Source: an uncultured virus (IMG/VR IMGVR_UViG_3300042486_001633) (lineage: Duplodnaviria > Heunggongvirae > Uroviricota > Caudoviricetes). Taken from it: 64,000 bases of DNA. Where the stretch lies: the IMG/VR virus record IMGVR_UViG_3300042486_001633; one strand, given 5' to 3'. Below are positions 1-64,000 of the stretch, in pieces. The translations under genes and the position numbers were made by a program. Below the pieces are notes generated by a model that had not been told where the DNA came from, ran no database searches, and saw only the letters and a program-made list of their open reading frames with translations. Positions within the stretch are counted from its first letter, which is position 1. Each line of letters starts with the position of its first letter.

Positions 1-8
1 CTAACTAA

Positions 9-101
9 ATATAACAAGGTATATGTGAAATACCTCATAAAGTTTCTACTAAATTTTAAAGTTCTGTGGTAAGGTACTTCACATATACCCAACCGTTATA
101 C
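9..101 (+). repeat. attC-like site 0
   Basis: ATATAAC 9-15; arms GGTATATGTGAAATACCT / AGGTACTTCACATATACC (1 mismatch); CAACC-GTTATAC 95-101. Confidence 0.85.
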
Positions 102-153
102 ACAATACTACATCATACGTTCTAATTAAGTTATGTGTAAAAACTTTTTAAAA

Positions 154-312
154 TTAATTACTCAAAGACAAACATTTTTGTAAAACTGATTTCATCAATT
201 TTAATGTTTCATCATCAAATAACGAACCTCTTGAATTAACTTTACTTTCATAATCTAATTTTATTAATTCTTTAATTTCCCTAATTAATTCAGTTCTTTC
301 TTGTTGTGTCAT
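154..312 (-). CDS. Cassette 1 ORF b, 52 aa hypothetical (MTQQERTELIREIKELIKLDY...)
   Basis: Read by hand, below ORF-track cutoff; ATG at 312, TAA at 154-156, directly downstream of 317..502. Confidence 0.65.
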   Translation of the reverse strand: MTQQERTELIREIKELIKLDYESKVNSRGSLFDDETLKLMKSVLQKCLSLSN

Positions 313-316
313 AATT

Positions 317-502
317 TTATTTTTTAAATTTTAATTCTTCTTCAATAATCATCACCATATCATCAAATGAAATTCCCCTTTCATCCGCTCTTTGTTGAAT
401 ATACTCTTCACTAAGATGAATATAATTCGCTTTTGGTTTATCATTTTTACTAATTTCATTTGATGCTTTTAGTAATTTTTCTATAATTTGTTTTTGTTCC
501 AT
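317..502 (-). CDS. Cassette 1 ORF a, hypothetical
   Basis: ORF track; lies between attC0 and attC1. Confidence 0.7.
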   Translation of the reverse strand: MEQKQIIEKLLKASNEISKNDKPKANYIHLSEEYIQQRADERGISFDDMVMIIEEELKFKK

Positions 503-565
503 ATTTTTTTAAAAAGTTTTTATTTGTATTTCAAATCAACACCCTACCTTATTAATCCGTAATGT

Positions 566-619
566 GTATAACAACAAATATATTGCATTAAAACGACAAT
601 ATATTTGCAACCGTTAGGC
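566..619 (+). repeat. attC-like site 1 (short, 54 bp)
   Basis: GTATAAC, arms CAAATATATTG / CAATATATTTG, CAACC-GTTAGGC. Confidence 0.85.
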
Positions 620-629
620 GTAATAAATT

Positions 630-779
630 TTACTGCCATTCGTCAAAGTTTTTATAATAGTTCTCCGCATCTTTCTTTGTCCATTTTATTTTGGTTGCTG
701 CATCAATGTCCTTTTTAATTTGTCTGTCATCTGCTATCATAAACAGTATAACTATTCCAAAAAATATTAGTAGTCCCAT
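630..779 (-). CDS. Cassette 2 ORF, 49 aa with N-terminal hydrophobic segment (MGLLIFFGIVILFMIADD...)
   Basis: Read by hand; fills the cassette between attC1 and attC2. Confidence 0.65.
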   Translation of the reverse strand: MGLLIFFGIVILFMIADDRQIKKDIDAATKIKWTKKDAENYYKNFDEWQ

Positions 780-798
780 AATCGTAAAATTTACATAC

Positions 799-928
799 GC
801 CTAACATTGCATAACCAAAAGCGGGGCGTATATCCGTCATTCAGCTATTGTACTACCAATTTACTTTGTGCCGTTGGTTAGGGTGGTTGCACTTAATCCC
901 CGCCTTCGGTTATACCTGTCCGTTATAA
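799..928 (+). repeat. attC-like site 2
   Basis: GCCTAAC, arms ATAACCAAAAGCGGGG / CCCCGCCTTCGGTTAT, GTTATAA at 922. Confidence 0.85.
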
Positions 929-950
929 GTAATAAAACAAAAATTATGGA

Positions 951-1145
951 TTATTTAATAAACCCACTATGTTTTAAAAACTCACGCATTGCATCAACAA
1001 CTTCTTTGTCGTTTTCAATTAATTTACCTTTCACAAAAATATCACCATTCTCTTTTAATAAGATTATTGCTTCATTTTCACTTTTACCTAAATCAAATCT
1101 AATTGTGTTAGGTTCTAATTCACTTTTTAATTCTAAATTTTCCAT
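951..1145 (-). CDS. Cassette 3 ORF, hypothetical
   Basis: ORF track; fills cassette. Confidence 0.75.
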   Translation of the reverse strand: MENLELKSELEPNTIRFDLGKSENEAIILLKENGDIFVKGKLIENDKEVVDAMREFLKHSGFIK

Positions 1146-1185
1146 AATATTACTTTTTTATTTGTATAATTTTTGTTTTACATAC

Positions 1186-1239
1186 TTATAACAAAGTGTA
1201 AAAAACATTAAAACGATTTTTTACACTCCACCATTAGTG
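1186..1239 (+). repeat. attC-like site 3 (short; core GTT changed to ATT)
   Basis: TTATAAC, arms AGTGTAAAAAA / TTTTTTACACT, same CATTAAAACGA loop as site 1, ends CCACC-ATTAGTG. Confidence 0.8.
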
Positions 1240-1246
1240 GCAAGTG

Positions 1247-1459
1247 CTACATCACCACTTCTTCACGACATTTTGTTCCATCAAAATAACATAAGTTTTT
1301 TTGTGCTTCTTCTAATGTAGAAAAACTATCTGTTGTTGAAACATCATTATTCATCCAAGCATCTACCCACCACCAAAAAAACAAGAAGTGTCGTTGTTGT
1401 ATTGTAAATTCTACTCTACCATCGGGCATTGTTCTTTCAATTATTCTTACTTTTTTCAT
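1247..1459 (-). CDS. Cassette 4 ORF, hypothetical
   Basis: ORF track; fills cassette. Confidence 0.75.
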   Translation of the reverse strand: MKKVRIIERTMPDGRVEFTIQQRHFLFFWWWVDAWMNNDVSTTDSFSTLEEAQKNLCYFDGTKCREEVVM

Positions 1460-1483
1460 TTTCGTTTAATTTACCGCACCAGC

Positions 1484-1586
1484 CACTAACAGCGGTTTGG
1501 TGCTATTATTTTGCCTATAAATTTTATCTAAGGATTGAAATGTCTGCAAGGCAAAATAACAGACACCAAGCCGCATAACGTTAGGC
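1484..1586 (+). repeat. attC-like site 4
   Basis: CACTAAC, arms GCGGTTTGGTG..TTATTTTGCCT / AGGCAAAATAA..CACCAAGCCGC, GTTAGGC at 1580. Confidence 0.85.
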
Positions 1587-1591
1587 ACAAT

Positions 1592-1864
1592 TTAAGACTG
1601 TCCAAATCTACCTTTGTCTATATAAATCAACAAAGTGTCTTGATATGTTCCCATATTAGGTCTTACCATTACTGATAGTCCTCGTTCAATTATTATATTT
1701 ACTATCTCACTTTGCTTTTCAACAGAATAATCAAATTCAGAGTTATGTTCAAAGTAAGGTATTAAATCCCGTTCTTTCCAATAAGCTACTACTATTTTTT
1801 TCATAAGAATAAAAACTGTGCCTAACAACGTATATAAGAGATACGCCAATAAGCGGTTATACAT
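1592..1864 (-). CDS. Cassette 5 ORF, hypothetical (alternative start ATG 1804)
   Basis: ORF track; upstream ATG lies inside the attC5 loop. Confidence 0.7.
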   Translation of the reverse strand: MYNRLLAYLLYTLLGTVFILMKKIVVAYWKERDLIPYFEHNSEFDYSVEKQSEIVNIIIERGLSVMVRPNMGTYQDTLLIYIDKGRFGQS

Positions 1865-1913
1865 TTATTTAAGTTTATCGGTGGCGTACCTCTCATATAC
1901 GCAACCGTTATAG
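1820..1913 (+). repeat. attC-like site 5
   Basis: GCCTAAC, arms CGTATATAAGAGATACGCCA / TGGCGTACCTCTCATATACG, CAACC-GTTATAG. Confidence 0.85.
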
Positions 1914-1919
1914 CCAATG

Positions 1920-2189
1920 CTACTTATTGTACCAAACAACGTGTGTTGCATCTAATTGGGGTGTCGAAAAAACTTCATCACTACTTTTAAGTCCATCCTT
2001 CACCCAATATCCGTTACCATCAAAATTACAGAAGCAACCGTCTTTTACTGCTTGTTTCCATTCTTCAACCGTGTAAATATCATCATCCCAATCTTGGTCA
2101 AGTTTTTTCGTGTATCTATCCGCACTACTGCTAACAGCAAGTATATTCAATTGCTCATTGTCTTGCTTATTTTTATCTTTGTTTTCCAT
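1920..2189 (-). CDS. Cassette 6 ORF, hypothetical; starts inside attC6 loop
   Basis: ORF track. Confidence 0.75.
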   Translation of the reverse strand: MENKDKNKQDNEQLNILAVSSSADRYTKKLDQDWDDDIYTVEEWKQAVKDGCFCNFDGNGYWVKDGLKSSDEVFSTPQLDATHVVWYNK

Positions 2190-2260
2190 ATCTACTTTTA
2201 TTTGTTAATTAGTATTTGTTTTTCAAAATCGCAACTAAATATACTTGCGAAACGTTATAT
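2129..2260 (+). repeat. attC-like site 6
   Basis: TGCTAAC, arms GCAAGTATATT..TTGC / GCAA..AATATACTTGC, GAAAC-GTTATAT. Confidence 0.85.
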
Positions 2261-2261
2261 G

Positions 2262-2456
2262 CTATGCTGTGAAACCTGACTTAGAAAGTGCATCATCAAC
2301 CATGTCAAAAACCTTTTCAGGAATGTGTGCGGTCATGTGTTTTCTAACTTCAATCAAAGTCTTAGCAAGTAATTCAATCGTTTCTTTTTGTGCTTTATCA
2401 CGAACAAAATCGTATTCTGCACTTTCTACTGTTTTTGGGAAAGTTCCTCTTGTCAT
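2262..2456 (-). CDS. Cassette 7 ORF, hypothetical
   Basis: ORF track; fills cassette. Confidence 0.75.
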   Translation of the reverse strand: MTRGTFPKTVESAEYDFVRDKAQKETIELLAKTLIEVRKHMTAHIPEKVFDMVDDALSKSGFTA

Positions 2457-2482
2457 TTTAATTTAGATTTGAGAAGCACAGC

Positions 2483-2614
2483 ATATAACAACACATTGCC
2501 AAAAGTGGCGGTTTAGTGCTAATATCAACTGTTGTGCTTCGGTTTAACATTCGTTTTTATATCAATTTTAGTGCTTCGATTTCGCCACCTTCGGCAATCT
2601 GCAAAACGTTATAA
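2483..2614 (+). repeat. attC-like site 7
   Basis: ATATAAC, arms ATTGCCAAAAGTGGCG / CGCCACCTTCGGCAAT, CAAAAC-GTTATAA. Confidence 0.85.
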
Positions 2615-2625
2615 GCAAATAAAAA

Positions 2626-2865
2626 TTACTCACTTTTCGTTTCATCAACAACTTTTTGGTTTCTAATTTCGCCTTCCAACTCCATCATTTTCATAAAGCA
2701 ATCTCTTAAATGCGAGTGCATCTTACCTAACTCAAATCCGTAAACAACATCATCTTTTTCGGAGTTGCATAAATCTCTAACTAAATCCGCATTTAGTTCA
2801 AACATTCTTTTGTAATGCTCAATTTGTTCTAATTGTTCTTGTGTAATCAAATATTTTCGTTCCAT
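2626..2865 (-). CDS. Cassette 8 ORF, hypothetical
   Basis: ORF track; fills cassette. Confidence 0.75.
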   Translation of the reverse strand: MERKYLITQEQLEQIEHYKRMFELNADLVRDLCNSEKDDVVYGFELGKMHSHLRDCFMKMMELEGEIRNQKVVDETKSE

Positions 2866-2885
2866 AATCCGTAATTTTTATCAGC

Positions 2886-2954
2886 TTATAACAGCGTATA
2901 TACAAGATACGCCTACAAGCATTTGTTTATAATTTAAAGTTTCGTTAAGGCGTA
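2886..2954 (+). repeat. attC-like site 8, truncated right arm
   Basis: Left arm resembles site 5 (TAAC-AGCGTATATACAAGATACGCC) but the right arm stops after AGGCGTA. Confidence 0.7.
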
Positions 2955-3269
2955 ATGCTGACGAAGGAACTCGACAATGGTTTTGCTATCGACTTGTTTA
3001 GCACCAGCCTTTATTGCCTTATCAATCATTGCACCTTTTACATCGTAATGTGGCTGATTTTTATTTCGCTTGTTTTGAAACCAGCATTTGTTTAACCCAA
3101 TACTTTGAGCAAATGAATGAAGATTTGGTATAGTATCAGCCACTAAATGACACCAACCATTTTTCGGAAAATCAATAAGCACTACACCTAACACTGCATA
3201 CCCGACAATGGGGGCTGACGTGCTATTTTCGGCATTTGTGCTATTATCAAAGTTCATTTCTAAATTCAT
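2934..3269 (-). CDS. Cassette 9 ORF, DUF4031-like protein; starts inside attC9 loop
   Basis: WCHLVAD..LHSFA..IGL..WFQ..PHYDV pattern typical of DUF4031. Confidence 0.75.
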   Translation of the reverse strand: MNLEMNFDNSTNAENSTSAPIVGYAVLGVVLIDFPKNGWCHLVADTIPNLHSFAQSIGLNKCWFQNKRNKNQPHYDVKGAMIDKAIKAGAKQVDSKTIVEFLRQHYALTKL

Positions 3270-3316
3270 CGGTTTTGCTTTTAATTCCCCACTGCGGGTA
3301 TGCTTTTACGTTATAG
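3186..3316 (+). repeat. attC-like site 9
   Basis: ACCTAAC, arms GCATACCCG.CAATGGGG / CCCCACTGCGGGTATGC, GTTATAG at 3310. Confidence 0.85.
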
Positions 3317-3337
3317 GTAATAAAATTTACTGCCATC

Positions 3338-3658
3338 CTACTTCCAATCAGCATTTGGTTGATTAAATTCGGGGCGTAAATCGGGGCTTGAATGTGCCAC
3401 ATTACCTTCATATTCTTTTTTCAATTCGTCTTGTTCTTCCGCAAGCACTCTGTAATTATACATTGTTGATGGTCTGCCTTCAATTCCCACCATCGTATAA
3501 TTAAAGTGGTCTTTAGGTAAGTGCTTGCTAAATTCTACCTTGTTAATAGTTGCCAATCCTCCTTCAAAATCATCTTCTCCACGATACACATAGTAAGATG
3601 ATGGCACATAAATTTTGTCCCCGATTTTCGGTTCTTTGATTTTAGTTTTGTCTTTCAT
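3338..3658 (-). CDS. Cassette 10 ORF, hypothetical
   Basis: ORF track; flanked by a perfect 21 bp inverted repeat (3310-3330 / 3664-3684). Confidence 0.8.
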   Translation of the reverse strand: MKDKTKIKEPKIGDKIYVPSSYYVYRGEDDFEGGLATINKVEFSKHLPKDHFNYTMVGIEGRPSTMYNYRVLAEEQDELKKEYEGNVAHSSPDLRPEFNQPNADWK

Positions 3659-3677
3659 AATCCGTAAATTTTATTAC

Positions 3678-3769
3678 CTATAACAAGGGCTATACAAAAC
3701 CCCACATCAACAGCAGTGGTTAATAATTAAGTTCATCTATGTGGGGCTTCGCATAGCCATGAGTTATAA
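3678..3769 (+). repeat. attC-like site 10 (last in array)
   Basis: CTATAAC, arms GGCTATACAAAACCCCACAT / ATGTGGGGCTTCGCATAGCC, GTTATAA at 3763. Confidence 0.8.
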
Positions 3770-3814
3770 CCAGATTTTCTAAAGATATTATACTAAAATT
3801 TTAATAAATAATAA

Positions 3815-3899
3815 AGACCGGCGGACTTAAATGTCCCACATTAGGACCGGTTATAGTTTAGGCTATAAGAAAACGTCGACCTCGCTAGTCGACGTTTTC
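3815..3899 (+). ncRNA. Candidate small structured RNA
   Basis: Late-type motif ATAAATAA at 3804-3811 followed by three consecutive stem-loops and no ORF. Confidence 0.35.
3869..3899. terminator. Probable bidirectional intrinsic terminator
   Basis: GAAAACGTCGAC-ctcgcta-GTCGACGTTTTC perfect 12 bp stem just after the stop of 3905..4642. Confidence 0.75.
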
Positions 3900-3904
3900 G
3901 CTTC

Positions 3905-4642
3905 CTATCGACCTGCGTTAAGTTTGTGTTTTACTGCAAGCTCTCGAATAACTGCAGTTTTTGCATAGCATACCGTTCTCAAGATGAAGCTAGTAATCTT
4001 AGCATATCTACGATCGTCTCTGGATCCCCAGGAAGAATAGCATTCTATTTCATTAAGACAATTTTGTATGGCTGACTTATTTCCCTCTATTGCACTCCTG
4101 TATTCTCGGCTGAACTTCTGAAGACAATACTTGACCATTCGAAAATCTGGTACAACTGATGTGTAGCCATGGCCGTCTTCAGTCCTCTTCCAGTATTCCA
4201 ACTTATAACTAAATCTTCGAGGCTGATACTGTACTTCGACTGGATACGGGTGTCCTTTTTCTTTTGGGACAAAGACTATTTTCCACTTACCGATCGTAAT
4301 CTTTTTGGTTCGGGCTTTAATTGCAGCTTTACCTTCTTGATAATAATGGTTCCAAGAATTAAGCGCATACCTCATGCCGCTCCTACTACATTTCTCAATA
4401 ATAGTGTATGCAACAGCCCACTTAATTTGTTCAGGTTTATTACGTATGAACATATCACCGTCCTCAATCCATACTGCATCGAGATTATTGGCCTCACAAT
4501 ATTCATAAGTACACTGATAGCCTTCCTTGAAGGAAGGTGTGCCGTTTGGGTCGGACACATGTTCACCTAGATCTTCATATCGATCTTTATGGGTCACGAC
4601 CAGTTCGTGACTACAACATGGGCAAAATAGGCTAGTTTTCAT
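3905..4642 (-). CDS. Hypothetical protein with N-terminal Cys cluster
   Basis: 245 aa ORF, CPCC and CxxxxC; own promoter motif upstream. Confidence 0.8.
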   Translation of the reverse strand: MKTSLFCPCCSHELVVTHKDRYEDLGEHVSDPNGTPSFKEGYQCTYEYCEANNLDAVWIEDGDMFIRNKPEQIKWAVAYTIIEKCSRSGMRYALNSWNHYYQEGKAAIKARTKKITIGKWKIVFVPKEKGHPYPVEVQYQPRRFSYKLEYWKRTEDGHGYTSVVPDFRMVKYCLQKFSREYRSAIEGNKSAIQNCLNEIECYSSWGSRDDRRYAKITSFILRTVCYAKTAVIRELAVKHKLNAGR

Positions 4643-4692
4643 ATTTAATATAAATTATCATAACTTAATAATACTACAAGTTTTGATAAAAT

Positions 4693-4720
4693 AAAAAAGG
4701 ATCTCAAAAAGAGATCCTTT
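4693..4720 (-). terminator. Intrinsic terminator
   Basis: AAAGGATCTC-aaaaa-GAGATCCTTT with T-run on the minus strand after 4742..5497. Confidence 0.8.
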
Positions 4721-4741
4721 AGCAAGAGCCTGACGTTAAAT

Positions 4742-5497
4742 TTAGAATTGAGTGCCGCAGCTTGGACAGAACTTCCAATTTGCATGTTTGATACGAGTTC
4801 CGCAGTTACTACAGTAATTGCGAATGTCTGATGCCTCGACTGGTTTGCTAGATTCTGGTAAGATCTGTAGTTCAATTGATTTTGAACACCAACTAGAATA
4901 ATTAGACTGATCACTGCTAAACTGTTGGCTTGACATTTCTCCTCGTTCTGCACGACCAGTCTCAAGTGAACCGGCTGGCTGCAAATTAGAATTAGCAAAC
5001 GAAGCATTTGCTCCAATTGAACCAGTAAGATCAGCTGAAGTGTTAGAATAAAGACAGTTAACTGTAGTGCCTCCAAATACTGGAGGATTCCAGTACTGTG
5101 GTCTGGTTGTGTAAACATATGTTGAGATAGACGGATAGTGAATCGTCTGTTCATCATAGAATTCTACACGTAGTTTTCCATTATCCACAATTGCGCCCTT
5201 CGCTTCAGTTGAATCCTCAACTTCGTAGGTTTCAAAGAGGAATTTTTTTGACTCATCAAGCCAACGTTCTAAGAAAACTCTTTGACCTGGACGAAGCACA
5301 ATTCCAGATGAGGAAATTGATACTCCATTCAAATAGATCTTTGCAAGAATTTTAATGGATTTTGGATTGAATAATTCTATCTCAAAATGAGTCTTGTCCT
5401 TAAGATAGATTTTATCGCCATAATGTTTAAGACGATTTCGGTTTACTGCTATATTCGCAGTGGGTTGTTGCCAACCATTGAGTGTTGTGTGGTACAT
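4742..5497 (-). CDS. Hypothetical protein with C-terminal zinc ribbon
   Basis: CSNCG...KFCPSCG at C terminus. Confidence 0.85.
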   Translation of the reverse strand: MYHTTLNGWQQPTANIAVNRNRLKHYGDKIYLKDKTHFEIELFNPKSIKILAKIYLNGVSISSSGIVLRPGQRVFLERWLDESKKFLFETYEVEDSTEAKGAIVDNGKLRVEFYDEQTIHYPSISTYVYTTRPQYWNPPVFGGTTVNCLYSNTSADLTGSIGANASFANSNLQPAGSLETGRAERGEMSSQQFSSDQSNYSSWCSKSIELQILPESSKPVEASDIRNYCSNCGTRIKHANWKFCPSCGTQF

Positions 5498-5608
5498 AGT
5501 TTACCTGATTATTTTTAATTAAGCAAACGTCTTTATGGCGATGACACCATTCTAAAGCCACTGGGACTCGACGCCGACTAGAGCGTCAGGCTCTTATAGT
5601 TATATACT

Positions 5609-5920
5609 CTAAATGGTAAAAGAGGTTTCACTGACTGGGATTACTTGATAATTAGGAGATCCCATTTGCTTGTCGTACTTTAGGATAAAGTTAAAAAGCA
5701 AAGAAATTTCACAAAAGTCGCTATAGTCAATCGTCTTGCCCATTTTTTCAGAAAGCTTGATCTCGTTTCCATTATCGAGTGCAGACAAGATTAATTTATT
5801 AGGATAAGTCCAGTGGTCTGCACTAGAATAATGCAATGAATATTCAGTACCATTATCAGTATGATCTACGAAAATATCATATTCATGTTTAGTATTTTCA
5901 AATATTTTAAATTCTTTCAT
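5609..5920 (-). CDS. Hypothetical protein
   Basis: ORF track, in a tightly packed minus-strand run. Confidence 0.75.
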   Translation of the reverse strand: MKEFKIFENTKHEYDIFVDHTDNGTEYSLHYSSADHWTYPNKLILSALDNGNEIKLSEKMGKTIDYSDFCEISLLFNFILKYDKQMGSPNYQVIPVSETSFTI

Positions 5921-6071
5921 CTTTGTTTTTTAATAAATCATTTAATCGTTTAATTTCAGCGATTACATCATCGCCTAATTCAATTTTAGACATCATTGAT
6001 AAGTCTACCACTTGAGAGTATAATACATTGATTAGCTCTTGTTGTACTTTGATTGTTTCTTCTTTATTCAT
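5907..6071 (-). CDS. Hypothetical protein, 54 aa (MNKEETIKVQQELINVLYSQ...)
   Basis: Read by hand; fills the gap and overlaps both neighbours. Confidence 0.7.
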   Translation of the reverse strand: MNKEETIKVQQELINVLYSQVVDLSMMSKIELGDDVIAEIKRLNDLLKNKDERI

Positions 6072-6382
6072 TAGTTATTGATTTTAAAATTGGTAATAGG
6101 ATAATCAATTTCAATTTCCCAGCCTTTATGTCTTTGGTGAATGTAGTAAAGTAAATTTTGAACTTTATCTGCATGCTTCATGTCTATTAATTTAAAGGTC
6201 AGTTCTTTGACGTACTTACCATTGTCGATTGAATATTCAATTGAGCTTAAAGTTGCAACACTATCTTTTTCATAAAAAATAGTAATGTGATCAGAATGAA
6301 ATCCAGTAGTATCTATTTTTTTAAGGGTTGAACACCCAATTAATAGAGCTGAGCTCAATATTAATGTTAATAATTTATTCAT
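6071..6382 (-). CDS. Putative lipoprotein
   Basis: Signal peptide with LIGC lipobox. Confidence 0.7.
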   Translation of the reverse strand: MNKLLTLILSSALLIGCSTLKKIDTTGFHSDHITIFYEKDSVATLSSIEYSIDNGKYVKELTFKLIDMKHADKVQNLLYYIHQRHKGWEIEIDYPITNFKINN

Positions 6383-6686
6383 TTTTATTTTGTTTTCTTT
6401 CGTTTATTATTTCAATTAGTGCATTGCCGTGACATAATTTCGGAGCACACCAACAACCTAGTGTTTTTCCTTCTAGTTCATGTAAATGATCTAATAGCCA
6501 TTTACCTTCTCCTTCTAGAATCCACTCCTTGTATTTCTGAACAGCTTCTTCTCGACTCGCAACAATATATTGTGCTGCAGTCTTTTTATCAGCAATATGT
6601 GTGAAAGGATTTCCCCATTTAGATCCATATCCTCTCCCTATGTATACATCATATGGTTCTTTTTTAATATGAACGACTTTATTCAT
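6375..6686 (-). CDS. DUF4326 family protein
   Basis: DVYIGR..SKWGNPF..L.GK.LGCWCAPKLCHG. Confidence 0.85.
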   Translation of the reverse strand: MNKVVHIKKEPYDVYIGRGYGSKWGNPFTHIADKKTAAQYIVASREEAVQKYKEWILEGEGKWLLDHLHELEGKTLGCWCAPKLCHGNALIEIINERKQNKNE

Positions 6687-6717
6687 CGATTTGAATTAAT
6701 TTTTATTGTTTTCATAG

Positions 6718-6960
6718 TTATCTTGAATTTTTTAATACTTCATCGATTGCAGTTCGAAGATCTTTAAGGTCTTCTCGTGTCATGCAAGGTATCATTAATC
6801 GATTGTATTGCATATTTCTTCGCTCCGACCGACTGTCACTATCAGGATAAAGATTATTATCTTCAATCGATATATAACCAACGTTACCCGTTAACCCAAT
6901 CGATATAATATGTCCGTTTGAGTACTGTTGTCTTTGTGCAAGTTTAGGTAATTTTGCCAT
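6718..6960 (-). CDS. Hypothetical protein
   Basis: ORF track. Confidence 0.7.
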   Translation of the reverse strand: MAKLPKLAQRQQYSNGHIISIGLTGNVGYISIEDNNLYPDSDSRSERRNMQYNRLMIPCMTREDLKDLRTAIDEVLKNSR

Positions 6961-6971
6961 GCGTCTTTATT

Positions 6972-7244
6972 TTACACAAAAAATGTTGATAACCATAAAC
7001 CTAAGACTCCGCCAATTGCTCCGCCAATTGCATAGCCTGCCCATTGATGTAGCGAGTCTTCGCTCTTTGCAATCTTACGAACTACAAAAAAGTTGAACGA
7101 TGCAATAATAAAATCAGTAATAACTGTACCGGGATAATTTACCCATGCAACAAACCGATAGTTAATAACGAGTAACAAATACAAAAGTAATTGTATTGCA
7201 AAAAAGAGGAAAAATTCCTTGAGTTTAATTTTATTGACCTTCAT
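6972..7244 (-). CDS. Small membrane protein
   Basis: Three hydrophobic segments, YAIGGAIG. Confidence 0.75.
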   Translation of the reverse strand: MKVNKIKLKEFFLFFAIQLLLYLLLVINYRFVAWVNYPGTVITDFIIASFNFFVVRKIAKSEDSLHQWAGYAIGGAIGGVLGLWLSTFFV

Positions 7245-7680
7245 ATTGTAACCTTTCTTCGGTGTTTAATAAACCTTTGCCGTATTTTTGAATTCTATTG
7301 TTATATCTTTCCTTTACATAATCGTGTATCCGTAAAGAATTGCCCTCATCGTCAATGCGTACAAATTTAATGTTGGTGTGCACAACGACATCCTGTTTAC
7401 CAGTATACACATTATGCTTGCGAACTTCAAGATAAACAGTAACTGAGGTAGTGCCAAATTCAAAAATATTACCATACACCTTAAGAATATTTCCTATTTT
7501 TACTGGGTGTTTGAAAATAAGTTCGTCAATTTTTAAAGTTACGACGCGTTGTGTATCGCAAATTTGGGCAACATAAGCAGCAGCTGCATCGTCGATAAGT
7601 GATAAGATAGTTCCGCCGAACATATTATCATGTACTCCAATATCGCTCTTCTTACAAATATAGGTTGTGATTAATTCCAT
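7231..7680 (-). CDS. Acyl-CoA thioesterase (hotdog fold)
   Basis: NMFGG.ILSLID.AA, F..PV.IG, G.TS. Confidence 0.85.
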   Translation of the reverse strand: MELITTYICKKSDIGVHDNMFGGTILSLIDDAAAAYVAQICDTQRVVTLKIDELIFKHPVKIGNILKVYGNIFEFGTTSVTVYLEVRKHNVYTGKQDVVVHTNIKFVRIDDEGNSLRIHDYVKERYNNRIQKYGKGLLNTEERLQYEGQ

Positions 7681-8324
7681 TAGCTTTGAATATTCGATTC
7701 GAATGATTTATTTTGTACGATTTGATTAAATGGTAGAACCACTCTGATATTATACTTGCCAGATTGATTATGGTTATAACTCATGTGCTGAATTATTTTT
7801 GCATAAAAGTTATCCATTTCCATGCCAGAGCCATCTGCCATATTAATAATATCATCAAATACTTTGCTCTTTACTGCATATGCGTGTAAACACACAATCT
7901 GATTTCTAAAAAATGGTTCAATTAGTCCGCCAAAATAGAGCACGTCCCAATCATGTAGAATTTCTTGATTTTGAGTAAGCAGTTGATTTGGATCTTGCAA
8001 AAAAGTAATATCGTCCTCTAAAATAAGAACTCTCTCATAACCTCGAGTTTTCGCTAATTCAATACACTTAAGCTGTGCAGCTTTACAGCCTAACTGACCT
8101 AGCCGGTATTTCATATCACCCTTTATAAAATTACGATATAAAGTAGGCGAAGGTAATTCAGTAAGTTGTACTCCTTCTACTCGTTCAAAATTTTTAATTC
8201 CAAACTGGTTAAACTGTGCAAGGATGCGCTCATTGCGGGCAACATCCTTACTCATATTGATATAAAAAATTCTATCGAAATAAGAGTCTAATGTTATTCT
8301 AGGATAGGTAAAATCAGCCATCAC
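7680..8324 (-). CDS. Glycosyltransferase family 25-like
   Basis: FYINM..D..R, GQLGC, LILEDD. Confidence 0.8.
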   Translation of the reverse strand: MMADFTYPRITLDSYFDRIFYINMSKDVARNERILAQFNQFGIKNFERVEGVQLTELPSPTLYRNFIKGDMKYRLGQLGCKAAQLKCIELAKTRGYERVLILEDDITFLQDPNQLLTQNQEILHDWDVLYFGGLIEPFFRNQIVCLHAYAVKSKVFDDIINMADGSGMEMDNFYAKIIQHMSYNHNQSGKYNIRVVLPFNQIVQNKSFESNIQS

Positions 8325-8555
8325 TTATAGCGAGAGCAAATTAATTTCTCTTTTCCAAATAAGTTCTTCGCCACACCAGATTTCAATAACTTTTTGATCA
8401 GTCTTCGCATGGTTAGCATACGCAGCGACATTTTTAATTTTATCATATACGCGTCGTTCTCCGTTGCTATGGACTAGAGTCACAACATCTCCTCCTGGAG
8501 TTAAGCTAAGATCGTTTTTTCTGTGTGGGTCGGTTACTATAATTTTTCTAGGCAT
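8325..8555 (-). CDS. Hypothetical protein
   Basis: ORF track. Confidence 0.75.
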   Translation of the reverse strand: MPRKIIVTDPHRKNDLSLTPGGDVVTLVHSNGERRVYDKIKNVAAYANHAKTDQKVIEIWCGEELIWKREINLLSL

Positions 8556-8565
8556 ATTGTTTGAA

Positions 8566-9054
8566 TTATTTTTTTACGGTATGTTCTATGTTAACTCGAA
8601 TACAAGTTTGAGGTTGGGCTTCATTCATTAAAAAATTATTAATGTATCCCATAATATTTGCAGAGCCGATTGGGTTTGCGGAATGAGTTACGACGATTGG
8701 GAAACGGACAATTGAATCTTTTTTTTCCGGTCTAGATTTTCCTGGCCATTCCGGATTAGTTGTATAAAATTGACGAACTAACCATCTAGCACTGTCCATG
8801 CCAGTGGATTCAGTAATATTTGCATAGTCCAGTTTATAGTGTGGACTTACATTAGTGAAGTATTCATGCATTGCCGAATCATCCAGATCGTGATCCAGGG
8901 AGATCATTTGAATATTTTCCAAGCCGAGTTCAACGACCTTTGATACTAATTCATCATGTGTTCTAACTACGATCCAGTCCTGATCCACAGGAGTTCTAAC
9001 ATCGTCTAAATATATTCTTTTTTTCATTATTGTAATAATACTATATTGAATCAT
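8566..9054 (-). CDS. Cyclic-phosphate-processing receiver-like domain protein
   Basis: YLDD.R, SLDHDL, TGMD, HSANP.G; true start probably the downstream MKKRIYLDD. Confidence 0.75.
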   Translation of the reverse strand: MIQYSIITIMKKRIYLDDVRTPVDQDWIVVRTHDELVSKVVELGLENIQMISLDHDLDDSAMHEYFTNVSPHYKLDYANITESTGMDSARWLVRQFYTTNPEWPGKSRPEKKDSIVRFPIVVTHSANPIGSANIMGYINNFLMNEAQPQTCIRVNIEHTVKK

Positions 9055-9083
9055 AATATTAAAATTTGGTGGCTACTTTATTG

Positions 9084-9091
9084 ATAAATAA
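9084..9091 (+). promoter_or_regulatory. Late-type promoter motif ATAAATAA (also 10838, 11606, 19635, 24868, 29256, 31041, 48179, 51936; minus strand 16910, 23654)
   Basis: Recurs shortly upstream of virion-type genes; resembles T4 late TATAAATA. Confidence 0.7.
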
Positions 9092-9110
9092 CTAAAAATA
9101 ACTTACTGAC

Positions 9111-9761
9111 ATGCCAGGAAGAATTCTAAACTTTTCAGAGTTTTTTGGTAAATATTCTAGTGATACTGAAAAGAACCTAGACGATTTTACTAATGCTGCA
9201 TCTAACTTCGAAGAAGGATTTGATGACGAAACATACAATCAAAATCAAATTGGACCAAATCGTCCAGTTGCTGGTGGAACTGAGGCAACACCTCCTCAAC
9301 CTGGTGAAACAGGTGCACCAAAATTTACATCACAACCTGATGCTGAAATGAATGCTCCAGAAGAGGAAGAATTAGAAGAGACTCCTGAAGAAGAGGCTAC
9401 TGAGACTCCGACAGAACAAGCTGCTGAAGAGACTGAAGAAGCACCTGAAGCTCCAGAAGAAGAGGAAGGAGATGAAACTCCTGAGCCAGAAATGGGAGCA
9501 AATCCTGAAGAAAGCAAAGAAGATGAAGAAAAAGTAGAAGAATCACGATTAGTAAAAGGATTTCACCAATTTATCTCAGAATCCTACTATGATGCTGATT
9601 ATTTAAGCGACGATTGGAACGAAGAGGAAGAAGATGAAGATTGGAAAGAAGATCGTTTTGATGATGGAGACGATACTGAAATTTACGACAAGCACGGATA
9701 CTGTGAAGACTGTGGAGAACCAAATGATGAGTTTGGATCAACTTGCGGTTGTAACATGTAA
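9111..9761 (+). CDS. Highly acidic putative head/core protein with C-terminal Cys motif
   Basis: Glu/Pro-rich, FSEF and FHQFISE motifs, CEDC..CGC. Confidence 0.75.
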   Translation: MPGRILNFSEFFGKYSSDTEKNLDDFTNAASNFEEGFDDETYNQNQIGPNRPVAGGTEATPPQPGETGAPKFTSQPDAEMNAPEEEELEETPEEEATETPTEQAAEETEEAPEAPEEEEGDETPEPEMGANPEESKEDEEKVEESRLVKGFHQFISESYYDADYLSDDWNEEEEDEDWKEDRFDDGDDTEIYDKHGYCEDCGEPNDEFGSTCGCNM

Positions 9762-9781
9762 AAACTACTAATTGTAAAGAG

Positions 9782-10375
9782 ATGACTGAAATTATAATTG
9801 CTTTCTTGACAGGTATATTGGGCCCAGTTGCGGTTCTACTAGTCAAGCATATACTAAACACTAGAAAAACTCCAGATCCTATTGCAGAAGCAGTAAACAA
9901 TGCAAATGTGATTAATGACGAGATTGAAAAGATTATGGAGGAGTTTACTCCAGACAGAGTATGGATTGCACAATTCCATAATGGCGGTCATTATTATCCA
10001 ACTGGTAAATCTATCCAAAAATTCAGCATCTTTTTTGAACAAGTAAAGCACGCTAAGGATACTACTCGCGATAATTTTCAAAATATCCCAGTAAACCTAT
10101 TTAGTAAATCATTTAGCCGAGTTTTAACTCATGATTACTTGGCTATCCCCGATTTTAAAGACGAGACAATTGCTACATATGGCTTAAAATATATTGCAGA
10201 AGAAAATGGAACTAAGAGTTCCTACATATTTGCAATCAGAACAGTTGAAAATCGACTAATTGGATTACTTGGAATTGACTATACTACTAGAAAAAAGACG
10301 CTAGACTCTGAAGATATTATTGAGCTACGTTTAGAAGCAACTAAACTTGGCGGAGTCCTAATGAGTCAATTATAA
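9782..10375 (+). CDS. Putative holin-like protein (N-terminal TM plus GAF-like domain)
   Basis: One TM then RVWIAQFHNG...IGLLGIDY; architecture like T4 holin T. Confidence 0.55.
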   Translation: MTEIIIAFLTGILGPVAVLLVKHILNTRKTPDPIAEAVNNANVINDEIEKIMEEFTPDRVWIAQFHNGGHYYPTGKSIQKFSIFFEQVKHAKDTTRDNFQNIPVNLFSKSFSRVLTHDYLAIPDFKDETIATYGLKYIAEENGTKSSYIFAIRTVENRLIGLLGIDYTTRKKTLDSEDIIELRLEATKLGGVLMSQL

Positions 10376-10524
10376 TGAAAAAGCTAGTAGAAAACTTCCT
10401 TGAATTTATTCAAACCGCTAAGGTTGCACAGGAACCTGAATCCTTCAGAATATACAGTGCAAATCCTAGAAAGAAATCTCGTAAATTAGCGATTGCTCGA
10501 TACGCAAAGAAGTGTAAAGGCTAG
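10375..10524 (+). CDS. Small basic protein, 49 aa (MKKLVENFLEFIQ...)
   Basis: Read by hand; TAATG coupling with the upstream gene. Confidence 0.6.
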   Translation: MKKLVENFLEFIQTAKVAQEPESFRIYSANPRKKSRKLAIARYAKKCKG

Positions 10525-10796
10525 TCCTCATCCTCGTCATCATCATACTGATCATCAAAATCGTCATTTATGAACTCTGGACTAGATATTGTACGAATAC
10601 CAGCGTCTTCCCAGTTAAGTAAGACATCATCTAATTCATCAGTAACCATCGTTAGAATCTGTATATTTTCCCTAACTGTGCCCTCGTTATAGGTCAGTAT
10701 TTTTACCTTGATTGCATCAAGTTTCTTCAATATTGTAGTTTCAAGTTCCTTTCGAACTGCCTGATACTTTTCGATTTGAGATTTATCCATTTCCAT
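10521..10796 (-). CDS. Hypothetical protein, acidic tail
   Basis: ORF track; AAAC-N18-TATAAT upstream. Confidence 0.75.
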   Translation of the reverse strand: MEMDKSQIEKYQAVRKELETTILKKLDAIKVKILTYNEGTVRENIQILTMVTDELDDVLLNWEDAGIRTISSPEFINDDFDDQYDDDEDED

Positions 10797-10883
10797 ATAT
10801 TACTTATTATATTACACAATCTGCGATTGGTTTCTAAATAAATAAACTAAAGAGTTTCTAACTTATTAAAATAACGAACAAGA

Positions 10884-11324
10884 ATGAAAAACTACAAAAA
10901 CCTTAGACGAATTTACGAGGACGATATGCAAGCAATTGCATCAACTGATGTTCAAGAACTTGGAATGCAACCTGAAATGACACCTGATCAAGAAATGCCA
11001 ATTGATTATCCAGCACAACAACTTGCACTTCCAGCAGAAGGTCAAACCTCTGCTGCTCCAGATCCAATGACAATGACGGTTGGAGATTTCTTAGGTAAAT
11101 GTAAGGAAGTTGACCCATTAATATGTATGGGAATCCAATCATTTATTGATAAAAATATGCATGTATTTAGTGCACCATCTCAACCGGCAGCAATGCCAGG
11201 AATGGAAGCAGAACCGGATTTAACTTTCTCAAATGCAGTTGCACCAGAAGGACAAATGGCTCCTGCTCCAGTACCAGCATTTTCGTTAGACCAATCACCT
11301 GAAACTTTAAATTTTCCAGGCTAA
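10884..11324 (+). CDS. Hypothetical late protein
   Basis: ORF track, late motif upstream. Confidence 0.75.
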   Translation: MKNYKNLRRIYEDDMQAIASTDVQELGMQPEMTPDQEMPIDYPAQQLALPAEGQTSAAPDPMTMTVGDFLGKCKEVDPLICMGIQSFIDKNMHVFSAPSQPAAMPGMEAEPDLTFSNAVAPEGQMAPAPVPAFSLDQSPETLNFPG

Positions 11325-11327
11325 TCA

Positions 11328-11609
11328 ATGGTAAGAAACTTTAATACTTATTTAGTTGAAGTAATGGGCGCAGACTCAATGGAGAGGGATCCAGCAGATA
11401 TTATACTTAGTCCAGATACTAAGAGGGCTAACGCAATGTCATTTTATGCTGGTTCATCTGGTACAATTCCAACGCATTGGAATAATTCTCCATTCTTGAC
11501 TGGCGGTAGACTAACTAGTGCATTTGGATTAAATCCAAGTAAAGCAAAGAAGAAGAGCGTGCTCTCTTACCACGAGTTCATAAAGACAACTAAAGGATTT
11601 TCAAAATAA
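11328..11609 (+). CDS. Hypothetical late protein
   Basis: ORF track. Confidence 0.75.
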   Translation: MVRNFNTYLVEVMGADSMERDPADIILSPDTKRANAMSFYAGSSGTIPTHWNNSPFLTGGRLTSAFGLNPSKAKKKSVLSYHEFIKTTKGFSK

Positions 11610-11628
11610 ATAATAAAAAGAAATTACA

Positions 11629-12003
11629 ATGGGATCACATATTGCAAGCTTTAAGAAATTCATGAAATCTGAAGAAAAGAAAGCAGAAGAGATTGGAGCT
11701 GCACCAATGGTCGACGAACAAGCAGCACCAGCTGCTCCAGGTGCAGGAGATAATATTGGCGGAACCTCTACTCCAGCGGCAACTCCTCCAGCTGCACCAG
11801 TAGTTGCAAGCGTTGAGGCAAACCCAGCAGTAATAGCAGCTCGTCAAGCAGCAGCTGCAGCAGTTGCAAATCGAGATAAAGTAGTTTCAGCAAAACAAGC
11901 AGAACTTGATAAACTCAAAACTGATCAAGACACTTTAGTAAATACTGCAAACACAAACTTAAATAAAGCTTTACAGGATGCTGGAAAAGCAACCGCCGCA
12001 TAA
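11629..12003 (+). CDS. Ala/Pro-rich hypothetical late protein
   Basis: ORF track, late motif upstream. Confidence 0.75.
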   Translation: MGSHIASFKKFMKSEEKKAEEIGAAPMVDEQAAPAAPGAGDNIGGTSTPAATPPAAPVVASVEANPAVIAARQAAAAAVANRDKVVSAKQAELDKLKTDQDTLVNTANTNLNKALQDAGKATAA

Positions 12004-12449
12004 TGGAAAAATTAGTAAAAACATATCAAGAGTTCATAAACGAAGCTACAAAAGAAGTAGTTTATCCTACTAATTTTAAAGGCCAAGTACAGAGTGCTCT
12101 AGCTGGAGTTTATACTTCGGTAATGGCAATCGCTCAGGAACTAGCAAATGAAAAGGCTGCTCGTAATCCTGCAAGATATGATGGTACAATTGAAGAAGTG
12201 GATATTACTAGAGCAATGAACCTTATTTTTCATAGCGATTGGAAAAAGAAATTAAAACAACAAGCATTAGGCCAGATGGTATACAAATCAATGGAACGTG
12301 CTGGTAAACAGGATAATGTAGTGGCGAAGAAAAATCAAAGAGCAATGGGTCGTATGTTAGGAGACAAAGACTTTAATCTTAATATTGATAAATCAAGCAC
12401 AAGATTTAGTGACGAACGTCAAGGAACAGGACCTGGATCAAATCAATAA
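12003..12449 (+). CDS. Putative internal head protein
   Basis: N terminus KTYQEFINE, nearly identical to T4 capsid-targeting sequence MKTYQEFIAE. Confidence 0.65.
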   Translation: MEKLVKTYQEFINEATKEVVYPTNFKGQVQSALAGVYTSVMAIAQELANEKAARNPARYDGTIEEVDITRAMNLIFHSDWKKKLKQQALGQMVYKSMERAGKQDNVVAKKNQRAMGRMLGDKDFNLNIDKSSTRFSDERQGTGPGSNQ

Positions 12450-12456
12450 TTAAACA

Positions 12457-13191
12457 ATGACTGAAAGAGAACTTATAGAAGACATTAATAATGAGATCAC
12501 CTTTTCTGGTGCACTTCCTTATTCTCTTCCGGAAAAAGAGATTAAACGTATTATCTTAAATGATTCAAGATATTTTTGGGATAACTGGAGACATGCAGTA
12601 GAAAGTAGATATATGTTACTTACTCCTGAAATCTTTAATAATCCTACCTTTAAGAAATTAAGACAGCTTCAATTACCAGATTGCGTACAGTTCGTAGTTG
12701 ATTTTAAAGAAGCAAAAGGAGGATCTATTTTTGCTACAATTGACCGAGATTTTGCCGAACAAAAATTTATTGGTTCTGAGATCTATTTGACTCCATTCAT
12801 TGGAGAAAGTATTATGTATAGAACAGTTATCTTTTCATTCCTTGATTTAACTAAGAGTATGATGATTGACTCTATTGCATACGACTACAATAAAAATACT
12901 AAAATGCTTGGAGTAATAGGTAGAACTCCAGCAACAAATGCAGTTATTCGAATCTATAAAAAACTTGAACAGGACAAATTGTTTGAAGACGAAGTTTTTC
13001 AACGCTATGTTCGTGCTCATGCTAAAGTTCGTTTAGCACACATGTTACAAACTTTTAACTATACTCTACCTGGAGACGTTACTGTAAATTATCAAAATAT
13101 CACGACTACTGCTGAAAAGGAGATGGAAGATGTTAAATTGATGATGAAAGGCGAAAACACTCCAGACTGGATGTACTTATACCATCAATAA
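12457..13191 (+). CDS. gp13: Neck protein, gp13-like
   Basis: C-terminal YVRAHAK..L...L..F.YTLPG.VTVN pattern of gp13. Confidence 0.65.
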   Translation: MTERELIEDINNEITFSGALPYSLPEKEIKRIILNDSRYFWDNWRHAVESRYMLLTPEIFNNPTFKKLRQLQLPDCVQFVVDFKEAKGGSIFATIDRDFAEQKFIGSEIYLTPFIGESIMYRTVIFSFLDLTKSMMIDSIAYDYNKNTKMLGVIGRTPATNAVIRIYKKLEQDKLFEDEVFQRYVRAHAKVRLAHMLQTFNYTLPGDVTVNYQNITTTAEKEMEDVKLMMKGENTPDWMYLYHQ

Positions 13192-13196
13192 TTAAT

Positions 13197-13574
13197 ATGG
13201 CACAACTTAGAGATTTTTATCTTAGACCTGAAACAGATCCTGCATTTCGACCAGAACAGTTAGAAGTGTATGATGAACTTGAATCGTGTCTACAACAAAT
13301 TAAGATGACTCTTTTTACTCAAAAGGGAGAAGTACTTGGCGAACCTGAATTTGGTTTAGAAGTAGAGAAATACTTATTTGAATTTACAATTGATCCTTTT
13401 GCTCTTACTAAAGAAGCAGGTGGTCAAATCACTAAATATGTTGGTGAAGCTCGCAAAAGAAATATTGGAGTTAGACCTGCATCATATAAAGATGATAGAG
13501 CTGGAAGAGACATTTTTGTACTCTTAATTGATATTCCAGAACTAAAGAATCCTCTTTCTATTTTCTACGATTAA
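13197..13574 (+). CDS. gp25: Baseplate wedge / sheath initiator, gp25-like
   Basis: QIKM.LFT.KGE.LGEPEFG..V..YLFE. Confidence 0.75.
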   Translation: MAQLRDFYLRPETDPAFRPEQLEVYDELESCLQQIKMTLFTQKGEVLGEPEFGLEVEKYLFEFTIDPFALTKEAGGQITKYVGEARKRNIGVRPASYKDDRAGRDIFVLLIDIPELKNPLSIFYD

Positions 13575-13687
13575 TCTATTGGGCCGAAACCACGTTCGCG
13601 GCATTTCATTCGTTCTGTCTCTACAAAAGAGATAAACTTCCATGTATTTTTACATGTTTTCTTAAGATAGGAAATAAATCTTTTCAT
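13571..13687 (-). CDS. Small ORF, 38 aa (MKRFISYLKKTCKNTW...)
   Basis: Read by hand, directly downstream of the portal gene. Confidence 0.45.
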   Translation of the reverse strand: MKRFISYLKKTCKNTWKFISFVETERMKCRERGFGPID

Positions 13688-13691
13688 GTTT

Positions 13692-15404
13692 TTATAATTG
13701 ACCTGTTCCTTTTACTTCGCCACCTTCAGTAGTTTCTGATCCACCTTCTGCTGGCGTCTCTGCTGCTGTTGCGGCTGGTGCTCCTCCGCCTCCGCCTGCT
13801 GGTGCAGCTCCTCCAGCGGCAGCAGCTGCTGCCTCATCTGCTTCATCTTCTTTAGAATCAAGCCACTGTTGATTTGATTCAATCTCCTCTTCAGTCATTT
13901 TAAGTTCAGTTCTAATTAAGTATTCAGTTGCAAAGAACGGAGTTCCGTCATCATTTACGATACCTTTTTTAGCCGTAAATGCAGCAATACGCTTAGCTTC
14001 GATCTCGTTCTTCTTCATCTCTTCGAAGACGTTATCATTATTGTAGATAAGACCGATTGCATTATTGAATTTGTGATCGTCACCTAGTTCAGGAAAATCT
14101 AAACACATTTGTAAATACCATGGTTTAACTATAAGTTCAGAAAAAGCAGAACGTAATCTTTTAATAAATTTCTGATAACGAACTTCCTCTCTAGTAATAC
14201 CTTCAGCATTAAGAGTAAATGCACCCATACCACTTTGACCTTCCCAACGTGAATATGGAATCTTTGAATCCATTTTTAGTTTTTTATAGAAGTAGTTTAA
14301 GAGTTCAGAACCAGAAAGATTTGGTCCAGGATATTGTAATGGCTCAATTTTTACCTGTTGTTGCTGATCATTTACTGGCAACACATAGTTCTTATAGAAC
14401 ATCATGTTCGGTTTACCATCTACTTGTAATTCTCCAGAATCTCCATTAAAGTAAATATCTTCTTTTAAGAGATTCATAAATTCACGAACGTCCTCTTGAC
14501 TCTTTTGTAAACTTTTTGATCCGACTGGAACAGTTGTTGTCAAACGGATTGGAGCGTTCATTACGTGCCAAATAACTTTACTGTGCTCAATAATTCGAAG
14601 TAAGTTAAACGATCTAATCAGACGTTCTACGAAAGAAACGCGTTTTGTTCTAAAGTGGTTGGCATAGGAAATATAGATGATCTGTGAATCGTTTAACATT
14701 CTGGTTCCACCAGTCGTTTGATCGTACTGTACCCATTGTAAAAATAATTTACCTTTAGTGTCCTTTTGTAATTGAGGTGCAATACTAGCTGGATCAAGTT
14801 CCTTGAAACCAATAATTTCAGTAGGTTTTTCTAAATTATCATATAGTATCTCAAACGCAAGGTGACCTTCTACTAAGAATTGAAATGCATATTGCCATGC
14901 TGAAATTCCTTCCGCAAATCCCCAAGCATTGTATATCTTTTGGAAGTTATCTGTATGTTTGCGTACGATTTTTTCTTGGAAATTAAGACGTTCTTCTTTT
15001 GTGTTTCCACGATACATCATTTTACCAGTAAGGTCGTTTGCATAGCAGAAACGGTTTTCATCGTCGAATACAATCATGTCATCAACGATTGTCTCTAGGA
15101 TAAATTCAATTTCTCCATTGGACGCAACGTCTCTTAAACGTTCACGTTTTACTACATAATCCAATTGGAAAAAGGCGATCGCTTTACTTCTTAATTGAGA
15201 AGTAGTATCGGCAATTGCCATTGAAAACTTGAGCAGGTCATCACCAGGACCAAGTCGAGTTGATCTGGCCGAAATCTGACTTTCAATAAAACCGATTGCT
15301 TGAGAGTTTTTAAGTAGTAAGTCTTCGTATCGAGTACCGAACTTACTTAATCCTGAAAGTTTACCTCCAGTGAATCCGCGTTGTGTATCTAAAAATCCTG
15401 CCAT
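13692..15404 (-). CDS. gp20: Portal vertex protein, gp20-like
   Basis: 570 aa; EI..I.DDMIV, LVEG.L, YF.KKL...KIP.SR, ITREEVRY.KFI.RLR..F. Confidence 0.9.
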   Translation of the reverse strand: MAGFLDTQRGFTGGKLSGLSKFGTRYEDLLLKNSQAIGFIESQISARSTRLGPGDDLLKFSMAIADTTSQLRSKAIAFFQLDYVVKRERLRDVASNGEIEFILETIVDDMIVFDDENRFCYANDLTGKMMYRGNTKEERLNFQEKIVRKHTDNFQKIYNAWGFAEGISAWQYAFQFLVEGHLAFEILYDNLEKPTEIIGFKELDPASIAPQLQKDTKGKLFLQWVQYDQTTGGTRMLNDSQIIYISYANHFRTKRVSFVERLIRSFNLLRIIEHSKVIWHVMNAPIRLTTTVPVGSKSLQKSQEDVREFMNLLKEDIYFNGDSGELQVDGKPNMMFYKNYVLPVNDQQQQVKIEPLQYPGPNLSGSELLNYFYKKLKMDSKIPYSRWEGQSGMGAFTLNAEGITREEVRYQKFIKRLRSAFSELIVKPWYLQMCLDFPELGDDHKFNNAIGLIYNNDNVFEEMKKNEIEAKRIAAFTAKKGIVNDDGTPFFATEYLIRTELKMTEEEIESNQQWLDSKEDEADEAAAAAAGGAAPAGGGGGAPAATAAETPAEGGSETTEGGEVKGTGQL

Positions 15405-15405
15405 A

Positions 15406-16026
15406 TTATATTATTGAATTTGTAATAAACTGTTCAAAAATCTCAACTATACTGAGAGTATTTGGGAAAAGGCCAACCTGAGAAACTCTAGGTCTGACTA
15501 ACATTCCAAAATTATCCCAATCAATTAATCGAGCTTCTGCAATAGTGTCTATATTATATTTATTTATTGAATAGTTTAAATTTGAAACCCCTATGATCTG
15601 ACTCAAGATGGTCGTAGTGACAAAGTAGAACTTCTTGTCGAGGAGTCTTCTCTCGGTTAGGTCAATCAGTTCTCCCTCTTTAAAAAGACTTGGCATGCCG
15701 TTTTGTGAAGAGAAGGCATAATACGCTTCCATTAATTTGGCACATACTGGAGTCGGGATTACTTTAAGATTAAGAATAAGTGCAGTTTCTTTCCAATTTT
15801 CATGGAATAGCGCAAGTCCACAGGGTCTAAGATCTAAATAAGGTTTGCCATCATTAAGGAACGGAACATTCTGCTCATTAAGATTTGGTACTTGGCTGGC
15901 TATTTTAAAAGAATAAAACCTGCCTGGAATAAATTGAGCCCTATTTTGAATGATTCCGACATTTTCTGAAACCTGTTCTAGGGTGTACTGCCCATTATTC
16001 TTCTCTATGTCTTCGAATCTTTTCAA
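15406..16026 (-). CDS. Possible DNA end-protector, gp2-like
   Basis: FIPGRFYSF motif and position next to the gp4-like gene. Confidence 0.45.
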   Translation of the reverse strand: MKRFEDIEKNNGQYTLEQVSENVGIIQNRAQFIPGRFYSFKIASQVPNLNEQNVPFLNDGKPYLDLRPCGLALFHENWKETALILNLKVIPTPVCAKLMEAYYAFSSQNGMPSLFKEGELIDLTERRLLDKKFYFVTTTILSQIIGVSNLNYSINKYNIDTIAEARLIDWDNFGMLVRPRVSQVGLFPNTLSIVEIFEQFITNSII

Positions 16027-16046
16027 ACTAATAAACTTTAGATATT

Positions 16047-16547
16047 TTACACCTTATTGAATAAAAAGTTTTCAGTAATAATTCCAAATCGCATTGCGTT
16101 CTTGTGAGCATAGACTTGAGCTGCTTTAAATTTTGCAGTATTAATGATGTATGCTTTTGCATGTCGAGCATAGTTTAGTGTCTGCTTTTCAGTCAGGCGC
16201 TTTGGAGGCTCAGGGGGTGTAAGATACTTGTTTGGTTTGATTTCTATTAGCCACTTAGTAAGAGTCCCGTCTGGGCTCTTTGTGACCATATAACAGTCGA
16301 TCCAATACGTACTTTCCTTTTTTAGGATTGGATTATTGTATGGAATACCAACAGGCTCGGCCGCATATTCAACGATCGACTCGTTGTTATCGCAATAAGT
16401 CAGGAACTTAAGTTCCCAACTAGAACGATAAATGATTTTAGAAAGATCACCTTTATACTTATGTGGATTTTGAGGAGTAAAATACCCTTGCTTAACCCTA
16501 CCGTTTTGCGGTTTCAAGAAATCTTGAATGTCCCTTTGTTTCTTCAT
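16047..16547 (-). CDS. gp4: Head completion nuclease, gp4-like (TnsA-like)
   Basis: P.NP.KY.GD...IIYRSSWE.KF..YCD, EIKP, N.AK..AA, F.IITE. Confidence 0.9.
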   Translation of the reverse strand: MKKQRDIQDFLKPQNGRVKQGYFTPQNPHKYKGDLSKIIYRSSWELKFLTYCDNNESIVEYAAEPVGIPYNNPILKKESTYWIDCYMVTKSPDGTLTKWLIEIKPNKYLTPPEPPKRLTEKQTLNYARHAKAYIINTAKFKAAQVYAHKNAMRFGIITENFLFNKV

Positions 16548-16564
16548 AGCTGGACGGGATTAGA

Positions 16565-16891
16565 TTACTCTAAGTTGTCTGCGATAAACGAATCAGCTTC
16601 GTCTGGGCCAAGTTTGCCCATTTCAACCAATTTAACAACTAACGCTGCAAGTGCAAGTTTTTCAGGAACTGACTCTTCAGACATTTCAAGTTCATTCTTT
16701 TCGAATGCTTCAGTAAGATCGTTGAATGATGCTTCAGCTGCTGCTTCTACTTCTTCTTCTGAACCCACTAACTCAACTAGTGCATCTAGGATGCTGTCGT
16801 CAATATTTAATTCTTCAGATGGCTCTGCTCCCATTTTATATGAAGCTGGAGAGCTACTGTATTCCAAAAGAGACATGATTTTATTGTTCAT
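16565..16891 (-). CDS. Acidic hypothetical late protein
   Basis: ORF track, late motif upstream. Confidence 0.75.
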   Translation of the reverse strand: MNNKIMSLLEYSSSPASYKMGAEPSEELNIDDSILDALVELVGSEEEVEAAAEASFNDLTEAFEKNELEMSEESVPEKLALAALVVKLVEMGKLGPDEADSFIADNLE

Positions 16892-16916
16892 TATTGCTCA
16901 ATATTTTTATTATTTA

Positions 16917-18059
16917 TTAAACAAGTAATAAGTCGAAGGCTGAATCGGAAAAGTATTTGTCCAGAGTCTCATTAAATTCATTAAAAGTAAGAGCTGGCTG
17001 TTGATTTAGCATAAATCTAAAGAGATCATTAACGTCTTTGATCTTAGTATTGATCTCTTTAGTTAAAGCTGGGTAAGTTTTTCTTAAATCAGTAATTAGT
17101 AAATTCCATAAGAACACTGAGTAACCTTTCATTAGCAATTCAATTGAGGCGCACTTACCGGCTTTATCATTATCAAAAAAGATTCGCGAGTTTTCTTTCG
17201 TAACTAGGCTGGCCAGTAACTGTTTGCTTTTTGTAACCCCAGTGGTGGCAATGCAGTTTCTGACAAACATTGAATCAATTTGACCCTCAGTGATTGTGAT
17301 CTTTTGGGTAAAATTTATGTTTAGGATATTAAAGTAGTTATTTAAAGAATTGACCTGAGTGATAAAATCATCGTCTAATTCTGGAACAAGTCCATTCTTC
17401 TTAAATTCAGTGTAATTCTTAATATCGTATTTTGGACCTGGATAATCGTCATCGATACGACGTAATGCAAAACCGATAATTTTACCCGATTTAAGGTCAA
17501 GGTTAAAAATATACACCTTATCTTGTCGAGAATCGTAATAACAGCTTTGTTCAAATACTGGCAGTTTGTTAATCTTTCTCTTTTCAATAAACTTTCCAAT
17601 TGGGCTGTCAGACTCAGCATCTTTGCATGGAATAAGAGAAAAACGATCAACTACCTCACTAAATACAAGCAGTTGCTTACCTACTTCTCGGTTAATTAAG
17701 AATTCAATTAGGAAACCTTTCTTCTTGATCGAAGTTGCAGGTTTATACTCTACTTTCTTCTTCTCTACTCCAGGAACTCCTAATGCATACTTAAGAGCAA
17801 ACTTAGAGATAAACTTTTCAAGCGGAACCCAAGTAGAACAGCCATCGTTATAACATTTATAGGTTTGAGTACGTAAGTAGAGGTTACCCCTCTTCTTATT
17901 TGGGTCAGTTAGGGAGTCACCGCAGTATGGGCAGGCAAAATTAAGCTTATCCTCATCTGTATCGTTTATTTCTTGTCGTAGCGGATCGCCTGGAAATCTA
18001 TTCTTAAGAACATCTTCGACAAATTCAACAACTGTATAACTCACGTCTAATTTAAACAT
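16917..18059 (-). CDS. gp61: DNA primase, gp61-like
   Basis: CPYCGDS..K.RG..YKCYN.GC zinc domain; TOPRIM TEGQIDS and FDND. Confidence 0.9.
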   Translation of the reverse strand: MFKLDVSYTVVEFVEDVLKNRFPGDPLRQEINDTDEDKLNFACPYCGDSLTDPNKKRGNLYLRTQTYKCYNDGCSTWVPLEKFISKFALKYALGVPGVEKKKVEYKPATSIKKKGFLIEFLINREVGKQLLVFSEVVDRFSLIPCKDAESDSPIGKFIEKRKINKLPVFEQSCYYDSRQDKVYIFNLDLKSGKIIGFALRRIDDDYPGPKYDIKNYTEFKKNGLVPELDDDFITQVNSLNNYFNILNINFTQKITITEGQIDSMFVRNCIATTGVTKSKQLLASLVTKENSRIFFDNDKAGKCASIELLMKGYSVFLWNLLITDLRKTYPALTKEINTKIKDVNDLFRFMLNQQPALTFNEFNETLDKYFSDSAFDLLLV

Positions 18060-18064
18060 ATTTT

Positions 18065-19489
18065 TTATTCTACTTCTTCCTCTTCGACTTCTTCAACCGC
18101 TACTTCTTTCTTCTTTGCAAGTCGCTTAATATATTTCTCAAGCTCAAACTTAGGAACGATCGTTGAATCTAAGCCATATTTAGTAATTACTGAAAGATAT
18201 TCGGCAAAGTCCTTTTCTGGAATATCTGCATCTGCGTTTCCGATAATTTTCCAGAATTTTTCAGGAACCTCAACATATTCTAAAGAATCGCGATCAACTA
18301 CATAAAGCGGATAGATTTGATCGTCAGTTAAAGGCTTTTTGCTCTTTACTGTAATTACTTCAACACTGCGTTTCAGGTTAGAATCTAACGAATTCATCTT
18401 CATTGCCTCAAGCAAACGATTTGTTGGCTCGACAATAAGAGAAAAGAACTGAAGATCTCTGTCAATTGGCGGTGCAACTTCAGGTGGATAGTTTTCTGGA
18501 GCATAGGCAAACACATCAAAGTTATGATCGTTCTGTGCACAATAATAAAACTTGATCTTTTCGCCTTCCCGAAGCGGAGTATATTTCTTATTGAGACCTG
18601 TCTTGATTAACAAGTGATTGTAATAAGAAGCGGCTCTAGGATAAATTGAGATCCCTTTCTTTAATTTTAAAGTTTCTTCGTCATCAACATATTTGTTGTA
18701 GATTCGGATTTTAAAGTTAAATGCAATTTCATCTATTGAAAGAGTATTGTATTCATCCTTAACTGCTTGCAATTTTGGAACAAGATCTTTCTCAATATCA
18801 AGATCCTTTCCGACTTCCATTATCCATTCGGTTAATTCAACTAGCTTTTTTCTAGCCCAGACAGGATACGATCCTTTTACTGGTTCAAGACCCTTAATAA
18901 TTAAGTAACGCTTGTCAATTGGGCTAAGCTCCATTGAAGGATTCGGTTCGTACGATACTTTGATTGCATAATTCTTTTTCTTAAGCCAGATACCGTACTC
19001 TGATAAGTTTTCAAGCTTAAATTTAAGGCGGTTTTTAGTATTGAAGATTCGACCGTATTTTTCAAAGCAAATATCAAAATATTTAGAAAGACGATGATTA
19101 TCAATAGCCACGCATATCTTTAACGCTTCTTCTCGAGTAAAAGTTGCACCTTCGATTGACTGGATTGCAGATTCAAATTGCACATAAATGGAGTCAGTAT
19201 CTGTATAAATTGCAGCTTCTTCTGTAATTTGATTGATTTTATACTTATCAATACCTAGAAGCTGATGTAGTTCAGTATCGAGATGCCAACGATCCATAAA
19301 GTAGTGGTTTACTGCTTTAATACTAAACTTAATTAAGTCCTGGCCCTGTAAAGTAATGGATTGTGCAATATCTGGATTATAGAAATAAAACCATTTGTTA
19401 CCAAAAGCTCCATAAATTGAGTTAATTAAGATTTTTATAGCATTTTGTTTAAGATCGAGCTTTTTGATCTGTTTTGATTTATCTTCCAT
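18065..19489 (-). CDS. gp43: Family B DNA polymerase, C-terminal subunit (split gp43)
   Basis: Begins at motif B KILINSIYG, has motif C YTDTDS and KKNY; no exonuclease or motif A. Confidence 0.85.
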   Translation of the reverse strand: MEDKSKQIKKLDLKQNAIKILINSIYGAFGNKWFYFYNPDIAQSITLQGQDLIKFSIKAVNHYFMDRWHLDTELHQLLGIDKYKINQITEEAAIYTDTDSIYVQFESAIQSIEGATFTREEALKICVAIDNHRLSKYFDICFEKYGRIFNTKNRLKFKLENLSEYGIWLKKKNYAIKVSYEPNPSMELSPIDKRYLIIKGLEPVKGSYPVWARKKLVELTEWIMEVGKDLDIEKDLVPKLQAVKDEYNTLSIDEIAFNFKIRIYNKYVDDEETLKLKKGISIYPRAASYYNHLLIKTGLNKKYTPLREGEKIKFYYCAQNDHNFDVFAYAPENYPPEVAPPIDRDLQFFSLIVEPTNRLLEAMKMNSLDSNLKRSVEVITVKSKKPLTDDQIYPLYVVDRDSLEYVEVPEKFWKIIGNADADIPEKDFAEYLSVITKYGLDSTIVPKFELEKYIKRLAKKKEVAVEEVEEEEVE

Positions 19490-19659
19490 ATAAGATCTTA
19501 CTTAAATTTTTAAAATGGTTTATTAATTGGAACTCCGGTAATAACAATCTGTTATCAAACTGACGACATTTGCTAATTTACTAAAAAAGTTAATTCTATT
19601 TTCCTAAGTAACTATACTAAGAAATCTTGAAAGAATAAATAATAAGAAAGAGGTTTTAG

Positions 19660-20277
19660 ATGAGTGAAAATGATTCACTAGATAAAACTTCAGAGTTATA
19701 CAAAGACTTGCCTTTTATGGAAGCCTTTCCATTCAAGGAGTACGAGATAACACTGGAAACTGAGGGGATAGATTCTGCAGCACTCGGGATTGCACCAATC
19801 TTGCTTAATACTCTAGGCACGTTCGGTACAGAGAACCATGTTAACTTTAATTATTTAGAAAATGACGATGTCGTCTTGATCTCATTCTATCAAGAAGACA
19901 TAGTTCATGTTTCCAATATTTCACAAAAGATTAAAAAATTAAATTCAGTAAAAGACGACTTAGACGAAGGGTTGTCGAGCAATTCTCTACAAGTAAAAAT
20001 AGACCATATAAAGAAGAGCAAAAAATTCATTAAACTTCTGGAGTCAGAAAACCTAGAATATGCACCATTTACTGATGTTCTACAGGACATGATGTCGATT
20101 AACGGCGTCATCCTAACTTCACAACAAGTTCTTGGGATACAAAAATTAAATTTACTTAAAATTCAAGAAGAAGATTTAGTAGCCACGCAAAGAGAAGTAA
20201 TTGTCTCTTTTCTCAACTTTCAATTACACTATGCTCGAATAATATTAGGCATAGTTATTGCAGCTAAAATATACTAA
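19660..20277 (+). CDS. Hypothetical protein
   Basis: ORF track. Confidence 0.75.
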   Translation: MSENDSLDKTSELYKDLPFMEAFPFKEYEITLETEGIDSAALGIAPILLNTLGTFGTENHVNFNYLENDDVVLISFYQEDIVHVSNISQKIKKLNSVKDDLDEGLSSNSLQVKIDHIKKSKKFIKLLESENLEYAPFTDVLQDMMSINGVILTSQQVLGIQKLNLLKIQEEDLVATQREVIVSFLNFQLHYARIILGIVIAAKIY

Positions 20278-20282
20278 TAATT

Positions 20283-21050
20283 ATGACAAGACGCAAGAAC
20301 AAATTCACCAAAGACGAAATAGAAGATATTTCAAATTGGGACAGTGAGAGGAGTTCATTAATGAACGCTAAAGCTCTTTCGGGCAAACTAGATATTAAGT
20401 GTAGGTCCAAAGCACAAAAAGACGTTCTTGCAGCAATTGAAGACAAAGTAATATCAGTAATTATCGGTCCTCCAGGTACAGGTAAAACTTATCTCTCTTG
20501 CGCTAGAGCTCTAAAGTTTATTAAAGAAGACGCGATGACTTATAAGAAAATAATTTTAATTAAGTCAGTGAACGTACCAAAGGATGAAGAAATTGGGTAT
20601 TTAAAAGGTACTCTCGAAGAAAAGATGGAAATGTACATGTATCCATTTATTAGTAATTTTCACAAAGTAATCGGTAAACCTGCAACTGAAAATCTAAAGA
20701 ATAATGGAGTAATTGAAATTCTTCCAATTAAGTTTGCATTAGGTGTTACCTTAGACGATGCGATCATTATTATTGATGAAGCTCAACAAATTTCTAAAGA
20801 TAATTTAAGAACCCTAATCACCAGAATTGGAAACAACTCTAAGATGATATTCTTGGGAGACATTAAACAAAAATCAGTAAATAAAAGAGAAAAGAGTGCA
20901 CTTGAAATCTTGATCGAGTATTTTACAAATATTCCTGAAATAGGAATAGTTCGACTTGGAAAAGAGGATATTGTAAGACATCCTATTATTAAAAAGATAG
21001 AAGATATTTTTGATAAGATAGAAGATTCTGAAAAACTAAATGGAAAATAA
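20283..21050 (+). CDS. phoH: PhoH-like ATPase
   Basis: GPPGTGKT, IGYL.G, IIDEAQ, TRIG, GD..Q, DIVRHP. Confidence 0.95.
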   Translation: MTRRKNKFTKDEIEDISNWDSERSSLMNAKALSGKLDIKCRSKAQKDVLAAIEDKVISVIIGPPGTGKTYLSCARALKFIKEDAMTYKKIILIKSVNVPKDEEIGYLKGTLEEKMEMYMYPFISNFHKVIGKPATENLKNNGVIEILPIKFALGVTLDDAIIIIDEAQQISKDNLRTLITRIGNNSKMIFLGDIKQKSVNKREKSALEILIEYFTNIPEIGIVRLGKEDIVRHPIIKKIEDIFDKIEDSEKLNGK

Positions 21051-21078
21051 AAAAAGAGCAGCGTTAGCTGCTCTTTTT
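21051..21078. terminator. Bidirectional terminator between convergent phoH and uvsW
   Basis: AAAAAGAGCAGC-gtta-GCTGCTCTTTTT. Confidence 0.85.
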
Positions 21079-22635
21079 CGTTAAGTCTATTTCCTTTTGT
21101 GCGATCTCAAATTTTTGATCCTTATAAATTATTTCGCGCTCGGCTGCATGCTTTACCATGTATCCATCTAATTGATCTACTAGATCCCAAACGTAAACTT
21201 TATTTTTTTCAGCAAGCTTACGCATCCCTCGACCAATTGACTGACGAATTGTAATTTCAGCTTTAGTCGATTCGGCAAAAACTATATGATGCACATTTTT
21301 AAGGTCAATTCCAGTAGAGAAGGTACCAAACGATGCAACGATAATTACGCTGTTTTCGGCTTCCATTTTTTCTTTAAATATATCACGATTTGAAGACTCC
21401 ACTTCACCATCAATATAAAAAGTGTTTTCATTCCATTCAGATATTTTTTGTTGAATCTTTTTACCATATCCATTTTTTACATCTGAAAAAAGAATAAGAG
21501 TATTTTTATTTAGTCTCTGTACTAGCTCACTAATAAAATTAAGACGCGCTGCGCTTTCAAAAAGAAAACCACGTTCAATAGATAACATGTCTCTGCCGTA
21601 ATCTTTTGCATTTTTATACATGTCTTTTCCGTCCTTCTTAAGCGCCCAATATTTTTGAAGGTATTCGTCTTTTGGATCATACCTAAGATTTAGGATTTGA
21701 ATTTTAATATTTGGCGAATAACCATTATCAATTAAGTGTTTTGCAGAAAGTACCATTACTAGTGGCCCAACGTTTTCTTGTACTCGATAAAAGTCTGAAA
21801 ACTTTTCATCGATCTTTACTGTTCCAGAAAGACCCAATCTATATTTCCATTCAGTACATGCAAGAAGAATATCTCGAATCACATTACCTCGGCTCTTATG
21901 AGTTTCATCAACACAGACTACTGCAAATTTTTTGAATATTTCAGGTGCAAGATTTTGTAAACTCTGATAAGTTGAAATTACAACTTCACACTCATCAAAT
22001 TTTTCTTGTTTAAATTTATTATCGCCTCCAATTTGACAAATCTTCCATCCCTTTTTTCCAACTGAATATAGATCAAATTTTTCGGCAGTTTGACCGACTA
22101 GGGAAATGTTTGGAACTATAATAAGAGCCTTGTTTTCAGAATCTATTTTTCTTGCGTCTCTTAAAAAAGAATTGTAAATGTAGAAGATGAGAGTTTTACC
22201 AGCAGAGGTCGCCAGCTCTTGAGTACAGAATCTATATTTGATTGCTCGAAATGCACCTTCGATTTGATAATCTCTAGGCACGATCGGCAAGTCTTTTTCG
22301 TCCACCACTCCACTTAAGAGAGAGTCAACATAGTTAAGGTATTTTGCATTGTCTAATCCTAGATTTAGGAATTCATCGATTCCGTCAATCTCACAGTCGT
22401 ATCCATAAAGATCGGCAAAATTGTAAATCTCTTTCCAAAGACCAACTGCAATCTCTCCTTCCTTTGTAATAAAAGTATCGAATCCGTCCCAGATTCCACG
22501 GTCAACCAGAACGTTAAATGCTGCTTTTTTCGATTTCTTTTTGAAGAAGGAGAAAAGATCTCGACGTTCAGAGTTGAGGCTGAAGTCGACTAACTTAATA
22601 AATTTTTTGTCTGGAGTAAGTTCGAACTTTAACAC
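21064..22635 (-). CDS. uvsW: UvsW-like SF2 helicase
   Basis: PRDYQ, ATSAGKT, DETH, GLSGT, FSTGI, QSIGRGMR. Confidence 0.9.
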   Translation of the reverse strand: MLKFELTPDKKFIKLVDFSLNSERRDLFSFFKKKSKKAAFNVLVDRGIWDGFDTFITKEGEIAVGLWKEIYNFADLYGYDCEIDGIDEFLNLGLDNAKYLNYVDSLLSGVVDEKDLPIVPRDYQIEGAFRAIKYRFCTQELATSAGKTLIFYIYNSFLRDARKIDSENKALIIVPNISLVGQTAEKFDLYSVGKKGWKICQIGGDNKFKQEKFDECEVVISTYQSLQNLAPEIFKKFAVVCVDETHKSRGNVIRDILLACTEWKYRLGLSGTVKIDEKFSDFYRVQENVGPLVMVLSAKHLIDNGYSPNIKIQILNLRYDPKDEYLQKYWALKKDGKDMYKNAKDYGRDMLSIERGFLFESAARLNFISELVQRLNKNTLILFSDVKNGYGKKIQQKISEWNENTFYIDGEVESSNRDIFKEKMEAENSVIIVASFGTFSTGIDLKNVHHIVFAESTKAEITIRQSIGRGMRKLAEKNKVYVWDLVDQLDGYMVKHAAEREIIYKDQKFEIAQKEIDLTKKSS

Positions 22636-22649
22636 ATAGACTCATTTTT

Positions 22650-23096
22650 TTAAAGACCGAGAGTCTTTTCAATATCTAATCTGGTTTTTATACCAAAGAT
22701 GATATTATCAATCGTCTTGATTGATTCATTAAAGAATGAGACTTGATTTTCGAAGATTTCAAGATATTCTTTAGTACTGGAAGTCTTGCCCTCAATCACG
22801 ACATTCTTTTCGTTAGATTGATAGCGTAGCTGTAAGTTCTTTGAAAGATTTTCCATTACGTCTGCTTTTTCGTCCCTAAACTTTTTACGAAGCATTGTGA
22901 TATGTTCTAAAAGAGTATGATTGTCCTCAAGAAGGCGTTGTCTAAGCGAAAGCATGTTTACCTGAGCATCCTTTAGAGTCTTAAGATTAGAAAGCTTTTC
23001 GATGTTTTCATAGATTTCTTTAGAAACCTCAGCTCTTCTTGCTTGGAATTTTTCAGCAATATTTTTCTTGGTATCTTTGGATCCAGTTTCGCTCAT
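22650..23096 (-). CDS. Possible recombination mediator, UvsY-like
   Basis: Helical 148 aa protein upstream of uvsW; C-terminal K.ID...F.IK..I pattern. Confidence 0.5.
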   Translation of the reverse strand: MSETGSKDTKKNIAEKFQARRAEVSKEIYENIEKLSNLKTLKDAQVNMLSLRQRLLEDNHTLLEHITMLRKKFRDEKADVMENLSKNLQLRYQSNEKNVVIEGKTSSTKEYLEIFENQVSFFNESIKTIDNIIFGIKTRLDIEKTLGL

Positions 23097-23140
23097 GTTA
23101 ATAAAAATTTAGAGTCTTATACTAAAGAAGACTAAAGAGT

Positions 23141-23635
23141 TTAGCTAACAAACTCAATAAAACGATAGTAATGAGAACCTAATTTAAAGTAATCTTCAGT
23201 ACTGAAATCGCCTGGAGTAAGAGAAGAAACGATCTCATTGCCGAAATCGCTAGAAGTTCCATCCTGAGAATATAGAGTAGAATACTCAGAACCGCCTTTA
23301 CCTAGAATGATTTGCTTAATATCGAACTTTTCATAAAGTCTCTTAATTTCAGTTCGAAAGTCTCGATCACTGTCTAAAATAAAGAAAATTGATGGATACT
23401 TAAGTGACTTGCCATTGCGTCGCATGATCGCAGTCTGCTGAATATAGTCAGTTTCGTTAAAATATGAGTCCAATGCAGTGTTATAACTGTCAACTGTCCT
23501 AAAAACTATAATAACAAAGGGTCTTTTTAATTGGATTGCATCGCGAACGTCAGTCCAAGTGTGAGAAGTCTCAGCGCCAGCTGTTTTTAGGTCCCTGGTG
23601 TAATCTTCGAATAATTTTATGAACTTGTGAGGCAA
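23141..23635 (-). CDS. Hypothetical late protein
   Basis: ORF track; IKLFEDY motif and late promoter motif. Confidence 0.7.
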   Translation of the reverse strand: MPHKFIKLFEDYTRDLKTAGAETSHTWTDVRDAIQLKRPFVIIVFRTVDSYNTALDSYFNETDYIQQTAIMRRNGKSLKYPSIFFILDSDRDFRTEIKRLYEKFDIKQIILGKGGSEYSTLYSQDGTSSDFGNEIVSSLTPGDFSTEDYFKLGSHYYRFIEFVS

Positions 23636-23689
23636 TTTCGTTAAAACTTTTTATTATTTATCAATACAAGACAGCATAATCATAACTAA

Positions 23690-24265
23690 ATGGACAAAGT
23701 AACAAGACTACAGGTATTTGATTTTGATGATACTTTATTTAGAATTCCGACCTACACCAGTAAGATACACTTAGAAGGCTTAGGCTATACATTTAATGAT
23801 CTCTATGAGTTTTACGATCATAATATTTCGTTAGACGAGTCGCTACACAACATTCAACTAATTGGTCCAGTGTACGATGCATGGAAAGAAGGAAAAGATG
23901 ATCCTTCATGTATGCAGCTCTTAATTACACATAGAGTTCTTGAAGTAGAGGAGGCATTAATGAAAGTCTTGAACAAGAGAGACTTGAGTTTCGATAAAAT
24001 CTTTATCCTTAGTAGAAAGACTGAAAAAGTTGATTCTATGCAAGAAGTAATAAAAACGTTGAGTAACTTAGAAACAGTTGAAATATATGAAGACTCCATT
24101 GACCAAATAATAAGGTATCAGGAATTTTTTCAATATTTAGACGAGTTATTACATATTAATAATAAGAAGAGTCTGGAATCTAAGATTTATATTGTTGATA
24201 AATCTAAAATGTACCGGATAGAAAATGTAAAACTTTCAGAAAAGAAGAGAATAACGCTAATATGA
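23690..24265 (+). CDS. HAD-superfamily phosphatase (RNA-repair-like HAD)
   Basis: VFDFDDTLF, LITHR, K, IYEDS. Confidence 0.8.
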   Translation: MDKVTRLQVFDFDDTLFRIPTYTSKIHLEGLGYTFNDLYEFYDHNISLDESLHNIQLIGPVYDAWKEGKDDPSCMQLLITHRVLEVEEALMKVLNKRDLSFDKIFILSRKTEKVDSMQEVIKTLSNLETVEIYEDSIDQIIRYQEFFQYLDELLHINNKKSLESKIYIVDKSKMYRIENVKLSEKKRITLI

Positions 24266-24858
24266 TAATTTTTATAGAAGGGCCACGGCACACTGGCAAG
24301 ACCCACTTGATGGAAGAGTTCTTTAAACAGAACCAGAATCCAAATGTTCTCTATTATAAATTTGCTTTTGCAAAGTATATTGAAGAACTTGGCATGAGAG
24401 ACCAGGAAACTGGTCCAGGAGTACACTATTTTAGCATCGCAAACGTATTAACTATCCTAGAATTAAATAAAGAGATCTTAAAAGACAAAGTTATTGTATT
24501 CGATCGTTCTATTTTTTCAGCGTATGTCTGGTCGATCTATCGGGAACGAATGGATAAGCAGAGATTACTGAACGAGTTTGAAAAAGTGCTAAATAGTGAC
24601 CTCTATCAAAACTGTGCTCTAGTATATTTGACTAGAAAAGAGATGGAAACTCCAGAAAAGAGGGACAAAGACTATTTTGGTAATTTCGAAAACTATGATG
24701 CTGAGAAAAAAGTTTTTGAAGAAGTGCTAGAGATGGCCAGTCAATATACATCAGATTCAAGCAAAAGAAACTTTAATATTATGTGCTTGAACAACTTTGA
24801 TACTAAAAGCGTGACTCTTTTTTGTCAGATGCTCAATGACATAGCAAATCTAGGCTAA
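24262..24858 (+). CDS. P-loop nucleotide kinase (dNMP/thymidylate kinase-like)
   Basis: IEGPRHTGKT, FDRS..S.YV. Confidence 0.8.
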   Translation: MIIFIEGPRHTGKTHLMEEFFKQNQNPNVLYYKFAFAKYIEELGMRDQETGPGVHYFSIANVLTILELNKEILKDKVIVFDRSIFSAYVWSIYRERMDKQRLLNEFEKVLNSDLYQNCALVYLTRKEMETPEKRDKDYFGNFENYDAEKKVFEEVLEMASQYTSDSSKRNFNIMCLNNFDTKSVTLFCQMLNDIANLG

Positions 24859-24891
24859 TCTTCTTTAATAAATAATAAAAAACTATTCAAA

Positions 24892-25473
24892 ATGGCTAAA
24901 GATATTAAGCTCTTTACTCAATATATTAAAGAGCAAGAGGAAAAATCAGCAGATTTAAACCGTCCATTAAAAGGCTACACTGCAGATCAAATTATTGGCA
25001 GAATTGGTGATTTAATGGAAATCCTGTCAGATGATATACGTTTTGGTGTACCTTCTGATACTTTAGGCCGAGCTACTACATATCGTGATGCAAATGGAGC
25101 AATCCAGAAAATTAAAGACATGCAACACTATTATGATAGTAAAAATGAGGATGTACGTTTCTATTGCTGGTCAATCAGCTACGATGGAAGCTGGAAAGCA
25201 ACTAAGAATTTAAAACAAAAAATAGAAGCTGCTGGCGGGTTCGGTGAAGAAAAGTTAAATATGAACTTAAAGAAAATTATTTCATACTTCACTGAAAACG
25301 CAGAGGATTCAGATAACGTTCGTAGTATCTCAATTAGCATGGATGCACTAAGCATTAGGAAAGCAATGAGCAAAGAAGCAGAACCGATTGAGGGAGAAAA
25401 AGCACCGGCTGAAACGCCAGCTCCTAGCGCTGCACCTATACCAAACGAACAACCAACTGAAACTTCAGCATAA
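24892..25473 (+). CDS. Hypothetical late protein
   Basis: IKLFTQYIKE N terminus, late motif upstream. Confidence 0.75.
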   Translation: MAKDIKLFTQYIKEQEEKSADLNRPLKGYTADQIIGRIGDLMEILSDDIRFGVPSDTLGRATTYRDANGAIQKIKDMQHYYDSKNEDVRFYCWSISYDGSWKATKNLKQKIEAAGGFGEEKLNMNLKKIISYFTENAEDSDNVRSISISMDALSIRKAMSKEAEPIEGEKAPAETPAPSAAPIPNEQPTETSA

Positions 25474-25481
25474 TATAAATC

Positions 25482-27410
25482 ATGGCAGGTATAAACAATT
25501 TAAAGGAAGTTTACGAAAAAAGAGGTGAAGATTTTTTAAAGAATCTTCTTAATAGTTATGTCATCATCAATGAAAAAGTAGATGGTACCTTTTTTGGAGT
25601 AAAGAAGAGCAAGAACGATCAATTCAGATATTTTAAAAAATCTGGAGAAATTAGTTATGTTGATCGAGTATTGATGAAATACTATAATTCAGCGATTGCA
25701 TATTTTGAACACATTTCTCCTGAAAAAAGACAGAGGATTCCGGCTAATTTCTATTTTGGATTTGAGTATTTTACAAACGGCGATTCCCTAAATCATAGAT
25801 ATGACCGGCTTCCAAAAAACAATTTAGTCCTTTCTTATATCCATAAATTGGATGATTCTGGAGCAATTGTTTCAACTATTCAAAATAAAGAGCAACTTGA
25901 CAAATGGGCAGATTATCTTGGAGTAGAGAGACCGCCGATTATTTTCGAAGGTAATTTAACGGATGAACAAAAAACTGCAATCCTTGAATTTGTATATGCG
26001 CCATCTGAGGAGTTATTTAGTAAATTTAAAACTCGGTCATTCACTAAATATATTTTATCAATATTAAATGATGAGCAGTCTTCTTCATTTTTAAAAGACA
26101 CTGCAAACGGCAGCATTGATACTATTGTTTTTAGATTTTATGACGAAAATGCAGAGGATCCAGAAGCAGCAGTGTTTCTTGCAAAAATGGTCGATCCTAT
26201 TTTTAATCATGAAAAAACAGTTAAACCAAAAGAAAATAAATCGCAAGATTATATTTGGCTTATTGTAATTGACGTGATGAACCATTTCGAAATGTATGAC
26301 GTTGCTGATTTGAAGAAAATGGCAAGTGTCGGAAATACATTTGACGAAAAATACGTTGCGCTAATAAATACAATGTTCAAGGATTTTATTAAAGAATATT
26401 CTGGAAAATATGAAGGCCTTCGCCTTGAGATTCCAGACTATTTAAAGAGGCCTGAATTTGAATTGGATAAAACTCTAGTTAATGATCCAGCCGTAATTAA
26501 GTTATTAAAGGACGACACTTATTCTGAGATCTATAAAATACTTTTAAATTTCTTTAGAAGAAATAGAAAGAACTCTTCATCTGGCTTTTTTACTCCTGAG
26601 TTATTGACTCAACTTAATTTGATCGTTAATAAGATTAGGAACATTATTATGGGTGATGAAGTATATGAAAGCTTATTTCCTAGCTTTAGTGAATTTGTTG
26701 GAACCAATGGTGACGATTCAATGTTAAGTGAAAAAGAAGTTGCCGAAGGTAAGCATAAAAAACCAGTGCAAACTGAAGTTAACTTATTGATTGGTAATTT
26801 TCAACCAATTACAATGGGTCATATTAAAGCGGCTCAAAAATTAAAAGAAAAGAACGGGTGCAAAACAGTATTAGTTGCAATCAAACCTGAAAATCCAACT
26901 CAAAAATCTCCGTTCTCAGTAAGAGAAACAAGAGTAATGCTTGAAAAGGTTCAGCAAGAATATCCTGATCTAATTACTGATATTTGCTTAATTAAGTCTG
27001 GCCAAATTGAAGAAATATTAGACGCGTTGCAGCCGAAGTATAAACCATTATTATGGGGAACATCTGAACGTCGCCTTAAAGATTATGTTCTACAACTAGA
27101 TTATATTAAAAAGAAAAGTATTCCTTTACGATTAGACAAAGGATTTAAACTTGTTGAATTACCTATTTTTGTAAAATCCGAAGACGTAGTCAATTCAATT
27201 GTAAAATCTGATTTTGCAGAATTTAAGAAACTCGTACCTACATCAATTGCCTCTGAATTTTTTAACCTACAAAAAGAATTAGAAAAGAGCGTAAACGAAG
27301 AAGTTAAACCAGCTTCTAATTTTAGCGCAATTTTCGAAAATCAAGATATTGTAGCCGATGTAGTTGATTCTGATGATACAGAAGAAGATATTACGAAGGA
27401 AGATATTTAA
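25482..27410 (+). CDS. Ligase-like nucleotidyltransferase domain fused to cytidylyltransferase-like domain
   Basis: N-terminal EKVDG, FEY, PPIIFEG; C-terminal GNFQPITMGH and SPFS. Confidence 0.7.
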   Translation: MAGINNLKEVYEKRGEDFLKNLLNSYVIINEKVDGTFFGVKKSKNDQFRYFKKSGEISYVDRVLMKYYNSAIAYFEHISPEKRQRIPANFYFGFEYFTNGDSLNHRYDRLPKNNLVLSYIHKLDDSGAIVSTIQNKEQLDKWADYLGVERPPIIFEGNLTDEQKTAILEFVYAPSEELFSKFKTRSFTKYILSILNDEQSSSFLKDTANGSIDTIVFRFYDENAEDPEAAVFLAKMVDPIFNHEKTVKPKENKSQDYIWLIVIDVMNHFEMYDVADLKKMASVGNTFDEKYVALINTMFKDFIKEYSGKYEGLRLEIPDYLKRPEFELDKTLVNDPAVIKLLKDDTYSEIYKILLNFFRRNRKNSSSGFFTPELLTQLNLIVNKIRNIIMGDEVYESLFPSFSEFVGTNGDDSMLSEKEVAEGKHKKPVQTEVNLLIGNFQPITMGHIKAAQKLKEKNGCKTVLVAIKPENPTQKSPFSVRETRVMLEKVQQEYPDLITDICLIKSGQIEEILDALQPKYKPLLWGTSERRLKDYVLQLDYIKKKSIPLRLDKGFKLVELPIFVKSEDVVNSIVKSDFAEFKKLVPTSIASEFFNLQKELEKSVNEEVKPASNFSAIFENQDIVADVVDSDDTEEDITKEDI

Positions 27411-27460
27411 AACTTTATATTCATAAAAGAATATAAGACTTATAAATTTGTAAAGCACTA

Positions 27461-29032
27461 ATGAAGTTTACCGAACTAGAAGACGCTGATATTGAATATA
27501 TTGCAGAGATATATTTCAATAAATCTATTTCTTGGGATCAACGCCTAGATTTACTTGCGCAAAGATTTAAAAGATCTGAACGAACAATACAGCACTGGAT
27601 TGCAAAACTTGGGTATAGTACTAAACAGGTCGAGGAGTCACCTCAATTAATTGCAGCAAAAGCAAAAGAATTTAACCGCGAAAAAAAGAGATTTATTATA
27701 ACTTGGGCACAGAACGATACTCCTGTACATGAAGAGTTTATTGCAAATCTTGAAAAATACGCAGAATTAGTTGACGCAGACATTCACGTTATTGCAGGTC
27801 GCTATAAAAATCCAACCTCAGTATTTACTGATAAAAATTACGAAACGTGGTCAGATCGAATTATTGATTACTTAGATGCAAATCGTCATGACGTGCATAA
27901 GTATCTTTCAATTATGTCAGACGTAAAGATTCAGCCGACTGCAGTAGACCCAATGACTGGTTTACAAGGAATGAGTGGAATTAACTCATGTGTGTTCGGT
28001 TCACCTCGTGTACAATTAGAAACTATCCCAGTATTGGAAGGTAATCGTCCAAAAATGATGGTTACCACTGGCGCATGTACCGTTTCAAACTATACTGATT
28101 CCAAATCTGGTAAAAAAGGAGAATTTCATCATACACTAGGATTTGTTATTATTGAAATAAAGGATGAAGATAAATTCTTTATTCGTCAAGTAACTGCAAC
28201 AGATGACGGAGACTTTACTGATCTCTATCATAGTGTAGTATTTGATTTAGAGAAACAAGAAAGCGTTATCACTCGAGTAACTAGTGCAGCGGCAATTGTT
28301 TGGGGAGACATTCACTATGGTAAACACGATCAACGAGTATTTGATTCCACCTTTGACTTGATGGCAAAGATCCACCCAGAATATGTTGTCTTACATGATG
28401 TATTTGACGGCGATTCAATTAATCATCATGAAATAAAGGATCCTTTTATTCAATATGAAAAGGAGATGAGTGGAGCAAATTCATTGAAAAAAGAAATCGA
28501 CGAATTATTAGTTGGACTAGAAGAATTTCAAGACTATAATGTAATTGTGGTTCGCAGTAATCATGATGATTTCGTAGATCGGTGGTTGAAGGACACTGAT
28601 TGGAGAAGAACAGTTACTCCAAAGAATTCTTTAGAATATATGCAGTTCGCAGCGGCGATCCTAAGTAAAGAAGCACCAAATGGAGTAATTCCATATGTTA
28701 TCAATAAGAAGTTCCCTCAGTTTAAAACTCTAGGCCGCGGGGATAGCTTTATCGTAAAGGATTGGGAACTTGGCCAACATGGAGATATTGGTTCTAATGG
28801 AAGCAGAGGATCTCTTTTACAATTTAGAAAATTAAACACAAAGATAGTAGTAGGACATTATCACTCTCCTGGTAGAAAGGACGGAGCTCTAGCAGTTGGC
28901 ACCTCAACTCACCTTAGAATAGGATACAATAGAGGAGCCAGCAGCTGGTTACAGTCACATGTGATTATTCACAATGACGGCAAAGCCCAGCATATCCATT
29001 TTATTGGAGGAGAATATACTACCTTAAAATAA
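27461..29032 (+). CDS. HTH plus calcineurin-like metallophosphoesterase (T5 A1-like)
   Basis: GDIH, HDVFDG, SNHDD, HGD, GHYHS; ITWAQN.T.VH segment; N-terminal HTH. Confidence 0.7.
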   Translation: MKFTELEDADIEYIAEIYFNKSISWDQRLDLLAQRFKRSERTIQHWIAKLGYSTKQVEESPQLIAAKAKEFNREKKRFIITWAQNDTPVHEEFIANLEKYAELVDADIHVIAGRYKNPTSVFTDKNYETWSDRIIDYLDANRHDVHKYLSIMSDVKIQPTAVDPMTGLQGMSGINSCVFGSPRVQLETIPVLEGNRPKMMVTTGACTVSNYTDSKSGKKGEFHHTLGFVIIEIKDEDKFFIRQVTATDDGDFTDLYHSVVFDLEKQESVITRVTSAAAIVWGDIHYGKHDQRVFDSTFDLMAKIHPEYVVLHDVFDGDSINHHEIKDPFIQYEKEMSGANSLKKEIDELLVGLEEFQDYNVIVVRSNHDDFVDRWLKDTDWRRTVTPKNSLEYMQFAAAILSKEAPNGVIPYVINKKFPQFKTLGRGDSFIVKDWELGQHGDIGSNGSRGSLLQFRKLNTKIVVGHYHSPGRKDGALAVGTSTHLRIGYNRGASSWLQSHVIIHNDGKAQHIHFIGGEYTTLK

Positions 29033-29042
29033 TCCGCAGGCC

Positions 29043-29237
29043 GTGAAACATGAAAAACCAGAAAGTTGGAAAAACTTAGAAAACTACAGAAAGGGTAAAG
29101 AACAGTTAAAAAATGCAATAGTTCAACATCCAGACGACGAACCCAAGACTTCAATCTACGATTATGTCAAAAAGAACGTTAATCGAAAGCTATGGGTGAT
29201 ACCATTTGACAAATTTAAAAGAAAAGGCGGTAAATAA
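29043..29237 (+). CDS. Small basic protein
   Basis: ORF track (GTG start). Confidence 0.6.
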   Translation: MKHEKPESWKNLENYRKGKEQLKNAIVQHPDDEPKTSIYDYVKKNVNRKLWVIPFDKFKRKGGK

Positions 29238-29252
29238 CTGCCTTTCTTTTTT
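29223..29252 (+). terminator. Probable terminator
   Basis: AAAGGCGGT-aaata-ACTGCCTTT followed by T-run. Confidence 0.6.
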
Positions 29253-29284
29253 ATGATAAATAACTAAAATATAGCGTATACACA

Positions 29285-31012
29285 ATGACGTTTTCCAAAT
29301 ACTTATTCACACTTTTAAACAAAGATAGACTTATAGTTGAAAGCTCAGGTGCTCCAAGTAGCCCAGTAATAGATGTTGACTCGATCAAAAATCAAATTGA
29401 GTCCGGCGTCGGTGGTGATATTACGCAAAAGGATGCGGTTACTGCATCTTTTGAGGCCCTTGAGAAGGCATTTGACTCAATTCCATTAGATTATTTAGAA
29501 AAAGCTGAAAATCCTGGGCTAGAAGACATTTTTACTGAACTTGCTAAGTCAGATAAGCTTGATTTTCTAGAAAAATATGCCCAAAATGAGAAAAATGCGA
29601 TCGAGGGAGTTGCAAAATCGATGGAAACCATTGATAAGGAACGTGATGAAGTAAAATTCATAAATTATCTTCGTGACTATTCTAATATTTCAGAAAGATT
29701 ACTTAAAATTTACAGACTTTGCGCTGGCCAGATCGGTTTATCGCTAACTGAGGCAGTAAATTTAGAGCCTGAAGTAAAGAGTAAAGTAGAACGTATTATC
29801 AAATTAAGTAAAGAGGGTGCAGCTAGTACCTGGAAGAAGATCTTAGATGCTGAAGCTAAAAATATTGATTCTTTACCAGAAACTCCAGAAGGAGCACAAA
29901 AGTTTTATGAGTATAAAGACTTATTAGAACTACTTGGACTTACTCAATTCCTAAAGGATGCACTTGCAGCAAAAGAAAAGAAGGTAGCTGCAAAAGAAAA
30001 GCCAGAAAGCGTAAGCACCAAACGAAAAAAGAGAATTATTGATAATCGTCTTATTAAAGGTATTCAGTATGCTGAACTACCAGTAATTTCAAATGATATT
30101 GCGGAAGTTCCGGGTGATCTTTTCAAAATGTTTAAAGCTCTAGAGAAACAAAATTCTGCATGGATGAACTCTTCACTAAGTAAGTATGTGTTTGCGGCCG
30201 GTGATTCAGCTAGAGCAAAGGAATTTGATACTACTGCTCGACAAACGGAAAGCGTTAAAGAAGAAGACCAACTTACTTATTTAATGGCATGCCGTTCATG
30301 GTCACTAAGCTATATTAAAGGTTTAGTTGATGGAGATCTTACTGAAAAGGAAGAGTCAAACTACGTAACTAAACTTGAAAATGTTTCTTCTGAAAAAGAA
30401 AGAGAAATTAAAAATTATTATCTATCTAGAGATTTTAATCTTGGTAACTTCGGTGGAGTTCAACTTACACCAGAAATTAGATTACCTCTATATACTAGAG
30501 TAAAATTACCAGTAACTGATGAAGACCGTAAAAAAGAAAGCCCACTAAGAAATATATTAAAAGGGCTTGGTCAAATTGTGACTGGTTTATTTGGTGCAAT
30601 TCCAGATAAAGGAAATGAAGCAGTTGCAAAAATGGCAAGAAACAGAAACCTTGCAATATTTAATGGACTCAATGCGATCGTTAAAGGAACAGTTACTGCA
30701 GTCGGTGGAAAACAGGCAGGTCGTGATTATTCTGAAAAAGTAGCTAAACTTGTTCCTGGTAAAGCAGCAGTTAAGGAGGATATGCTTTCGCTAGGCGATG
30801 CACCAGGAGTAGTTGTAGTAAATCCGGAATCTCCAGGTCAAGTAATGCAAACACCAGACTCTCTACCTGGTAATAATATGGATATTTTTTCTCTAGCTGG
30901 ACCGGGTAAAAAAATTACCTCGACTAAGAAAAGTAAAAAGAAGAGCAAGAAAAAAGAGGCTAAAGTTAATCATATAGTTTCTAGCTTTTCAGACTTTATG
31001 CAGCGCAAGTAA
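29285..31012 (+). CDS. Large hypothetical virion-associated protein
   Basis: 575 aa, late motif upstream, C-terminal basic patch and SFSDF motif. Confidence 0.75.
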   Translation: MTFSKYLFTLLNKDRLIVESSGAPSSPVIDVDSIKNQIESGVGGDITQKDAVTASFEALEKAFDSIPLDYLEKAENPGLEDIFTELAKSDKLDFLEKYAQNEKNAIEGVAKSMETIDKERDEVKFINYLRDYSNISERLLKIYRLCAGQIGLSLTEAVNLEPEVKSKVERIIKLSKEGAASTWKKILDAEAKNIDSLPETPEGAQKFYEYKDLLELLGLTQFLKDALAAKEKKVAAKEKPESVSTKRKKRIIDNRLIKGIQYAELPVISNDIAEVPGDLFKMFKALEKQNSAWMNSSLSKYVFAAGDSARAKEFDTTARQTESVKEEDQLTYLMACRSWSLSYIKGLVDGDLTEKEESNYVTKLENVSSEKEREIKNYYLSRDFNLGNFGGVQLTPEIRLPLYTRVKLPVTDEDRKKESPLRNILKGLGQIVTGLFGAIPDKGNEAVAKMARNRNLAIFNGLNAIVKGTVTAVGGKQAGRDYSEKVAKLVPGKAAVKEDMLSLGDAPGVVVVNPESPGQVMQTPDSLPGNNMDIFSLAGPGKKITSTKKSKKKSKKKEAKVNHIVSSFSDFMQRK

Positions 31013-31066
31013 TTGTATGCAGTATAATTTTACAATCACAATAAATAATAAAAAGAAATATAGTAA

Positions 31067-33010
31067 ATGAGCATAGCTAATCCTAATTTACTTGGAGCAA
31101 ACTCGAACACTGGCGAAGCACCAAAATCATCTACAAATGATTTGCTTGGCATAACTGATGCTTCATGGTCTTCTTTAAATAATACTCACACGGAAAAAAT
31201 ATACGGAGCATCCGATGCTGCAGGTAAAGAGGCAAAGGCAGTATTAGGAACTGACTCTATCTTTAATCCATTTTATGTATTTAGATATGCAAAATATGGA
31301 AGTATTTCTGGCGATAATTATTCTCCGGAATATCACAAAGATACTCAAGACGTAGCTTCAAATGTTCTTGAAGCATTTGCATTAACTCCATTAGATAAGA
31401 TTAAAGAGCAGAAAAAGGAAACAGAAAACCCGACTGCTGGAGAAATTATTCGTTGGGCTCAAAACAATGCCGATCAAAATAAAGGCGATACTATTTTTGG
31501 TGCAATGCCATATCAATGGAACGATTTCTTATGGTGTAAGTGGTATGGTAAAATGCCCAATAATAGAATGTTGACGCTACGTCGATTTCCAATTCCAGTA
31601 GAGGATAATTTACAAATTGCTGAATCAAAAGCCCCATTGGTGCCAATTGCACAAGCAGTTACCTGGTGGGGAGGAGATACTGGAAATAAATTATCTAGTG
31701 TATTAAATATTGATTATGGATATAATTGGATAGACAGAACGGCTAAGATGCAGGACGTTACTGGTAATGAAATTTCAGCAGATGCACTATTAGACGCAGC
31801 AGCATTAACACAAACAGATAATCCTAACCTTAGAAAGATTTTACTTGCAACTCTTTTTCAAAATAACGATAATCCATTTGCAGCAACAGGATACGACGGA
31901 AAAGTACAAGACTGGCTTAAAACTGCATATGGCGAAGAAGGTCAATATTGGAATCGTGTGCGTGGTCCACTTAATGTAATTAACTCAACTAAAATTAGAA
32001 ACACTGGGTTCACATATCAACATCCAGTATCGATGACATTTAGTTATAAATTAAGATCGTTTTCTAATATTAATCCTAGGATTGCAATGTTAGACCTAAT
32101 CAGTAACTTTTTATCCTTAACTTATAGTAAAGCAGAATTTTGGGGTGGAGGAATCCGCTATTTTCAAAAAACTGGTTTTATTCTTCCTGGAATACCAAGT
32201 CAAAAGTTTGAACAAGGCGATTTTATTGGAGGTATACAGGAAACAATTACGTATATGCTTGGAGAATTCCAAAAGAAAGGAAAAGACTTAGCCGAAGGTA
32301 TCGCGGCACTTACGAAAGGAGTCAGCGATGCTGATCTTACTGGAGTAGCAAACACGATAGGGGCTTCACAGACTGCACAAAACATTGCAGGTTCATGGGT
32401 ATCAGAACTTATACAGACTCCTCTTATGATGCGATCATTCCTAGACGGTCGAGCAGTTGGTGAATGGCATCTTACGGTAGGTAACCCAATGAATCCACTG
32501 GCAGTAATGGGAAATCTGTGCTTAAAAAGCACTAGCATGTCATTCAACGATTCATTAGGTATGGATGATTTTCCAACTGAAGTTACGTTTAGAGTAGTGT
32601 TTGAACACGGCAGACCTAGAGCAAAACAGGATATTGAATCAATGTTTAACTTTGGTGGAGGTGCATTAACCTTTACTCCATTACCTCAGCCTTCTTCTTC
32701 ATATAACTCATATGGAGAAAGAAATAGTATTGCATTAAATAACGCACGGAACGGAAGAAGCGACACTACTCCAGGTTCAACACAAAGCAGCACAGCAACG
32801 TCAGTCGGACAAGTGTTTGAATCTACTGCCGGCGGAACAAAAAATAGCAGTACTGGTGCAAATAAAGAACGATTTGGTCAGTTTGACGATAAAACTAAAG
32901 ATCAAATTGCAGGTTATATAAAAAGCAAAGTTGCAAGAGCATACGGAACAAAATTTGCAGAATCTCCAGTTTTGGTAGACTACTTCCTAGACTTAAAAAC
33001 AAAAGACTAA
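31067..33010 (+). CDS. Putative baseplate/tail-tube junction protein
   Basis: First gene of the baseplate operon; GNP.NP..MGNL.L...S.SF..LG.DDFP.E C-terminal pattern. Confidence 0.55.
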   Translation: MSIANPNLLGANSNTGEAPKSSTNDLLGITDASWSSLNNTHTEKIYGASDAAGKEAKAVLGTDSIFNPFYVFRYAKYGSISGDNYSPEYHKDTQDVASNVLEAFALTPLDKIKEQKKETENPTAGEIIRWAQNNADQNKGDTIFGAMPYQWNDFLWCKWYGKMPNNRMLTLRRFPIPVEDNLQIAESKAPLVPIAQAVTWWGGDTGNKLSSVLNIDYGYNWIDRTAKMQDVTGNEISADALLDAAALTQTDNPNLRKILLATLFQNNDNPFAATGYDGKVQDWLKTAYGEEGQYWNRVRGPLNVINSTKIRNTGFTYQHPVSMTFSYKLRSFSNINPRIAMLDLISNFLSLTYSKAEFWGGGIRYFQKTGFILPGIPSQKFEQGDFIGGIQETITYMLGEFQKKGKDLAEGIAALTKGVSDADLTGVANTIGASQTAQNIAGSWVSELIQTPLMMRSFLDGRAVGEWHLTVGNPMNPLAVMGNLCLKSTSMSFNDSLGMDDFPTEVTFRVVFEHGRPRAKQDIESMFNFGGGALTFTPLPQPSSSYNSYGERNSIALNNARNGRSDTTPGSTQSSTATSVGQVFESTAGGTKNSSTGANKERFGQFDDKTKDQIAGYIKSKVARAYGTKFAESPVLVDYFLDLKTKD

Positions 33011-33011
33011 T

Positions 33012-33599
33012 ATGTTAATAACTAGATTACTTCGACTTAAGAATATTTTTACGACAGCTGCCGGCGACGGAATAGTTGACTTAATTAGTTCAACTTTTAG
33101 TTTTGCAAAGGATTCAGGAATTGCACAAAGTGTAATCAGAGTACAGGATGAAGAGGCAATGCGCCCAGACTTAATATCCGTTCGTGTATATTCAGATCAG
33201 CAATACTATGAAGCTCTAATGAAATATAATGGAATATCGAATCCATTTGCAATTGCGCCAAATGATATATTATTTGTACCTGCATTCAAGAGCCTTGAAA
33301 AGATGATGGTTACTCCAACTAAAGTAATTGATAAGGGAGCACAGAAGAAAGATAATAACGAAGCTAAACTCTTAAATCCTAAAACAGTTAAAGATAAAAA
33401 GAGATTAGAGGCTCTAAAGGATAAGGTTAAAGAAATTGTTCCGCCAAACGTTAACACTACTGGAAACAAGAATGTTAAGGTGAGAGACGGTAAAGTAATT
33501 TTCGGTGAGGACGTTACTCAAGTAAATAAAGATAATTGTCCAGTACCTATCTCAAGAGCTAGACTAATTCAGCAGTTAACTAAAGCAAATTTATTTTAA
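33012..33599 (+). CDS. gp53: Baseplate wedge protein, gp53/LysM-like
   Basis: RPDLIS..VY...Y..LMKYNGISNPF. Confidence 0.75.
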   Translation: MLITRLLRLKNIFTTAAGDGIVDLISSTFSFAKDSGIAQSVIRVQDEEAMRPDLISVRVYSDQQYYEALMKYNGISNPFAIAPNDILFVPAFKSLEKMMVTPTKVIDKGAQKKDNNEAKLLNPKTVKDKKRLEALKDKVKEIVPPNVNTTGNKNVKVRDGKVIFGEDVTQVNKDNCPVPISRARLIQQLTKANLF

Positions 33600-35092
33600 T
33601 GTCATTTGGTCAAATCATAAAAGGTACATTACTACCAAAGGTTCAGTTAAAAACGTTATATGAAGAGGATACTTCATCTGATAGTACAAATCCATCATCA
33701 TATAAAGCGCCAAAAAGCATGCCAGATTCTGGCCAAAAGACCGGTGCAACTGAACCTTATATTAAAATAGGCGGACAGATCGTTAAGGGTATTGAAACAA
33801 TGATACTTGATGAAACGGGTTTTATTCCGACAATCTCTCTTACGTTTGTTGATAATTTTGGTGAATTTGCAGGGGATTACTTTCCCAAGACTGATCTACT
33901 TATGAGCGTCTACTTGAAAGTCGGTACTGAAAAATTAAAACCGATTCGTTGCGACTTTTTAATTACTCATGTGAAATCAATTCCAGCAAAATATAATGGT
34001 GAACGTAAAGGTATTTCAATTGGTACGACGTACTTAATTAAAGGCGAGTTATATGTTCCTGGAATCTATGCAAATATTTCTAGAAGTTATTCGGGCCTAA
34101 ATTCAAAGGATGCATTAAAAAAGATATGTGGTGATTTAGGTTTAGGTTTTGCTGAAAACGAGAATACGCCTAACGATAAGATGACTTGGATTAATACGAA
34201 CATGAGCACTCTTGCTTTTATGCAAACGATTGCTCAGCACGCGTATCAAGACGATGATTCTTTCTTTATGACTTTTATTGACAAATACTATTACTTAAAT
34301 TATGTTGAAGTAAATCGTCAGTTGAAGGTAGAAGAATCTCAACAGACATTTTTAACTTCAGCTAGGCCATTAAACAGTGGAATTAATCAGAATCTTGCAG
34401 ATTCTCCAGAAAGAGCTCAACTTGAAGAAGAGACAATGGTAAATTATCTTACTACTGAACTTGAATATAAAGGTAAAGCTAATTATATTACTTCGCTAAA
34501 CTTAATTTCTGATCAAGGACAAATTGTTAAAAGTCAAGGTTATAAGAAACATATTTTCTATTATGACCATCTTAAGTCGACCCAGACTCCATCTGAAAAG
34601 TTTAAAGACTTTTTCATGAGTCCACTTAAAAGTATTGATCGTAATCAAGATCAATTTCTAGTGCCAGCTGACCAACAATTAGCAGAAAACGAGATTAAAA
34701 AATGGATGAATATTGACTATGGTAATAATCATCCTGAATGGAATGCTGCACGTTTATTGAATGCGCATAATTTAAAGGAATTAGATAAAATAAGACTTAA
34801 AGTTACGCTAAATAATATAAATTTTCAGGCAGTTAAAGGATTTACGGTGCCGATTTACATATCCGTACAAGAGGCTGAAAATACTTTAAAAGCTACAAAA
34901 TCAACAGAAGAACAAGACGCAAAAATAAAGAATGAAAACGGTCTAGGCGCACAAACATTTGATGCTCAATTAAGCGGTTATTATTATGTATCAGGTGCAA
35001 AGTATTACTATGATAAACTTAACCCAAATGGATTGTATACTGAACTCTTCTTATCAAGAAGAGAATGGGCTCCTTCTAAAAATAATAACTAA
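33599..35092 (+). CDS. Putative baseplate hub protein
   Basis: Between gp53-like and gp5-like genes; C-terminal LSGYYYV....Y...TEL.L.RR. Confidence 0.6.
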   Translation: MSFGQIIKGTLLPKVQLKTLYEEDTSSDSTNPSSYKAPKSMPDSGQKTGATEPYIKIGGQIVKGIETMILDETGFIPTISLTFVDNFGEFAGDYFPKTDLLMSVYLKVGTEKLKPIRCDFLITHVKSIPAKYNGERKGISIGTTYLIKGELYVPGIYANISRSYSGLNSKDALKKICGDLGLGFAENENTPNDKMTWINTNMSTLAFMQTIAQHAYQDDDSFFMTFIDKYYYLNYVEVNRQLKVEESQQTFLTSARPLNSGINQNLADSPERAQLEEETMVNYLTTELEYKGKANYITSLNLISDQGQIVKSQGYKKHIFYYDHLKSTQTPSEKFKDFFMSPLKSIDRNQDQFLVPADQQLAENEIKKWMNIDYGNNHPEWNAARLLNAHNLKELDKIRLKVTLNNINFQAVKGFTVPIYISVQEAENTLKATKSTEEQDAKIKNENGLGAQTFDAQLSGYYYVSGAKYYYDKLNPNGLYTELFLSRREWAPSKNNN

Positions 35093-35094
35093 CG

Positions 35095-36156
35095 ATGCCT
35101 CATAATTTCTATGGAATAAAAAATAAAGTTGATAATTTCAGAAAGGGTACTTTTATGGATCCGTATGATGAGCCTACGTTCCTGACGTTTGCACTAGACT
35201 TTAAATTTGAAGATACATCATCGCTTGTGCAGGACACTCGACTTGCTGAATCTCCTCTTTTTATTGAAAAGGAGGGAGGAATCATTGAGTTCTTAAAGAA
35301 CAGAGGCCATGCTGACAAAGCTCATGGCATGAAAGTATTTAAGAATATTTTATCTTACTTAACCTTTGATGCTCCATGGTATTTCCAAAGTATTTCAGGT
35401 TTAGGCGCGATGTGGAAAGGAGCGACAGATATTGAATCTGGTTGGAAAGGTAAAAGTGCAACGATTACTATAGACACATTAGAGGCAGTTGACCTAAGAA
35501 TAAACGAATTAGCTGATATCTATCGTAATGCAGTATATGATAAAATCCACATGAGAGAAAGAGTGCCAGATAATTTAAGATGGTTCTCAATGGATATTTA
35601 TGTGGCAGAGGTTAGAAACTTGCGTTATCGAATTCCAGGAGTTGGACAAAACGCTGCTAACTTGTTAGGAATAAACACTGGTACGATTGGAAATATCGTA
35701 GGTGGTGGCAATATCTTATCTAACGTATTAAAACAATACGGCTATATTAAATTTAGATGTAGACAGTGCGAATTTGATTTTTCAGACACTTTTGCTGGCG
35801 GCTCCGGCAAACTTGAAGTGACTCCAAAAAATACACCTGCAACTAATTCATTTAAAATTAATATTGGTTTCTTTGAAGAAGAGAGCACATATGCAGATGG
35901 CAGTAAATTATTTGACGATCATATCAAGTCTGAACTGCATAATCCATGGAGTGCACGAAATGTTGGTACGAATGTTCAAAACACTGCATCTTTCTTGTCT
36001 GGCTTACCGGTAATTGGAGAGTCAATTCAAAATGCTGGTGAAAGCGTGCAGAACGCTCTTGCTCAAGTAGGAGGATTAATTAATCCAGCATTGGGCGCAG
36101 CAAGTAATTTCTTAGAACCGCCAGTAACTGATCTCGGTAATGTATATGGCAACTAA
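35095..36156 (+). CDS. Putative tail-tube-fold baseplate protein
   Basis: Operon context; PWYFQSISGL, LEAVDLRI. Confidence 0.5.
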   Translation: MPHNFYGIKNKVDNFRKGTFMDPYDEPTFLTFALDFKFEDTSSLVQDTRLAESPLFIEKEGGIIEFLKNRGHADKAHGMKVFKNILSYLTFDAPWYFQSISGLGAMWKGATDIESGWKGKSATITIDTLEAVDLRINELADIYRNAVYDKIHMRERVPDNLRWFSMDIYVAEVRNLRYRIPGVGQNAANLLGINTGTIGNIVGGGNILSNVLKQYGYIKFRCRQCEFDFSDTFAGGSGKLEVTPKNTPATNSFKINIGFFEEESTYADGSKLFDDHIKSELHNPWSARNVGTNVQNTASFLSGLPVIGESIQNAGESVQNALAQVGGLINPALGAASNFLEPPVTDLGNVYGN

Positions 36157-36158
36157 CT

Positions 36159-36186
36159 AAACCAAAAGTACTTTTTTAGATATAAT
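36159..36186 (+). promoter_or_regulatory. AAAC-N18-TATAAT promoter-like motif (representative of about 10 copies)
   Basis: AAAC 36159-36162, TATAAT 36181-36186; same spacing upstream of several other genes. Confidence 0.6.
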
Positions 36187-36191
36187 TTAAT

Positions 36192-36983
36192 ATGGATAAT
36201 CACGATATAGAATCACGAAATAACCGAGACTTAGTTGACAAACAATTTCTTGGCATAGTTGAGGACGCAAACGACCCTCGAAAAGAAGGTCGTGCAAAAG
36301 TTAGAGTTATTAGCCTATACGATGATATTGCAGTAGCTGATCTTCCGTGGGCGTATCCAAAACAAAAGAGCGCTTTTTTCGGTAAGAAAGGCAAAGGAGG
36401 TTCCTTATCGGTTCCTAAAAAAGGATCGATTGTTGCAGTTAGATTCGATAATGGAAATCCCTATTCACCAGAGTACTATTCCTTGCATGAAATTGCAGAC
36501 GATGTGCGAGAAGAGTTAGGTAAAGATGGAGAATATTTAGGTTCGCATATTGTGCTATTTGATGGTGACGAAGAGTTAAAAATCTGGTTCAGTATTAGTA
36601 AAGGAATTACAATGCAATTAAAAGGATCTAGAGTAAATATTGGTCGCGATAAAGCGATTACTATTGAACACGATCAAACACAATCAGTTATTGAATTAAG
36701 AGGTGGTAATATTACGATCCATGCAAATTCCAGAATCGAAATGTCAAGCGGCAGCGAAATTGAAGCAGCATCGAATGATATTTGGATCAATGGTAATTTC
36801 GTAAAAGTGGGTCACAATCCAGTAAATGGACCGGCTGTACTTGGAGATAAATTGTTTCTCCTATTAGAAGCGATGGGCAGTGCAATCGATGCAAAATTTC
36901 CGCCAACGCCTGGAGCAATAACTGCAGCTGTTAGCTCATTCAAACCTGCTGTGCTTTCAAACACAGTAAAGGTTTCCCTATAA
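36192..36983 (+). CDS. gp5: Baseplate spike, gp5/VgrG OB-fold protein
   Basis: FLGIVED.NDP...GR.KVRV, LPWA.P, P.KGS.V.V.F; no lysozyme domain. Confidence 0.85.
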   Translation: MDNHDIESRNNRDLVDKQFLGIVEDANDPRKEGRAKVRVISLYDDIAVADLPWAYPKQKSAFFGKKGKGGSLSVPKKGSIVAVRFDNGNPYSPEYYSLHEIADDVREELGKDGEYLGSHIVLFDGDEELKIWFSISKGITMQLKGSRVNIGRDKAITIEHDQTQSVIELRGGNITIHANSRIEMSSGSEIEAASNDIWINGNFVKVGHNPVNGPAVLGDKLFLLLEAMGSAIDAKFPPTPGAITAAVSSFKPAVLSNTVKVSL

Positions 36984-37601
36984 AGATTTCTTGTAGAGAT
37001 TTCCAATATTTTCATATCGGAAAAGCTTGTTTAATTTAGAATTTGGAGTGACTGATATGATTTCATAATTATGAGTCTTCAGTCTCTTAAAATTAGTTAG
37101 CATTGCTTCAAATCGAGGAAGGTACCATTCTGGACCAGCTGTATTTCGAGTGGCAATATTTTCTTCTTTCCAAAAGTGACTAGGCTCTTGCCAAGTCAAG
37201 GAAACCCCAGCTACATAGAAGACGTATTGTTCTTGTCGATTTCTAACATCTCTAAATAATTCAATAGAATTAGTTATGGAATCGGGAAAGTGTTTCTTGT
37301 TTTTTCTAGGATAAACGGATGTCCATGTTGGGACAGGAAATCTAGTATCTGAAAAAGATCTACCCTTTCTAATCCATTCACTGGAAAAAATAATAGAATT
37401 TTGTTTAAGTTTAGCTAATTTTTCAGGTTGGGGAAGTAATTCATCACTAATTGTTAAATCATGGAAAAAAAAATAATTAGGTATGTATTTTAACCATATG
37501 CGATTTATACCTAATGTAATTATATTTGGCGAAAGACTATCGAAGTCAATTTGATTGATTTGAGGATCGTTTCCTAAAACTAAGACTTTAACTTTCGCCA
37601 T
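36978..37601 (-). CDS. Maf/GT29-like putative nonulosonate transferase
   Basis: VLVLGN.P, LGINR, FFHD, YVAGV, HFW. Confidence 0.55.
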   Translation of the reverse strand: MAKVKVLVLGNDPQINQIDFDSLSPNIITLGINRIWLKYIPNYFFFHDLTISDELLPQPEKLAKLKQNSIIFSSEWIRKGRSFSDTRFPVPTWTSVYPRKNKKHFPDSITNSIELFRDVRNRQEQYVFYVAGVSLTWQEPSHFWKEENIATRNTAGPEWYLPRFEAMLTNFKRLKTHNYEIISVTPNSKLNKLFRYENIGNLYKKSL

Positions 37602-37893
37602 TTAACCAGTCTCTTGAATTTATATTTTTATCGTCAATAAAGAAATCATAAGCCGGCTTTCCAAACCTTAATTCGTGATATAGGACGCCCCAGGAAGAGA
37701 GTTGACCCTCAGTTAATTGTCTCCAATCCAATCCAGAAGAAGTCCCCCTAGCGGTCCAGAAAACGATAGTATGTCCAGCTAAATATAGGTCATTCACCTT
37801 CTTAACCGCGTCTGGAATAGGTACTGCAGATTCGTATTCCATGTGATTAGCAAGAGTACAAATAGTATCGTCGATATCAATGAAATATATCAC
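37588..37893 (-). CDS. Small HAD phosphatase (capsule-biosynthesis type)
   Basis: DIDDT, WTARG, GKP..D.FIDDK. Confidence 0.85.
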   Translation of the reverse strand: MIYFIDIDDTICTLANHMEYESAVPIPDAVKKVNDLYLAGHTIVFWTARGTSSGLDWRQLTEGQLSSWGVLYHELRFGKPAYDFFIDDKNINSRDWLNGES

Positions 37894-38179
37894 CAGTAAT
37901 CTCTAGGTTATTTTCCAATTTATATTTTTCCCAGTCTTCTGCATTCATTAGATCTGGAAATCTTTCTCCCTCATTACAAGAAACGTTGACATACATTTTT
38001 CCTGGTGTAGAACAGCCACAATATTTACAGTAGCCCTGTACCATGCAATCATCTTTACAGATTTCAGAACGATATAGCACTTGCTCACGCTCATGTTTTG
38101 GAAGAAGATGCATTTTATCGCCTAGCATTTTTAGGTTGCCTTCAATAAATTGAAAGACCTTTTTTGGTGTAATTTTCAT
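37877..38179 (-). CDS. Hypothetical Cys-rich protein
   Basis: C..C...C..CGC pattern. Confidence 0.75.
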   Translation of the reverse strand: MKITPKKVFQFIEGNLKMLGDKMHLLPKHEREQVLYRSEICKDDCMVQGYCKYCGCSTPGKMYVNVSCNEGERFPDLMNAEDWEKYKLENNLEITGDIFH

Positions 38180-39066
38180 TTTCCTCTAAGTGTTTTTCTT
38201 TTTGCAAGCTCAGATGCGATTACTTCACGTGGTCCATATCCGCCACGAGCAGATTCAACATCACGGATACTCTTTACTAATTTAATGAGTCCTTGCGGTT
38301 CAACTGATGCCATCTGATCGCTACCCCAAAGAGAGCGGTCTAGCGTAATATGTCGTTCTACCCAAGTTGCACCTAATATTGTAGCAGCAACGGTAGTCGT
38401 AAGACCAAATTCATGGCCAGAATAACCGACTTCAAATTTCTTTTCAAAATCATTACCTCTATTAATATGTGATAAGTATGTAATATAGTCTAGGTTTAAT
38501 TCTTCAATTGGCGATGGATATGTTGAATTAGTATGGAACACAACATCAGGTCGACCTGCTGCAATGGCAAGATCAATTTCTTCTTGCGTGCTCATTCCAG
38601 TAGAAATTAGCAAAAAGTCAGAATTCTCTCTAGCATACTCTACTAAAGTTAGGTCATTAATTAAAGCTGAAGGTATTTTAGTCATAACTCCCCATTTACC
38701 ATTAGGTAGCATTGTTTCAAAACCTCGCATAAAATCAACTGCACCCTTATCCCAAACTGAAGCAAACCACTTCATTCCTTTAGAATCACAATACTTGTCA
38801 ATTTCTGTGTATGCTTCCTTTTCAAATTCAATATCAAGTTTATACTGAAAGTATGTGGTTTCCTCTTTTCTCCAAGGAACGTTCTTTGCTTTTAATCTCT
38901 CAGCTTGAGGTACACATAGCTCTGGAGTTCTTTTTTGAAACTTAACATAGTCGACGCCAGCGATAGACGCAACATCGATAAGTTTCATAGTATGGGATAA
39001 AAACGTTTCGATGGTTGTGCCATATGCATAATTTATTCCAATTTCAGCAATAATTTTAGTTTTCAT
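38176..39066 (-). CDS. neuB: N-acylneuraminate(-9-phosphate) synthase family
   Basis: IIAEIGIN, VKFQKR, KIPSA, STGMS, STYP, GYSGHE, ERHITLDR, GSD..AS. Confidence 0.92.
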   Translation of the reverse strand: MKTKIIAEIGINYAYGTTIETFLSHTMKLIDVASIAGVDYVKFQKRTPELCVPQAERLKAKNVPWRKEETTYFQYKLDIEFEKEAYTEIDKYCDSKGMKWFASVWDKGAVDFMRGFETMLPNGKWGVMTKIPSALINDLTLVEYARENSDFLLISTGMSTQEEIDLAIAAGRPDVVFHTNSTYPSPIEELNLDYITYLSHINRGNDFEKKFEVGYSGHEFGLTTTVAATILGATWVERHITLDRSLWGSDQMASVEPQGLIKLVKSIRDVESARGGYGPREVIASELAKRKTLRGK

Positions 39067-39075
39067 TTAATTTAA

Positions 39076-39783
39076 TTATTTTTTCGAATACTGTTCCTCA
39101 TCATGATAACAAGTAAATTCATTTATATAATAACTTTTTAGATTATTTTCTTTGATAAAGTCCCTAGATCTTTCCCACAAGTCAGCATCGCCAGGTAGCC
39201 CAACATTTCCAGTCTCGGCATAAAGATCTCTATACAGTAGAGGAATTTTTTTAAAATTCATACACACTGACGAGTGAATTAATTTACTGGATATCGGATA
39301 ACCTTCAACAAATTTGGATTGAGAATAGAAATCTGGTAAGATTCGAGTTGGTGTAATATATGTAGATTTAGTACACATCCAGTCTGCGCCAGTTCTAATT
39401 ATACAATTATTAATTTCAGCCAAGTGATTTGGTTTCCAATGGTCATCATGGTCAAGGTGACAAATATACTGAAATCCCTCTGCTTGTGCTGCTTTAATTG
39501 AATGATTAATTGCGTTAGTTCCTCCATATGACCATACTGCTTTTTTATCAGTGTAATTATCTCGTTCCTTTGCAACATTAAGATTTTCAAAATGTAATTT
39601 ATCAGATGGGTACTGAGAAACAATATCATTAATTTCAGAAGAATTTTCGTACTTATCACCAATTAAGAATATTTTAAAATCAGAGTACGTCTGATTAAAG
39701 ATTGAGTCAAGCGATCTCTTTAAATAAAATGGAGTCGTATTGTCTGCACGTTGATAGGTCGCAATTTTAATAGCTAATTTCAT
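39076..39783 (-). CDS. Glycosyltransferase family 2
   Basis: ATY.R, SIFNQTY, LIGD, HLDHDD.W..NHL. Confidence 0.85.
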   Translation of the reverse strand: MKLAIKIATYQRADNTTPFYLKRSLDSIFNQTYSDFKIFLIGDKYENSSEINDIVSQYPSDKLHFENLNVAKERDNYTDKKAVWSYGGTNAINHSIKAAQAEGFQYICHLDHDDHWKPNHLAEINNCIIRTGADWMCTKSTYITPTRILPDFYSQSKFVEGYPISSKLIHSSVCMNFKKIPLLYRDLYAETGNVGLPGDADLWERSRDFIKENNLKSYYINEFTCYHDEEQYSKK

Positions 39784-39796
39784 AAGTTGTTATTTA

Positions 39797-40543
39797 TTAA
39801 AATAATTTAGTGTTTGATATGTATTCCGGTAACAGCTTCAAAGACGGTAGAAGTTTGGAGATGGCCTTATCAATATCGGTCTTATCTTCTGTTGAGTACC
39901 TAAATGAGACGTTTTTGTAAATTTTATTTGTTCTTTTATTATTTTCTAACATACTACCTTGACAACATCTACCAATATCAATTATAAAAATATCATCAGA
40001 TATTTTATTTGAGTTTTTATTGTGTCTACCTGGAGACCAGGTGTAATTTTTATTTAAGATACATGTTTTTGAATGCCATGTATTATCAAATATACAATAT
40101 TTGCGTTGACTTAAAATCTTATCATTAGAGTCTAAATATTTTTCATCTGAATTTGGTATTATTACAACACCTAATGGTGTTATGTAATCTTTAATGTTAT
40201 TTAATATGTAATTTCGTAAGTCGTGGTGGTATATGATTTCATCAATATCCACATATACGACAATAAAATTATTATTTAAAAAACGGTTAGCGACCTCATT
40301 TTGTTTATCTAAAATATCGGTAGTTGTACCAAAATATTTGTTTGATACTTTTTCAAAAGAACTACTAACAAATTTTTTATGTAAAAGGTAGTCACGTATT
40401 AGGTCAAATTCTGAATCTAATATTAAAAAATGAAATTCATCTAAATTAAAAAATTTTAAATAATAAGTAATAAACGTATCTGATAGTATGTTGATTCTAT
40501 CAATATATGTAATAACTTTAAATTTTTTTTTATTATTGGCCAT
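39797..40543 (-). CDS. GT-A fold glycosyltransferase-like
   Basis: YVDIDE, K, W.PGRH. Confidence 0.65.
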   Translation of the reverse strand: MANNKKKFKVITYIDRINILSDTFITYYLKFFNLDEFHFLILDSEFDLIRDYLLHKKFVSSSFEKVSNKYFGTTTDILDKQNEVANRFLNNNFIVVYVDIDEIIYHHDLRNYILNNIKDYITPLGVVIIPNSDEKYLDSNDKILSQRKYCIFDNTWHSKTCILNKNYTWSPGRHNKNSNKISDDIFIIDIGRCCQGSMLENNKRTNKIYKNVSFRYSTEDKTDIDKAISKLLPSLKLLPEYISNTKLF

Positions 40544-41075
40544 ATTTTTTAGCTATTAAAGTATATTGTATTGGCATTAAATCCCTATCGGAATCATCTA
40601 ATGACTCAAGTGTTAATATTTCAAAATCTTTAAATAATACGTTAAGACCATAGATTGTAAATCTCCAGTTGTCTGGTAATGGACCGTGGATTCTAAAATT
40701 AAACGGTGTTGATATTGCAACAACGCCACCAATTTTTAACATTCGTCTTAATTCACTTACCACAAAAAATGGGTCATTAACGTGTTCTAAAACTTCAGTA
40801 CAAACAATTAAATCAAATGTTTCGTCTTTAATTGTATCCTTATTATTTTCACATAGGTCCAAAATATAATCAGCACCAGAATTAGGGTCAATGTCTAATG
40901 TCTTAATTGTTGAGTGTTTAAAAAACTCTTTAGTACCCATATGTATTTCAGGCGCTATGTCCATAATTAATGTGTCTTTTGAGTCGTATTTTTCAGACAA
41001 CCTATTTATAAAATTTTTTATGTTTTCACGTATTTTTACGTAATTTTTTTTGTCTATTTCACTTATTATTTTCAT
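40533..41075 (-). CDS. SAM-dependent methyltransferase
   Basis: FDLIVCTEVLEHV.DP, LK.GG, HG..PD.WRFT. Confidence 0.9.
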   Translation of the reverse strand: MKIISEIDKKNYVKIRENIKNFINRLSEKYDSKDTLIMDIAPEIHMGTKEFFKHSTIKTLDIDPNSGADYILDLCENNKDTIKDETFDLIVCTEVLEHVNDPFFVVSELRRMLKIGGVVAISTPFNFRIHGPLPDNWRFTIYGLNVLFKDFEILTLESLDDSDRDLMPIQYTLIAKKYGQ

Positions 41076-41847
41076 AATTTTTAATTTTTTTTATTCTTGA
41101 ATTAATGAACAATGTGTCTACTTGGAATGTGTGGTCTTCTTTTCTACCAACCCAAAAGTCAGTCTCCCACTCACCACAAATCAGTTGTGAACCAGATGGG
41201 TCATCACTTGGCTGAATTATTATGTCTAACATAACTCTATCTATATCGGAATTGTTTTCTCCAGATTCGTGCCATAAACATGAGTTCATAATAACAACAT
41301 CTCCAGCTTTAATGTTTGGGGTTATTTTTTGCCACGGATGAAATTTACTTTTATCAATTTCACCAGCGTCACCTAAAAAACCATACTGATGTGTACCAGG
41401 ATAAAATGATAATGTACCGTGATTTTCTTCATAATCAAATAATGGAATAAATAAATTTGATTTGATTGGAAATCCCATATGATAACAATAATCCTGATGT
41501 AAAAAAACTTTAGAATCACTTTTCCTATCTTTTATTAAGATTCGGCTATGATATAAAGCGACATTGTCACCGTATATTATATTAGATAATTCTTTAATAT
41601 ATTCACTATTCCAGAAATTTAGTAGTTTATTAGGTAATTTGTCTTTAAAGTTAACCGAATTAGCGTTATCCACATTCCTACCACCAGATTTAAGTATCGT
41701 ATCATAATAAGACACCCAAATATTTTGTAGTTCTTTAATTTTATCCCTATCAATAAAGTTTTCAATTATAAAAACCCCAGATTTATTATAAATTTCTTTA
41801 TTAAACAAAGTATGTCTAATATTTAAAGGAACTTTTGTCGTTTTCAT
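41059..41847 (-). CDS. PhyH-family 2OG-Fe(II) dioxygenase
   Basis: HQD, PGTH, AGDV, WH.SG.N.S..R. Confidence 0.85.
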   Translation of the reverse strand: MKTTKVPLNIRHTLFNKEIYNKSGVFIIENFIDRDKIKELQNIWVSYYDTILKSGGRNVDNANSVNFKDKLPNKLLNFWNSEYIKELSNIIYGDNVALYHSRILIKDRKSDSKVFLHQDYCYHMGFPIKSNLFIPLFDYEENHGTLSFYPGTHQYGFLGDAGEIDKSKFHPWQKITPNIKAGDVVIMNSCLWHESGENNSDIDRVMLDIIIQPSDDPSGSQLICGEWETDFWVGRKEDHTFQVDTLFINSRIKKIKNYENNK

Positions 41848-41849
41848 AA

Positions 41850-42449
41850 TTAGTTAAGTTTTTTAACTGGAACCCCAATATAAGTTCCGGACTCCTCAAT
41901 ATTTTTAACCACAGCGGCATTTGACCCAATAGTTACTAAACTATGTATAGATAATTTTTCCTTAATAGAGGCGTTAGTACCAATATATACACAGTCATAT
42001 ATTTTACAATTACCGGAAACTTTAGCTCCTGGTGCGGTAGTAAAATAGTTACCAATCTCACAATCATGACCAATTGTTGTTTGTAAATTTAGATGAGTAT
42101 GCTTTCCTAATTTAACATTTGTGGTTATAATTGTCCCGGCGCATATAATGCTTCCCTCCCCAATGCGAACATTAGGATCTAAAATCTGTACAGATGAATT
42201 TATATGGGTAAAATATTTTGTTTCTTTTGGTAATTTTTGAACTATATCAAATCTTGTCCTTGGGTCCCCAATAGCCACAATAACTTCGTATTCCGTTGGG
42301 TCAAATTTAGATAATGGAAGTATTAAAGGATCACCCTCATTATAATAAAAATCATCTACAAAAAATTTAACAGTAACTCGTTCTATTAAAGTTAAACTCC
42401 AATAAACTTCTCTGGCAAACCCACCGGCGCCTATAATAGCTTTTTTCAT
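41850..42449 (-). CDS. NeuD/PglD-like hexapeptide acetyltransferase
   Basis: IIGAGGFARE, AIGDP..R, IGHD, hexapeptide repeats. Confidence 0.9.
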   Translation of the reverse strand: MKKAIIGAGGFAREVYWSLTLIERVTVKFFVDDFYYNEGDPLILPLSKFDPTEYEVIVAIGDPRTRFDIVQKLPKETKYFTHINSSVQILDPNVRIGEGSIICAGTIITTNVKLGKHTHLNLQTTIGHDCEIGNYFTTAPGAKVSGNCKIYDCVYIGTNASIKEKLSIHSLVTIGSNAAVVKNIEESGTYIGVPVKKLN

Positions 42450-43078
42450 CAGTTTTTATAAATTTTAAATTTTGAAAGATCTGGATACGGTAATTCCAAA
42501 TCAGCATTTTTCTTTTTAGTACCATCAGTATTATAGAATTGGTTCATTAATAGAAGACCACGAGCAGCTAGCTCAGGCATCATATAAAAATTCCATCCTA
42601 ACATATCAAAATTATCATCATGATATGAACACTCACGGCGACCGCTATATCGAGCTCGTTTAAACCATAAGTATGCATCATGGTTATCAGTTAAGATAGC
42701 ACCGCCTTTACTTAATTTAAAGTGTTTATATGGACCAGTAAATGAGATACACATATGGGTTCCAGGTTTATACATATCTGCAGTAAAGCTTAATGCTGAA
42801 TCCCAAACATTACTTGGAGCCAATTGATATGCACCTTTAATTGTTCTTCCTTCGACTGGTGTAAAATTTACTTTAGCTCCAGCATGGATAATTTCACAAG
42901 GAACCGAAGGATATGTTCTTGCAGGTATAGTGATCTCCATACCTTCTACTTTTTCGTACATTAGAGCTAAAAAAAGAGCATTACTTTGGTTATCGACTGT
43001 TACTACATATGGGGCTCCAGTATAGTCACCTAATGCTTTTTCAAAGTCTTCTGTTATTTTATAAATTCCATTTGCCAT
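42449..43078 (-). CDS. DegT/DnrJ-family aminotransferase (short form)
   Basis: FE..L..Y.G, AL.LAL, P..TY.S, DSA, SF...K, GGAILTD. Confidence 0.85.
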   Translation of the reverse strand: MANGIYKITEDFEKALGDYTGAPYVVTVDNQSNALFLALMYEKVEGMEITIPARTYPSVPCEIIHAGAKVNFTPVEGRTIKGAYQLAPSNVWDSALSFTADMYKPGTHMCISFTGPYKHFKLSKGGAILTDNHDAYLWFKRARYSGRRECSYHDDNFDMLGWNFYMMPELAARGLLLMNQFYNTDGTKKKNADLELPYPDLSKFKIYKN

Positions 43079-43093
43079 TTTATTCTATTTTTT

Positions 43094-43783
43094 TTATAAA
43101 TTCCATTTATTTTTAAAAATTACTTCCTGATCTCTAGTGAGACGCTGACGTTCCTCTCGATTAACAGTATTTAACGTTGCGCTTTCAATATGGTCTACTC
43201 TAGATGTTGTGATCAACGCATGTTGTATTTTTGCATTTTGTAAAGTCATCGAATAGTCATTATCACAATACCAAAAAATAAAACGTTCATCGAGTTTACC
43301 GATTATATCATATATTTTCCTTTTTTGAAAAATACACCAGCCTGCAAGATATCTGCGAATATCATAACCTAATTGTACATGAGGGATATTTTCTATTTTA
43401 AATTTAGTTAAATGTGGGTTATTTGAGATAGGTGATGCTGATGATAATGAATTTTTTTCCATTTCAAATATTAAATTAGACGCCCAATTTTTATGAAAAA
43501 TAAGATCATTATTGCACAAACAAACATATTCTGATTCTCCCATAGATATGCCAATATTTAGATATTTATGATAACCGAAAGTTTCACGCGGATGTATAAG
43601 TTTAATATTAAATCTATTTAAAAGATTTGTAAATCGCTCATTTTTATTTGACTCAACAATAAAAGTATTAAACTTTATAGTTTTTTCAGAAGAATATAGT
43701 GAGAGTATACAATCTTCTGTTAATTTTCTAGCGCTACTTGTATTAGCGTTGCTTATAATTATAATATCTACTTCTTTTCCCAT
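43094..43783 (-). CDS. Glycosyltransferase family 2
   Basis: LN.G, LCNND, LDE.F.FW..D.DY. Confidence 0.85.
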   Translation of the reverse strand: MGKEVDIIIISNANTSSARKLTEDCILSLYSSEKTIKFNTFIVESNKNERFTNLLNRFNIKLIHPRETFGYHKYLNIGISMGESEYVCLCNNDLIFHKNWASNLIFEMEKNSLSSASPISNNPHLTKFKIENIPHVQLGYDIRRYLAGWCIFQKRKIYDIIGKLDERFIFWYCDNDYSMTLQNAKIQHALITTSRVDHIESATLNTVNREERQRLTRDQEVIFKNKWNL

Positions 43784-44436
43784 GTTGTAAAATTACTAGT
43801 TCCTCCATTATTTCGAATAAGTCCTAAATTATTTCTCCAAGCTCTACCAGTATCACGAACTATTATTTTTTCCGGACTTGGAATAGAATATTCTGGAAAA
43901 TTAAGCATCGGTTTCATTAGATCCGCTGGAAGCTGTCGGCGTATTTGTTGTTCAGGACACATATCTGGAGAAAGATATGAAGCAGCACGTCTTGCCCAAT
44001 CTCCTTTAAGAATACATGGAGATAATCTCAATCTAAATGGGTCTTTTGCAAAAACATATGCGTTTAAACTGACTCCAATTGCCTCTGGATTTTTAGAAAG
44101 TAGTGTCATTAAATCGGATATTTTAATAGAAGAATTAAGGCTCCAATCATCTTCAAGATTAAAAATATAGTCAGTTTTAGTATTTTGCCATACCCATTTT
44201 AATGCATTTGGAAAATTTGGAGTATTTGGAAAATTATATGTAACTTTTCCAAAGTATTTTTCAGCAACGCTAATTACCTTATTCCTATCTATTAAATTAT
44301 TAATAGGCATCGGGTCAACATTAATAATAAGTTCACAGCTTTTAAAATCTATATCAAGTATTTGCTTAGAAAAACTTAAGTATGTCTGTTCAATTAAACT
44401 AGGCCGAAGTGTTGCAGTAGTGGTAAATGTAATCAT
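43768..44436 (-). CDS. GT-A fold glycosyltransferase
   Basis: RP.L...T..SF, NVD, FNLEDDW. Confidence 0.7.
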   Translation of the reverse strand: MITFTTTATLRPSLIEQTYLSFSKQILDIDFKSCELIINVDPMPINNLIDRNKVISVAEKYFGKVTYNFPNTPNFPNALKWVWQNTKTDYIFNLEDDWSLNSSIKISDLMTLLSKNPEAIGVSLNAYVFAKDPFRLRLSPCILKGDWARRAASYLSPDMCPEQQIRRQLPADLMKPMLNFPEYSIPSPEKIIVRDTGRAWRNNLGLIRNNGGTSNFTTWEKK

Positions 44437-45849
44437 TTAATATTTATTTTTTTGAAAAACTTCAGGCAATATTTGTTCAAATGTTTGACTTATATAAAAA
44501 TTTTCAAATTTATAATTGTGTGCCGGTGCAATTTCGAGAGAGTCATTTGATCTAAGAACAGAATTCTCACGATTTGCATATCCATTAAAACCAAATAATG
44601 TTAATTTATAATTACTTAAATTTAATTCTTTAATTAAAAGAATTGAGGCTAAGCCAGATGTTGGAATAATCGCAGATTTAATAGCATCTAATATAGTCTT
44701 ACTATTTGGATAATTATAGTTTATGATACGCTTCGATGGATAACTTGAAAGTATTTCATCTACTGCATTTTTCCATGGAGATATAGGTTTGGATAAAATA
44801 ATTAAATAATCAGAATCAAGATCTAAATTAAATCGGGCTTCTCTAAATATACAATGAATATTAGTTTTGGTTCCAGTATGTTTAGGTGAGGTTACATAAC
44901 CATTAAATCTGATAATTATGTCATGTGAATCAATGAGTTCTCCATATTGATAATTAAGAAGTTCTGCTGAATTTGCAACAACTGCTATTTTTTTACCATT
45001 TAGATATTTAAAAAGAGTTTCTCTACCTATAAGTTGAGTTGAGTTAGTAATTTTAGCTAAAGGTTTAGGTGGTTTTGCAACGAACGGTTCAGGCGGTTTT
45101 ACAGCTAACTTAGCGGTTACGCCCTTTTTTTGTTCACGTACTGCAGAATTAAAATTTAAAGGTTTACTCAATTTATGATTAAGTAAATGATTTTGATATA
45201 GCCATACCTGATTGATTTTTCCATATTTAGGATCACTATATGCTACTGTATCATAATCAATAAAACTTGCATTTGCTAATGTTCGAGCAAGTTGCGTATA
45301 CTTTGGATCTGGTACAGTCGATGCTAAAACTCCAAGAGTATCGGTATATTCAACGCTATTAGTTTGAAGTAAACTATTTTTTAGACAGTTTAAATAAGAA
45401 TCAGTTGGTGTTTTATTTAGTGAATCTGTATATGCAGTGTTTGGCGAATCTACATAAACAATTGAATAATTGCCAGCGACCATTATTTTATTTGGTTGTA
45501 AAATAGAAGTTACATCCTTCATAAAAAGACAGCGATTACTAAAAAATAATAATTTACTTGGAGCAAAAGAAAAAATAAAACACCTAAGTTGGTCTTGAAC
45601 ATGGGTTGGTGTTATTTTTAATCTTGATGAAATTGCGACTGCTTGGGAAAATAGTACTATTTCAATATTTTGATAAATTGCTTTTAATTTTTCAAAGTTT
45701 AGACTTGAAAGAGGAAAGTTTGGATGTACAACTAGTGTTATTTTTCCGTTGAACCAGGTGTTGGTTTCAAGGAAACTGTTCACGCTTACTCTAGTGAAGT
45801 GAAACTGTGCATCGCTGGCAATTGTTACTGCATTTATCTTATTTTCCAT
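44437..45849 (-). CDS. Two-domain protein with C-terminal GT29 sialyltransferase-like domain
   Basis: Sialylmotif L-like AVVANS...G..IDSHD.IIRFN...G.KT, S-like PTSG, LFGF, VS-like HNYKFE. Confidence 0.8.
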   Translation of the reverse strand: MENKINAVTIASDAQFHFTRVSVNSFLETNTWFNGKITLVVHPNFPLSSLNFEKLKAIYQNIEIVLFSQAVAISSRLKITPTHVQDQLRCFIFSFAPSKLLFFSNRCLFMKDVTSILQPNKIMVAGNYSIVYVDSPNTAYTDSLNKTPTDSYLNCLKNSLLQTNSVEYTDTLGVLASTVPDPKYTQLARTLANASFIDYDTVAYSDPKYGKINQVWLYQNHLLNHKLSKPLNFNSAVREQKKGVTAKLAVKPPEPFVAKPPKPLAKITNSTQLIGRETLFKYLNGKKIAVVANSAELLNYQYGELIDSHDIIIRFNGYVTSPKHTGTKTNIHCIFREARFNLDLDSDYLIILSKPISPWKNAVDEILSSYPSKRIINYNYPNSKTILDAIKSAIIPTSGLASILLIKELNLSNYKLTLFGFNGYANRENSVLRSNDSLEIAPAHNYKFENFYISQTFEQILPEVFQKNKY

Positions 45850-46486
45850 CGAATTTATCTAAATCTTTTTGTGTATCAACATCAACTACTTCCGGAATTT
45901 CATAAAATATAGTAGAGTCGCAATATAAGTTCCTGTTTAATTTATATATTGCGCTGGACTTAAAAATACAGAGATAATGACTTATTTCGAAGCATTTTGG
46001 GTAGTCCTGGCGCCTATATAGATCATGGGGTGTAAGCTGGGTACCAAATATTCCATTTGACCCAAGTTCCTGTAAACAAAGATATGGGTGAGTCTGGGTC
46101 TCCTTCTTACATAAGAGGGAATCAGTTATTCCGAGCTTATAGTAATCTAAAAAGAACGTTAATGCCCTACCGATGTCCTCCCAAGTACGTTCAGGATAGG
46201 TTAAGTACAACATTACTATAATATCATCTGGTGTAGAGTCAATTTCGGTTAGGGCATGTAATAAGACTTCACGAGTAGAAGTAGTGTCCCTTCCAAGGGA
46301 GTCAGGTCGTCTAATTAGATTAAACCCATGGTCATTGGCTAGGGTTGCAACAATCGGATCGTCGGTAGTTACCCAAACTGATTTTTTATATTCTTCTGGA
46401 ATAATATTTGCAGTATGCTTAAAAAGAGTACGATTTTTAAAAGGAAGTCCCTTTGATCCTAGTCGGGCTGGAATTATTATTTTCAT
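45839..46486 (-). CDS. neuA: CMP-N-acylneuraminate cytidylyltransferase
   Basis: IIPAR.GSKG.P.KN, TTDD, RP..L..D, RRQD, DVDT..D. Confidence 0.9.
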   Translation of the reverse strand: MKIIIPARLGSKGLPFKNRTLFKHTANIIPEEYKKSVWVTTDDPIVATLANDHGFNLIRRPDSLGRDTTSTREVLLHALTEIDSTPDDIIVMLYLTYPERTWEDIGRALTFFLDYYKLGITDSLLCKKETQTHPYLCLQELGSNGIFGTQLTPHDLYRRQDYPKCFEISHYLCIFKSSAIYKLNRNLYCDSTIFYEIPEVVDVDTQKDLDKFDGK

Positions 46487-47133
46487 AGTTTATCGAATGC
46501 CTCGATAGATATTTTTGGAAGATCAACTCTACTTGTAGCGCTAAGATTATATAACCCTACTCCTCTTTTTTCAAGAGCTATTCGATAACTATTGTATGCT
46601 GAGTTAACTTTTGGTAAATTCCTGATCTTAATAATTTGGTGCTGTCCATCCTTTGGATTGTAAAAATGTCCGTCTGTAAAATCAACTCCAATTAAGCCAA
46701 TATTCTTTGCGCCCATTTTATAGGCAAGTCCAATTGCAGTATATGGAGAATTTTGAAAATGGTCAAGATGGTTGGGCTTATCTAAACTTGAAATAGAGGT
46801 TGTACCTAATTCAAAATGAGCAATATTTTTGTGTCTCCAACCAGCAACACAGGTAAAGAGACACTTTGCAGTTGACTCATTGACTAGTTTACGACGAGAA
46901 TCAGTAAATCTCTGCGGAACATCAGTTACTAACAGATAAGTTGGCTGAAACAGTGCAGGCACGTCGTTTACACCTATTGTGATATATTTTGAATAAATAT
47001 TCTTAAGCTGTAAAAGAGAAGTACCGCATCCGCACACAATAATCTTCGAATCGGGATGAATCCCAACAAATTCGCTCATATTTTTTAGTAGTGCTGACAT
47101 TCGAGTAGAACTTTTTCTTTTTTTGTTATACAA
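46483..47133 (-). CDS. Maf/MptE-like putative nonulosonate transferase
   Basis: VCGCG.SL, IGVND, MGAK.I.LIGVD, HFY; true start likely ATG near 47100 or 47079. Confidence 0.65.
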   Translation of the reverse strand: MYNKKRKSSTRMSALLKNMSEFVGIHPDSKIIVCGCGTSLLQLKNIYSKYITIGVNDVPALFQPTYLLVTDVPQRFTDSRRKLVNESTAKCLFTCVAGWRHKNIAHFELGTTSISSLDKPNHLDHFQNSPYTAIGLAYKMGAKNIGLIGVDFTDGHFYNPKDGQHQIIKIRNLPKVNSAYNSYRIALEKRGVGLYNLSATSRVDLPKISIEAFDKL

Positions 47134-47170
47134 TATAGAAGACTAAAAGTTTAGAAAAAACCGATAAAAA

Positions 47171-48145
47171 ATGGATTATTATGCAATATTAGGAGTTCCA
47201 AGGAGCGCAACCGATACTGAAATTAAAAAAGAGTATCGCAAATTGGCATTAAAATATCATCCAGATAAAAATGCCGGTGATAAAGTGGCAGAGGAACAGT
47301 TTAAAAAGATTGCAGAGGCGTATGGGGTATTGGGAGATCCGGAAAAAAGGAGAAAATACGATGCACCACATAGTGCCGGCTCATTTAGCTTTGACGATTT
47401 TGTTAATGGGTTTGGCAGTCAAGGATTTAGAGAAAGACAGACACAATCTAGTGGTCGTGCCAGATCAACCCAACATAGAACACACGCGCCTCCGCCAGCA
47501 ACTGAATATTTGGATATTAAAGTATCGTCTACTGTAACTTTAGCAGAGGCAGCTCAGGGTAAAAAGATTGAACTTAACTTTTCAAGAAAAAAGATTAATT
47601 ATACTGGCCGAGCAAATGACCTAATTACCTTCGTAAAAGAGGATGAGGAGAAGGAAATTACAATTCAATTAAATTTAAAAAAGACATATCTTCAAATAAA
47701 GAAAGAGGGCAATCGATATCTTTCAAAAGTAAGAGCTGGCAAGCTTGGACATGAGGATGTTTACTCTAGAACAAATATTTGGGGTGATCTTGAACAGTTA
47801 CCTCTATTTGGAGATCTCTATGTGGAAATTGAAATTATCGTACCAGATAATATAACACTAGAAGGCAATAATATTGTGCAAAGAGTAGATATTCCACTAT
47901 ATAAAGTTATTACAAAAGGAGAAAAAATACGTATAGAAACTATTTTTGATAAGAAGTACGATGGTGAAATAAACCAGCCTCAAACGCTTACTGATTTAAA
48001 ATTTATTTTATCGTCTGAGGGTATAATTGACGAAAAAGGAAAGGTTGGCGACTATGTAATAAAGTTCGATATCCTTACACCTGATTTAACTAAGCTAAAC
48101 AAAGAAGAAAAAGCTGCTTTCCTATCCTATTTGAGTACCATTTGA
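47171..48145 (+). CDS. dnaJ: DnaJ-family co-chaperone without zinc finger
   Basis: DYY.ILGV, YHPDKN, F..I.EAY.VL.D..KR..YD; C-terminal GDLYV. Confidence 0.9.
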
Positions 48146-48203
48146 TAGTACACCATGAATTTTTTTACAAAAGCCTTAATAAATAATAAAAAAATTTAAG
48201 GCT

Positions 48204-50183
48204 TTGATAAATTCAAACAATAAGTCCAGTAGTGAGGATGTAGTTCTTATTATTGAGAATGTTGGTCAGAAACTTGCAGTACAAACGAACAGCCAGAACG
48301 GAACCGTTCTAGAAGGAGTTTGTGCAGTATTTGGTGAAATGAACAACAATCGACGAGTTTACGAGAAAAACGAATATTTGCCACACCTTTCTTATCTTAA
48401 TGAGAAGATCGCAAAGAAACAACTCGTTGGTGCGCTAGATCACCCACAACACTTTGAGCCGAAACTAAGTGAAGCTTCACATATCATTGAAAACTTATCA
48501 CACGATGGTGGTAACAGAGTAATGATTAAGCTTAGAATCTTAGAAAACACGCCAAACGGTAAAATCGCAAAAGCTTTATTAGATGGAGGAGTTCAATTAT
48601 CAATTTCTTCAAGAGCAGCCGGAACAGTTAATGAAAGTGGTCGTGTTACGTTACAAAGAATTTTTACTTATGACTTAGTTGGAGAACCTGGTTTTACTGA
48701 TGCTGTTCTAAAACAAACAGTAAGCGAGTCTCTAAAAAATGAGTTTCAAATGATTACTGAGAGCTATTCTCACCTAAAAGAAACATCATTTATTTCTGCT
48801 AAAAAATTACAGGACGTTTCAGAAAGTTTGAATTTTGCAGATAATTTTAAAGTCTATAAGATAAATAATTCAAATAAAGAGTTAGGAAGTTTATTCCAGC
48901 CAACTCAAAAAACACAAAAAAATAGCACAACAATGGCCGATTTTGTAACAAGAGAACAAATGGATCAGTACTCAGAAGTTTTGAAAAATCAGTTTTCTGG
49001 CATTAAAAAAGAGCTTAAAGCTCAAAAAGCAATGTTTGAATCAACTGGTTCAGGATCAACTGAAGTAGATAATTTAAAGCTTGTAGGTTTCGTTAACTAC
49101 TTAGCAGAACAACTTGAAGGAGTTGTAAACTACGCGGACTATCTTTCTAACAAACTTAACGAGTCTATTAAATATACTGAACATGTAGCTGAAACTACAA
49201 ACAACGGTATTGAATATTCTAGCTACGTTGGTGAAAGATTAAACCAAAGCATTAATCACCAAGATTACCTAGCTGAAAAATTAAATCAAACAATTAATTA
49301 TTCAGAGTATATTAAAGAAAATTTAAACAATTCTATTAAGTATCAAGGTTATTTAGCTGAAGAGTTAGATAAAGGTCTTCAATACACTGAATATGTTGCT
49401 GAAGGAGCAAACAGAGGAATTGAATACTCGGAGCACTTAGCAGAAAACATTAACTTGAACCGTGAATATCAACAATACGTTGCTGAGAAATTAGGTCAAA
49501 CTATTGGTTACACTGAATATCTTGCAGAATCTTTAAATGAAGGAGTTGCAACAGGTGGAAAACGCAATGTTTTAGGCGGAGTTTCTAAATTAGACGAATC
49601 AACTTCAGTTGATGCTCTAATCGCAAAAGTTGACCAAGTAATCACTGAAGTAAATGATAATTCTTCTAAAGCAGTTCTTGAAAACAAATATCCTTTCTTA
49701 AAGGTTATGACTGATGCTAAGAAGAAAGCATTCTATACACTAGATGCAGAGAATAAACAAGCGATTGTTGAAACTCTTAACGCATCTGTTTGGTTCAATG
49801 AAGCTGATGTAACTGGAATCATGGAAGCAGTAATTGCTCACAAAAACGAAAACGTTCCCGCACATATTAAATTCATGCCAGCTGATTTCAAACAAGCATG
49901 GTCATTAATGAATGAAAATGAAAAAGCAAGAGTTAATGCAAAAGCTCAATTATATACTATCAAAACTCCATACCAAGCTATGACTTTCTGGAGCGAAATA
50001 GATATGAGAGGACTTAATGAAAGAGTAGAAATTCAAAAGAATAACGCAAAAATAGAAGCACAGCTCAACGAAAGCCAAGGTACAGAAGGCCTAATACCTG
50101 TAAATCAGGTTGTTGAGATGCAGAGAGGTTACTCTCAAGGTTACTTAGAAATGTTATCGCGTCAAGCAGACTATCGAAAGTAA
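48204..50183 (+). CDS. gp21: Prohead protease (gp21-like) fused to a scaffold/core region
   Basis: N.N.RVY, G.LDHP, TP.GKI, ISSRAAG, YDLV..PGF; long helical C-terminal region with 14-aa repeats. Confidence 0.88.
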   Translation: MINSNNKSSSEDVVLIIENVGQKLAVQTNSQNGTVLEGVCAVFGEMNNNRRVYEKNEYLPHLSYLNEKIAKKQLVGALDHPQHFEPKLSEASHIIENLSHDGGNRVMIKLRILENTPNGKIAKALLDGGVQLSISSRAAGTVNESGRVTLQRIFTYDLVGEPGFTDAVLKQTVSESLKNEFQMITESYSHLKETSFISAKKLQDVSESLNFADNFKVYKINNSNKELGSLFQPTQKTQKNSTTMADFVTREQMDQYSEVLKNQFSGIKKELKAQKAMFESTGSGSTEVDNLKLVGFVNYLAEQLEGVVNYADYLSNKLNESIKYTEHVAETTNNGIEYSSYVGERLNQSINHQDYLAEKLNQTINYSEYIKENLNNSIKYQGYLAEELDKGLQYTEYVAEGANRGIEYSEHLAENINLNREYQQYVAEKLGQTIGYTEYLAESLNEGVATGGKRNVLGGVSKLDESTSVDALIAKVDQVITEVNDNSSKAVLENKYPFLKVMTDAKKKAFYTLDAENKQAIVETLNASVWFNEADVTGIMEAVIAHKNENVPAHIKFMPADFKQAWSLMNENEKARVNAKAQLYTIKTPYQAMTFWSEIDMRGLNERVEIQKNNAKIEAQLNESQGTEGLIPVNQVVEMQRGYSQGYLEMLSRQADYRK

Positions 50184-50210
50184 TAAAATTTAAAAAAATC
50201 AACAAAAACA

Positions 50211-51875
50211 ATGGCACGTACTAAAATTTTTAGACGTTCAAGCGACGCTCGCTTGTCAAACACTTGGAAGCCTGTTCTTGAAGGATACGGAGCAGATATG
50301 TCGAAGACTCCATGGTTAGCTGAGTACGCTCACAACCACGCGATTTTCGATAATACTACACCATTATTCGAAGCAACAACTCCAGGATTATTTTTCCAAC
50401 AACCATCTTCTTTAGGCGGTTATATGGGAGCACCAACTGCACCAACTTCTGGACAAACTCCATTTTCAGCGGGTGCAAAAACTTCTTACTCAGATTCTGG
50501 ATCTGGTGACAAATTCCCTTCACTTTTACCTGTAGCTATCCAAGTTGCAGCTAAAACAATTGGATTTGACTTAGTACCAGTAATTCCAATGGATTCCCCA
50601 GTAGGTTTCCTACCGTACTTAGATTACGTTTATGCAGGTGGTCGTACTGACGACCCTAACGGTCTAGGTAATGCAAACTTTGATCCTTATTTGATTAAGG
50701 TTGAAGGTCTTACTTACAATGACTTTCCAAGTGCAGTCCCTGGTTCTGCTGTAGGTGGTGCTACTCACTTTACTGCAGAATTCGTAGGATTCTCTCGTAT
50801 CGATGGTAATGTAATCATTAAAATACTTACAGATACTACCCTTGATAACTCAGGTTTCGTATCGGATTCAGTAAATGGTTTCCTTGCTGCACTTACTATT
50901 GCTGGTGATACCGCTACAGGTACCGCAGTATCTTTAGTTTCTGCACTAGAAAACCACATCTCTGGTTTCACTTCAGTATCTGATGCTGATTACGCTACAG
51001 ACTTCAATGGTCCTTACTTACCAACTACTGGTACTGTACCGGGATCTATGAAGAGAGATAAAGCTGAGCTTTCTAAATTCCGTCAAATGGGATTAAGAAT
51101 GTTCACTAAATTCGTAGAAGCAGAAGGTGACCAAGTGTCTATCTCTGCAACTGTAGAACAAATCCAAGATTTGAACCGTGTATGGAACTATGACGTAATC
51201 TCTATGTTAGAGAACGTTGCAGTTAACGACATCGCTCAATCTATCAACAAGCGTTTAGTTGACAGAGTATTAACTCTTGCAGCGACTCACTCTACTGAAG
51301 TAGCATTAGTTGAAGGTGCAGGTATTACTAACCTAGACCTTACTGCTGGTGGTGGTGGATTCGAAAACGTTTCTACATTACAACGTAGATTAGTGACTAA
51401 AGTTCTTGAAATGGCTAACTTGATTTATCATAGAGGTCGTTTCGGAGCAGCTACCTTCATGGTAACTAACGGTCGTATCGCTTCTGCTCTTGCAGACGTT
51501 GCTGGTTACTCAATTGCTCAAGTTCCAACCGATATGGCTGGAGTAGCAGGTAACCTTTACCCAGCTGGTAAAGTTTACGGAGTACAAGTATACGTAGATC
51601 CTAACATGCGTTGGGGAGATAACCGCGTAGTATTAGGCCGTAAAGGTGCTGATGAAGAACCAGGTATCAAATTCATGCCGTATATCATGGCTGAGTCTTT
51701 ACAAACAATTGCAGAGGGTACATTCTCTCCAAAAATTGGTATGAAGTCTCGTTATGCTATCACAGAAGCAGGATGGCACCCAGAAACTCAATACATTAAT
51801 ATCGAGATCGATCCTAATGCTATTGGAGTTCTTACTGGAAGCACTGCTCCTGCTACATCATACGGTACGCTTTAA
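50211..51875 (+). CDS. gp23: Major capsid protein, gp23-like
   Basis: W.PVLE, DLV.V.PM..P.G, EQIQDL, IN, G..VYVDP, FMPY, F.PKIG.KSRY; strong codon bias. Confidence 0.93.
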   Translation: MARTKIFRRSSDARLSNTWKPVLEGYGADMSKTPWLAEYAHNHAIFDNTTPLFEATTPGLFFQQPSSLGGYMGAPTAPTSGQTPFSAGAKTSYSDSGSGDKFPSLLPVAIQVAAKTIGFDLVPVIPMDSPVGFLPYLDYVYAGGRTDDPNGLGNANFDPYLIKVEGLTYNDFPSAVPGSAVGGATHFTAEFVGFSRIDGNVIIKILTDTTLDNSGFVSDSVNGFLAALTIAGDTATGTAVSLVSALENHISGFTSVSDADYATDFNGPYLPTTGTVPGSMKRDKAELSKFRQMGLRMFTKFVEAEGDQVSISATVEQIQDLNRVWNYDVISMLENVAVNDIAQSINKRLVDRVLTLAATHSTEVALVEGAGITNLDLTAGGGGFENVSTLQRRLVTKVLEMANLIYHRGRFGAATFMVTNGRIASALADVAGYSIAQVPTDMAGVAGNLYPAGKVYGVQVYVDPNMRWGDNRVVLGRKGADEEPGIKFMPYIMAESLQTIAEGTFSPKIGMKSRYAITEAGWHPETQYINIEIDPNAIGVLTGSTAPATSYGTL

Positions 51876-51895
51876 TTAATAGTTTACTAAATAAG

Positions 51896-51926
51896 AATAG
51901 AGAGCCCGTAAGCTCTCTATTTTTTT
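51896..51926 (+). terminator. Terminator after major capsid gene
   Basis: AATAGAGAGC-ccgtaa-GCTCTCTATT followed by T-run. Confidence 0.9.
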
Positions 51927-51961
51927 GTTATAAGGATAAATAATAAAAATAACTCAAATAA

Positions 51962-52891
51962 ATGGCATTTATTAATTGGGGGTCAGAGAGCCCAGAACAA
52001 TTGGCAATACGTCGCAGATTCGAAGAGCAGACGATGTATGAACAGATGGTTCAAATGGCACAAAGCAGAGCAGGTCAAGCTCCTGGTGCTGCTGGAGTAG
52101 GCGGTGGCGGCGGGGATCCTTTAACTGGTCTATATGGAGTAGGAGTAGACGGTCTTATCTATAACTTAAATCTAGGAGAAGCAAACTGGTCCTTTAATTA
52201 TGCACCGTTTCCTGATATTACACAGGCCACCCTAAACACAGACGATGGATTCTTATATGCGACTTTTGATTTTGAAGGTGAGGTTTCCTTTGTAAGGATT
52301 GATCGTACTACAAGAGAACTTGAATTTATCGAGAACGATATTTCAGACTATGCTGCAAAAGGCGCCTCTTCTCTCTATTATGAAGGGGAAGGAAACTTTA
52401 TCTACTTGGATAACTTCTTTAAAAAAGCGATTAGTAGTATTATTCGAATTGAGCTTGATCCTCTTTTACCAGAAGCAACGGCAACTGTAGTTTCAGAAGT
52501 GGACCCAGAGGAGACTGGATACTTACTTAGGAACCTATTCCTGTATGAAGGAGCTACCTGGGCAATTGCAATGGATAATGTGCTACCACAATTTATTACT
52601 GGCCCATTCAATATTGAGACTGGCGAGTTTACCTATAGTAATGTACTGTTGCCTTCACCAAGCGAACCAAATATTCAGTCAATCGATATAGTACTTGGAG
52701 CAGTTGAGCATAATGGCGTCGTATATGTAGACGCAGTATGGTCAGATCCTGAAGATAATTCGAGCATTGGGCTATTTAAAATGGACACTGACAATGGCGG
52801 AGCTGTCGCCCCATATTATTTGACCTTTGTTAAAGACTTAATTATCGCGGAAGCCGAGGACGTTCCGATCTTTTCAATCACTCGTTTCTAA
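51962..52891 (+). CDS. Acidic beta-rich late protein with Gly linker (possible virion accessory)
   Basis: Late motif upstream; N-terminal helix, GGGGG linker, beta-rich body. Confidence 0.7.
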   Translation: MAFINWGSESPEQLAIRRRFEEQTMYEQMVQMAQSRAGQAPGAAGVGGGGGDPLTGLYGVGVDGLIYNLNLGEANWSFNYAPFPDITQATLNTDDGFLYATFDFEGEVSFVRIDRTTRELEFIENDISDYAAKGASSLYYEGEGNFIYLDNFFKKAISSIIRIELDPLLPEATATVVSEVDPEETGYLLRNLFLYEGATWAIAMDNVLPQFITGPFNIETGEFTYSNVLLPSPSEPNIQSIDIVLGAVEHNGVVYVDAVWSDPEDNSSIGLFKMDTDNGGAVAPYYLTFVKDLIIAEAEDVPIFSITRF

Positions 52892-52906
52892 AAAAAATTT
52901 AATTAT

Positions 52907-53239
52907 ATGAGATTGTGTATACTATGCGAAGACGCAAACATCACCGACGCTCGCAAAAGATCAGCTGACGTTTTACCAAAATACGAATTGGCTGAGAGAT
53001 TACTTGAATTAAAAAAGAAAAAGGATCCTGAAGTTGTATTAGACCATTTAAAAATACCTCTTTCCTCAACTGGAGAATTACCAGCAACGCATTGGTTCTG
53101 TTTTATTAATGTAAACGAAGCAATGTATCAAAAAATGCTGGAGTCTCAAAAGTATACCATTATTGAAGAGGCAGTGCCGTCTGAGTTTTTAGCTAAACAT
53201 AACTTAAAGAAAATAAAAAGCTTTGGTCCAGGATTATAA
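52907..53239 (+). CDS. Hypothetical protein
   Basis: ORF track. Confidence 0.75.
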   Translation: MRLCILCEDANITDARKRSADVLPKYELAERLLELKKKKDPEVVLDHLKIPLSSTGELPATHWFCFINVNEAMYQKMLESQKYTIIEEAVPSEFLAKHNLKKIKSFGPGL

Positions 53240-53846
53240 GTTACTCAAAGGATTTGTCAGTCGAAGCGAAACTGAAGAAATAAAGGCTTGGGTCGATAGT
53301 TTAACTATTGAGTCAGGTTCGCCGAATCATCACCTTAGTGAGTTGGCTAAAGCCATAAATGGAAAATCCATTATTTTTGATATTGCAGACACTAGCTATA
53401 CTAATTATATTACAAAATTTCAATCGATTTCGGCAGTCAAGAATGAGCCTGTCCCAGTGATCATTCTTAAGCTAATTGATAGAATTGCAGAAACTTTAAA
53501 GATTTCAAAAGATCATATCTTTCTACAGGCAGTAGACATGAATCGCGGCGGGCGGATTGCTCCGCACTATGACGCTTCAGTCGAAGGTTGTATCAATTAT
53601 AAGTGTAATCTAAGCGTACACTCAGAAGATTATACGATGCATATTGATAAAAATAATGTGCTAATTCAGGAGACTGATCTATACTGCTTTGAAGCATCTC
53701 TTTACAAACACTGGACTGATCCTTTTAAATCACGCAGAATATTTTTAAGTTTTGGTTTTATCTTAAAATACGAAGAGTTAGGGAGGACCGAACTGGATCC
53801 TAGAGTAAGGTTGAGCAAGCGTATAGAAAAGTACTTTCAAAAATAA
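53223..53846 (+). CDS. 2OG-Fe(II) oxygenase-like
   Basis: GG.I.PHYD, distal H (YKHW), R..LSFG. Confidence 0.75.
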   Translation: MVQDYKLLKGFVSRSETEEIKAWVDSLTIESGSPNHHLSELAKAINGKSIIFDIADTSYTNYITKFQSISAVKNEPVPVIILKLIDRIAETLKISKDHIFLQAVDMNRGGRIAPHYDASVEGCINYKCNLSVHSEDYTMHIDKNNVLIQETDLYCFEASLYKHWTDPFKSRRIFLSFGFILKYEELGRTELDPRVRLSKRIEKYFQK

Positions 53847-53849
53847 AAT

Positions 53850-53877
53850 AAAAAAGGACCAATTTGGTCCTTTTTTT
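53850..53877. terminator. Bidirectional terminator
   Basis: AAAAAAGGACCA-att-TGGTCCTTTTTT between convergent units. Confidence 0.85.
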
Positions 53878-53883
53878 ATATGG

Positions 53884-54080
53884 TGGGCATCCTTCAAAAG
53901 CCGTAAGATAAGTAGAATAATTAAATTGAATTTTGAACGAGTGAGGTTTGCTTTTTGAACTCTTGTGTCTTGAATTTTGAGAAAATCGCTATCTTAATCG
54001 TGCATCATTCTGTCAGAATTTGTATAGACGTGCCAGTCTGATATTATGCTACAGATAATACTTCTAGTGTCAGACGCCCA
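53884..54080 (-). ncRNA. Candidate structured RNA / long 3' UTR
   Basis: About 200 nt non-coding, closed by UGGGCGUC/GAUGCCCA, with internal hairpins. Confidence 0.4.
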
Positions 54081-54082
54081 TA

Positions 54083-54511
54083 TTAGATCTGGGTAGTATT
54101 ATTAAAATGATCCAATTTTTCTTGGATTGCATCCAATTGACCTTCGATTAGATCCATTTGCGAATCTTTCCACTTAATATCAAAGTGAGCTTCCATTTCT
54201 ACTGAATCGTCAGCATATCTGTCACGATAACGCCCGTTTGTCGTGTTTAAACTACGAACGTTATTGACTTTAGTCTTTAATTCAGAAAGAGTAAAGATTT
54301 GGTCTCTTACTGGAGCAGAAGCAGTATGAATCTTGGTCTTTAGCTCAATTAGAGAAGTAACCTCTGCATTATATTCTTCCCAAGTAGCCTCAAGATCGTA
54401 TGGCTTTTCTGCACCCTCAATTGATGAGTTATGTTGCGAAATACGGCTCCACAATTTTTGAATTTTAGAGACTTTTTTGTTCTTTTCTTTTAGTGCTTGT
54501 GCAATTGTCAT
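54083..54511 (-). CDS. DIP1984/DUF6847-like coiled-coil protein
   Basis: M.IAQAL.., L..RI..N...EG.E.P, LK.KI..A, Q..LD..N..T.I. Confidence 0.7.
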   Translation of the reverse strand: MTIAQALKEKNKKVSKIQKLWSRISQHNSSIEGAEKPYDLEATWEEYNAEVTSLIELKTKIHTASAPVRDQIFTLSELKTKVNNVRSLNTTNGRYRDRYADDSVEMEAHFDIKWKDSQMDLIEGQLDAIQEKLDHFNNTTQI

Positions 54512-54792
54512 GACTTTTTTCTTTTATTTTTAGATGAGTTATAATTAAAACGTTGCTTGATTGGGGTAAGATCAGATACCATTACAATAATTGGGCAATA
54601 TCCATTATCTTCAGGATCCTTTTGCCAGATTTCACGCATTCTGCGGCCGGCTTCACAATCTAAGATGAATAAACTGTCTTTTGCTGGGGTAGAAACTGTA
54701 TACTCGTTTACGAGCGGTTTCTTTGTTTGATCCACTTGTGCCGAAATTACTCCGCTGACCAACAATAACAAACTAGTGATTAGTGTTTTCAT
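54508..54792 (-). CDS. Hypothetical secreted protein
   Basis: Signal peptide ending in SAQ. Confidence 0.7.
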   Translation of the reverse strand: MKTLITSLLLLVSGVISAQVDQTKKPLVNEYTVSTPAKDSLFILDCEAGRRMREIWQKDPEDNGYCPIIVMVSDLTPIKQRFNYNSSKNKRKKS

Positions 54793-55055
54793 TTTACTAC
54801 TTCTTCATAAGATTTCCACAATACTTGAGTCATTCCTTCTTCTAAAGGGTCTTCTCCCTCTTCGGGTTCTACTGGAAATGCAAGTAAAATATTTCCATTA
54901 ATATCTTTTGCAACTGCAACGAAACCAAATCCTTCACAAATAATTGAGGTATAGTGTTCGTTCGGAAGACCGTCTGCGATTTCATGAATATCGAAATCTG
55001 ATCCTATTCCTGTTTCATCGTGGATTTCACACCACTGCTTAGAAAATTCTGCCAT
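54789..55055 (-). CDS. Hypothetical protein
   Basis: ORF track, promoter motif upstream. Confidence 0.75.
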   Translation of the reverse strand: MAEFSKQWCEIHDETGIGSDFDIHEIADGLPNEHYTSIICEGFGFVAVAKDINGNILLAFPVEPEEGEDPLEEGMTQVLWKSYEEVVK

Positions 55056-55100
55056 TGTTTGAATGTTTAATTAAATTATACAAAGAAAAATACTCAGGTT

Positions 55101-56162
55101 TCACAAAAGGTGAGGTTTTGCCTCATTTATTCCAGCATTAGTAACTATTACATATTCTGGATAATATTCATGTAGGTTAGTTGCACCAGCATAGGAAAGC
55201 GCAGAACGAACCCCATCTAAAAGACCATTAACTATAAATTTAGTGCCACCTTTATATGGAATAACAGTAGACTCGCCCTCTACATTTCGAGCAGCTCGTC
55301 CGTGTGCAACTTTAGTTTCAAGCGAAGCAGAACCCCGATATCTCTTATAGAGACCATTTGTTTTTTCAATAATTTGACCAGGAGATTCGTCAGTTCCCGC
55401 AAGTAAGGAACCTAACATTACACAATTTGCGCCGACTGCTAGGGCTTTTGCAATATCACCACTCGTTCTGACTCCTCCATCTGCCATTACGGGCACGAGT
55501 GCTACATTTGAAATCTCTTCAATACAGGAAACATTTGGCACGCCGAATCCAGTTTTGATTCGAGTAGTACACAGTGATCCTCCACCGATTCCAACACGTA
55601 AACCATCTGCACCAGCTTCCTGTAAATCAATTGCAGCTTGCGCAGTTGCAATATTACCAGCAATAATATCTGCGCCACTATTAAATTTATCTTTACACCA
55701 TTTAAGCATATCAATAACCTTTTGATGGTGTCCGTGTGCAACGTCAATCACTAGGACATTTGCACCAGCTGCAACTAATTTTTCTGCACGATCTCGATCC
55801 TCTGCACCATTCACCCCAATAGCAGCAACAATAGGCACAGTGCCGTCCCAACCGAAATCAATATAATTATGTCCATATCCACCATATACAGCGGCGGATA
55901 GTTTCTCTATTAATTTTGACTGGTTCTCTGCACTCATAAAGCGATGAATACAGCCGGCTCCACCTAAGATAAACATTTTATATGCCATTTCAAATTCACA
56001 TACAGTGTCCATTGGGGATGCAATTAACGGCATCAACATTGAATAGTTAGTAGTAAGTGGGGTTCTAAGAGAAATTTCAGTTCGTGAATTAATTTTTGAA
56101 AAATTAGGAACGAGTTGGATATCGTCGTAAGTGAGTGCGTGTTTCATGATAGTATGCTGCAT
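55101..56162 (-). CDS. guaB: IMP dehydrogenase / GMP reductase family, no CBS domains
   Basis: LTYDD..LVP, SPMDTV, IDVAHGH, GIGGGSLCTTR, ADGG..SGD..KA; IMPDH versus GMPR not resolved. Confidence 0.85.
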   Translation of the reverse strand: MQHTIMKHALTYDDIQLVPNFSKINSRTEISLRTPLTTNYSMLMPLIASPMDTVCEFEMAYKMFILGGAGCIHRFMSAENQSKLIEKLSAAVYGGYGHNYIDFGWDGTVPIVAAIGVNGAEDRDRAEKLVAAGANVLVIDVAHGHHQKVIDMLKWCKDKFNSGADIIAGNIATAQAAIDLQEAGADGLRVGIGGGSLCTTRIKTGFGVPNVSCIEEISNVALVPVMADGGVRTSGDIAKALAVGANCVMLGSLLAGTDESPGQIIEKTNGLYKRYRGSASLETKVAHGRAARNVEGESTVIPYKGGTKFIVNGLLDGVRSALSYAGATNLHEYYPEYVIVTNAGINEAKPHLL

Positions 56163-56509
56163 TTTGAGTTTTTTAAGATAACATTTGGTGAGTCAAAGAT
56201 TGGAGTGCGGTGATCAGTTCGAATAAAAGAATCACACGAATATGGATTATAATATACATCGGCTATTGATTTGCGTTTTGGAAGTTGAGTTGTATAGCGA
56301 TCGCAAAGGATAAATGCATGCACGTTTTTTCGACCCTCGGCAAGCACCCTTTTTCTACCAGTTTCATAGACTTTAAAATCTGCCCATGGCAAAAAGAGTT
56401 CTTCTTCGTGTGCATAGAGTCTATATCCTCCTTTAGATTTATCGTACTTTAGTATACTGAAACACTTCTTATGTAGGTTTCGGTATATCCTGAATTTTCC
56501 CTGGTTCAT
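56144..56509 (-). CDS. Conserved phage hypothetical protein
   Basis: YRNLH, GR.RV..E.RKNVHA, YNPY. Confidence 0.8.
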   Translation of the reverse strand: MNQGKFRIYRNLHKKCFSILKYDKSKGGYRLYAHEEELFLPWADFKVYETGRKRVLAEGRKNVHAFILCDRYTTQLPKRKSIADVYYNPYSCDSFIRTDHRTPIFDSPNVILKNSKCSILS

Positions 56510-56522
56510 TCAGTTATTAGAG

Positions 56523-57881
56523 TTAATATGATTTAATTAAAGCTTTGCGAAGTTCCTGAAGGTCATCTCTGTACATCTGGGTCGTATCCTTTGCTTTAGT
56601 AGATTCTAATTCATTCTCTTTTGCATGGGTATCACCTAAGAGATCTTCATATGTTTCCTTAGTTAAGGTATGAATCGGCAGGGAAAGCAAATAGTTATAG
56701 GAACCATTGATTTCATCAAAATCGGCAGTTTCTAAAGCTAGGATAATTTGCTTACGCGGAACATTATTGATTTTTAATTTACCGTCAATAATCATCTTAA
56801 TGAATTGGGCCTTGTTTGAAAGTAATAAGAGCTCCTGATTAAGTTTATTGATTAAGTATTCCTTGCGTTTAATATAGTAAGTTAGACGGAATTTTACGAA
56901 ATACTGGATAATTTGGGTTGCACTTTCAAAGATCTTAAGGTTACCGTTTTCGTCCAACACTGTAAAGTTTTCGCTCTGTTTTTCTTCCATTTTTAGGAAG
57001 CGATCAAGTCTATCACTATCCTGAAGAGACTTAAGATCTTCTCTTCTAAATTTAAGCACATAATTTACATTAGCTTTACAGTTGTTGTCATAACCAGTAA
57101 GTCGTCTGGTCTCTTCTAAAGAAATTAGGTGAGAGTCAAACTTTTCATAAGTCATAGATGGCGGTAATTCAGTAACATCCAATGTAGTTGTATTCTTAAC
57201 TTCATATTTTCCTCTAAACAGCCATGCATTACTATTTGGATCCTTAATACATTCGCCAGAAAATCCATTATACCATGGAGTAGGTTCCTTGTATTTTTTT
57301 CCATCTAATTCTTTAATACAGGCATCGATTAGATCAAGAGGATTTCGATTTAGGATATTTGTTGCGAAACCTACAGCAATTCCACTACCTCCATTTAAGA
57401 GAACAGTTGGAATAATTGGTAAAAAATAACTAGGTTCAATTTCATTACCCTCTTCATAACGAGAAGTAAGCAGTTCAAAATCCATATAGAGCAATCTAAA
57501 GTTCTTATGTAATTTAGTTGAAATATAACGCGGCGCACCCGCTTCAGGAGAACGTAGGGAACCGAATTGTCCTATTTCTTCAAGTACTGGCATTGAGTTC
57601 TTGAATTTTTGAGCCATACCTACGATTGCACCATTTAAACTGCCGTCTCCATGGTGGTAATGCGCATCAGATGCAACCTTACCGGCTAATTGAAATATCT
57701 TAAGCGGTTTTTCTCCGCCGTTTCTCCAAACTTTATCAGCAACGAAAATTACTTTGCGCTGAGTTGGTTTAAATCCATCAATTACTGATGGAATTGCACG
57801 CTCTTCAACAACGTATACTGCATATTCTCTATAATCTTGATCAAGATACTGTGTGACTGATTTAATTTCTTGTTTTTGCAT
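56523..57881 (-). CDS. gp52: Type II topoisomerase, gp52 / GyrA-like subunit
   Basis: RAIPS.IDG.KP.QRK, YHHGD, GQFGS, APRYI catalytic Tyr. Confidence 0.95.
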   Translation of the reverse strand: MQKQEIKSVTQYLDQDYREYAVYVVEERAIPSVIDGFKPTQRKVIFVADKVWRNGGEKPLKIFQLAGKVASDAHYHHGDGSLNGAIVGMAQKFKNSMPVLEEIGQFGSLRSPEAGAPRYISTKLHKNFRLLYMDFELLTSRYEEGNEIEPSYFLPIIPTVLLNGGSGIAVGFATNILNRNPLDLIDACIKELDGKKYKEPTPWYNGFSGECIKDPNSNAWLFRGKYEVKNTTTLDVTELPPSMTYEKFDSHLISLEETRRLTGYDNNCKANVNYVLKFRREDLKSLQDSDRLDRFLKMEEKQSENFTVLDENGNLKIFESATQIIQYFVKFRLTYYIKRKEYLINKLNQELLLLSNKAQFIKMIIDGKLKINNVPRKQIILALETADFDEINGSYNYLLSLPIHTLTKETYEDLLGDTHAKENELESTKAKDTTQMYRDDLQELRKALIKSY

Positions 57882-58200
57882 CTTCTACTGGTATTTTAAA
57901 ATAATTGTTTTCTACTAGGTAATCATAAAGTCCTTGTAGATCTTCACAAATTGGCTTTCCATCATCGGTAGCAGTTAATGAATTACCTATGCCATCGTGA
58001 ATATAATTTTTCTCATACATGAACCAGTCAAACCAATCTTTTCCATGATCTGTGAGTATATAAGACCATAAATTTGAGATAAGTACATCTTGTGAATTAT
58101 TAAAATCCAAAAGATCGATATTTAATTTATATGCTGCTGAAACCTTTTGATTTTGAGCAACCATGAGGTCAGCTAGTGTTTTAAATTTGTTAAACGTCAT
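57862..58200 (-). CDS. Hypothetical protein between the topoisomerase subunits
   Basis: ORF track; DWFDWFMYE. Confidence 0.75.
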   Translation of the reverse strand: MTFNKFKTLADLMVAQNQKVSAAYKLNIDLLDFNNSQDVLISNLWSYILTDHGKDWFDWFMYEKNYIHDGIGNSLTATDDGKPICEDLQGLYDYLVENNYFKIPVEDAKTRN

Positions 58201-58201
58201 G

Positions 58202-60070
58202 CTATTCTGGTTTATTTAAGATTCGCTCTTTTCTAGGTGCAGAGTCAGCTCCAAACCATGCATTTAACGAATCTTTGTATTCTTTATCATTTTTAATCTG
58301 AACGGTTTTGGGATTTCGGATAATTTCTTCATATTCTAAATCCTCTAACGCCGCTAATCCCTTTTTATATTCAATATTCCAAGCGTTAGCTTTATTTTTA
58401 GCGGACCACTTTTCAAACTCGTCATTCGTATAAAAATTTAGTGATTCTTTTCCTTTTTTTGCAACAACCAATGGAGTCATTACTTTATAGATTCTTCCCT
58501 GATCAAAAAGCTCAGGCCAAAAGCGATTAAAGAAATTTATTAGTAGTGCAGCGATAGAATTTCCATCAGGATCAGCATCTGTGTAAATATAAATTCTACC
58601 ATAACGTAATCCCTTTGGTTCTTCACCTAATTTTAAACCTAAAGAAGCCATTAACTGCACAGCTTCATCGTTTTTAATAATTTCAGCGCTCTTCATCTCA
58701 CTAACATTGAGGAATTTTCCTTTTAGTGGAAAGGCTCCTTGTGTTTGAGTATCTCTAAACTTTCGAACTGCAGAAAGTGCAGATAATCCTTCATAAATTC
58801 CTAAAATACAAGGACCACGATCGCCTTTGCGTTGTGCATCAATCAATTTTGGAATTTTCGTCTTGTCTAGAGTACTATTTAGTTTTCGAAGTTCGGCCCT
58901 CTCTTGAGCAAGCGCTTTTTTCTCTACCCAATCTAAAACTGAAGCAACTATTTCTGATTTAAAGACAAGTTTTGCGATTTTATCGCTTACTTCATGTCGA
59001 GTTGCAAAATCTTTAGGTTCAGTAATAAGCTTTTCTTTTGTTTGAGAACTAAATGATGAATTAATTACTGTACAATCAATAAAAATTGACATATAATTAC
59101 GAATATCACTTGGTTTTACCTCAACTTTGTGCTTTTTCTTAATCATTTCACGCAATTGAGCGATCAATTGATTGACAATATATTCAACGTGGGTTCCACC
59201 GTCTTTAGTATGTACTGAATTGACAAAACTTACGTTTGCAAAGCCGTTTTCTGATTTTGCAAAGCCAATTTTCCAATCTTTTGACTCTTCATAAAAGAAT
59301 TCTTGAGTATAAAGCTTGATATATTCTTCGAATGTCTTAAATTTTAAGGTCGAATTAGTGGAAGCACCATCTTTTATTTTAGTAAACTTAACAGTAAGCT
59401 TATTATTACAGGCAGCAACATCTAAGCAGCGTTTAAAGATGATCTGAAACGACTTTTCATCGATTCCACGCATCTTAAATCTTTCTAAATCTGGAATATA
59501 CGTAATTTCAGTAAATCCGCGTTTTGCTGGAGAAACGCTTGCCTTACTGCGTTTGTGCATGTTGTTAGTAAACTCTTGATCGAATCTATTTTTTCCATCG
59601 CAAGTTGAAACTACAAACTTTTTACTGAAAATATTAGTTAGGGTAGAACCTACGCCATTTGTTCCAGCAACAGTACGCTGTTCAGTATCATCAAAATTTG
59701 AACCTGCCTTAAGATTTGAAAAGATCATTTCGGGAATCCACTCTTTGTGGACTGGGTGTTTTTCTACTGGAATTCCACCATTATCCCAAATTGAAATTTC
59801 ACTAGTGTCTAGGTTAAGCGTTACTTTGATCTCATTTAATTTTGAGTTACGACGATGTTCGTCGACTGAGTTTGAAATAATTTCATCAAATAATTTAATA
59901 AAACCGGGGTTATAAGTAATCTCTTCGTTCCAAACTTTTTCACCGTCAAACAAGTATTGATCTCCAGTATGGGGTGAGATTGAACCAATATACATAAATG
60001 GACGGAGCAATACGTGCTCGACGTCCGTTAGTTTTTGGTACTTGTCTTCTATTCCTTTTGTTTTTGCCAT
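58202..60070 (-). CDS. gp39: Type II topoisomerase, gp39+60 / GyrB-like subunit
   Basis: EHVL.RP.MYIG, EI.SNS.DE, GTNG.G, EG.SA, PLKGK.LN, DAD.DG, YKKGL. Confidence 0.95.
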   Translation of the reverse strand: MAKTKGIEDKYQKLTDVEHVLLRPFMYIGSISPHTGDQYLFDGEKVWNEEITYNPGFIKLFDEIISNSVDEHRRNSKLNEIKVTLNLDTSEISIWDNGGIPVEKHPVHKEWIPEMIFSNLKAGSNFDDTEQRTVAGTNGVGSTLTNIFSKKFVVSTCDGKNRFDQEFTNNMHKRSKASVSPAKRGFTEITYIPDLERFKMRGIDEKSFQIIFKRCLDVAACNNKLTVKFTKIKDGASTNSTLKFKTFEEYIKLYTQEFFYEESKDWKIGFAKSENGFANVSFVNSVHTKDGGTHVEYIVNQLIAQLREMIKKKHKVEVKPSDIRNYMSIFIDCTVINSSFSSQTKEKLITEPKDFATRHEVSDKIAKLVFKSEIVASVLDWVEKKALAQERAELRKLNSTLDKTKIPKLIDAQRKGDRGPCILGIYEGLSALSAVRKFRDTQTQGAFPLKGKFLNVSEMKSAEIIKNDEAVQLMASLGLKLGEEPKGLRYGRIYIYTDADPDGNSIAALLINFFNRFWPELFDQGRIYKVMTPLVVAKKGKESLNFYTNDEFEKWSAKNKANAWNIEYKKGLAALEDLEYEEIIRNPKTVQIKNDKEYKDSLNAWFGADSAPRKERILNKPE

Positions 60071-60071
60071 A

Positions 60072-61664
60072 TTACTTTTTAGGTAATTTTTTTACTTTAA
60101 GCGCATCTAAAAAATATTGAGGCACTGTCTTATTATTTAATATTTGGTCGAAGCACTCGTCCAAAATATAAGTCTCTGCCCAGTCCTCGTCATTTCTAAT
60201 AGATCTACCATATGATTGCAAGAGATCGATTAGCGTTTTCCAATTATACCAATCTGGTCTGGTTTCAAGTCTCTTTTTTATTTTTGTACTCACCAAATTC
60301 GGAAAAGGTACTTTTAAAATTACTTGAAAACGAGAATAATCATCTTTTAAGTCAACTCCATTAATCATCGATGGAGATACTAATACAGTTTCTAGCTTAG
60401 AAGTTAAATGTTCAGTTAAACTTTTTTCTCTAGTTTGTGAATCATGAAAAATAAGTCGCTTATCTTTTATTGAACTCTTAATCCAATTGCTGAACTCATA
60501 ATTTGCAGTATGGATAATTCCTTTATGTTCACCGTTTTTTTCTAGAATTTTAGAAATAATTGGAACTGCTCGTGCAAAACTTTCCTTCTTGTTGTAATAG
60601 GACATTTTGCCGAATTTTAGATAAATCACAGGTCGCTTCTCAGCTTCAAAAGGGCAAGGAAGAGCAATATATGCGGACTCTTCGTCTTCGATTCCCATCA
60701 TAAAGGAAATAAGTTCGCGATTTAGGAGAGTACCCGACATTAGGATTACATGGTCATAAGTATCCCAAAACATTTCCTTAAGATAGAGATTTCCCCAAAT
60801 AGGTTCAACTAAGATTCGGGTTTTTCCATATTGATCTAGATCTTTTTCAAAAGTCCAGTTGGTTGCATAGTTTTTATGGTCTTTGATAAATCGATTGTAT
60901 TTACACATTGATTTATCTGCATGATCTGCTTTTTTAATTAAGTCAAGTTTTTTGGCTCGACTTCTGGTTTCCTTTGCATCTTCTAAAAGAGTTGCAGCCT
61001 TCGAATCTAATAGTGGCACAATTACTCTAGCAACATATTCGGAAAGTTCTCGAATTGAAGTAATACTATCGAGATCGCGTTCCATCCAGTTTTGCCAAAT
61101 ATCGAGAGCCTTTAAGCTTCTTTCAGAAAAAGAGGATGCGATAAAATCACAAAATGCCTCTTCAAAAGAATGAGCTTCATCAATAATTAGCAGCTTTGAA
61201 TTGCGTTCTGCCATCATATCTGGAGAATACATTGCATATGAAGTGATGAGATGGAAGTTAGTTAAACTAAGTGGATTTTTAAGAAAGTAACCCTGTGCAA
61301 TTTTATGCGGACATGCTTCACATTTCTTTTCAGTAGATTTATTTAGAATTTGTGCATCGCCGCAACCCATGTTTTGACGGCGACACCAATAGTTGTTTTT
61401 ACCCTTTAGATTTGCTGCAAAACTAAAGTCTCTAACGTATTGATCCTGTAAGAGTTTGGTGTTTGTAATAATATCAACTCTTGCTCTCTTATTAATTTCA
61501 CGTCGATACCAATCTGCGATCATGATGGCCGCATAAGATTTTCCTACTCCAGTTGGGGCATCAATCATTACGAATTTTTTGCCATCTGCAATGGAATCTT
61601 TGGTAAACTGAAGTATTTCTTCCTGCTGTTTTCTAGGAGTGAACTCCAATTTTATTTCTGCCAT
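60072..61664 (-). CDS. DinG/XPD-like SF2 helicase
   Basis: APTGVGKS, KG..NY.C Cys cluster, DEAH, SGT, GVD, K.PFP, Q..GR.IR..D. Confidence 0.9.
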   Translation of the reverse strand: MAEIKLEFTPRKQQEEILQFTKDSIADGKKFVMIDAPTGVGKSYAAIMIADWYRREINKRARVDIITNTKLLQDQYVRDFSFAANLKGKNNYWCRRQNMGCGDAQILNKSTEKKCEACPHKIAQGYFLKNPLSLTNFHLITSYAMYSPDMMAERNSKLLIIDEAHSFEEAFCDFIASSFSERSLKALDIWQNWMERDLDSITSIRELSEYVARVIVPLLDSKAATLLEDAKETRSRAKKLDLIKKADHADKSMCKYNRFIKDHKNYATNWTFEKDLDQYGKTRILVEPIWGNLYLKEMFWDTYDHVILMSGTLLNRELISFMMGIEDEESAYIALPCPFEAEKRPVIYLKFGKMSYYNKKESFARAVPIISKILEKNGEHKGIIHTANYEFSNWIKSSIKDKRLIFHDSQTREKSLTEHLTSKLETVLVSPSMINGVDLKDDYSRFQVILKVPFPNLVSTKIKKRLETRPDWYNWKTLIDLLQSYGRSIRNDEDWAETYILDECFDQILNNKTVPQYFLDALKVKKLPKK

Positions 61665-61706
61665 GTAATATTTACTACGAGAACTCGCAGCAGTTTTAAA
61701 AATTAA

Positions 61707-61979
61707 TTATTTTATAGGATCGGCGTCACGTAAACCATATGACAAGTTAAACCACTGAAACTCACGTTCTACTAGTTTCTTGTTCATCTTAAATGTCTTT
61801 CTGGCCTCGGCAATAAACCACTTTTTCCATTCATCGTGCTGTTCTTTTGTGATAGTATTGTTACTAAACCACTCTTTGTCTTGGGACAACACAGTAGGGT
61901 CAACACCTGCAATCTCAAGCTGCTTGAGGATTGCGACCATTGTAAATTCTTCTCTTTGTGTTCTAGTTGCCATATTCAT
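61707..61979 (-). CDS. Hypothetical protein
   Basis: ORF track. Confidence 0.75.
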   Translation of the reverse strand: MNMATRTQREEFTMVAILKQLEIAGVDPTVLSQDKEWFSNNTITKEQHDEWKKWFIAEARKTFKMNKKLVEREFQWFNLSYGLRDADPIK

Positions 61980-62283
61980 CGTTCCAAGTATTTTTTTTTG
62001 TATTATAATCTATCCAACCCCAAGTTTGTTTCGCTTTCTCTACATCACCATCGTGATATTTGTGTACCCATAACCACTGTTCCCATTCATCATCAGTTCC
62101 TTGCTGTGCTCTGAATCCCCACCATAACCATTCAAATCTATAATATGGTTCTAGTTCACAACGCGGAGAGTCATATTTATCTTTCCATAATAGTTCTCTT
62201 AGGTGACTGTAATGCGGTTTCCATGTGAATGCATAATTTTTATACAAGTAAAATGTCCATTTCGGTTCCTTATATGTTGCCAT
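61963..62283 (-). CDS. Trp-rich hypothetical protein
   Basis: ORF track. Confidence 0.75.
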   Translation of the reverse strand: MATYKEPKWTFYLYKNYAFTWKPHYSHLRELLWKDKYDSPRCELEPYYRFEWLWWGFRAQQGTDDEWEQWLWVHKYHDGDVEKAKQTWGWIDYNTKKNTWNDEYGN

Positions 62284-62695
62284 CTTGATGTTTTATAAAA
62301 TTTTTAAGTAATCCATCGATATTTTCTTTACCGACTGGATTGGCTGACTGTATATTATACAACGGTAAAGTCAATTGGTTAGCAATGCAGTAATCAACTA
62401 ACCATTTTGCGCAATCCATTCCAGTCATCTCTTTCTGCTTTAGTTTCCTAGATTCACGTTTAGACATGCCCTTTTCCCTAGCTTTAAGCGCAACCTCCAT
62501 TCCTAAGTCGTGGTCAAAACAGATTGCATCTGGCAATCCATTGAATTTAATCCAATCCACAAATTCTCGATAGGATTTTACCCAATATGCAGTATAAGGC
62601 TGTTCAATTGGGCTAAATATTAGCCATGACCCACCGTCATTTTCAATGGGAGTAAAAGGATCTCGAATATCGTCTAACCATAGTAATCGTTTCAT
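62270..62695 (-). CDS. Cyclic-phosphate-processing receiver-like domain protein (second copy)
   Basis: WLDD.R.P, FDHDLG, TGMDCAKWL, SANPVG..NI. Confidence 0.8.
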   Translation of the reverse strand: MKRLLWLDDIRDPFTPIENDGGSWLIFSPIEQPYTAYWVKSYREFVDWIKFNGLPDAICFDHDLGMEVALKAREKGMSKRESRKLKQKEMTGMDCAKWLVDYCIANQLTLPLYNIQSANPVGKENIDGLLKNFIKHQDGNI

Positions 62696-62949
62696 ATTAT
62701 AATTTTAGCAAATTTTTTGAAATGTTCAGGTCCATTATTATCAAAATGATCAATAATCTCAAACTCTACTTCTAGTCCTTCATTAGAGGCATACAACTTT
62801 AGTCCATCTATATGACCATTGTCGATTAGAGGATATTGTCCAAAGCAATCTTCAGCAAATTTGGTACCCGGTACAGATGGGTTAGTCATATCATATTTGT
62901 GATACTTTACCACCCAACCATCTATTGTTTTATGTAGTTTTCCCTTCAT
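62692..62949 (-). CDS. Hypothetical protein
   Basis: ORF track. Confidence 0.7.
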   Translation of the reverse strand: MKGKLHKTIDGWVVKYHKYDMTNPSVPGTKFAEDCFGQYPLIDNGHIDGLKLYASNEGLEVEFEIIDHFDNNGPEHFKKFAKIII

Positions 62950-63160
62950 CTTTTATTTCGATTATTGTTTCTAATGTAGATGCTAATAGTTCGGAATAGA
63001 CTTCCTCAAGTTTGTAAGCAAGTCTGAGTTTATTACTTTCGGTTACCTTTTCCAATAACTCAACCTCTTGCTCGGCCAGGATACCCTTGCCTAACCCCCA
63101 GTCTGGAAGTTTTGACTCGTCTTTTGCTTTAACTTTTATTTTTACAATTACTGTATGCAT
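62930..63160 (-). CDS. Hypothetical protein
   Basis: ORF track. Confidence 0.7.
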   Translation of the reverse strand: MHTVIVKIKVKAKDESKLPDWGLGKGILAEQEVELLEKVTESNKLRLAYKLEEVYSELLASTLETIIEIKDEGKTT

Positions 63161-63162
63161 AA

Positions 63163-63945
63163 TTATTTACACTGGGATTGATAATACCAAAAAGTTCGAC
63201 CGTTTTTATCAACAATAGATCGGTCAGATCTGCCATAACACTTAATCCAAGAATTAAATCCATCTGGTGGAACATCGAATGGATTGGACCAGTCTTTAAG
63301 CTGACCTCCTCCAATAAGATAGGCTTCAAATGGAATAGTACTACATAATCTTAGGATTTCTGGATTATTAGTAAGAGCGGTACGAGCCTCCTCGAAGGGA
63401 TCCTGATTTGCCCTGTATAATATTTCAGCACGTAAATAATTTCCTATACCATTGAAATAGCGTTGATCCATGAGCACAAGATGAATTGGCTTGCTAAATG
63501 CTTTTTTACTAAAGGATTGGCAGATATTTTCCTTAAATTGGTCAAATTGGGTAACTGGGCAGGGTCCTCGATTTGGCGACCAGCCTGTGCTCCATTTCCA
63601 TTTGGCAAAACGACGAGCATCTACCAGACATAGTGAATTACCCGAAACCGTTCTAAATTTAAGGTGAGTGTGCTTTGGAGCAGTCCAGCCTTTATATAGA
63701 ACCCAGTGACCAGACATGCCCATTGAGACAGATAGTTGATATTTGTCAATGCCTGAAGTTAGAGTTAAGAGTAGTTCTTTACCTCTAGACTCAGCCGAAA
63801 TATCAAATATCTGTAGTTCAGTCGGCTGGACCAAAGAAAGTCTTTTTGCAACCTCCGGTGAAACACCGATGCTTGTAAAGTCTTCACCGTGACATACATT
63901 GTTGATGTATTCTGACATTATTTTTATCTCTGCTAATTCTGGCAT
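63163..63945 (-). CDS. Fpg/Nei DNA glycosylase, NEIL1-like
   Basis: N-terminal MPE, RGKE, MSG, D.RRF, H2TH DQRYFNGIGNYLRAEILYR, zincless C terminus. Confidence 0.9.
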   Translation of the reverse strand: MPELAEIKIMSEYINNVCHGEDFTSIGVSPEVAKRLSLVQPTELQIFDISAESRGKELLLTLTSGIDKYQLSVSMGMSGHWVLYKGWTAPKHTHLKFRTVSGNSLCLVDARRFAKWKWSTGWSPNRGPCPVTQFDQFKENICQSFSKKAFSKPIHLVLMDQRYFNGIGNYLRAEILYRANQDPFEEARTALTNNPEILRLCSTIPFEAYLIGGGQLKDWSNPFDVPPDGFNSWIKCYGRSDRSIVDKNGRTFWYYQSQCK

Positions 63946-64000
63946 ATTGTTAAAATTGATCTATCTCTAATAAACAATACTAAAAAAATCCTACAACATA

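Follow-up and report, generated by a model that had tools for sequence, protein, structure and literature searches.

Relation to described cassette systems

As in classical integrons (IntI, attI and attC, in both sedentary chromosomal and class 1 forms), the phage arrays considered here are built of one- or two-gene units lying between imperfect palindromes with AAC/GTT cores, and the two ends of a unit are complementary to each other, with exchange at the core. One end of the array has a docking site that is not a hairpin, and next to it a tyrosine recombinase that belongs to the Xer/IntI clade and has a SAM_4 N-terminal domain; relative to site orientation, its position is that of intI. However, the phage recombinase is 266-268 aa long and lacks the ~48-residue IntI insertion. 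The short phage sites have an invariant 11-nt loop, and the longer unpaired spacer of the phage sites is on the 5' arm of the strand that folds. The cassette ORFs also point the opposite way to those of classical cassettes, which places each hairpin ahead of its gene and makes the coding strand the one that folds.

The dif-module sites of Acinetobacter plasmids are short double-stranded XerC/XerD sites and not folded hairpins. Gene modules between these Xer-type sites likewise move among replicons, but they are described as using the chromosomal Xer system of the host (PMC7399989). The PeSL modules of T4-like phages also comprise small accessory genes of variable regions, accompanied by stem-loops and gained or lost as modules, and their exchange is attributed to homologous recombination between similar motifs (PMC2839356, PMC4122927), whereas the hairpins of the phage arrays are dissimilar and units are exchanged at their 4-5 nt core, with an end match specific to each unit and with linkage to a recombinase in other phages. 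In rAID-1 of gut Bacteroidales, a XerD-family tyrosine recombinase stands next to a long row of small AT-rich genes, all in the same direction, whose intergenic repeats were called reminiscent of integrons (Ross et al., bioRxiv 10.1101/471110). That recombinase is 5' of the genes, whereas it lies beyond their 3' end in the phage arrays, and rAID-1 is reported as chromosomal or carried on bacterial mobile elements, with immunity genes (bioRxiv 10.1101/471110).

Clusters of attC in phage genomes, including that of Polaribacter phage P12002L, were reported by Qi, Rajabal, Ghaly, Tetu and Gillings in 2023 (PMC9892861). As here, attC-like sites are found on phages with no IntI nearby; two to four sites were predicted per phage and treated as classical attC usable by bacterial IntI1. 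One of them, P12002L_attC1, agrees in core, spacer and loop (TCGTTTTAATG, coding strand) with the short sites S1 and S3 described below, and likewise flanks minus-strand genes. The sections and supplement of that report consulted here describe neither a dedicated phage recombinase nor a rule of inverted cassettes, and no paper describing a recombinase-linked phage cassette system was found.

Organization of the array

The window, a 64,000-nucleotide stretch of DNA from a T4-like phage of lake water, encodes a T4-type portal, a Gp23 capsid protein, a prohead protease, a topoisomerase II and a B-family DNA polymerase. An earlier note had assigned it to a T4-like jumbo phage; the gene content bears out the first term, while the second has as its sole basis the completeness estimates of relatives (34 kb as 13% and 66 kb as 26%).

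The note had also proposed 11 hairpins of form TAAC...GTTA in one orientation, parting 10 units of small ORFs, and all of these were located at 6-3772 by direct reading and core location, one hairpin being truncated. Every ORF is on the minus strand. In the following list, the end match is the agreement over the 6 nt beyond the core between the near end of a unit and the complement of its own far end.

6-104, minus strand: site S0, a long hairpin (TAAC at 12, GTTA at 95; fold z -4.79) closing a cassette with its body to the left of the window
563-622 (S1), 796-931 (S2), 1183-1242 (S3), 1481-1589 (S4), 1817-1916 (S5): sites with TAAC/GTTA cores
2126-2263 (S6), 2480-2617 (S7), 2883-2953 (S8), 3183-3319 (S9), 3675-3772 (S10): sites with TAAC/GTTA cores
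96-613, minus strand: cassette 1, ORFs 154-312 (52 aa) and 317-502 (61 aa) with S1; end match 6/6
614-922, minus strand: cassette 2, ORF 630-779 (49 aa, hydrophobic N-terminus) with S2; end match 6/6
923-1233, minus strand: cassette 3, ORF 951-1145 (64 aa, PHROGs of unknown function) with S3
1234-1580, minus strand: cassette 4, ORF 1247-1459 (70 aa) with S4 (fold z -6.05); end match 5/6
1581-1907, minus strand: cassette 5, ORF 1592-1804 (70 aa, ATG at 1804) with S5 (fold z -3.88); end match 6/6
1908-2254, minus strand: cassette 6, ORF 1920-2189 (89 aa) with S6; end match 1/6
2255-2608, minus strand: cassette 7, ORF 2262-2456 (64 aa) with S7; end match 6/6
2609-2946, minus strand: cassette 8, ORF 2626-2865 (79 aa) with S8, which lacks its right arm and right core
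2934-3310, minus strand: cassette 9, DUF4031 ORF 2934 to ~3182 (listed as 2934-3269) with S9
3311-3763, minus strand: cassette 10, ORF 3338-3658 (106 aa) with S10, the final site before the backbone; end match 6/6
3763-3794: array/backbone junction, GTTATAACC followed by AGATTTTCTAAAG; the same junction is present in contigs L001/G001, L272 and L002/G005

On the plus strand the sites share an asymmetric plan of TAAC, 1-3 nt, arm, loop, arm, 4-6 nt and GTTA; adjacent sites are unlike in sequence and in length (48-126 nt core to core). S1 and S3 are of the short type, S1 having the loop CATTAAAACGA, and the GTTA core of S3 begins with A (ATTA). In cassette 6, the left arm and TAAC of S6, whose arms pair at 11 of 12 positions, fall within the 5' end of the ORF, and PHROG 14149 matches residues 33-89 only. 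Cassettes 8 and 9 are fused by the deletion in S8; the ORF of cassette 9 matches Pfam DUF4031 (E 2.9e-19) and probably starts with GTG. A simple detector found nine sites in 1-3766 on the plus strand and three weak candidates on both strands of the remaining 60 kb, an earlier version of it having returned 0-6 sites per whole shuffled window.

When folded as single-stranded DNA, the minus strand gives z-scores of -0.97 to -6.05 (-1.99 or below in 8 of the 11 sites), and it folds better than the plus strand at all 11. Among 36 distinct short-site sequences, S1 included, 97.2% of stem positions are paired and both sides vary at 9 of the 11 stem pairs, a level of covariation reached by none of 500 shuffles. 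Stem mismatches in 162 long-stem sites, read on the non-coding strand, are A.C in 265 cases vs G.T in 26, which puts the wobble pairs on the coding strand. By these measures, the strand selected to fold is probably the coding (minus) strand. The wobble bias is also compatible with selection on mRNA hairpins. Under the attC convention, this coding strand would be the bottom strand.

Sites of this family are widespread among IMG/VR phage contigs. More than 131 IMG/VR stretches contain the pattern TAACAA-N11-CATTAAAACGA, with a complementary stem in 126 of 136 distinct matches. Bacteroidota chromosomes contain solo hairpins with the same loop, mostly one per locus, a stem being present in 60 of 123 pattern matches.

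Complementary unit ends and exchange between phages

A unit's two ends complement one another rather than the arm of the hairpin next to them, as recombination within the TAAC/GTTA core would explain. This feature, to which the earlier note had given most weight, holds in 8 of the 10 units (6/6 in six and 5/6 in two); the unit between S5 and S6 and the one after the truncated S8 match at 1/6 each. The same-site control in the window gives 1-4 of 6, and 111 non-adjacent pairings include none at 6/6 and five at 5/6. In other IMG/VR phage arrays, 118 of 180 distinct units match at 5-6 of 6, vs 5 of 180 in the same-site control and 9 of 133 when one site is skipped.

Identity between phages is bounded at the cores. 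The region of cassette 2 (window 601-926) is identical at 326 of 326 positions to 17517-17842 of contig L270 (G009, an unrelated phage), with different neighbors on either side; none of the other cassette ORFs of the window was found in G009, and its only match to window 3770-23000 is 243 nt at 69%. Window 2607-2946 is 94.4% identical to 2796-3134 of L064, where the equivalent of S8 is complete, and the left boundary of this match falls exactly at the GTTA of S7. A copy of S3 and the 35 nt to its left is 94.5% identical in L002, and the match stops exactly at the right core.

Cassette content, which the earlier note had suggested comparing among related phages, does differ at one and the same backbone junction. 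G005, a 92-99% identical phage, matches the backbone from window position 3763 onward at 82-99%, mostly 91-94%, but to the left of the junction it has a different array, with other genes and two sites. G001 shares 19,231 bases with the window at 100% identity and diverges left of the S10 loop, and the contigs of two other assemblies break inside S10. These comparisons support the reading of the units as mobile cassettes exchanged at the GTT/AAC core. Counting against it, the backbone right of the last core reads GTTATAACC in the window vs GTTATGCCC in G005, a difference of two adjacent bases that would not be expected from a strict G|TT crossover.

Recombinases at the array ends of other phages

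Where the array ends, G002, G004, G007, G009 and G003 have a PF00589 match, which is broken in G003, and this recombinase is found no more than 4 kb from a short site in 12 of ~70 distinct contigs. In five of five recombinase-bearing contigs, the array ends in a conserved motif, TAAC-TAnn(A/T)TATAT, followed by the recombinase gene. The product is a Xer/IntI-like tyrosine recombinase with Phage_int_SAM_4 and Phage_integrase domains, and its best PDB match is XerA (4a8e). Its alignment to IntI4 (2a3v) falls into two pieces and skips ~48 residues, those of the IntI insertion. Against each of the two integron-integrase models it falls short of the curated cut-off (151 vs 265 bits for TIGR02249 and 104 vs 435 for NF011946).

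The earlier note proposed to seek a tyrosine recombinase with an IntI insertion; the enzyme at array ends in other phages is without it, and neither a recombinase gene nor the docking motif was found within the 64 kb window. No recombinase was seen in G005 (26% complete), and the complete phage G008 has seven sites and no PF00589 match; therefore, arrays can exist without a linked enzyme.

Alternative explanations

The sites could be classical attC in a cluster of integron cassettes without a linked integrase (CALIN), with recombination carried out by a canonical IntI from the host or some other element. The cores do resemble RYYYAAC/GTTRRRY, end-complementarity is an integron signature, and HattCI called a site of the same family in Polaribacter phage P12002L an attC (PMC9892861, Figure 2 legend, Table S3). 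However, the Infernal attC model did not call P12002L_attC1 (PMC9892861, Figure 2 legend), which was the only one of six sites to give no recombinants with IntI1 (PMC9892861, section 3.4, Table S3). In the strand that folds, the 5' arm holds the extra unpaired bases, whereas in the aadA7 bottom strand the 3' arm does (PMC9892861, Table S3), and the inverted ORFs and the scores of the array-linked recombinase also argue against this explanation, which is unlikely. Host IntI, one of two enzymes the earlier note had envisaged, is therefore an unlikely catalyst, given the failure of P12002L_attC1 with IntI1 and a linked, Xer-like enzyme without the insertion. The term "integron cassettes" of that note holds for mobile units exchanged at the core, but not for a classical integron.

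Less likely again, the hairpins may be purely RNA or transcription elements (terminators, processing or stabilizing structures) of a polycistronic early region whose units are not mobile. They do sit in 5' leaders, with wobble pairs on the coding strand, and the solo hairpins of Bacteroidota chromosomes share their loop. This leaves unexplained the complementary unit ends, the identical cassette cut at its cores and the recombinase at array ends. An RNA role is possible alongside recombination, but not instead of it.

Shuffling of the PeSL kind, with promoter or terminator stem-loops between small genes serving as patches for homologous recombination and no dedicated recombinase, would suit a T4-like phage in which stem-loops part small ORFs and lie just upstream of each gene, and PeSLs are said to mediate indels in hyperplastic regions (PMC4122927). 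It is nevertheless very improbable: adjacent sites are dissimilar, exchange occurs at a 4-5 nt core and not in long homology, homologous recombination between direct repeats gives no unit-specific end-complementarity, and the arrays of other phages are closed by a tyrosine recombinase and a conserved docking motif.

An assembly chimera, in which phage DNA is joined at ~3.77 kb to unrelated DNA (host DNA in the earlier note), can be dismissed despite a GC of 0.28-0.34 at 1-3000, below much of the window, and contigs that break at S10, since the S10-backbone junction recurs in three other contigs, 24 runs contain at least 78% of the sampled words from window 1-5000, the window is equally AT-rich elsewhere (GC 0.27-0.30 at 40-45 kb, for example) and breaks at variable repeats are expected of a polymorphic array.

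Proposed system

Window 1-3772 is thus likely to be the integrase-distal part of a cassette array, belonging to an integron-like gene-capture system of large phages that probably infect Bacteroidota. Along the coding strand, each cassette opens with C, a 4-6 nt spacer and the hairpin, then a 1-3 nt spacer and GTTA with 6 variable nt; a short leader comes next, before the one or two small ORFs, and the unit closes with those 6 nt in reverse complement and TAA. Site-specific recombination within the TAAC/GTTA core probably adds, removes and exchanges cassettes. The likely catalyst is the 266-268 aa recombinase without the IntI insertion, the 268-aa form of which is predicted from its linkage to act on these sites, with the docking motif between the last cassette and the recombinase gene in other phages. 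The substrate is probably the folded coding strand, and single-stranded folded DNA and circular intermediates would be involved. The phage of this window would have access to such a recombinase, which may have its gene to the left of the window or may come in trans from a co-infecting phage. The tiny ORFs of the array would then represent accessory genes, with functions such as host takeover or counter-defence.

Hairpin sites and units in the window

The left end of the window (1-3772) contains eleven hairpin sites that bound ten units.

Hairpin sites in the window (coordinates, strand, description)
6-104, plus strand, site S0
563-622, plus strand, site S1, short type
796-931, plus strand, site S2
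1183-1242, plus strand, site S3, short type, right core ATTA
1481-1589, plus strand, site S4
1817-1916, plus strand, site S5
2126-2263, plus strand, site S6
2480-2617, plus strand, site S7
2883-2953, plus strand, site S8, without a right arm
3183-3319, plus strand, site S9
3675-3772, plus strand, site S10

On the plus strand these sites are built from TAAC, 1-3 nt, an arm, a loop, a second arm, 4-6 nt and GTTA. TAAC and GTTA cores are present in 10 of the 11 (the right core of S3 is ATTA, and S8 has no right arm), and they fit the classical RYYYAAC/GTTRRRY cores only loosely. Neighbouring sites are unlike in length and sequence. The ORFs between them all lie on the minus strand and encode 49-111 aa; DUF4031 is the sole Pfam family represented, and three other ORFs match PHROGs of unknown function.

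Folded as single-stranded DNA, the minus strand of the sites gives z-scores of -0.97 to -6.05, with eight of the eleven at or below -1.99, and it folds better than the plus strand at every site. A simple detector reports nine plus-strand sites within 1-3766 and three weak candidates on both strands of the remaining 60 kb; an earlier version of this detector, run on whole shuffled windows, reported 0-6 sites each. Over the 6 nt beyond the core, the two ends of a unit are complementary at all six positions in six units, at five in two and at one in two (n=10). Control pairings within the same site reach 1-4 of 6, and none of 111 non-adjacent pairings reaches 6. Because the folding, strand bias, detector and end-match results exceed chance, the hairpin array described in the earlier note, in which the first bases of each unit complement its own last bases, is confirmed. 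The whole window has no Rfam match at gathering thresholds (Rfam has no attC model), and a megablast search of window 1-8000 against GenBank phages gave no match.

By eye, several cassettes share a leader, TTACGGATTATG or a near-variant, just before the start codon. It is found upstream of the ORFs at 3338-3658 and 2626-2865 and, one base short, upstream of that at 630-779; a related sequence, TTACGGATTAAT, lies further upstream of the ORF at 317-502. The distance from core to ATG in the cassettes is 15-35 nt, which leaves little room for a separate promoter.

The site family beyond the window

The short sites S1 and S3 have the same 11-nt loop, CATTAAAACGA, between differing stems. The pattern TAACAA-N11-CATTAAAACGA has at the least more than 131 matches listed in IMG/VR. 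Among the matches listed, 126 of 136 distinct sequences have stem arms that pair at 8 or more of 11 positions, and GTTA or GTTG follows in 123 of the 126. When 36 distinct short sites are aligned, 97.2% of cells pair and nine of the eleven stem pairs change on both sides, a result reached by none of 500 shuffles; slid controls pair at 31-43%. Numerous IMG/VR contigs have arrays, of up to 26 sites in 20 kb. The end match seen in the window recurs in the arrays of other phages, with 118 of 180 distinct units matching at 5-6 of 6 positions (controls: 5/180 for same-site pairings, 9/133 for skip-one pairings). In 162 long-stem sites, the mismatches on the non-coding strand comprise 265 A.C and 26 G.T. 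This excess implies that wobble pairs form on the coding strand, the minus strand in the window, and so that this is the strand under selection to fold.

In a collection of species genomes, a stem is present in 60 of 123 pattern matches, almost all of them in Bacteroidota (Flavobacteriia, Cytophagales, Saprospiraceae and Chitinophagales) and mostly one per locus. Bacteroidota chromosomes, those of cultured Flavobacteriia among them, also have solo hairpins with this invariant loop (L134, L136, L236 and other loci); the two flanks outside such a hairpin often complement one another, which would be expected of an unrecombined site. The solo hairpins suggest a Bacteroidota host for this phage. 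Dense arrays assigned to genomes (L207, L169, L158) come from binned contigs of about 5 kb; with two of the bins labelled Methanolobus, these arrays are probably mis-binned phage DNA. Matches of the short site in phage ICP1 span only 27 nt inside cas1 (E 0.4) and were treated as chance.

Cassette mobility and the array boundary

Conserved phage backbone begins directly right of S10, and related contigs differ at this boundary. Over 19,231 bases, contig G001 matches window 3770-23000 at 100% identity, yet it ends inside S10. At 10890-10952 of its locus L001, the left half of S10 is swapped for other sequence up to the contig end, with two small loop changes; this could be a variant last cassette, a loop insertion or a contig-end artefact. 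The backbone of a second relative, G005, is 82-99% identical from window 3763 onward (mostly 91-94%). Left of the junction, G005 has a different set, consisting of two short sites, one small ORF and a four-gene block, and the window and G005 differ by two bases directly right of the last core.

Individual cassettes are also shared with other phages. Window 601-926, which runs from the S1 core through a 49-aa ORF to the S2 core, is identical at 326 of 326 positions in contig G009. No other cassette ORF of the window was detected in G009, which is unrelated in the remainder; its sole match with window 3770-23000 is 243 nt long and 69% identical. Locus L064 aligns with window 2607-2946 at 94.4% identity from exactly the S7 core onward, and L064 has a complete site at the position of the truncated S8. 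Both shared cassettes have their boundaries within cores, which locates the exchange to the core and not to the exact phosphodiester bond, and in both the hairpin that travels with the ORF is the upstream one on the coding strand. On the plus strand the order is therefore TTA plus 6 nt, antisense ORF, 6 nt plus TAAC, hairpin and then G, and the cassette is a classical one with its ORF inverted. The proposal that the units are mobile cassettes is borne out by the identical, core-bounded cassette in an unrelated phage and by the differing array content of near-identical phages.

An all-against-all comparison of 247 units found only six shared-unit pairs between loci. In three of these the shared stretch extends through the site on the right, a long one in one case, and in another it takes in a common short site on the left. 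A fifth pair has neither site, and the sixth is a partial match at 66% identity that stops short of both boundaries. Taken alone, this comparison is indecisive.

An assembly chimera is ruled out as the source of the array, since the S10-backbone junction recurs in three other contigs and 24 lake or freshwater metagenome runs cover 78% or more of the words sampled from window 1-5000. A metagenome scan with a 25-mer from the junction detected two contigs only, G005 again and one that starts inside S10. A 25-mer from the left flank of G005 matched G005 alone, and the G005 left-flank protein was found in one distant contig that has neither sites nor a recombinase.

At 3850-3869, in the backbone 80 nt beyond S10, GTTATAG is followed after 6 nt by CTATAAG, and this is conserved in G001, G005 and locus L272. 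The arrangement resembles a right core set against a left core, with nothing in between, and could be a relic of an empty junction or a chance occurrence.

Phage context

The rest of the window belongs to a T4-like phage, with Portal_T4, a Gp23 capsid protein, a prohead protease, topoisomerase II, a primase and a B-family polymerase. The closest GenBank relative of the capsid protein is 37% identical and comes from a 462-kb uncultured phage; Lak phages are at 32-33%. Completeness estimates for two relatives (34 kb as 13%, 66 kb as 26%) imply a genome of about 260 kb.

Other features of the window (coordinates, description)
8566-9054, cREC_REC (cyclic-phosphate processing receiver) protein
16047-16547, TnsA-like endonuclease ORF, between the portal and primase genes
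18065-19489, B-family DNA polymerase ORF
23690-24265, HAD_SAK_1 protein
38176-47100, minus strand, sugar/nonulosonic-acid run of about 11 genes
62270-62695, second cREC_REC protein

The sugar gene run includes NeuB, two GT2 glycosyltransferases, a methyltransferase, a PhyH dioxygenase, a PglD-like acetyltransferase, a DegT aminotransferase, a GT29 sialyltransferase-like protein and a cytidylyltransferase, and has the lowest GC of the window (0.27-0.30). The polymerase ORF spans only Pfam positions 145-451 of 453 and may be part of a split or interrupted polymerase. The cREC_REC and HAD_SAK_1 proteins are parts of 'Swiss Army Knife' RNA-repair sets, and a HAD_SAK_2 gene is present in the array block of G005. 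A 245-aa ORF with no family match (3905-4642) is found in the window and G001; it is cleanly missing from G005 (window 3943-4653) despite conserved flanks.

A recombinase linked to arrays in other phages

The window has eleven sites and no recombinase, none being encoded in the 60 kb right of the array. In five other array-carrying phage contigs, a PF00589 protein lies directly beyond the last site.

Last site and recombinase in other phage contigs
G002, last site ends 107633, recombinase 107956-108762
G004, last site ends 187099, recombinase from 187473
G007, last site ends 244567, recombinase beyond
G009, mirror image of the last site-to-recombinase arrangement
G003 (464-kb phage), locus L266 13306-14732, recombinase split into residues 3-172 and 237-268, with about 820 nt between the two

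In G003 the gene is either interrupted or decayed. Overall, 12 of about 70 distinct contigs have a recombinase no more than 4 kb from a short site. Its gene is co-directional with the cassette ORFs and 3' of them, which in the orientation of the sites is the intI position. In 5/5 contigs, the TAAC that closes the last cassette is followed by TAnn(A/T)TATAT, and the recombinase start lies 40-80 nt further on; this motif is a candidate docking site of non-hairpin type. It is not found in the window, and the array here is therefore the distal part of a cassette array, for which any recombinase would lie left of position 1. The enzyme does not accompany every array: a complete phage with seven sites (G008) has no PF00589 match.

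The array-linked protein of G002 and G004 is 268 aa long, with Phage_int_SAM_4 and Phage_integrase domains, and its alignment shows the catalytic R, K, HxxR, H and Y. The best NCBIfam matches are XerA (184 bits, cut-off 220) and XerD, and the integron-integrase models score below cut-off (TIGR02249, 151 against 265; NF011946, 104 against 435). The best PDB match, over the full length, is XerA (4a8e). IntI4 (2a3v) aligns in two pieces, query residues 21-180 and 210-267 against 18-181 and 259-316, an alignment that skips about 48 IntI4 residues and shows that the IntI insertion is absent. The family comprises 5212 proteins at E <= 1e-20, and the best 120 of the 5212 are 76-93% identical and 262-288 aa long. 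A tyrosine recombinase with an IntI insertion, which the earlier note suggested looking for especially left of the window, is not encoded within the window, and the enzyme linked to arrays in other phages does not have the insertion.

Five Flavobacteriia genomes with solo hairpins each have one homologue of the recombinase, 39-49% identical and in frames of 375-418 aa. Within about 1.5 kb of four of these five homologues, no sites were found.

Comparison with known systems

Integrons are the textbook device for gene capture, one cassette at a time. The extra domain of IntI, located between conserved patches, binds extrahelical bases, and this insertion is held essential for recognition of folded attC sites. 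The window sites share with classical integrons the attC-like imperfect palindromes that fold when single-stranded, and the units share the complementarity of a cassette's first bases to its own last bases (8/10 at 5-6 of 6), which in classical integrons goes with crossover at G|TT. A classical integron also has an attI docking site between its integrase gene and the first cassette, for which the TAAC-TAnn(A/T)TATAT motif of the five other contigs is a candidate counterpart, and its attC sites are called by the attC covariance model of IntegronFinder and recombined by IntI. However, where a classical integron has IntI with its extra domain, the array-linked recombinase has no insertion and falls below the integron-integrase cut-offs; and where the classical ORF precedes attC on the top strand, with an antisense bottom strand, here the hairpin is upstream of the ORF and the folding strand is the coding strand. 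The reading of the array as a classical integron therefore stands for the core, the fold and the end-complementarity, but not for the enzyme or the cassette orientation. The window feature is real, and works like an integron while departing from it in two defining traits, the IntI insertion and the cassette orientation.

A related case is described by Qi et al. 2023, who report 17 attC clusters in phages and a positive IntI1 assay for 5/6 sites (PMC9892861). One of these sites, P12002L_attC1, has the same core, spacers and loop as the short sites here and belongs to the same family. According to the same paper, it was called by HattCI but not by the Infernal model, and was the one site without IntI1 recombinants; its bottom strand in the table of Qi et al. 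is the coding strand, in agreement with the strand bias found here.

The rAID-1 arrays of Bacteroidales are described as having a recombinase of the XerD family, and the repeats between their genes are called 'reminiscent of integrons' (Ross et al., bioRxiv 10.1101/471110). Such arrays are defined by a XerD-like recombinase 5' of at least two co-directional AT-rich genes and by more than 44% identity to BF9343_RS08045, whereas the phage recombinase is 3' of its genes. In the literature searched, no description was found of a phage-borne cassette system that encodes an insertion-less recombinase of its own; the relevant reports were the rAID-1 preprint and that of Qi et al. 2023.

A CALIN is defined by two or more attC sites called by the attC model without a nearby integrase; the window has eleven sites, recognised by core and fold, and 60 recombinase-free kb to their right. 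The PeSL modules of T4-like phages, a phage analogue, are near-identical promoter and stem-loop repeats that are reported to work by homologous recombination (PMC4122927); the window array is not one of them, given its dissimilar neighbouring sites and an exchange bounded by a core of 4-5 nt.

Proposed mechanism and implications

The best-supported reading of these data is site-specific cassette exchange at the TAAC/GTTA core. The catalyst would be a member of the Xer-like recombinase family, with the folded coding strand as its substrate. For this phage, action in cis would be possible with a recombinase gene left of the window; alternatively, the enzyme could work in trans.

A more extensive proposal, whose chance of holding in all its parts we put at about even, is that the array represents a separate class of phage-carried integron. 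An insertion-less Xer-like recombinase would recombine coding-strand hairpins, possibly by reading the invariant loop instead of extrahelical bases. Cassettes with their own upstream hairpin would pass between unrelated large phages that share Bacteroidota hosts, as argued by the 326-bp cassette that is identical in two different phages. Arrays without an enzyme, perhaps including that of the window, would be serviced in trans at co-infection, and the array would constitute a shared, fast-turnover bank of host-takeover or counter-defence genes.

The system is directly testable, given the short enzyme and the 48-nt sites. A cassette turnover system would explain the assembly breaks at such arrays in phages of this type. 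A widespread phage system that joins integron site logic to a plain Xer-like enzyme and inverted cassettes would show that cassette capture can do without the IntI insertion, and would provide a concrete mechanism by which large lytic phages turn over the small accessory genes of their variable regions. It would also expose a route by which genes flow between unrelated phages, and perhaps their Bacteroidota hosts as well.

What the first reader, a model, noticed from the sequence alone, without database searches (positions are those of the whole stretch)
95..3684. Cassette ends pair far beyond the 7 bp core and share a common frame around unrelated ORFs
Seen: end complementarity reaches 21/21 bp in cassette 10 (3310-3330 vs 3664-3684), 20/22 in cassette 8, and 10 bp + bubble + 15 bp in cassette 3. 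Cassette 1 has an additional internal 16 bp inverted repeat (about 138-153 vs 507-522). Cassettes 2, 8 and 10 share the minus-strand leader AAAT(T)TAC(G)GATTATG directly before unrelated ATGs. Cassettes 2 and 10 share the opposite end TAATAAA.TTTACTGCCAT. Inference: ORFs were placed into a reusable hairpin scaffold, a possible clue to how cassettes are made. Alternatively each ORF's mRNA is closed by a processing stem.
Basis: partly seen in the sequence, partly recalled or inferred. Interest (0 to 1): 0.75.

Follow-up and report, generated by a model that had tools for sequence, protein, structure and literature searches.

The report
Clamp stems on phage integron-like cassettes
Each small gene in this phage's row of swappable genes is bracketed by matching inverted ends that are the two halves of its own folded recombination site, much longer than in bacterial integrons, and the same bracket is reused around unrelated genes.

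Summary
Window 1-3770 is an array of 10 one-gene cassettes and 11 attC-like hairpins at the edge of a large T4-like phage. Cognate cassette ends pair 14-27 bp in 9 of 10 cassettes, far above non-cognate and shuffled controls. An identical metagenome contig (L257) continues the array to about 27 cassettes. It ends at a conserved attI-like junction and a 266-aa Xer-like tyrosine recombinase. So this is a complete integron-like element, not a stray cluster.

The same hairpin family forms cassette arrays in Flavobacteriia chromosomes. There the genes face the other way and the ends pair only 7-11 bp.

In 80 phage cassettes from public viral contigs:
- the stem spans a median of 24 nt;
- it carries a near-fixed G.T wobble 11-12 nt from its base, with or without a T.T mismatch or a bulge;
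- it folds better on the coding strand.

Nine frame types are each shared by 2-5 unrelated ORFs, and the frame often supplies the stop codon.

My reading: the ends are an outward "clamp" extension of each cassette's own recombination hairpin, contiguous only in the excised circle. An RNA role is not excluded, and how ORFs get into shared frames is open. This scan noted the same system earlier on other DNA. I found no description in print.

The parts
9..101 (-). attC-like hairpin 0 (medium family, about 92 nt), from ..TAAC core to GTTA.. core
   Evidence: Folds at -15.9 kcal/mol on the minus strand vs -14.0 on plus. Hit by covariance model R1 at E 7e-7.
95..572 (-). Cassette 1 body with two ORFs (317-502 and 154-312, minus strand). 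Outer clamp 95-108/559-572 (13/14). Inner stem 138-153/507-522 (16/16).
   Evidence: The closing stem is predicted with P about 0.9.
566..619 (-). attC-like hairpin 1 (short family, 54 nt, loop TCGTTTTAATG on the minus strand)
   Evidence: R1 gives 68.8 bits, E 2.6e-15. Same loop as Polaribacter phage P12002L_attC1.
613..805 (-). Cassette 2 body, ORF 630-779. Ends pair as 10 bp + bubble + 9 bp.
799..928 (-). attC-like hairpin 2 (long family, 130 nt)
   Evidence: -16.3 on minus vs -10.2 on plus.
922..1192 (-). Cassette 3 body, ORF 951-1145 (phrog_16927). Ends pair as 10 bp + bubble + 15 bp.
   Evidence: The same frame is found in IMG/VR loci L006, L033, L096 and L116.
1186..1239 (-). attC-like hairpin 3 (short family). 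Its 5' core on the folding strand reads TAAT instead of TAAC.
   Evidence: R1 gives 64.8 bits.
1233..1490 (-). Cassette 4 body, ORF 1247-1459. Ends pair 15 nt with a T.T and a G.T.
   Evidence: The leader plus hairpin 4 is 74% identical to a site beside a DNA methyltransferase gene in Flavobacterium siphophages.
1484..1586 (-). attC-like hairpin 4 (103 nt)
   Evidence: -23.3 on minus vs -21.3 on plus.
1580..1826 (-). Cassette 5 body, ORF 1592-1804. Ends pair 14 nt with a G.T at position 11.
1820..1913 (-). attC-like hairpin 5 (medium family)
   Evidence: R1 at E 5.5e-6.: -16.4 on minus vs -12.9 on plus.
1907..2135 (-). Cassette 6 body, ORF 1920-2189 (phrog_14149). The longest frame starts inside hairpin 6. 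Ends are not cognate (core 4/7): the exception.
2129..2260 (-). attC-like hairpin 6 (132 nt)
   Evidence: (I16).
2254..2489 (-). Cassette 7 body, ORF 2262-2456. Ends pair 15 nt (93%).
   Evidence: (I22).
2483..2614 (-). attC-like hairpin 7 (long family, 132 nt)
   Evidence: -16.7 on minus vs -9.5 on plus.
2608..2892 (-). Cassette 8 body, ORF 2626-2865. Ends pair 20/22 with T.T and G.T at positions 10-11.
   Evidence: (I4).
2886..2950 (-). attC-like hairpin 8, truncated. One arm resembles hairpin 5 and the partner arm is missing.
   Evidence: Read. Weak fold (-6.9).
2944..3192 (-). Cassette 9 body, DUF4031 ORF (2934-3269 as the longest frame, which starts inside hairpin 9). Weak end pairing.
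3186..3316 (-). attC-like hairpin 9 (long family, 131 nt)
3310..3684 (-). Cassette 10 body, ORF 3338-3658. Ends pair 21/21.
   Evidence: (I3).
3678..3769 (-). attC-like hairpin 10, the terminal site of the array, abutting the phage backbone at GTTATAA (3763-3769)
   Evidence: (I13). A contig 100% identical in the flanking gene diverges from the window inside this hairpin's loop.

Best explanation
The region is part of a phage-borne integron-like gene-cassette system. Each cassette, read in the sense of its gene, is: hairpin, GTTAnnn core, 5' arm and leader, ORF, 3' arm, nnnTAA. Exchange takes place at TAA|C, just 5' of the hairpin on the folding strand. This is the classical G|TT point seen from the other strand.

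The two 'cassette ends' are therefore the two halves of that cassette's own R-box. They lie next to each other, flanking the hairpin, only when the cassette is an excised circle.

In this phage lineage the R-box is extended outward by a clamp:
- a basic 13-15 bp stem with a conserved G.T wobble (with or without a T.T mismatch or a bulged T/G) 10-12 nt from the base;
- often 8-15 further A/T-rich pairs.

Inferred function: the clamp stabilises folding of the recombinogenic strand in very AT-rich DNA, marks which strand folds (G.T on one strand is A.C on the other), and pre-aligns the two sites that flank a cassette.

The 'common frame' exists because 3' arm + hairpin + 5' arm/leader is one contiguous conserved module of about 130-200 nt in the circle, and this module travels with many unrelated ORFs.

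Shown: anatomy, statistics, linkage, and the recombinase and attI-like end in the same genome. Inferred: that the 266-aa recombinase acts here, the exact cleavage point, and what the clamp does.
For: Anatomy in the window:
- There are 11 hairpins and 10 cassettes with cognate cores.
- 10 of 11 hairpins fold better on the minus strand, with one tie.

The hairpin is a real structured family:
- In 89 aligned sites, 12 of 12 stem pairs show compensatory changes and 93.8% of cells are paired.
- The covariation score is 0.566 vs 0.180 in shuffles, reached in 0 of 500.

The same family bounds cassettes in Flavobacteriia chromosomes:
- L158 reads recombinase remnant, then ORF + hairpin three times, then backbone.
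- L136 has 5 sites.

Same genome as the window:
- L257 is 100% identical to window 1-4001 and continues the array.
- About 27 cassettes were parsed. The first few were mis-parsed by the script.
- The array ends at nnnTAAC|TATTATATAT, followed by a 266-aa tyrosine recombinase (PF00589, E 1.5e-34).

The recombinase sits beside arrays elsewhere:
- Homologues lie just downstream of arrays, on the same strand, in L254, L004, L016, L020, L026, L051, L060 and L064.
- 9 of 10 loci share the attI-like junction.

Hairpin-first linkage:
- Sites sharing the downstream 5' frame but not the upstream frame share the hairpin stem in 16 of 26 pairs.
- Sites sharing only the upstream frame do so in 0 of 6 pairs. 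The background is 183 of 3916.

The clamp is general in phages:
- 19 of 66 testable sites have a partner above the 99th percentile of the control.
- In 80 non-redundant cassettes the median stem span is 24 nt. There are 48 G.T (43 at positions 11-12), 53 T.T and 29 bulged G/T on the 5' arm.
- Wobble on the sense strand is 59 vs 9 on the antisense strand.

Phage versus bacteria:
- Bacterial cassettes of the same family score only 0-4 beyond the core (9 intervals).
- The hairpin loop keeps the same strand-specific sequence in bacteria although transcription there runs the other way. This argues that at least the hairpin is read as DNA. The G.T spot appears in only some of the few bacterial cassettes read by eye, so it adds little.

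Folding: closing stems are predicted in 9 of 10 window cassettes with DNA and with RNA parameters.
Against: - No recombination was observed.
- Site architecture differs from canonical attC. The extra unpaired bases (GGTTG vs TT) lie on the 5' arm of the folding strand, not the 3' arm (the canonical layout is recalled and read from the bottom strands).
- The recombinase lacks the IntI-specific insertion.
- A site of this hairpin family (P12002L_attC1) was the one of six phage sites that IntI1 did not recombine (Qi et al. 2023, section 3.4 and Table S3).
- The long clamp is seen in phages, where the folding strand is also the mRNA strand, and not in bacteria, where it is not. That correlation fits an RNA role at least as well.
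- The harvest of 80 cassettes was selected for end score of at least 15, so stem lengths are biased upward. In the unselected test, 47 of 66 sites had no partner above the control's 99th percentile within 1500 nt.
- Cassette 6 has no cognate ends.
- Shared frames around unrelated ORFs are not explained by exchange at a single point.
Confidence: 0.58

Rival explanations
1. RNA-level closing stem. The array is transcribed as one long message in the sense of the ORFs. Each ORF's 5' and 3' flanks pair in the RNA, either to be cut (for example by RNase III) into stable single-gene messages or to shield the ends. The recombination site accounts only for the first 7-10 bp.
For: - The strand that folds is the mRNA-sense strand in 58 of 60 phage sites.
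- Non-Watson-Crick positions are G.U-compatible on that strand, 59 vs 9.
- Stems end close to the ORF. The ATG lies a median 39.5 nt from the base and the stop lies inside or beside the 3' arm (median 17 nt).
- There are no per-cassette sigma-70-like promoters (21 found vs 19.5 expected), no intrinsic terminators (0 found), and no positioned TAnnTTTG boxes (the motif is recalled). Read-through transcripts carrying both arms are therefore plausible.
- Long clamps are absent from bacterial cassettes, whose transcripts are of the other strand.
- RNA folding predicts the stems in 9 of 10 cassettes.
Against: - No RNA data. No listed run holding the stretch is on record as RNA.
- Most stems in the full array are only 13-15 bp, short for an RNase III site (recalled requirement of about 20 bp).
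- The hairpin loop is conserved on the same DNA strand in bacteria, where it is antisense to the genes. The conserved part is therefore read as DNA.
- An ORF-less unit keeps its 19-bp stem.
- No Rfam family matches.
Confidence: 0.2
2. Reusable scaffold. Hairpin plus paired arms is a pre-existing empty chassis, and ORFs are loaded between its arms. Shared frames would then record how cassettes are born.
For: - 9 frame types are each shared by 2-5 unrelated ORFs.
- The frame runs up to the ATG and supplies the last codons and the stop.
- There is an ORF-less unit of 75 nt with a 19-bp stem.
- In cassette 1, the outer frame carries the shared TTACGGATTA leader without its ATG, followed by an inner 16-bp stem around two ORFs.
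- Cassette genesis is stated to be largely unknown (Loot et al. 2017, passage seen).
Against: - No loading mechanism is visible. The boundaries are defined by selection-prone features (start, stop).
- The ORF-less unit may be a deletion product.
- Frames could spread by homologous exchange within 20-48-nt arms in recombination-proficient T4-like phages.
- Only one empty unit was found among 21 short candidates.
Confidence: 0.15
3. PeSL-like regulatory cassettes. The inter-ORF modules are promoter/terminator units that shuffle ORFs by homologous recombination, as in hyperplastic regions of T4-type phages, with no site-specific recombinase involved.
For: - The host element is a T4-like phage (gp20 portal, gp23 capsid).
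- Conserved inter-ORF modules flank unrelated small ORFs.
- Two hybrids have a break inside a hairpin loop: L060 and L003 vs the window.
Against: - There is no excess of sigma-70-like promoters and no terminator-like site.
- Variable core bases match between the two ends of a cassette, not across a hairpin (44% paired across the hairpin). That is the mark of exchange at a fixed point.
- A recombinase and an attI-like end sit at the array end.
- The same sites bound cassettes in bacterial chromosomes.
Confidence: 0.05
4. Chance complementarity in AT-rich sequence.
For: The region is 30-35% G+C, and the arms are A/T runs.
Against: - Cognate ends score far above non-cognate ends and shuffles.
- 0 of 1000 and 1 of 1000 shuffles reach the observed repeats.
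- The same is seen in many independent viral contigs.
Confidence: 0.01

Closest known systems
Classical integrons (IntI, attI, attC cassettes), above all sedentary chromosomal integrons and the group with the integrase co-oriented with the cassettes
   Same: - A tyrosine recombinase gene next to an attI-like junction and a row of one-gene cassettes.
- Imperfect hairpin sites bounded by ..AAC and GTT.. cores.
- Each cassette's first core bases match the inverse core at its other end, the mark of exchange at G|TT.
- The folding strand is defined and carries the non-Watson-Crick features.
- Site families are conserved within a lineage around unrelated genes.
   Different: - The genes lie on the folding (bottom) strand, so each hairpin precedes its gene.
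- The recombinase is 266-268 aa, Xer-like, and lacks the IntI-specific insertion.
- The extra unpaired bases lie on the other arm.
- Hairpin loops are sequence-conserved.
- The R-box is prolonged to 13-27 bp with a fixed G.T wobble.
- The host is a virulent-type large phage.
Integron parts and CALINs reported in phage genomes (Qi et al. 2023, PMC9892861)
   Same: - Clusters of attC sites in virulent phages, including a Flavobacteriia phage.
- Their P12002L_attC1 has the same loop and layout as window hairpins 1 and 3 (Table S3).
   Different: - They report 2-4 predicted sites per virulent phage and no integrase there.
- That site did not recombine with IntI1.
- Here the array has about 27 cassettes with its own recombinase.
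- In the parts I read (abstract, section 3.4, passages, supplement part 1), clamps, inverted gene polarity and shared frames are not described.
PeSL promoter/stem-loop cassettes of T4-type phages (Arbiol et al. 2010; Comeau et al. 2014)
   Same: Small conserved inter-ORF modules flank unrelated accessory ORFs in variable regions of T4-like phages and are credited with modular shuffling and mini-circles.
   Different: - PeSLs are direct repeats made of a sigma-70 promoter plus a terminator, and they act through homologous recombination.
- Here there is no promoter or terminator signal.
- Here the ends are inverted and cassette-specific, and a recombinase is present.
- I saw only the abstract of the 2014 paper and the search listing of the 2010 paper.
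Xer/dif-type recombinases (archaeal XerA, XerC/D)
   Same: Best sequence matches of the recombinase are NF040815 XerA (184 bits) and PDB 4a8e XerA-like (E 1.4e-37).
   Different: - All matches are below the curated cut-offs.
- The gene sits at the end of a cassette array beside an attI-like junction, not at a dif site.
Long-range processing stems that enclose a gene product in RNA (rRNA operon stems, T7 early mRNA RNase III sites; recalled)
   Same: 5' and 3' flanks of a unit pair into a stem with an internal irregularity.
   Different: - No RNA evidence here.
- Most stems are shorter than RNase III substrates.
- The conserved parts are shared with DNA sites that are transcribed in the other sense in bacteria.

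Membership tests
Integron (attC side) | Imperfect hairpin site bounded by an inverse core ending in AAC and a core starting with GTT | tested here: met
   11 sites in the window. In 89 aligned family members, AAC and GTT are invariant and 12 of 12 stem pairs covary.
Integron (attC side) | Cassette boundary inside the core, so that the bases after GTT at a cassette's start match the inverse core at its own end, not the neighbour across the hairpin | tested here: met
   Cores are cognate 7/7 in 7 of 10 cassettes. The variable core bases across a hairpin pair in only 44% of cells (helix 1).
Integron (attC side) | Extrahelical bases / unpaired spacer on the 3' arm of the recombinogenic bottom strand (layout recalled; bottom strands of control sites seen) | tested here: not met
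   On the folding strand the spacer is 5 nt (GGTTG) on the 5' side and 1-2 nt (TT) on the 3' side. Irregular bases (G.T, T.T, bulged T/G) lie outside the R-box instead.
Integron (attC side) | One site per cassette, travelling with that cassette | tested here: met
   The hairpin stem is shared in 16 of 26 pairs that share only the downstream frame, and in 0 of 6 pairs that share only the upstream frame. The array ends hairpin-less at the recombinase side and with a hairpin at the backbone side (3678-3769).
Integron (platform) | Integron integrase with the IntI-specific insertion in the catalytic domain | tested here: not met
   TIGR02249 scores 151-154 bits against a cut-off of 265, in two stretches, the better one ending at profile position 180-205 of 315. 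PDB IntI4 2a3v aligns only over residues 21-180. The recombinase is 266-270 aa.
Integron (platform) | Recombinase gene next to an attI-type site at one end of the array | tested here: met
   L257 (identical to the window over 4001 nt) reads last cassette, TAAC|TATTATATAT, then the recombinase start 46 nt later. The same junction is found in 9 of 10 loci.
Integron (platform) | Promoterless genes on the top strand, read from a promoter at the integrase end | tested here: not met
   Genes lie on the folding-strand sense in 58 of 60 phage sites and point towards the recombinase gene. In bacterial genome records, 19 of 32 sites have the classical polarity, 11 have the phage polarity (mostly small MAG contigs, which may be phage) and 2 are unclear.
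Integron (platform) | Recombinase-catalysed excision and insertion of cassettes | not testable with these tools
IntI1 failed on a site of this family in Qi et al. 2023.
CALIN (attC cluster lacking an integrase) | No integrase gene with the cluster | tested here: not met
   The window alone has none among the 33 largest ORFs scanned. The identical contig L257 has one about 6 kb beyond the window's left edge.
PeSL regulatory cassettes | Sigma-70-type early promoter plus terminator stem-loop between ORFs | tested here: not met
   21 promoter-like sites vs 19.5 expected, and 0 terminator-like sites.
RNA processing stem | Transcript ends or cleavage at the stem | not testable with these tools
   No RNA holder is listed. 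No Rfam match.

The most novel reading that the evidence does not exclude
The clamp-plus-frame module is a cassette chassis. A short Xer-like recombinase that lacks the IntI insertion reads a long R-box stem whose fixed G.T wobble, rather than extrahelical bases, tells it which strand to use. New cassettes arise when ORFs are loaded between the arms of empty chassis units, and the chassis supplies the start context and the stop codon. That would be the first sequence-level trace of how integron-type cassettes are born, and it would make the process testable in a phage system.
Probability: 0.15. Interest if true: 0.88.

Novelty: new variant of a known kind. Interest (0 to 1): 0.72.

Why it matters
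Integrons are the textbook gene-capture machines of bacteria, and how their cassettes are made is an acknowledged open question (Loot et al. 2017, passage seen).

Here a large lytic-type phage of probable Bacteroidota hosts carries a complete relative of that machine with three departures: genes turned round, a simpler recombinase, and recombination hairpins with a long outer clamp.

The clamp, its fixed wobble and the frames reused around unrelated genes give concrete, mutable features. They allow tests of strand choice, cassette excision and cassette origin.

They also explain why standard integron finders, which ask for the IntI insertion and a canonical attC, would miss a system present in more than a hundred public viral contigs.

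For phage biology, it is a candidate mechanism for the fast turnover of small accessory genes.

Tried and rejected
- Whole genome of the window: not held.
- Exact-match searches for window stretches in IMG/VR found nothing. The metagenome scan then found L257-L259.
- RNA evidence: no listed run holding the stretch is on record as RNA. The stretch is held by 23 of 24 listed lake or freshwater metagenome runs at 0.77-0.99 of the sampled words, 2 of them possibly the source. I take this only as DNA presence.
So no test was made for circle junctions, deletions or RNA ends.
- A generic hairpin finder of my own was too permissive (134 and 136 hits in the 60-kb non-array part of the window) and was dropped in favour of covariance model R1.
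- R1 finds only the short family and part of the medium family. Hairpins 2, 4, 6, 7, 9 and 10 are not hit at E up to 1. With filters off it finds no further site in the window.
- Flank comparison of shared cassette bodies gave only same-contig artefacts.
- tRNA-like strings in one cassette: ARAGORN finds no tRNA.
- Per-cassette Bacteroidetes-type promoters: TAnnTTTG occurs 35 times vs 22.3 expected in L257, but on both strands and without fixed position (consensus recalled).
- IS200/IS605-type or REP/RAYT elements were considered because of the strand-specific hairpins. They were set aside because the sites are single-copy in 5 of 5 bacterial genomes checked and the enzyme beside the arrays is a tyrosine recombinase. 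I ran no search for HUH transposases.
- In 5 large viral records, PF00589 hits were found in 3. None was found in a 324-kb record called complete.
- Literature searches turned up no description of clamp stems, inverted phage cassettes or this recombinase-array pairing. They cover open-access papers and bioRxiv only, and mostly at listing level.

Full report
**What the window is**

The 64-kb window belongs to a large T4-like phage.
- Its largest ORFs include a T4-type portal (gp20), the major capsid protein gp23, a prohead protease, PhoH, family-B DNA polymerase, topoisomerase II subunits and helicases.
- The nearest phage records by capsid protein are an uncultured 462-kb phage (37% identity) and the Lak Prevotella megaphages.
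- A 34-kb IMG/VR contig identical in the flanking gene is rated 13% complete. From that I infer a genome of roughly 260 kb.
- G+C is 30-37%.
- The finding covers the left 3.8 kb.

**The observation**

Positions 1-3770 hold 11 hairpin sites and 10 short units.
- Each hairpin site runs from a core ending in AAC to a core starting with GTT. Lengths are 54, about 92-103, or about 131 nt.
- Each of the 10 units between them holds one small ORF (two in unit 1). All ORFs are on the minus strand, like the neighbouring phage genes.

I aligned the two ends of every unit from the G of GTT inward.
- The 7-nt cores match 7/7 in 7 of 10 units.
- Scores for pairing beyond the core are 5, 10, 15, 4, 5, 2, 10, 11, 4, 14.
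- The 90 non-cognate end pairs average 2.09 (max 12). The 2000 shuffles average 1.24 (max 13).
- The high non-cognate values come from the shared frame of units 2, 3, 8 and 10.
- Unit 6 has no cognate ends.

Perfect repeats of 21 and 16 nt are reached in 0 and 1 of 1000 shuffles.

**The hairpins are a structured family**

Ten of 11 hairpins fold more stably on the minus strand, and one ties. The difference arises because mismatches on plus are G.T pairs on minus.

The short type (sites 1 and 3) has the minus-strand loop TCGTTTTAATG.
- 100 of 126 viral matches have at least 8 of 10 stem pairs.
- It also hits 120 stretches of the genome collection. About half of those look like chance: 52 of 121 matches have the stem.
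- The true genome hits are overwhelmingly in Bacteroidota.

In an alignment of 89 sites:
- AAC, GTT and the loop are invariant;
- all 12 stem pairs show compensatory changes;
- 93.8% of cells pair;
- the covariation score is 0.566 against 0.180 in shuffles (0 of 500 reach it).

The variable core bases on the two sides of one hairpin pair in only 44% of cells. They belong to different cassettes.

**Link to integrons**

In Flavivirga (L158) the same hairpins sit in a classical layout.
- A frameshifted C-terminal remnant of a tyrosine recombinase is followed by a hairpin-less junction.
- Then comes ORF + hairpin three times, then ordinary chromosome.
- Algibacter (L136) has five such sites.

Flanking genes in 11 chromosomal loci are ordinary or accessory bacterial genes.

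The Polaribacter phage site P12002L_attC1, called an attC by HattCI in Qi et al. 2023, has the same loop and layout. It was the one of six phage sites that IntI1 did not recombine.

So the family is attC-like and already touched in print. It is not canonical:
- on the folding strand the spacer is GGTTG on the 5' side and TT on the 3' side;
- this is the reverse of the usual placement of unpaired bases (recalled, and visible in the control bottom strands).

**Polarity**

- In viral contigs the coding strand is the hairpin's folding strand at 58 of 60 sites.
- In genome records it is the opposite strand at 19 of 32 sites. Eleven are on the same strand, mostly small MAG contigs with phage-like leaders, and 2 are unclear.

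Two independent lines say that in phages the hairpin belongs to the gene downstream of it.
1. The window array ends with a hairpin against the phage backbone (3678-3769) and, at the other end, without one (below).
2. Among 89 phage sites, pairs that share only the downstream 5' frame share the hairpin stem in 16 of 26 cases. Pairs that share only the upstream 3' frame do so in 0 of 6. The background is 183 of 3916.

That places the exchange point at TAA|C, 5' of the hairpin on the folding strand. This is the classical G|TT seen from the other strand.

**The rest of the element**

A metagenome contig (L257) is 100% identical to window 1-4001 and runs 9.6 kb further in the locus, 13 kb in the contig.
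- The array continues. My parser returned 27 units and mis-parsed the first few. R1 finds 11 sites of the short and medium families there.
- The array stops at ..GTGTATAAC|TATTATATAT.
- Forty-six bases later a 266-aa tyrosine recombinase gene starts, on the strand of the cassette genes (PF00589, E 1.5e-34).
- It is 74% identical to a 268-aa protein that lies in the same position beside arrays in a 122-kb viral contig.

Homologues lie just downstream of the hairpins in L004, L016, L020, L026, L051, L060 and L064. Nine of 10 loci share the TAAC|TA(T/G)nnTATAT junction.

The protein is Xer-like.
- NF040815 scores 184 bits and TIGR02249 scores 151 bits. Both are below their cut-offs.
- The TIGR02249 match comes in two stretches, the better one ending at profile position 205.
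- The best PDB match is XerA 4a8e. IntI4 aligns only over residues 21-180.
- Smyshlyaev et al. 2021 note that the insertion is not fully conserved in their 'integron-like' subgroup (passage).

The window therefore holds the distal third of a complete integron-like element, not an orphan cluster.

**What the paired ends are**

With exchange at TAA|C, a cassette read in gene sense is: hairpin, GTTAnnn, 5' arm and leader, ORF, 3' arm, nnnTAA.
- Its two ends are the halves of its own R-box.
- They are contiguous, around the hairpin, only in the circle.
- This explains cognate cores, as in any integron. Loot et al. 2017 state that in arrays the variable bases of R' need not match R''.

What is unusual is the length.
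- In 9 intervals between consecutive sites in bacterial arrays of the same family, pairing beyond the core scores 0-4.
- In phages, 19 of 66 testable sites have a downstream partner above the 99th percentile of a shuffled-leader control.
- A harvest of cassettes with end score of at least 15 gave 80 non-redundant units with a median stem span of 24 nt. That set is selected, so it overstates the average.
- In the full L257 array most stems are 13-15 bp and a minority are 20-27 bp.

**A fixed irregularity**

Counts in the 80 cassettes:

| Feature | Count |
|---|---|
| T.T oppositions | 53 |
| G.T with G on the 5' arm | 48 (43 at positions 11-12 from the base) |
| Bulged G on the 5' arm | 19 |
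| Bulged T on the 5' arm | 10 |
| Wobble possible on the sense strand | 59 |
| Wobble possible on the antisense strand | 9 |

- By eye, about 22 of the roughly 23 well-parsed L257 units show G against A at position 11 in the alignments.
- Some bacterial cassettes show the same GCTGT/ATTGC pattern next to the core (read by eye).
- One strand can close this pair and the other cannot. I therefore read it as a strand marker or a recognition point. This is inference.

**Shared frames**

Of 3655 pairs among 86 ORF-bearing cassettes, 28 have both frames at least 80% identical over 20 nt beyond the core, and 27 of these have ORFs without a blastp match at 1e-3.
- One of the 27 is an artefact (one cassette listed with two spans).
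- L011 and L028 carry the same cassette.
- What remains is 9 frame types, each shared by 2-5 unrelated ORFs. One type includes window cassette 10 and L046.

The frames run up to the ATG. On the other side they include the last codons and the stop, so unrelated proteins end in ..SKQK.
- The median distance from the GTT to the ATG is 39.5 nt.
- The median distance from the stop codon to the cassette end is 17 nt.

One 75-nt unit has a 19-bp stem and no ORF (L025).

Cassette 1 carries the common TTACGGATTA leader without its ATG. An inner 16-bp stem around two ORFs follows.

In the circle, 3' arm + hairpin + 5' arm/leader is one contiguous module. Its conservation around different genes parallels the lineage-specific attC sites of chromosomal integrons, but reaches further out. 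Exchange at one point does not explain how different ORFs came to sit in the same frame.

**DNA or RNA?**

For DNA:
- the arms are neighbours only in the circle;
- the hairpin loop is conserved on the same DNA strand in bacteria, where transcription is opposite (the wobble spot recurs in only some bacterial cassettes);
- an ORF-less unit keeps its stem;
- most stems are short for RNase III.

For RNA:
- the folding strand is the message strand in phages;
- long clamps are missing where it is not;
- stems hug the ORF;
- there are no per-cassette promoters or terminators, so read-through RNA would contain both arms.

Folding predicts the closing stem in 9 of 10 cassettes with either parameter set, so it does not discriminate.

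I put the DNA reading at about 0.58 and the RNA reading at about 0.2. They are not exclusive.

**Comparison and novelty**

- The system works like an integron and shares its site logic, but fails three membership features: the IntI insertion, the placement of unpaired bases, and gene polarity.
- It is not a PeSL system and not a CALIN (a recombinase is present).
- Qi et al. 2023 reported small attC clusters in virulent phages, including one site of this family.
- My searches found no account of the clamp, the wobble, the shared frames or the recombinase pairing. They cover open-access papers and bioRxiv only, mostly at listing level.
- Earlier notes of this scan describe the same system, including 'extended clamp stems', on other genomes. 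I reached the same reading from my own calls before seeing them. The added points here are the bacterial/phage contrast in stem length, the fixed G.T position, the frame statistics, the hairpin-downstream linkage, and the recovery of the recombinase end for this very array.

Noticed in passing
L257 10029-10876 (contig identical to window 1-4001, continuing beyond the window's left edge): The array ends at an attI-like junction TAAC|TATTATATAT, followed by a 266-aa Xer-like tyrosine recombinase gene. Two paralogous HAD_SAK_2 genes follow it (10895-11464, 11469-12035).
   Followed up: yes
window 2129-2260 and 3186-3316: The longest frames of cassettes 6 and 9 start inside the upstream hairpin. 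The family matches (phrog_14149, DUF4031) begin only at residues 33 and 37, so the true starts are uncertain.
   Followed up: partly
window 2886-2950: Hairpin 8 is truncated. One arm is like that of hairpin 5, the partner arm is missing, and the next core is GTTAAGG.
   Followed up: no
window 3678-3769 vs L003 10870-10952: An IMG/VR contig identical in the neighbouring gene follows the window into hairpin 10, diverges in the middle of its loop and ends there. This is either a population variant or an assembly switch in a repeated loop motif.
   Followed up: partly
window 3869-3897: An 11-bp perfect palindrome followed by a T-rich run lies just after gene 3905-4642 (minus strand), between the backbone and the array. 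It is terminator-like by eye, but the consensus scan did not list it.
   Followed up: no
window 25482-27410, 38176-39066, 44437-45849: The phage carries a cytidylyltransferase-like domain protein, a NeuB homologue and a GT29 sialyltransferase-like protein. Together these suggest nonulosonic-acid sugar synthesis genes.
   Followed up: no
window 47171-48145, 55101-56162, 63163-63945: The phage carries a DnaJ homologue, an IMPDH/GMP-reductase family protein and an Fpg/Nei-type DNA glycosylase.
   Followed up: no
L025 2930-3004: A 75-nt unit sits between a hairpin-side GTTA and a TAAC+hairpin, with a 19-bp closing stem and no ORF. It is a candidate empty cassette.
   Followed up: partly
L158 1689-4726 and L252: Several separate 65-aa stretches resemble the C-terminus of the recombinase (35-38% identity) upstream of the Flavivirga array, besides the frameshifted remnant at 7020-7297.
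   Followed up: no
L001 1860-2660 (Flavobacterium phage vB_FspS_snusmum6-1): A DNA methyltransferase gene of a 39-kb siphophage is a single cassette of this kind. A hairpin like window hairpin 4 lies upstream, and the ends pair 9 bp + T.T/G.T + 5 bp.
   Followed up: partly

Follow-up and report, generated by a model that had tools for sequence, protein, structure and literature searches.

Arrays of gene cassettes separated by hairpin-forming recombination sites are known from classical integrons, in whose cassettes the stop codon of the ORF often lies inside the TAAC box. Variants of this layout include the 'inverted integrase' integrons (e.g. of Treponema), which have the integrase upstream and cassettes reading away from attI, and a related use of folded DNA is found in CTX phage, where XerC and XerD recombine the single-stranded phage DNA. 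According to PMC5027507, unpaired bases on the AAC arm mark the top strand of classical attC sites, and attC sites are thought to be weak terminators (PMC8876359 and PMC9892861). The sole member of the site family treated below that has been assayed in print, P12002L_attC1 from a Polaribacter phage, is a prediction of HattCI only and, alone among the sites assayed, gave no recombination with IntI1 (PMC9892861, section 3.4); this failure fits a different enzyme, but proves nothing.

The window studied here comprises 64,000 nucleotides from an uncultured virus (IMG/VR IMGVR_UViG_3300042486_001633; Caudoviricetes). We read its left end, with a probability of roughly 80%, as part of a phage-borne integron-like platform, whose hairpin-then-gene cassettes lie on one strand and read towards a junction. 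The picture is one of a giant freshwater phage with a long row of swappable small genes and a recombinase shorter than the integron type, and the opposite direction of the genes relative to the hairpin changes the ways in which they can be switched on. A literature search found no description of this phage system. An earlier note had spoken of an inverted integron layout; the platform is not a classical integron, as its recombinase is devoid of the IntI-specific segment and the unpaired bases of its sites lie on the AAC arm.

In the following we will refer to the ORF-sense strand, which is the minus strand in the window, as S. The window's ORF list contains 11 minus-strand ORFs spanning 154-3658, and 11 hairpin sites (E0-E10, nine intact and two decayed) lie between the ORFs; read on the plus strand, the sites start with TAACA and end with (C/A)xxAC-GTTA. 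ORF list and site scan therefore confirm the 11 minus-strand ORFs with TAAC/GTTA-ended hairpins described in the earlier note. The features, all on the minus strand, are:

12..98, minus: hairpin site E0, 87 nt (covariance model 91.2 bits on minus, 30.6 on plus)
154..502, minus: two ORFs in one cassette, 61 aa (317..502) and 52 aa (154..312), without family match
569..616, minus: hairpin site E1, 48-nt class (scanner and covariance model)
630..779, minus: cassette ORF, 49 aa (ORF list)
802..925, minus: hairpin site E2, 124 nt, part of the cassette of ORF 630..779
951..1145, minus: cassette ORF, 64 aa, phrog_16927 (function unknown)
1189..1236, minus: hairpin site E3 with mutated core (covariance model 31.9 bits)
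1247..1459, minus: cassette ORF, 70 aa, no family
1487..1583, minus: hairpin site E4 (scanner and covariance model)
1592..1864, minus: cassette ORF, listed with 90 aa; 70 aa from the second ATG (1592..1804)
1823..1910, minus: hairpin site E5, 88 nt (covariance model 82.1 bits)
1920..2189, minus: cassette ORF, 89 aa, phrog_14149
2132..2257, minus: hairpin site E6, 126-nt class, loop holding a start codon
2262..2456, minus: cassette ORF, 64 aa, no family
2486..2611, minus: hairpin site E7, 126-nt class; its loop is non-coding and repeats the motif GAAGCAC
2626..2865, minus: cassette ORF, 79 aa, no family
2889..2947, minus: decayed site E8; cores and one arm remain, the other arm is gone
2934..3269, minus: cassette ORF with DUF4031 domain
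3189..3313, minus: hairpin site E9, 125 nt, a scanner hit that is missing from the covariance-model matches at E <= 0.01
3338..3658, minus: cassette ORF, 106 aa, without family; heads the array in the direction of transcription
3681..3766, minus: hairpin site E10, outermost, at the recombinase-distal end of the array

The loop of E1 is that of the published P12002L_attC1, and E4-like sites are present in 37 cultured Flavobacterium siphophage records. E3, with TAAT as its core on the ORF strand (ATTA at the plus-strand end), has probably lost its crossover function, which leaves two cassettes fused. The ORF at 1920..2189 begins at an ATG in the E6 loop and continues across the 3' arm of the hairpin, while for the DUF4031 gene a GTG start just outside E9 is likely, since the domain starts near residue 30.

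Within window 1-3800 all nine sites found by the site scanner are on the minus strand, and the remaining 60.2 kb contain a single site; with the same scanner, 100 dinucleotide shuffles yielded a mean of 0.37 sites and a maximum of 3. A covariance model trained on phage sites (threshold E <= 0.01) gave nine matches in the window, all on the minus strand and inside 9-3769, besides one far weaker plus-strand echo over E0. Compensatory changes occur in 18 of 19 stem pairs (64 related sites), and the TAAC and GTTA cores show no variation among sites. Folding of both strands favoured minus in 9 of the 11 window sites; S is likewise the better-folding strand in 326 of 348 distinct sites, and G.T pairs have their G on the 5' arm in 802 cases vs 79, although the last two statistics are biased because the scanner orients sites by two bases and filters them by their folding energy on S. 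In place of the extrahelical bases by which the earlier note had hoped to fix the recombinogenic strand, the sites have unpaired bases in a 3-4-nt bulge beside the core; this bulge is on the AAC arm, opposite to the placement in classical attC.

A metagenome contig (L100) that is 100% identical to window 1-4001 extends the array to about 27 sites, the last at position 9582, and window 1-3770 is the outer third of this array of about 27 cassettes. Some 6 kb past the window's left edge the contig encodes, on the ORF strand, an Xer-like tyrosine recombinase of 266 aa (10067-10873 by tblastn; listed ORF 10076..10876). The order of the unit on S is upstream gene, site-free stretch, cassettes, junction and recombinase, with a hairpin site at the head of each cassette and a small ORF (in rare cases two) behind it. 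The attI-like junction, conserved in 33 loci, is formed by TAAC and then TAnnATATAT, with the recombinase starting 36-52 nt further on, and the array ends on this side with an ORF, not with a hairpin. Junction and recombinase are placed like attI and intI on the classical bottom strand. For 80 viral loci that encode a relative of the recombinase, sites on its strand were found in 65, almost all of them upstream, and only 9 have a site on the other strand, a single one each; in the 15 site-less loci the upstream DNA is absent (9) or the recombinase relatives are distant or partial (6). Close inspection of 43 recombinase loci found 2-16 upstream sites in every one. In two locus pairs (L059/L060 and L033/L034), arrays with identical recombinase diverge precisely from the junction outward, the identity beginning exactly at the junction TAAC, which suggests insertion at this point; the arrays of L021/L022 differ at the far end instead.

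Cassettes move between phage genomes as units bounded by the 5' TAAC on S, and the hairpin goes with the ORF downstream of it. For example, the window cassette formed by E2 and ORF 630..779 is 100% identical in two other loci (L053 and L059) that have different neighbours, the identity with L053 running from the TAAC of E2 to that of the next site. Homology blocks have their left end at most 12 nt from a 5' TAAC in 14 of 27 cases and near a 3' GTTA in 2 of 27, their right end at a 5' TAAC in 9 of 28 vs a 3' GTTA in 5 of 28, and five of the six junctions displayed in detail lie at TAAC. In 76 homologous cassette pairs, the upstream site alone was conserved in 8 and the downstream site alone in 1, and where conservation differed by at least 0.2 the upstream site was ahead in 13 pairs and the downstream site in 1; 57 of the 76 pairs are uninformative because both flanks are kept. 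Of 170 cassettes, 60 have the ORF start within the upstream site; in 36 the next TAAC supplies TAA as the stop codon, and in only 2 does the stop lie deeper in the next site.

Copies of E0 at 93-99% identity are found in 15 other viral contigs with unrelated flanks. This recurrence, the discrete length classes of the sites (48, 86-90 and 124-129 nt) and some small-phage arrays without a recombinase within reach could also point to MITE- or REP-like miniature elements, spread into existing gaps by a single-strand transposase or a homing endonuclease. Such an origin is the least probable of the alternatives considered here, since no transposase was found in the window's array or flanks, the moving unit is the hairpin together with its gene rather than the hairpin by itself, the orientation of the sites is uniform, and no target duplications occur at the displayed junctions.

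The same cassette boundaries bear on a conventional layout, in which the ORF-sense strand would be the ordinary attC top strand, each hairpin would belong to the preceding ORF, and the strands would have been mis-assigned by the earlier note. The extra unpaired bases on the AAC arm of S agree with this layout, as do the 36 stops formed by a following TAAC and a slight purine enrichment of plus-strand loops and spacers (by-eye count, E1 and E3). Nevertheless it is disfavoured, and we grant it only a small chance: shared cassettes take in the hairpin 5' of the ORF and stop at the next TAAC, it is the upstream and not the downstream site that co-varies with the ORF (8 vs 1; 13 vs 1), the 60 ORFs that begin in the upstream hairpin would be split across two cassettes, and an ORF, not a hairpin, terminates the array at the junction. 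Moreover, HattCI labels the gene-sense strand of P12002L_attC1 as bottom, as reported by Qi et al. (PMC9892861), and bacterial relatives with the same site architecture carry their ORFs on the other strand.

These bacterial arrays, whose recombinases and sites are related to those of the phages, are chromosomal and stem from Flavobacterium and further Bacteroidota; their crossover positions were deduced from junction sequences. The ORF is antisense to S in 21 of their intervals, on S in 5 and unclear in 14, whereas in 279 phage array intervals it is on S in 196, antisense in none and unclear in 83. S folds better in 40 of 42 bacterial sites (detection being strand-blind), and the covariance model places the sites opposite to the ORF strand in five bacterial loci (L139, L171, L126, L121, L130) and on the ORF strand in phages. 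Phage cassettes are thus of the hairpin-then-gene type, with genes reading towards the recombinase. Crossover mapping, the placement of junction and recombinase, folding and the bacterial relatives all uphold the polarity proposed in the earlier note, in which the plus strand corresponds to the top strand of attC and the ORFs run antisense. As the genes read towards the attI-like end, outward transcription from a promoter beside the insertion site is impossible.

Alternatively, the hairpins could work as RNA, in termination, processing or stabilisation of transcripts, with the recombinase being unrelated to them and serving, for example, lysogeny or dimer resolution. On the mRNA strand the hairpins are strongly folded (-14 to -42 kcal/mol under RNA parameters that allow G.U pairs), and start codons are located in loops. 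We consider this explanation very improbable, because the strand that folds better is the same in bacteria, where the genes lie antisense to it, the TAAC core is where homologous stretches of different genomes break off, both cores are invariant, the sites are linked to the recombinase in 65 of 80 loci, a conserved half-site adjoins its gene, and a terminator scan of 1-4700 was empty. An RNA role on top of recombination may exist.

Two further features lie near the outer end of the array:

3787..3792, minus: TATAAT hexamer (sequence)
3869..3899, no strand assigned: perfect 12-bp inverted repeat, past the stop of ORF 3905..4642

The hexamer, which the earlier note took to point into the array, is present, but a promoter role found no support: sigma-70-type matches in 1-4700 occur at chance level (23 vs 20.6 +/- 4.1 expected), and the hexamer is absent from their list. 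TATAAT is also the wrong consensus for a Bacteroidota host, and the host-type -7 box is found ahead of only 23 of 220 cassette ORFs. The inverted repeat is followed on the minus strand by a T-rich run and may therefore terminate the upstream transcript before the array, although it was not among the calls of the terminator scan mentioned above.

In the integron-like platform that we favour, the recombinase would fold strand S of a site and cut in AAC, as integron integrases do on the bottom strand of attC, and would place free cassettes into the junction next to which it is encoded. With ORFs on S that read to the junction, a new cassette would become the last gene of a co-directional string, adjoining the recombinase, and transcription would consequently have to enter from the far end of the array or within cassettes. 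In many long sites the ORF appears to begin within the hairpin, with its start codon and initial 15-20 codons in the loop and 3' arm. The cargo would consist of phage accessory genes, part of them with anti-restriction annotations: this array carries a Lar-like restriction alleviation protein and DUF4031, and DNA methyltransferases occur in arrays of cultured Flavobacterium and Polaribacter phages.

Among known systems, 'inverted integrase' integrons such as those of Treponema share with the phage platform the transcription of integrase and cassettes in one direction, but in the phage the cassettes run towards the junction and have the recombinase downstream of them. The CTX system likewise employs Xer-family enzymes on a hairpin of one DNA strand, although there host enzymes act on one site for whole-genome integration, whereas the phage platform has a cassette array and a dedicated phage enzyme. 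The phage CALINs of Qi et al. 2023 resemble it in their attC-like arrays, virulent phage carriers and methyltransferase cargo, and P12002L_attC1 has the loop and ends of E1 and E3 on its gene-sense strand; in that paper, however, 2-4 sites per phage were found with classical attC tools, no such linked recombinase is given, and 'divergent directions' are mentioned while the inverted cassette design is not described (PMC9892861).

A further comparison is with the Xer-type arrays in chromosomes of Flavobacterium and further Bacteroidota, on which our literature search found no paper. Recombinase identity is 41-51%, and the IntI segment is missing here too; their sites have the same architecture including the bulge and the better-folding strand, and their junction core is related (TAAC, TA, two variable bases, TATA). 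They differ in their order, which is recombinase, junction and gene-then-hairpin cassettes, and in gene orientation: 21 of 26 clear intervals have genes antisense to the folding strand, as against 196 of 196 clear phage intervals with genes on it.

With classical integrons (IntI, class 1, the Vibrio superintegron) the phage platform shares a recombinase gene and junction with a one-directional array of mostly single-ORF cassettes, sites that form imperfect 48-130-nt hairpins and have inverse cores (RYYYAAC / GTTRRRY type), a crossover within the AAC core that lies 5' on the better-folding strand, and a recombinase gene that is sense on the folding strand, like intI on the bottom strand. By contrast, its recombinase of 266 aa misses about 48 residues at the IntI-specific segment and scores 145 bits against an integron-integrase cut-off of 265 bits, and the 3-4 nt bulge is on the AAC arm, while classical extrahelical bases are on the opposite arm. 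Finally, the phage genes lie on the recombined strand, so that, unlike in classical integrons, the hairpin precedes the gene and the genes read to the junction.

The window derives from a very large phage, which encodes a portal, a T4-type major head protein, primase, polymerase, helicases and topoisomerase II, and whose head protein has its nearest public relatives among uncultured huge phages and Lak phages (33-37% identity). Its left end carries an array of small genes with hairpin sites, nine of which are intact:

Small ORFs and altered hairpin sites of the array
154-3658, minus strand: 11 small ORFs of 49-111 aa, with hairpin sites between them
1189-1236: hairpin site with mutated core
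2889-2947: hairpin site that has lost one arm

Viewed on the plus strand, the sites open with TAACA and close with GTTA, which a spacer of 4-6 nt precedes. On the strand in which the array ORFs are sense (in the following S; the minus strand of the window), each site is laid out as TAAC-G, a 3-4-nt bulge, stem, loop, stem and T-GTTA. In 1-3800 a site scanner detected nine sites, all of them on the minus strand, and it detected one in the other 60 kb; 100 dinucleotide shuffles gave a mean of 0.37 sites, and the array is far beyond chance. Likewise, a covariance model made for the 86-90-nt class (64 phage sites) matched nine places in the window, all on the minus strand within 9-3769, in addition to one weak plus-strand echo. 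TAAC and GTTA do not vary among the 64 aligned sites, and compensatory changes occur in 18 of 19 stem pairs. The phage sites are, like attC sites, imperfect hairpins with inverse cores that contain AAC and GTT; Rfam and tRNA scans of the window gave no match. Site E0 (12-98) is present in 15 viral contigs with unrelated flanks, and 37 records of cultured Flavobacterium siphophages have sites like E4 (1487-1583).

No recombinase lies near the array within the window, and the nearest viral record (G001, a 34-kb fragment) ends within the array, with no recombinase in the fragment. Window 1-4001 recurs at 100% identity in a metagenome contig, L100, which extends further left. Its array reaches position 9582 and comprises about 27 sites (scanner and covariance model combined), and a tyrosine recombinase, not IntI, is found about 6 kb further on. 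Past the final ORF, a conserved junction of TAAC and TATTATATAT is followed after about 40 nt by the gene of this 266-aa enzyme (L100 10076..10876), on the strand of all cassette ORFs. Like a classical integron, L100 has the recombinase gene next to a cassette array and to a probable primary insertion site, the junction. The putative counterparts of attI and intI, which the earlier note had proposed to locate relative to the array, are at the array end in L100, beyond the left edge of the window.

The recombinase, which has the catalytic and the N-terminal domain of integrases, finds its closest match in archaeal XerA (4A8E, 2e-31) and resembles XerA/XerD. Aligned with VchIntIA (2A3V), its residues 17-180 fall on 17-183 and 207-265 on 258-316, leaving 26 residues opposite 74; this gap coincides with the IntI-specific segment, which the phage enzyme lacks. 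It scores 145.4 bits against the integron integrase model TIGR02249 (cut-off 265) and 174 bits against its best model, which is XerA-like (cut-off 220), and it stays under all curated integron and Xer cut-offs. A Xer/dif dimer-resolution enzyme that acts on a single 28-bp dif-type site is disfavoured by the protein comparison and the site linkage, the recombinase being below every curated cut-off and tied to hairpin-site arrays. Of the integron layout proposed in the earlier note, it holds that the system is integron-like; it is not an integron, and its enzyme is not an IntI.

This arrangement recurs in other viral contigs. Among 80 recombinase loci kept out of 96 confirmed, 65 have sites on the recombinase strand, almost all upstream of the gene; stray opposite-strand sites occur in only nine loci, one in each. 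The 15 loci without sites comprise nine that have no upstream DNA and six with the most distant or partial recombinase relatives. Every one of the 43 loci examined closely, after duplicates and truncated loci were dropped, has 2-16 upstream sites, and 33 loci share the conserved junction (TAAC, TA-nn-(A/T)-TAT-(A/G)-T), 36-52 nt ahead of the start codon (one row mis-anchored). In locus L015, an 18-site array ends in the same way at a second recombinase branch (41% identical). Relatives of the recombinase at E <= 1e-20 (7,406 among 8,000 candidates scored) are abundant in freshwater viral and Bacteroidota sequence; none was found in Polaribacter phage P12002L or in the first 8.6 kb of Flavobacterium phage snusmum6-1, both of which carry sites. 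Directly after the recombinase in L100 are two tandem genes (10895-12038) whose products have a HAD domain of the 'Swiss Army Knife' RNA-repair type (PF18143, E 3e-21 and 4e-24).

A recurring motif, CGAAGCAC followed after 4 nt by GTAG-YATTG, lies in loops of long sites (window 2486-2611 among them), at some cassette 3' ends right before TAAC, and right before the recombinase-side junction. It was seen at L100 9466-9490 and 9995-10030 and at the junctions of loci L028, L055, L063 and L065, and it may be a second protein-binding element.

The limits of the mobile unit can be read from cassettes shared between loci. Site E2 (802-925) and ORF 630..779 form a cassette that is 100% identical in locus L053, and L059 has the same site and an identical protein; identity between window and L053 begins at the TAAC box of E2 and ends at the TAAC of the next site, with unrelated neighbours. 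Over all loci, 14 of 27 high-identity blocks have their left end no more than 12 nt from a 5' TAAC, vs two near a 3' GTTA end; of 28 right ends, nine are near a 5' TAAC and five near a 3' GTTA; five of the six junctions printed in full are at TAAC. For 76 homologous pairs of cassette ORFs, the upstream site alone was conserved in eight, the downstream site alone in one, both in 57 and neither in four, and where one site was better conserved by at least 0.2 it was the upstream one in 13 pairs and the downstream one in a single pair. Genes also overlap their sites: the ATG is within the upstream hairpin in 60 of 170 distinct cassettes, mostly at sites of 100-135 nt, and in 36 the next TAAC supplies the stop codon with its TAA, with only two ORFs running past TAAC. 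Shared cassettes, co-inheritance and gene overlap show the units and their boundaries, tie each hairpin to the ORF that follows it, and, by sequence comparison, place the crossover in the TAAC with which a site begins on S. When near-identical loci were compared under strict criteria for indels of cassette size, 140 locus pairs yielded one candidate, located outside the arrays.

Which strand would recombine can be approached through folding. S is the better folder in nine of the 11 window sites with DNA parameters, and among distinct sites in 326 of 348. The G of G.T pairs is on the 5' arm in 802 cases vs 79 (one constant pair per site being counted in), and the complement of S has A.C mismatches in their place. 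In alignment A2, the column pairs 45/100, 32/113 and 40/105 keep G.T with G on the 5' arm in 59, 44 and 34 of 64 sites, respectively, which suggests selected wobble pairs that weaken the hairpin of the complementary strand. Of the 348 sites, 237 have as their first internal loop a bulge on the AAC arm (4-nt in 124, 3-nt in 113). In classical attC bottom strands, extrahelical bases are on the arm opposite AAC (PMC5027507), an arrangement that the phage sites do not share. By this extrahelical-base rule alone, S would rank as the top strand. Our initial reading, in which the ORF strand is the top strand, followed this rule and was dropped on the crossover mapping and the bacterial relatives; the rule remains the main point against S as the equivalent of the bottom strand. 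Folding of both strands, suggested in the earlier note, thus singles out S (minus) as the better folder but leaves the unpaired bases on the AAC arm, unlike classical attC.

The polarity of the array is decided by comparison with its bacterial relatives. Recombinases 41-51% identical to the phage enzyme occur in many genomes of Flavobacterium and other Bacteroidota, isolates included (a 2-kb contig at 74%, probably phage DNA, was set aside from this set), and likewise lack the IntI segment. There, the recombinase is followed by a conserved junction ending in TA-GTTA on the gene strand and then by cassettes in which the gene precedes the hairpin. The sites have the same architecture, but S and the genes are on opposite strands, on which scanner and phage-derived covariance model agree, and S folds better in 40 of 42 (strand-blind detection; 17 sites with unclear motifs left out). 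Since this also holds in bacterial sites, the fold bias is a property of the DNA site and not of mRNA. Between neighbouring bacterial sites, the ORF is antisense to S in 21 distinct intervals, sense in five and unclear in 14, vs no antisense, 196 sense and 83 unclear in phage arrays including the window, so that all 196 clear phage intervals have their gene on the folding strand. Judged from these sequences, the phage array is inverted relative to its bacterial kin, and the inverted polarity claimed in the earlier note, with ORFs antisense to the attC top strand, is borne out by this comparison and by the crossover mapping.

The cargo consists mostly of ORFs without a family; one has DUF4031 and, beyond the window in L100, one is a Lar-like restriction alleviation protein. 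In one inspected cultured Flavobacterium siphophage, the array has methyltransferase genes on the S strand. About 3.9 kb past the left edge of the window, L100 7918-8003 lies between two hairpin sites and is a tRNA on the ORF strand by Rfam (40.7 bits, gathering score 29), with no tRNA called in L100 by ARAGORN; it would be a cassette with a tRNA gene as cargo. Two nearby sites (L100 7670-7903) succeed each other about 20 nt apart with no ORF between, which looks like an empty cassette, and the first of them has T-arm-like GGTTCGA motifs in its loop. Window 154-502 is a two-ORF cassette (61 and 52 aa, 4 nt apart, no family match), in layout like a toxin-antitoxin or other two-gene module. Outside the array, an ORF with a cyclic-phosphate-processing receiver domain (8566-9054; cREC_REC, PF20274, E 3e-14) adjoins a GT25-family glycosyltransferase and a 4HBT thioesterase at 7231-8324. 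At least half of a sampled set of array words was present in 22 lake/freshwater DNA runs from 2016-2025, with no RNA run among those listed.

We infer that the recombinase would fold S, cut in AAC and insert cassettes at the junction. Insertion there is suggested by the locus pairs L059/L060 and L033/L034, which have the recombinase side in common from the junction TAAC on (100% and 96%) and differ in the cassettes beside it; in L021/L022 the arrays differ at the far end instead. As reading is in the direction of the junction, a newly inserted cassette would become the last gene ahead of the recombinase, and transcription would have to come in from the far end of the array or from within cassettes.

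Upstream of the array the window has a minus-strand gene block and then a perfect 12-bp hairpin (3869-3899). Promoters of Bacteroidota hosts have a consensus other than the sigma-70 type. The minus-strand TATAAT at 3787-3792, which the earlier note saw pointing into the array, is present, but sigma-70-type matches are at chance level (23 found, 20.6 +/- 4.1 expected). A -7 box of the Bacteroidota consensus TAnnTTTG stands 15-70 nt ahead of only 23 of 220 cassette ORFs, and Shine-Dalgarno-like motifs ahead of one in 220, the region before the ATG being A-rich. No conserved motif was seen upstream of the arrays' first detected site, a position that, as the scanner misses sites, does not reliably mark the true array end. 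Many long sites have a start codon and a short leader in loop and 3' arm. Many sites of 124-130 nt have an ATG in the loop, as at window 2132-2257 (ORF 1920..2189) and within L100 6582-6877, 7086-7384 and 8015-8296. Their 3' arm encodes a recurring N-terminal peptide that heads otherwise unrelated proteins and ends in a motif like QLNIGAV or NLNISDV; in ORF 1920..2189 the PHROG profile begins at residue 33, past the hairpin-encoded leader.

Taken jointly, we give a probability of roughly three in ten to the reading that phages have remodelled an integron-like system of gene capture, that the coding strand is also the folding and recombining strand, that hairpin and following gene form the units, that the hairpin serves as translation start, that capture is coupled to transcription and that entry is promoter-distal. 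If so, hairpin and gene would move as one unit, with translation of the gene starting in its hairpin, where one third of the cassettes have the start codon and a short N-terminal leader (loop and 3' arm). Transcription of the array would expose S, the non-template strand, and thereby couple expression to cassette excision and capture, and it would read through into the recombinase gene. Cassettes would enter promoter-distally, which reverses the rule of bacterial integrons that the newest captured cassette is the most strongly expressed.

A single member of the family is in the published record. P12002L_attC1 of Polaribacter phage P12002L (29215-29260) has the same loop as sites E1 (569-616) and E3 of the window, lies on the gene-sense strand, corresponding to S, between two methyltransferase genes, and its gene-sense strand is listed as bottom strand by Qi et al. 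(PMC9892861, Table S3). It was predicted by HattCI only and was the sole site of six without recombinants with IntI1 (PMC9892861, section 3.4, Figure 2 legend, Table S3). After the next gene of this phage, at 30005-30060, is a classical-type attC in conventional orientation that recombined with IntI1 (PMC9892861). Flavobacterium phages are absent from the text and supplement of that 10,705-genome screen (PMC9892861). Our literature search, with subscription journals outside its coverage, found phage CALINs, clusters of at least two attC sites that lack a nearby integron integrase (PMC9892861), and no paper on a phage cassette array linked to a Xer-type recombinase or on inverted phage cassettes, nor a description of Xer-type integron-like platforms of Bacteroidota. 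New here are the polarity test by crossover mapping and the contrast of phage and bacterial arrays.

Integrons are defined by IntI, and their newest cassette is the one most strongly driven by the promoter next to attI. A related, shorter recombinase family would run the same kind of platform, and standard integron finders would miss or mis-orient the phage arrays, since they are keyed on IntI and classical attC. The arrays would be banks of small phage accessory genes and, because some cargo has anti-restriction annotations, a source of candidate counter-defence genes.

In comparison with known systems, the phage array read on S ends with ORF, half-site junction and sense recombinase gene, which is the attI/intI geometry of a classical integron on the bottom strand, as derived here from PMC5027507. 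A classical cassette has the gene first and attC at its 3' end (PMC8876359), with genes sense to the top strand that point away from attI, and the phage cassette, whose hairpin precedes the gene, is its mirror image. With the Xer-type platforms of Bacteroidota, the phage system shares a short Xer-like recombinase, a junction of TAAC and TA-nn-TATA and sites with a bulge on the AAC arm, whereas gene orientation and the side of the recombinase on which the array lies differ. These paired bacterial and phage versions would constitute a natural experiment on why cassette orientation matters, testable with cultured Flavobacterium phages.
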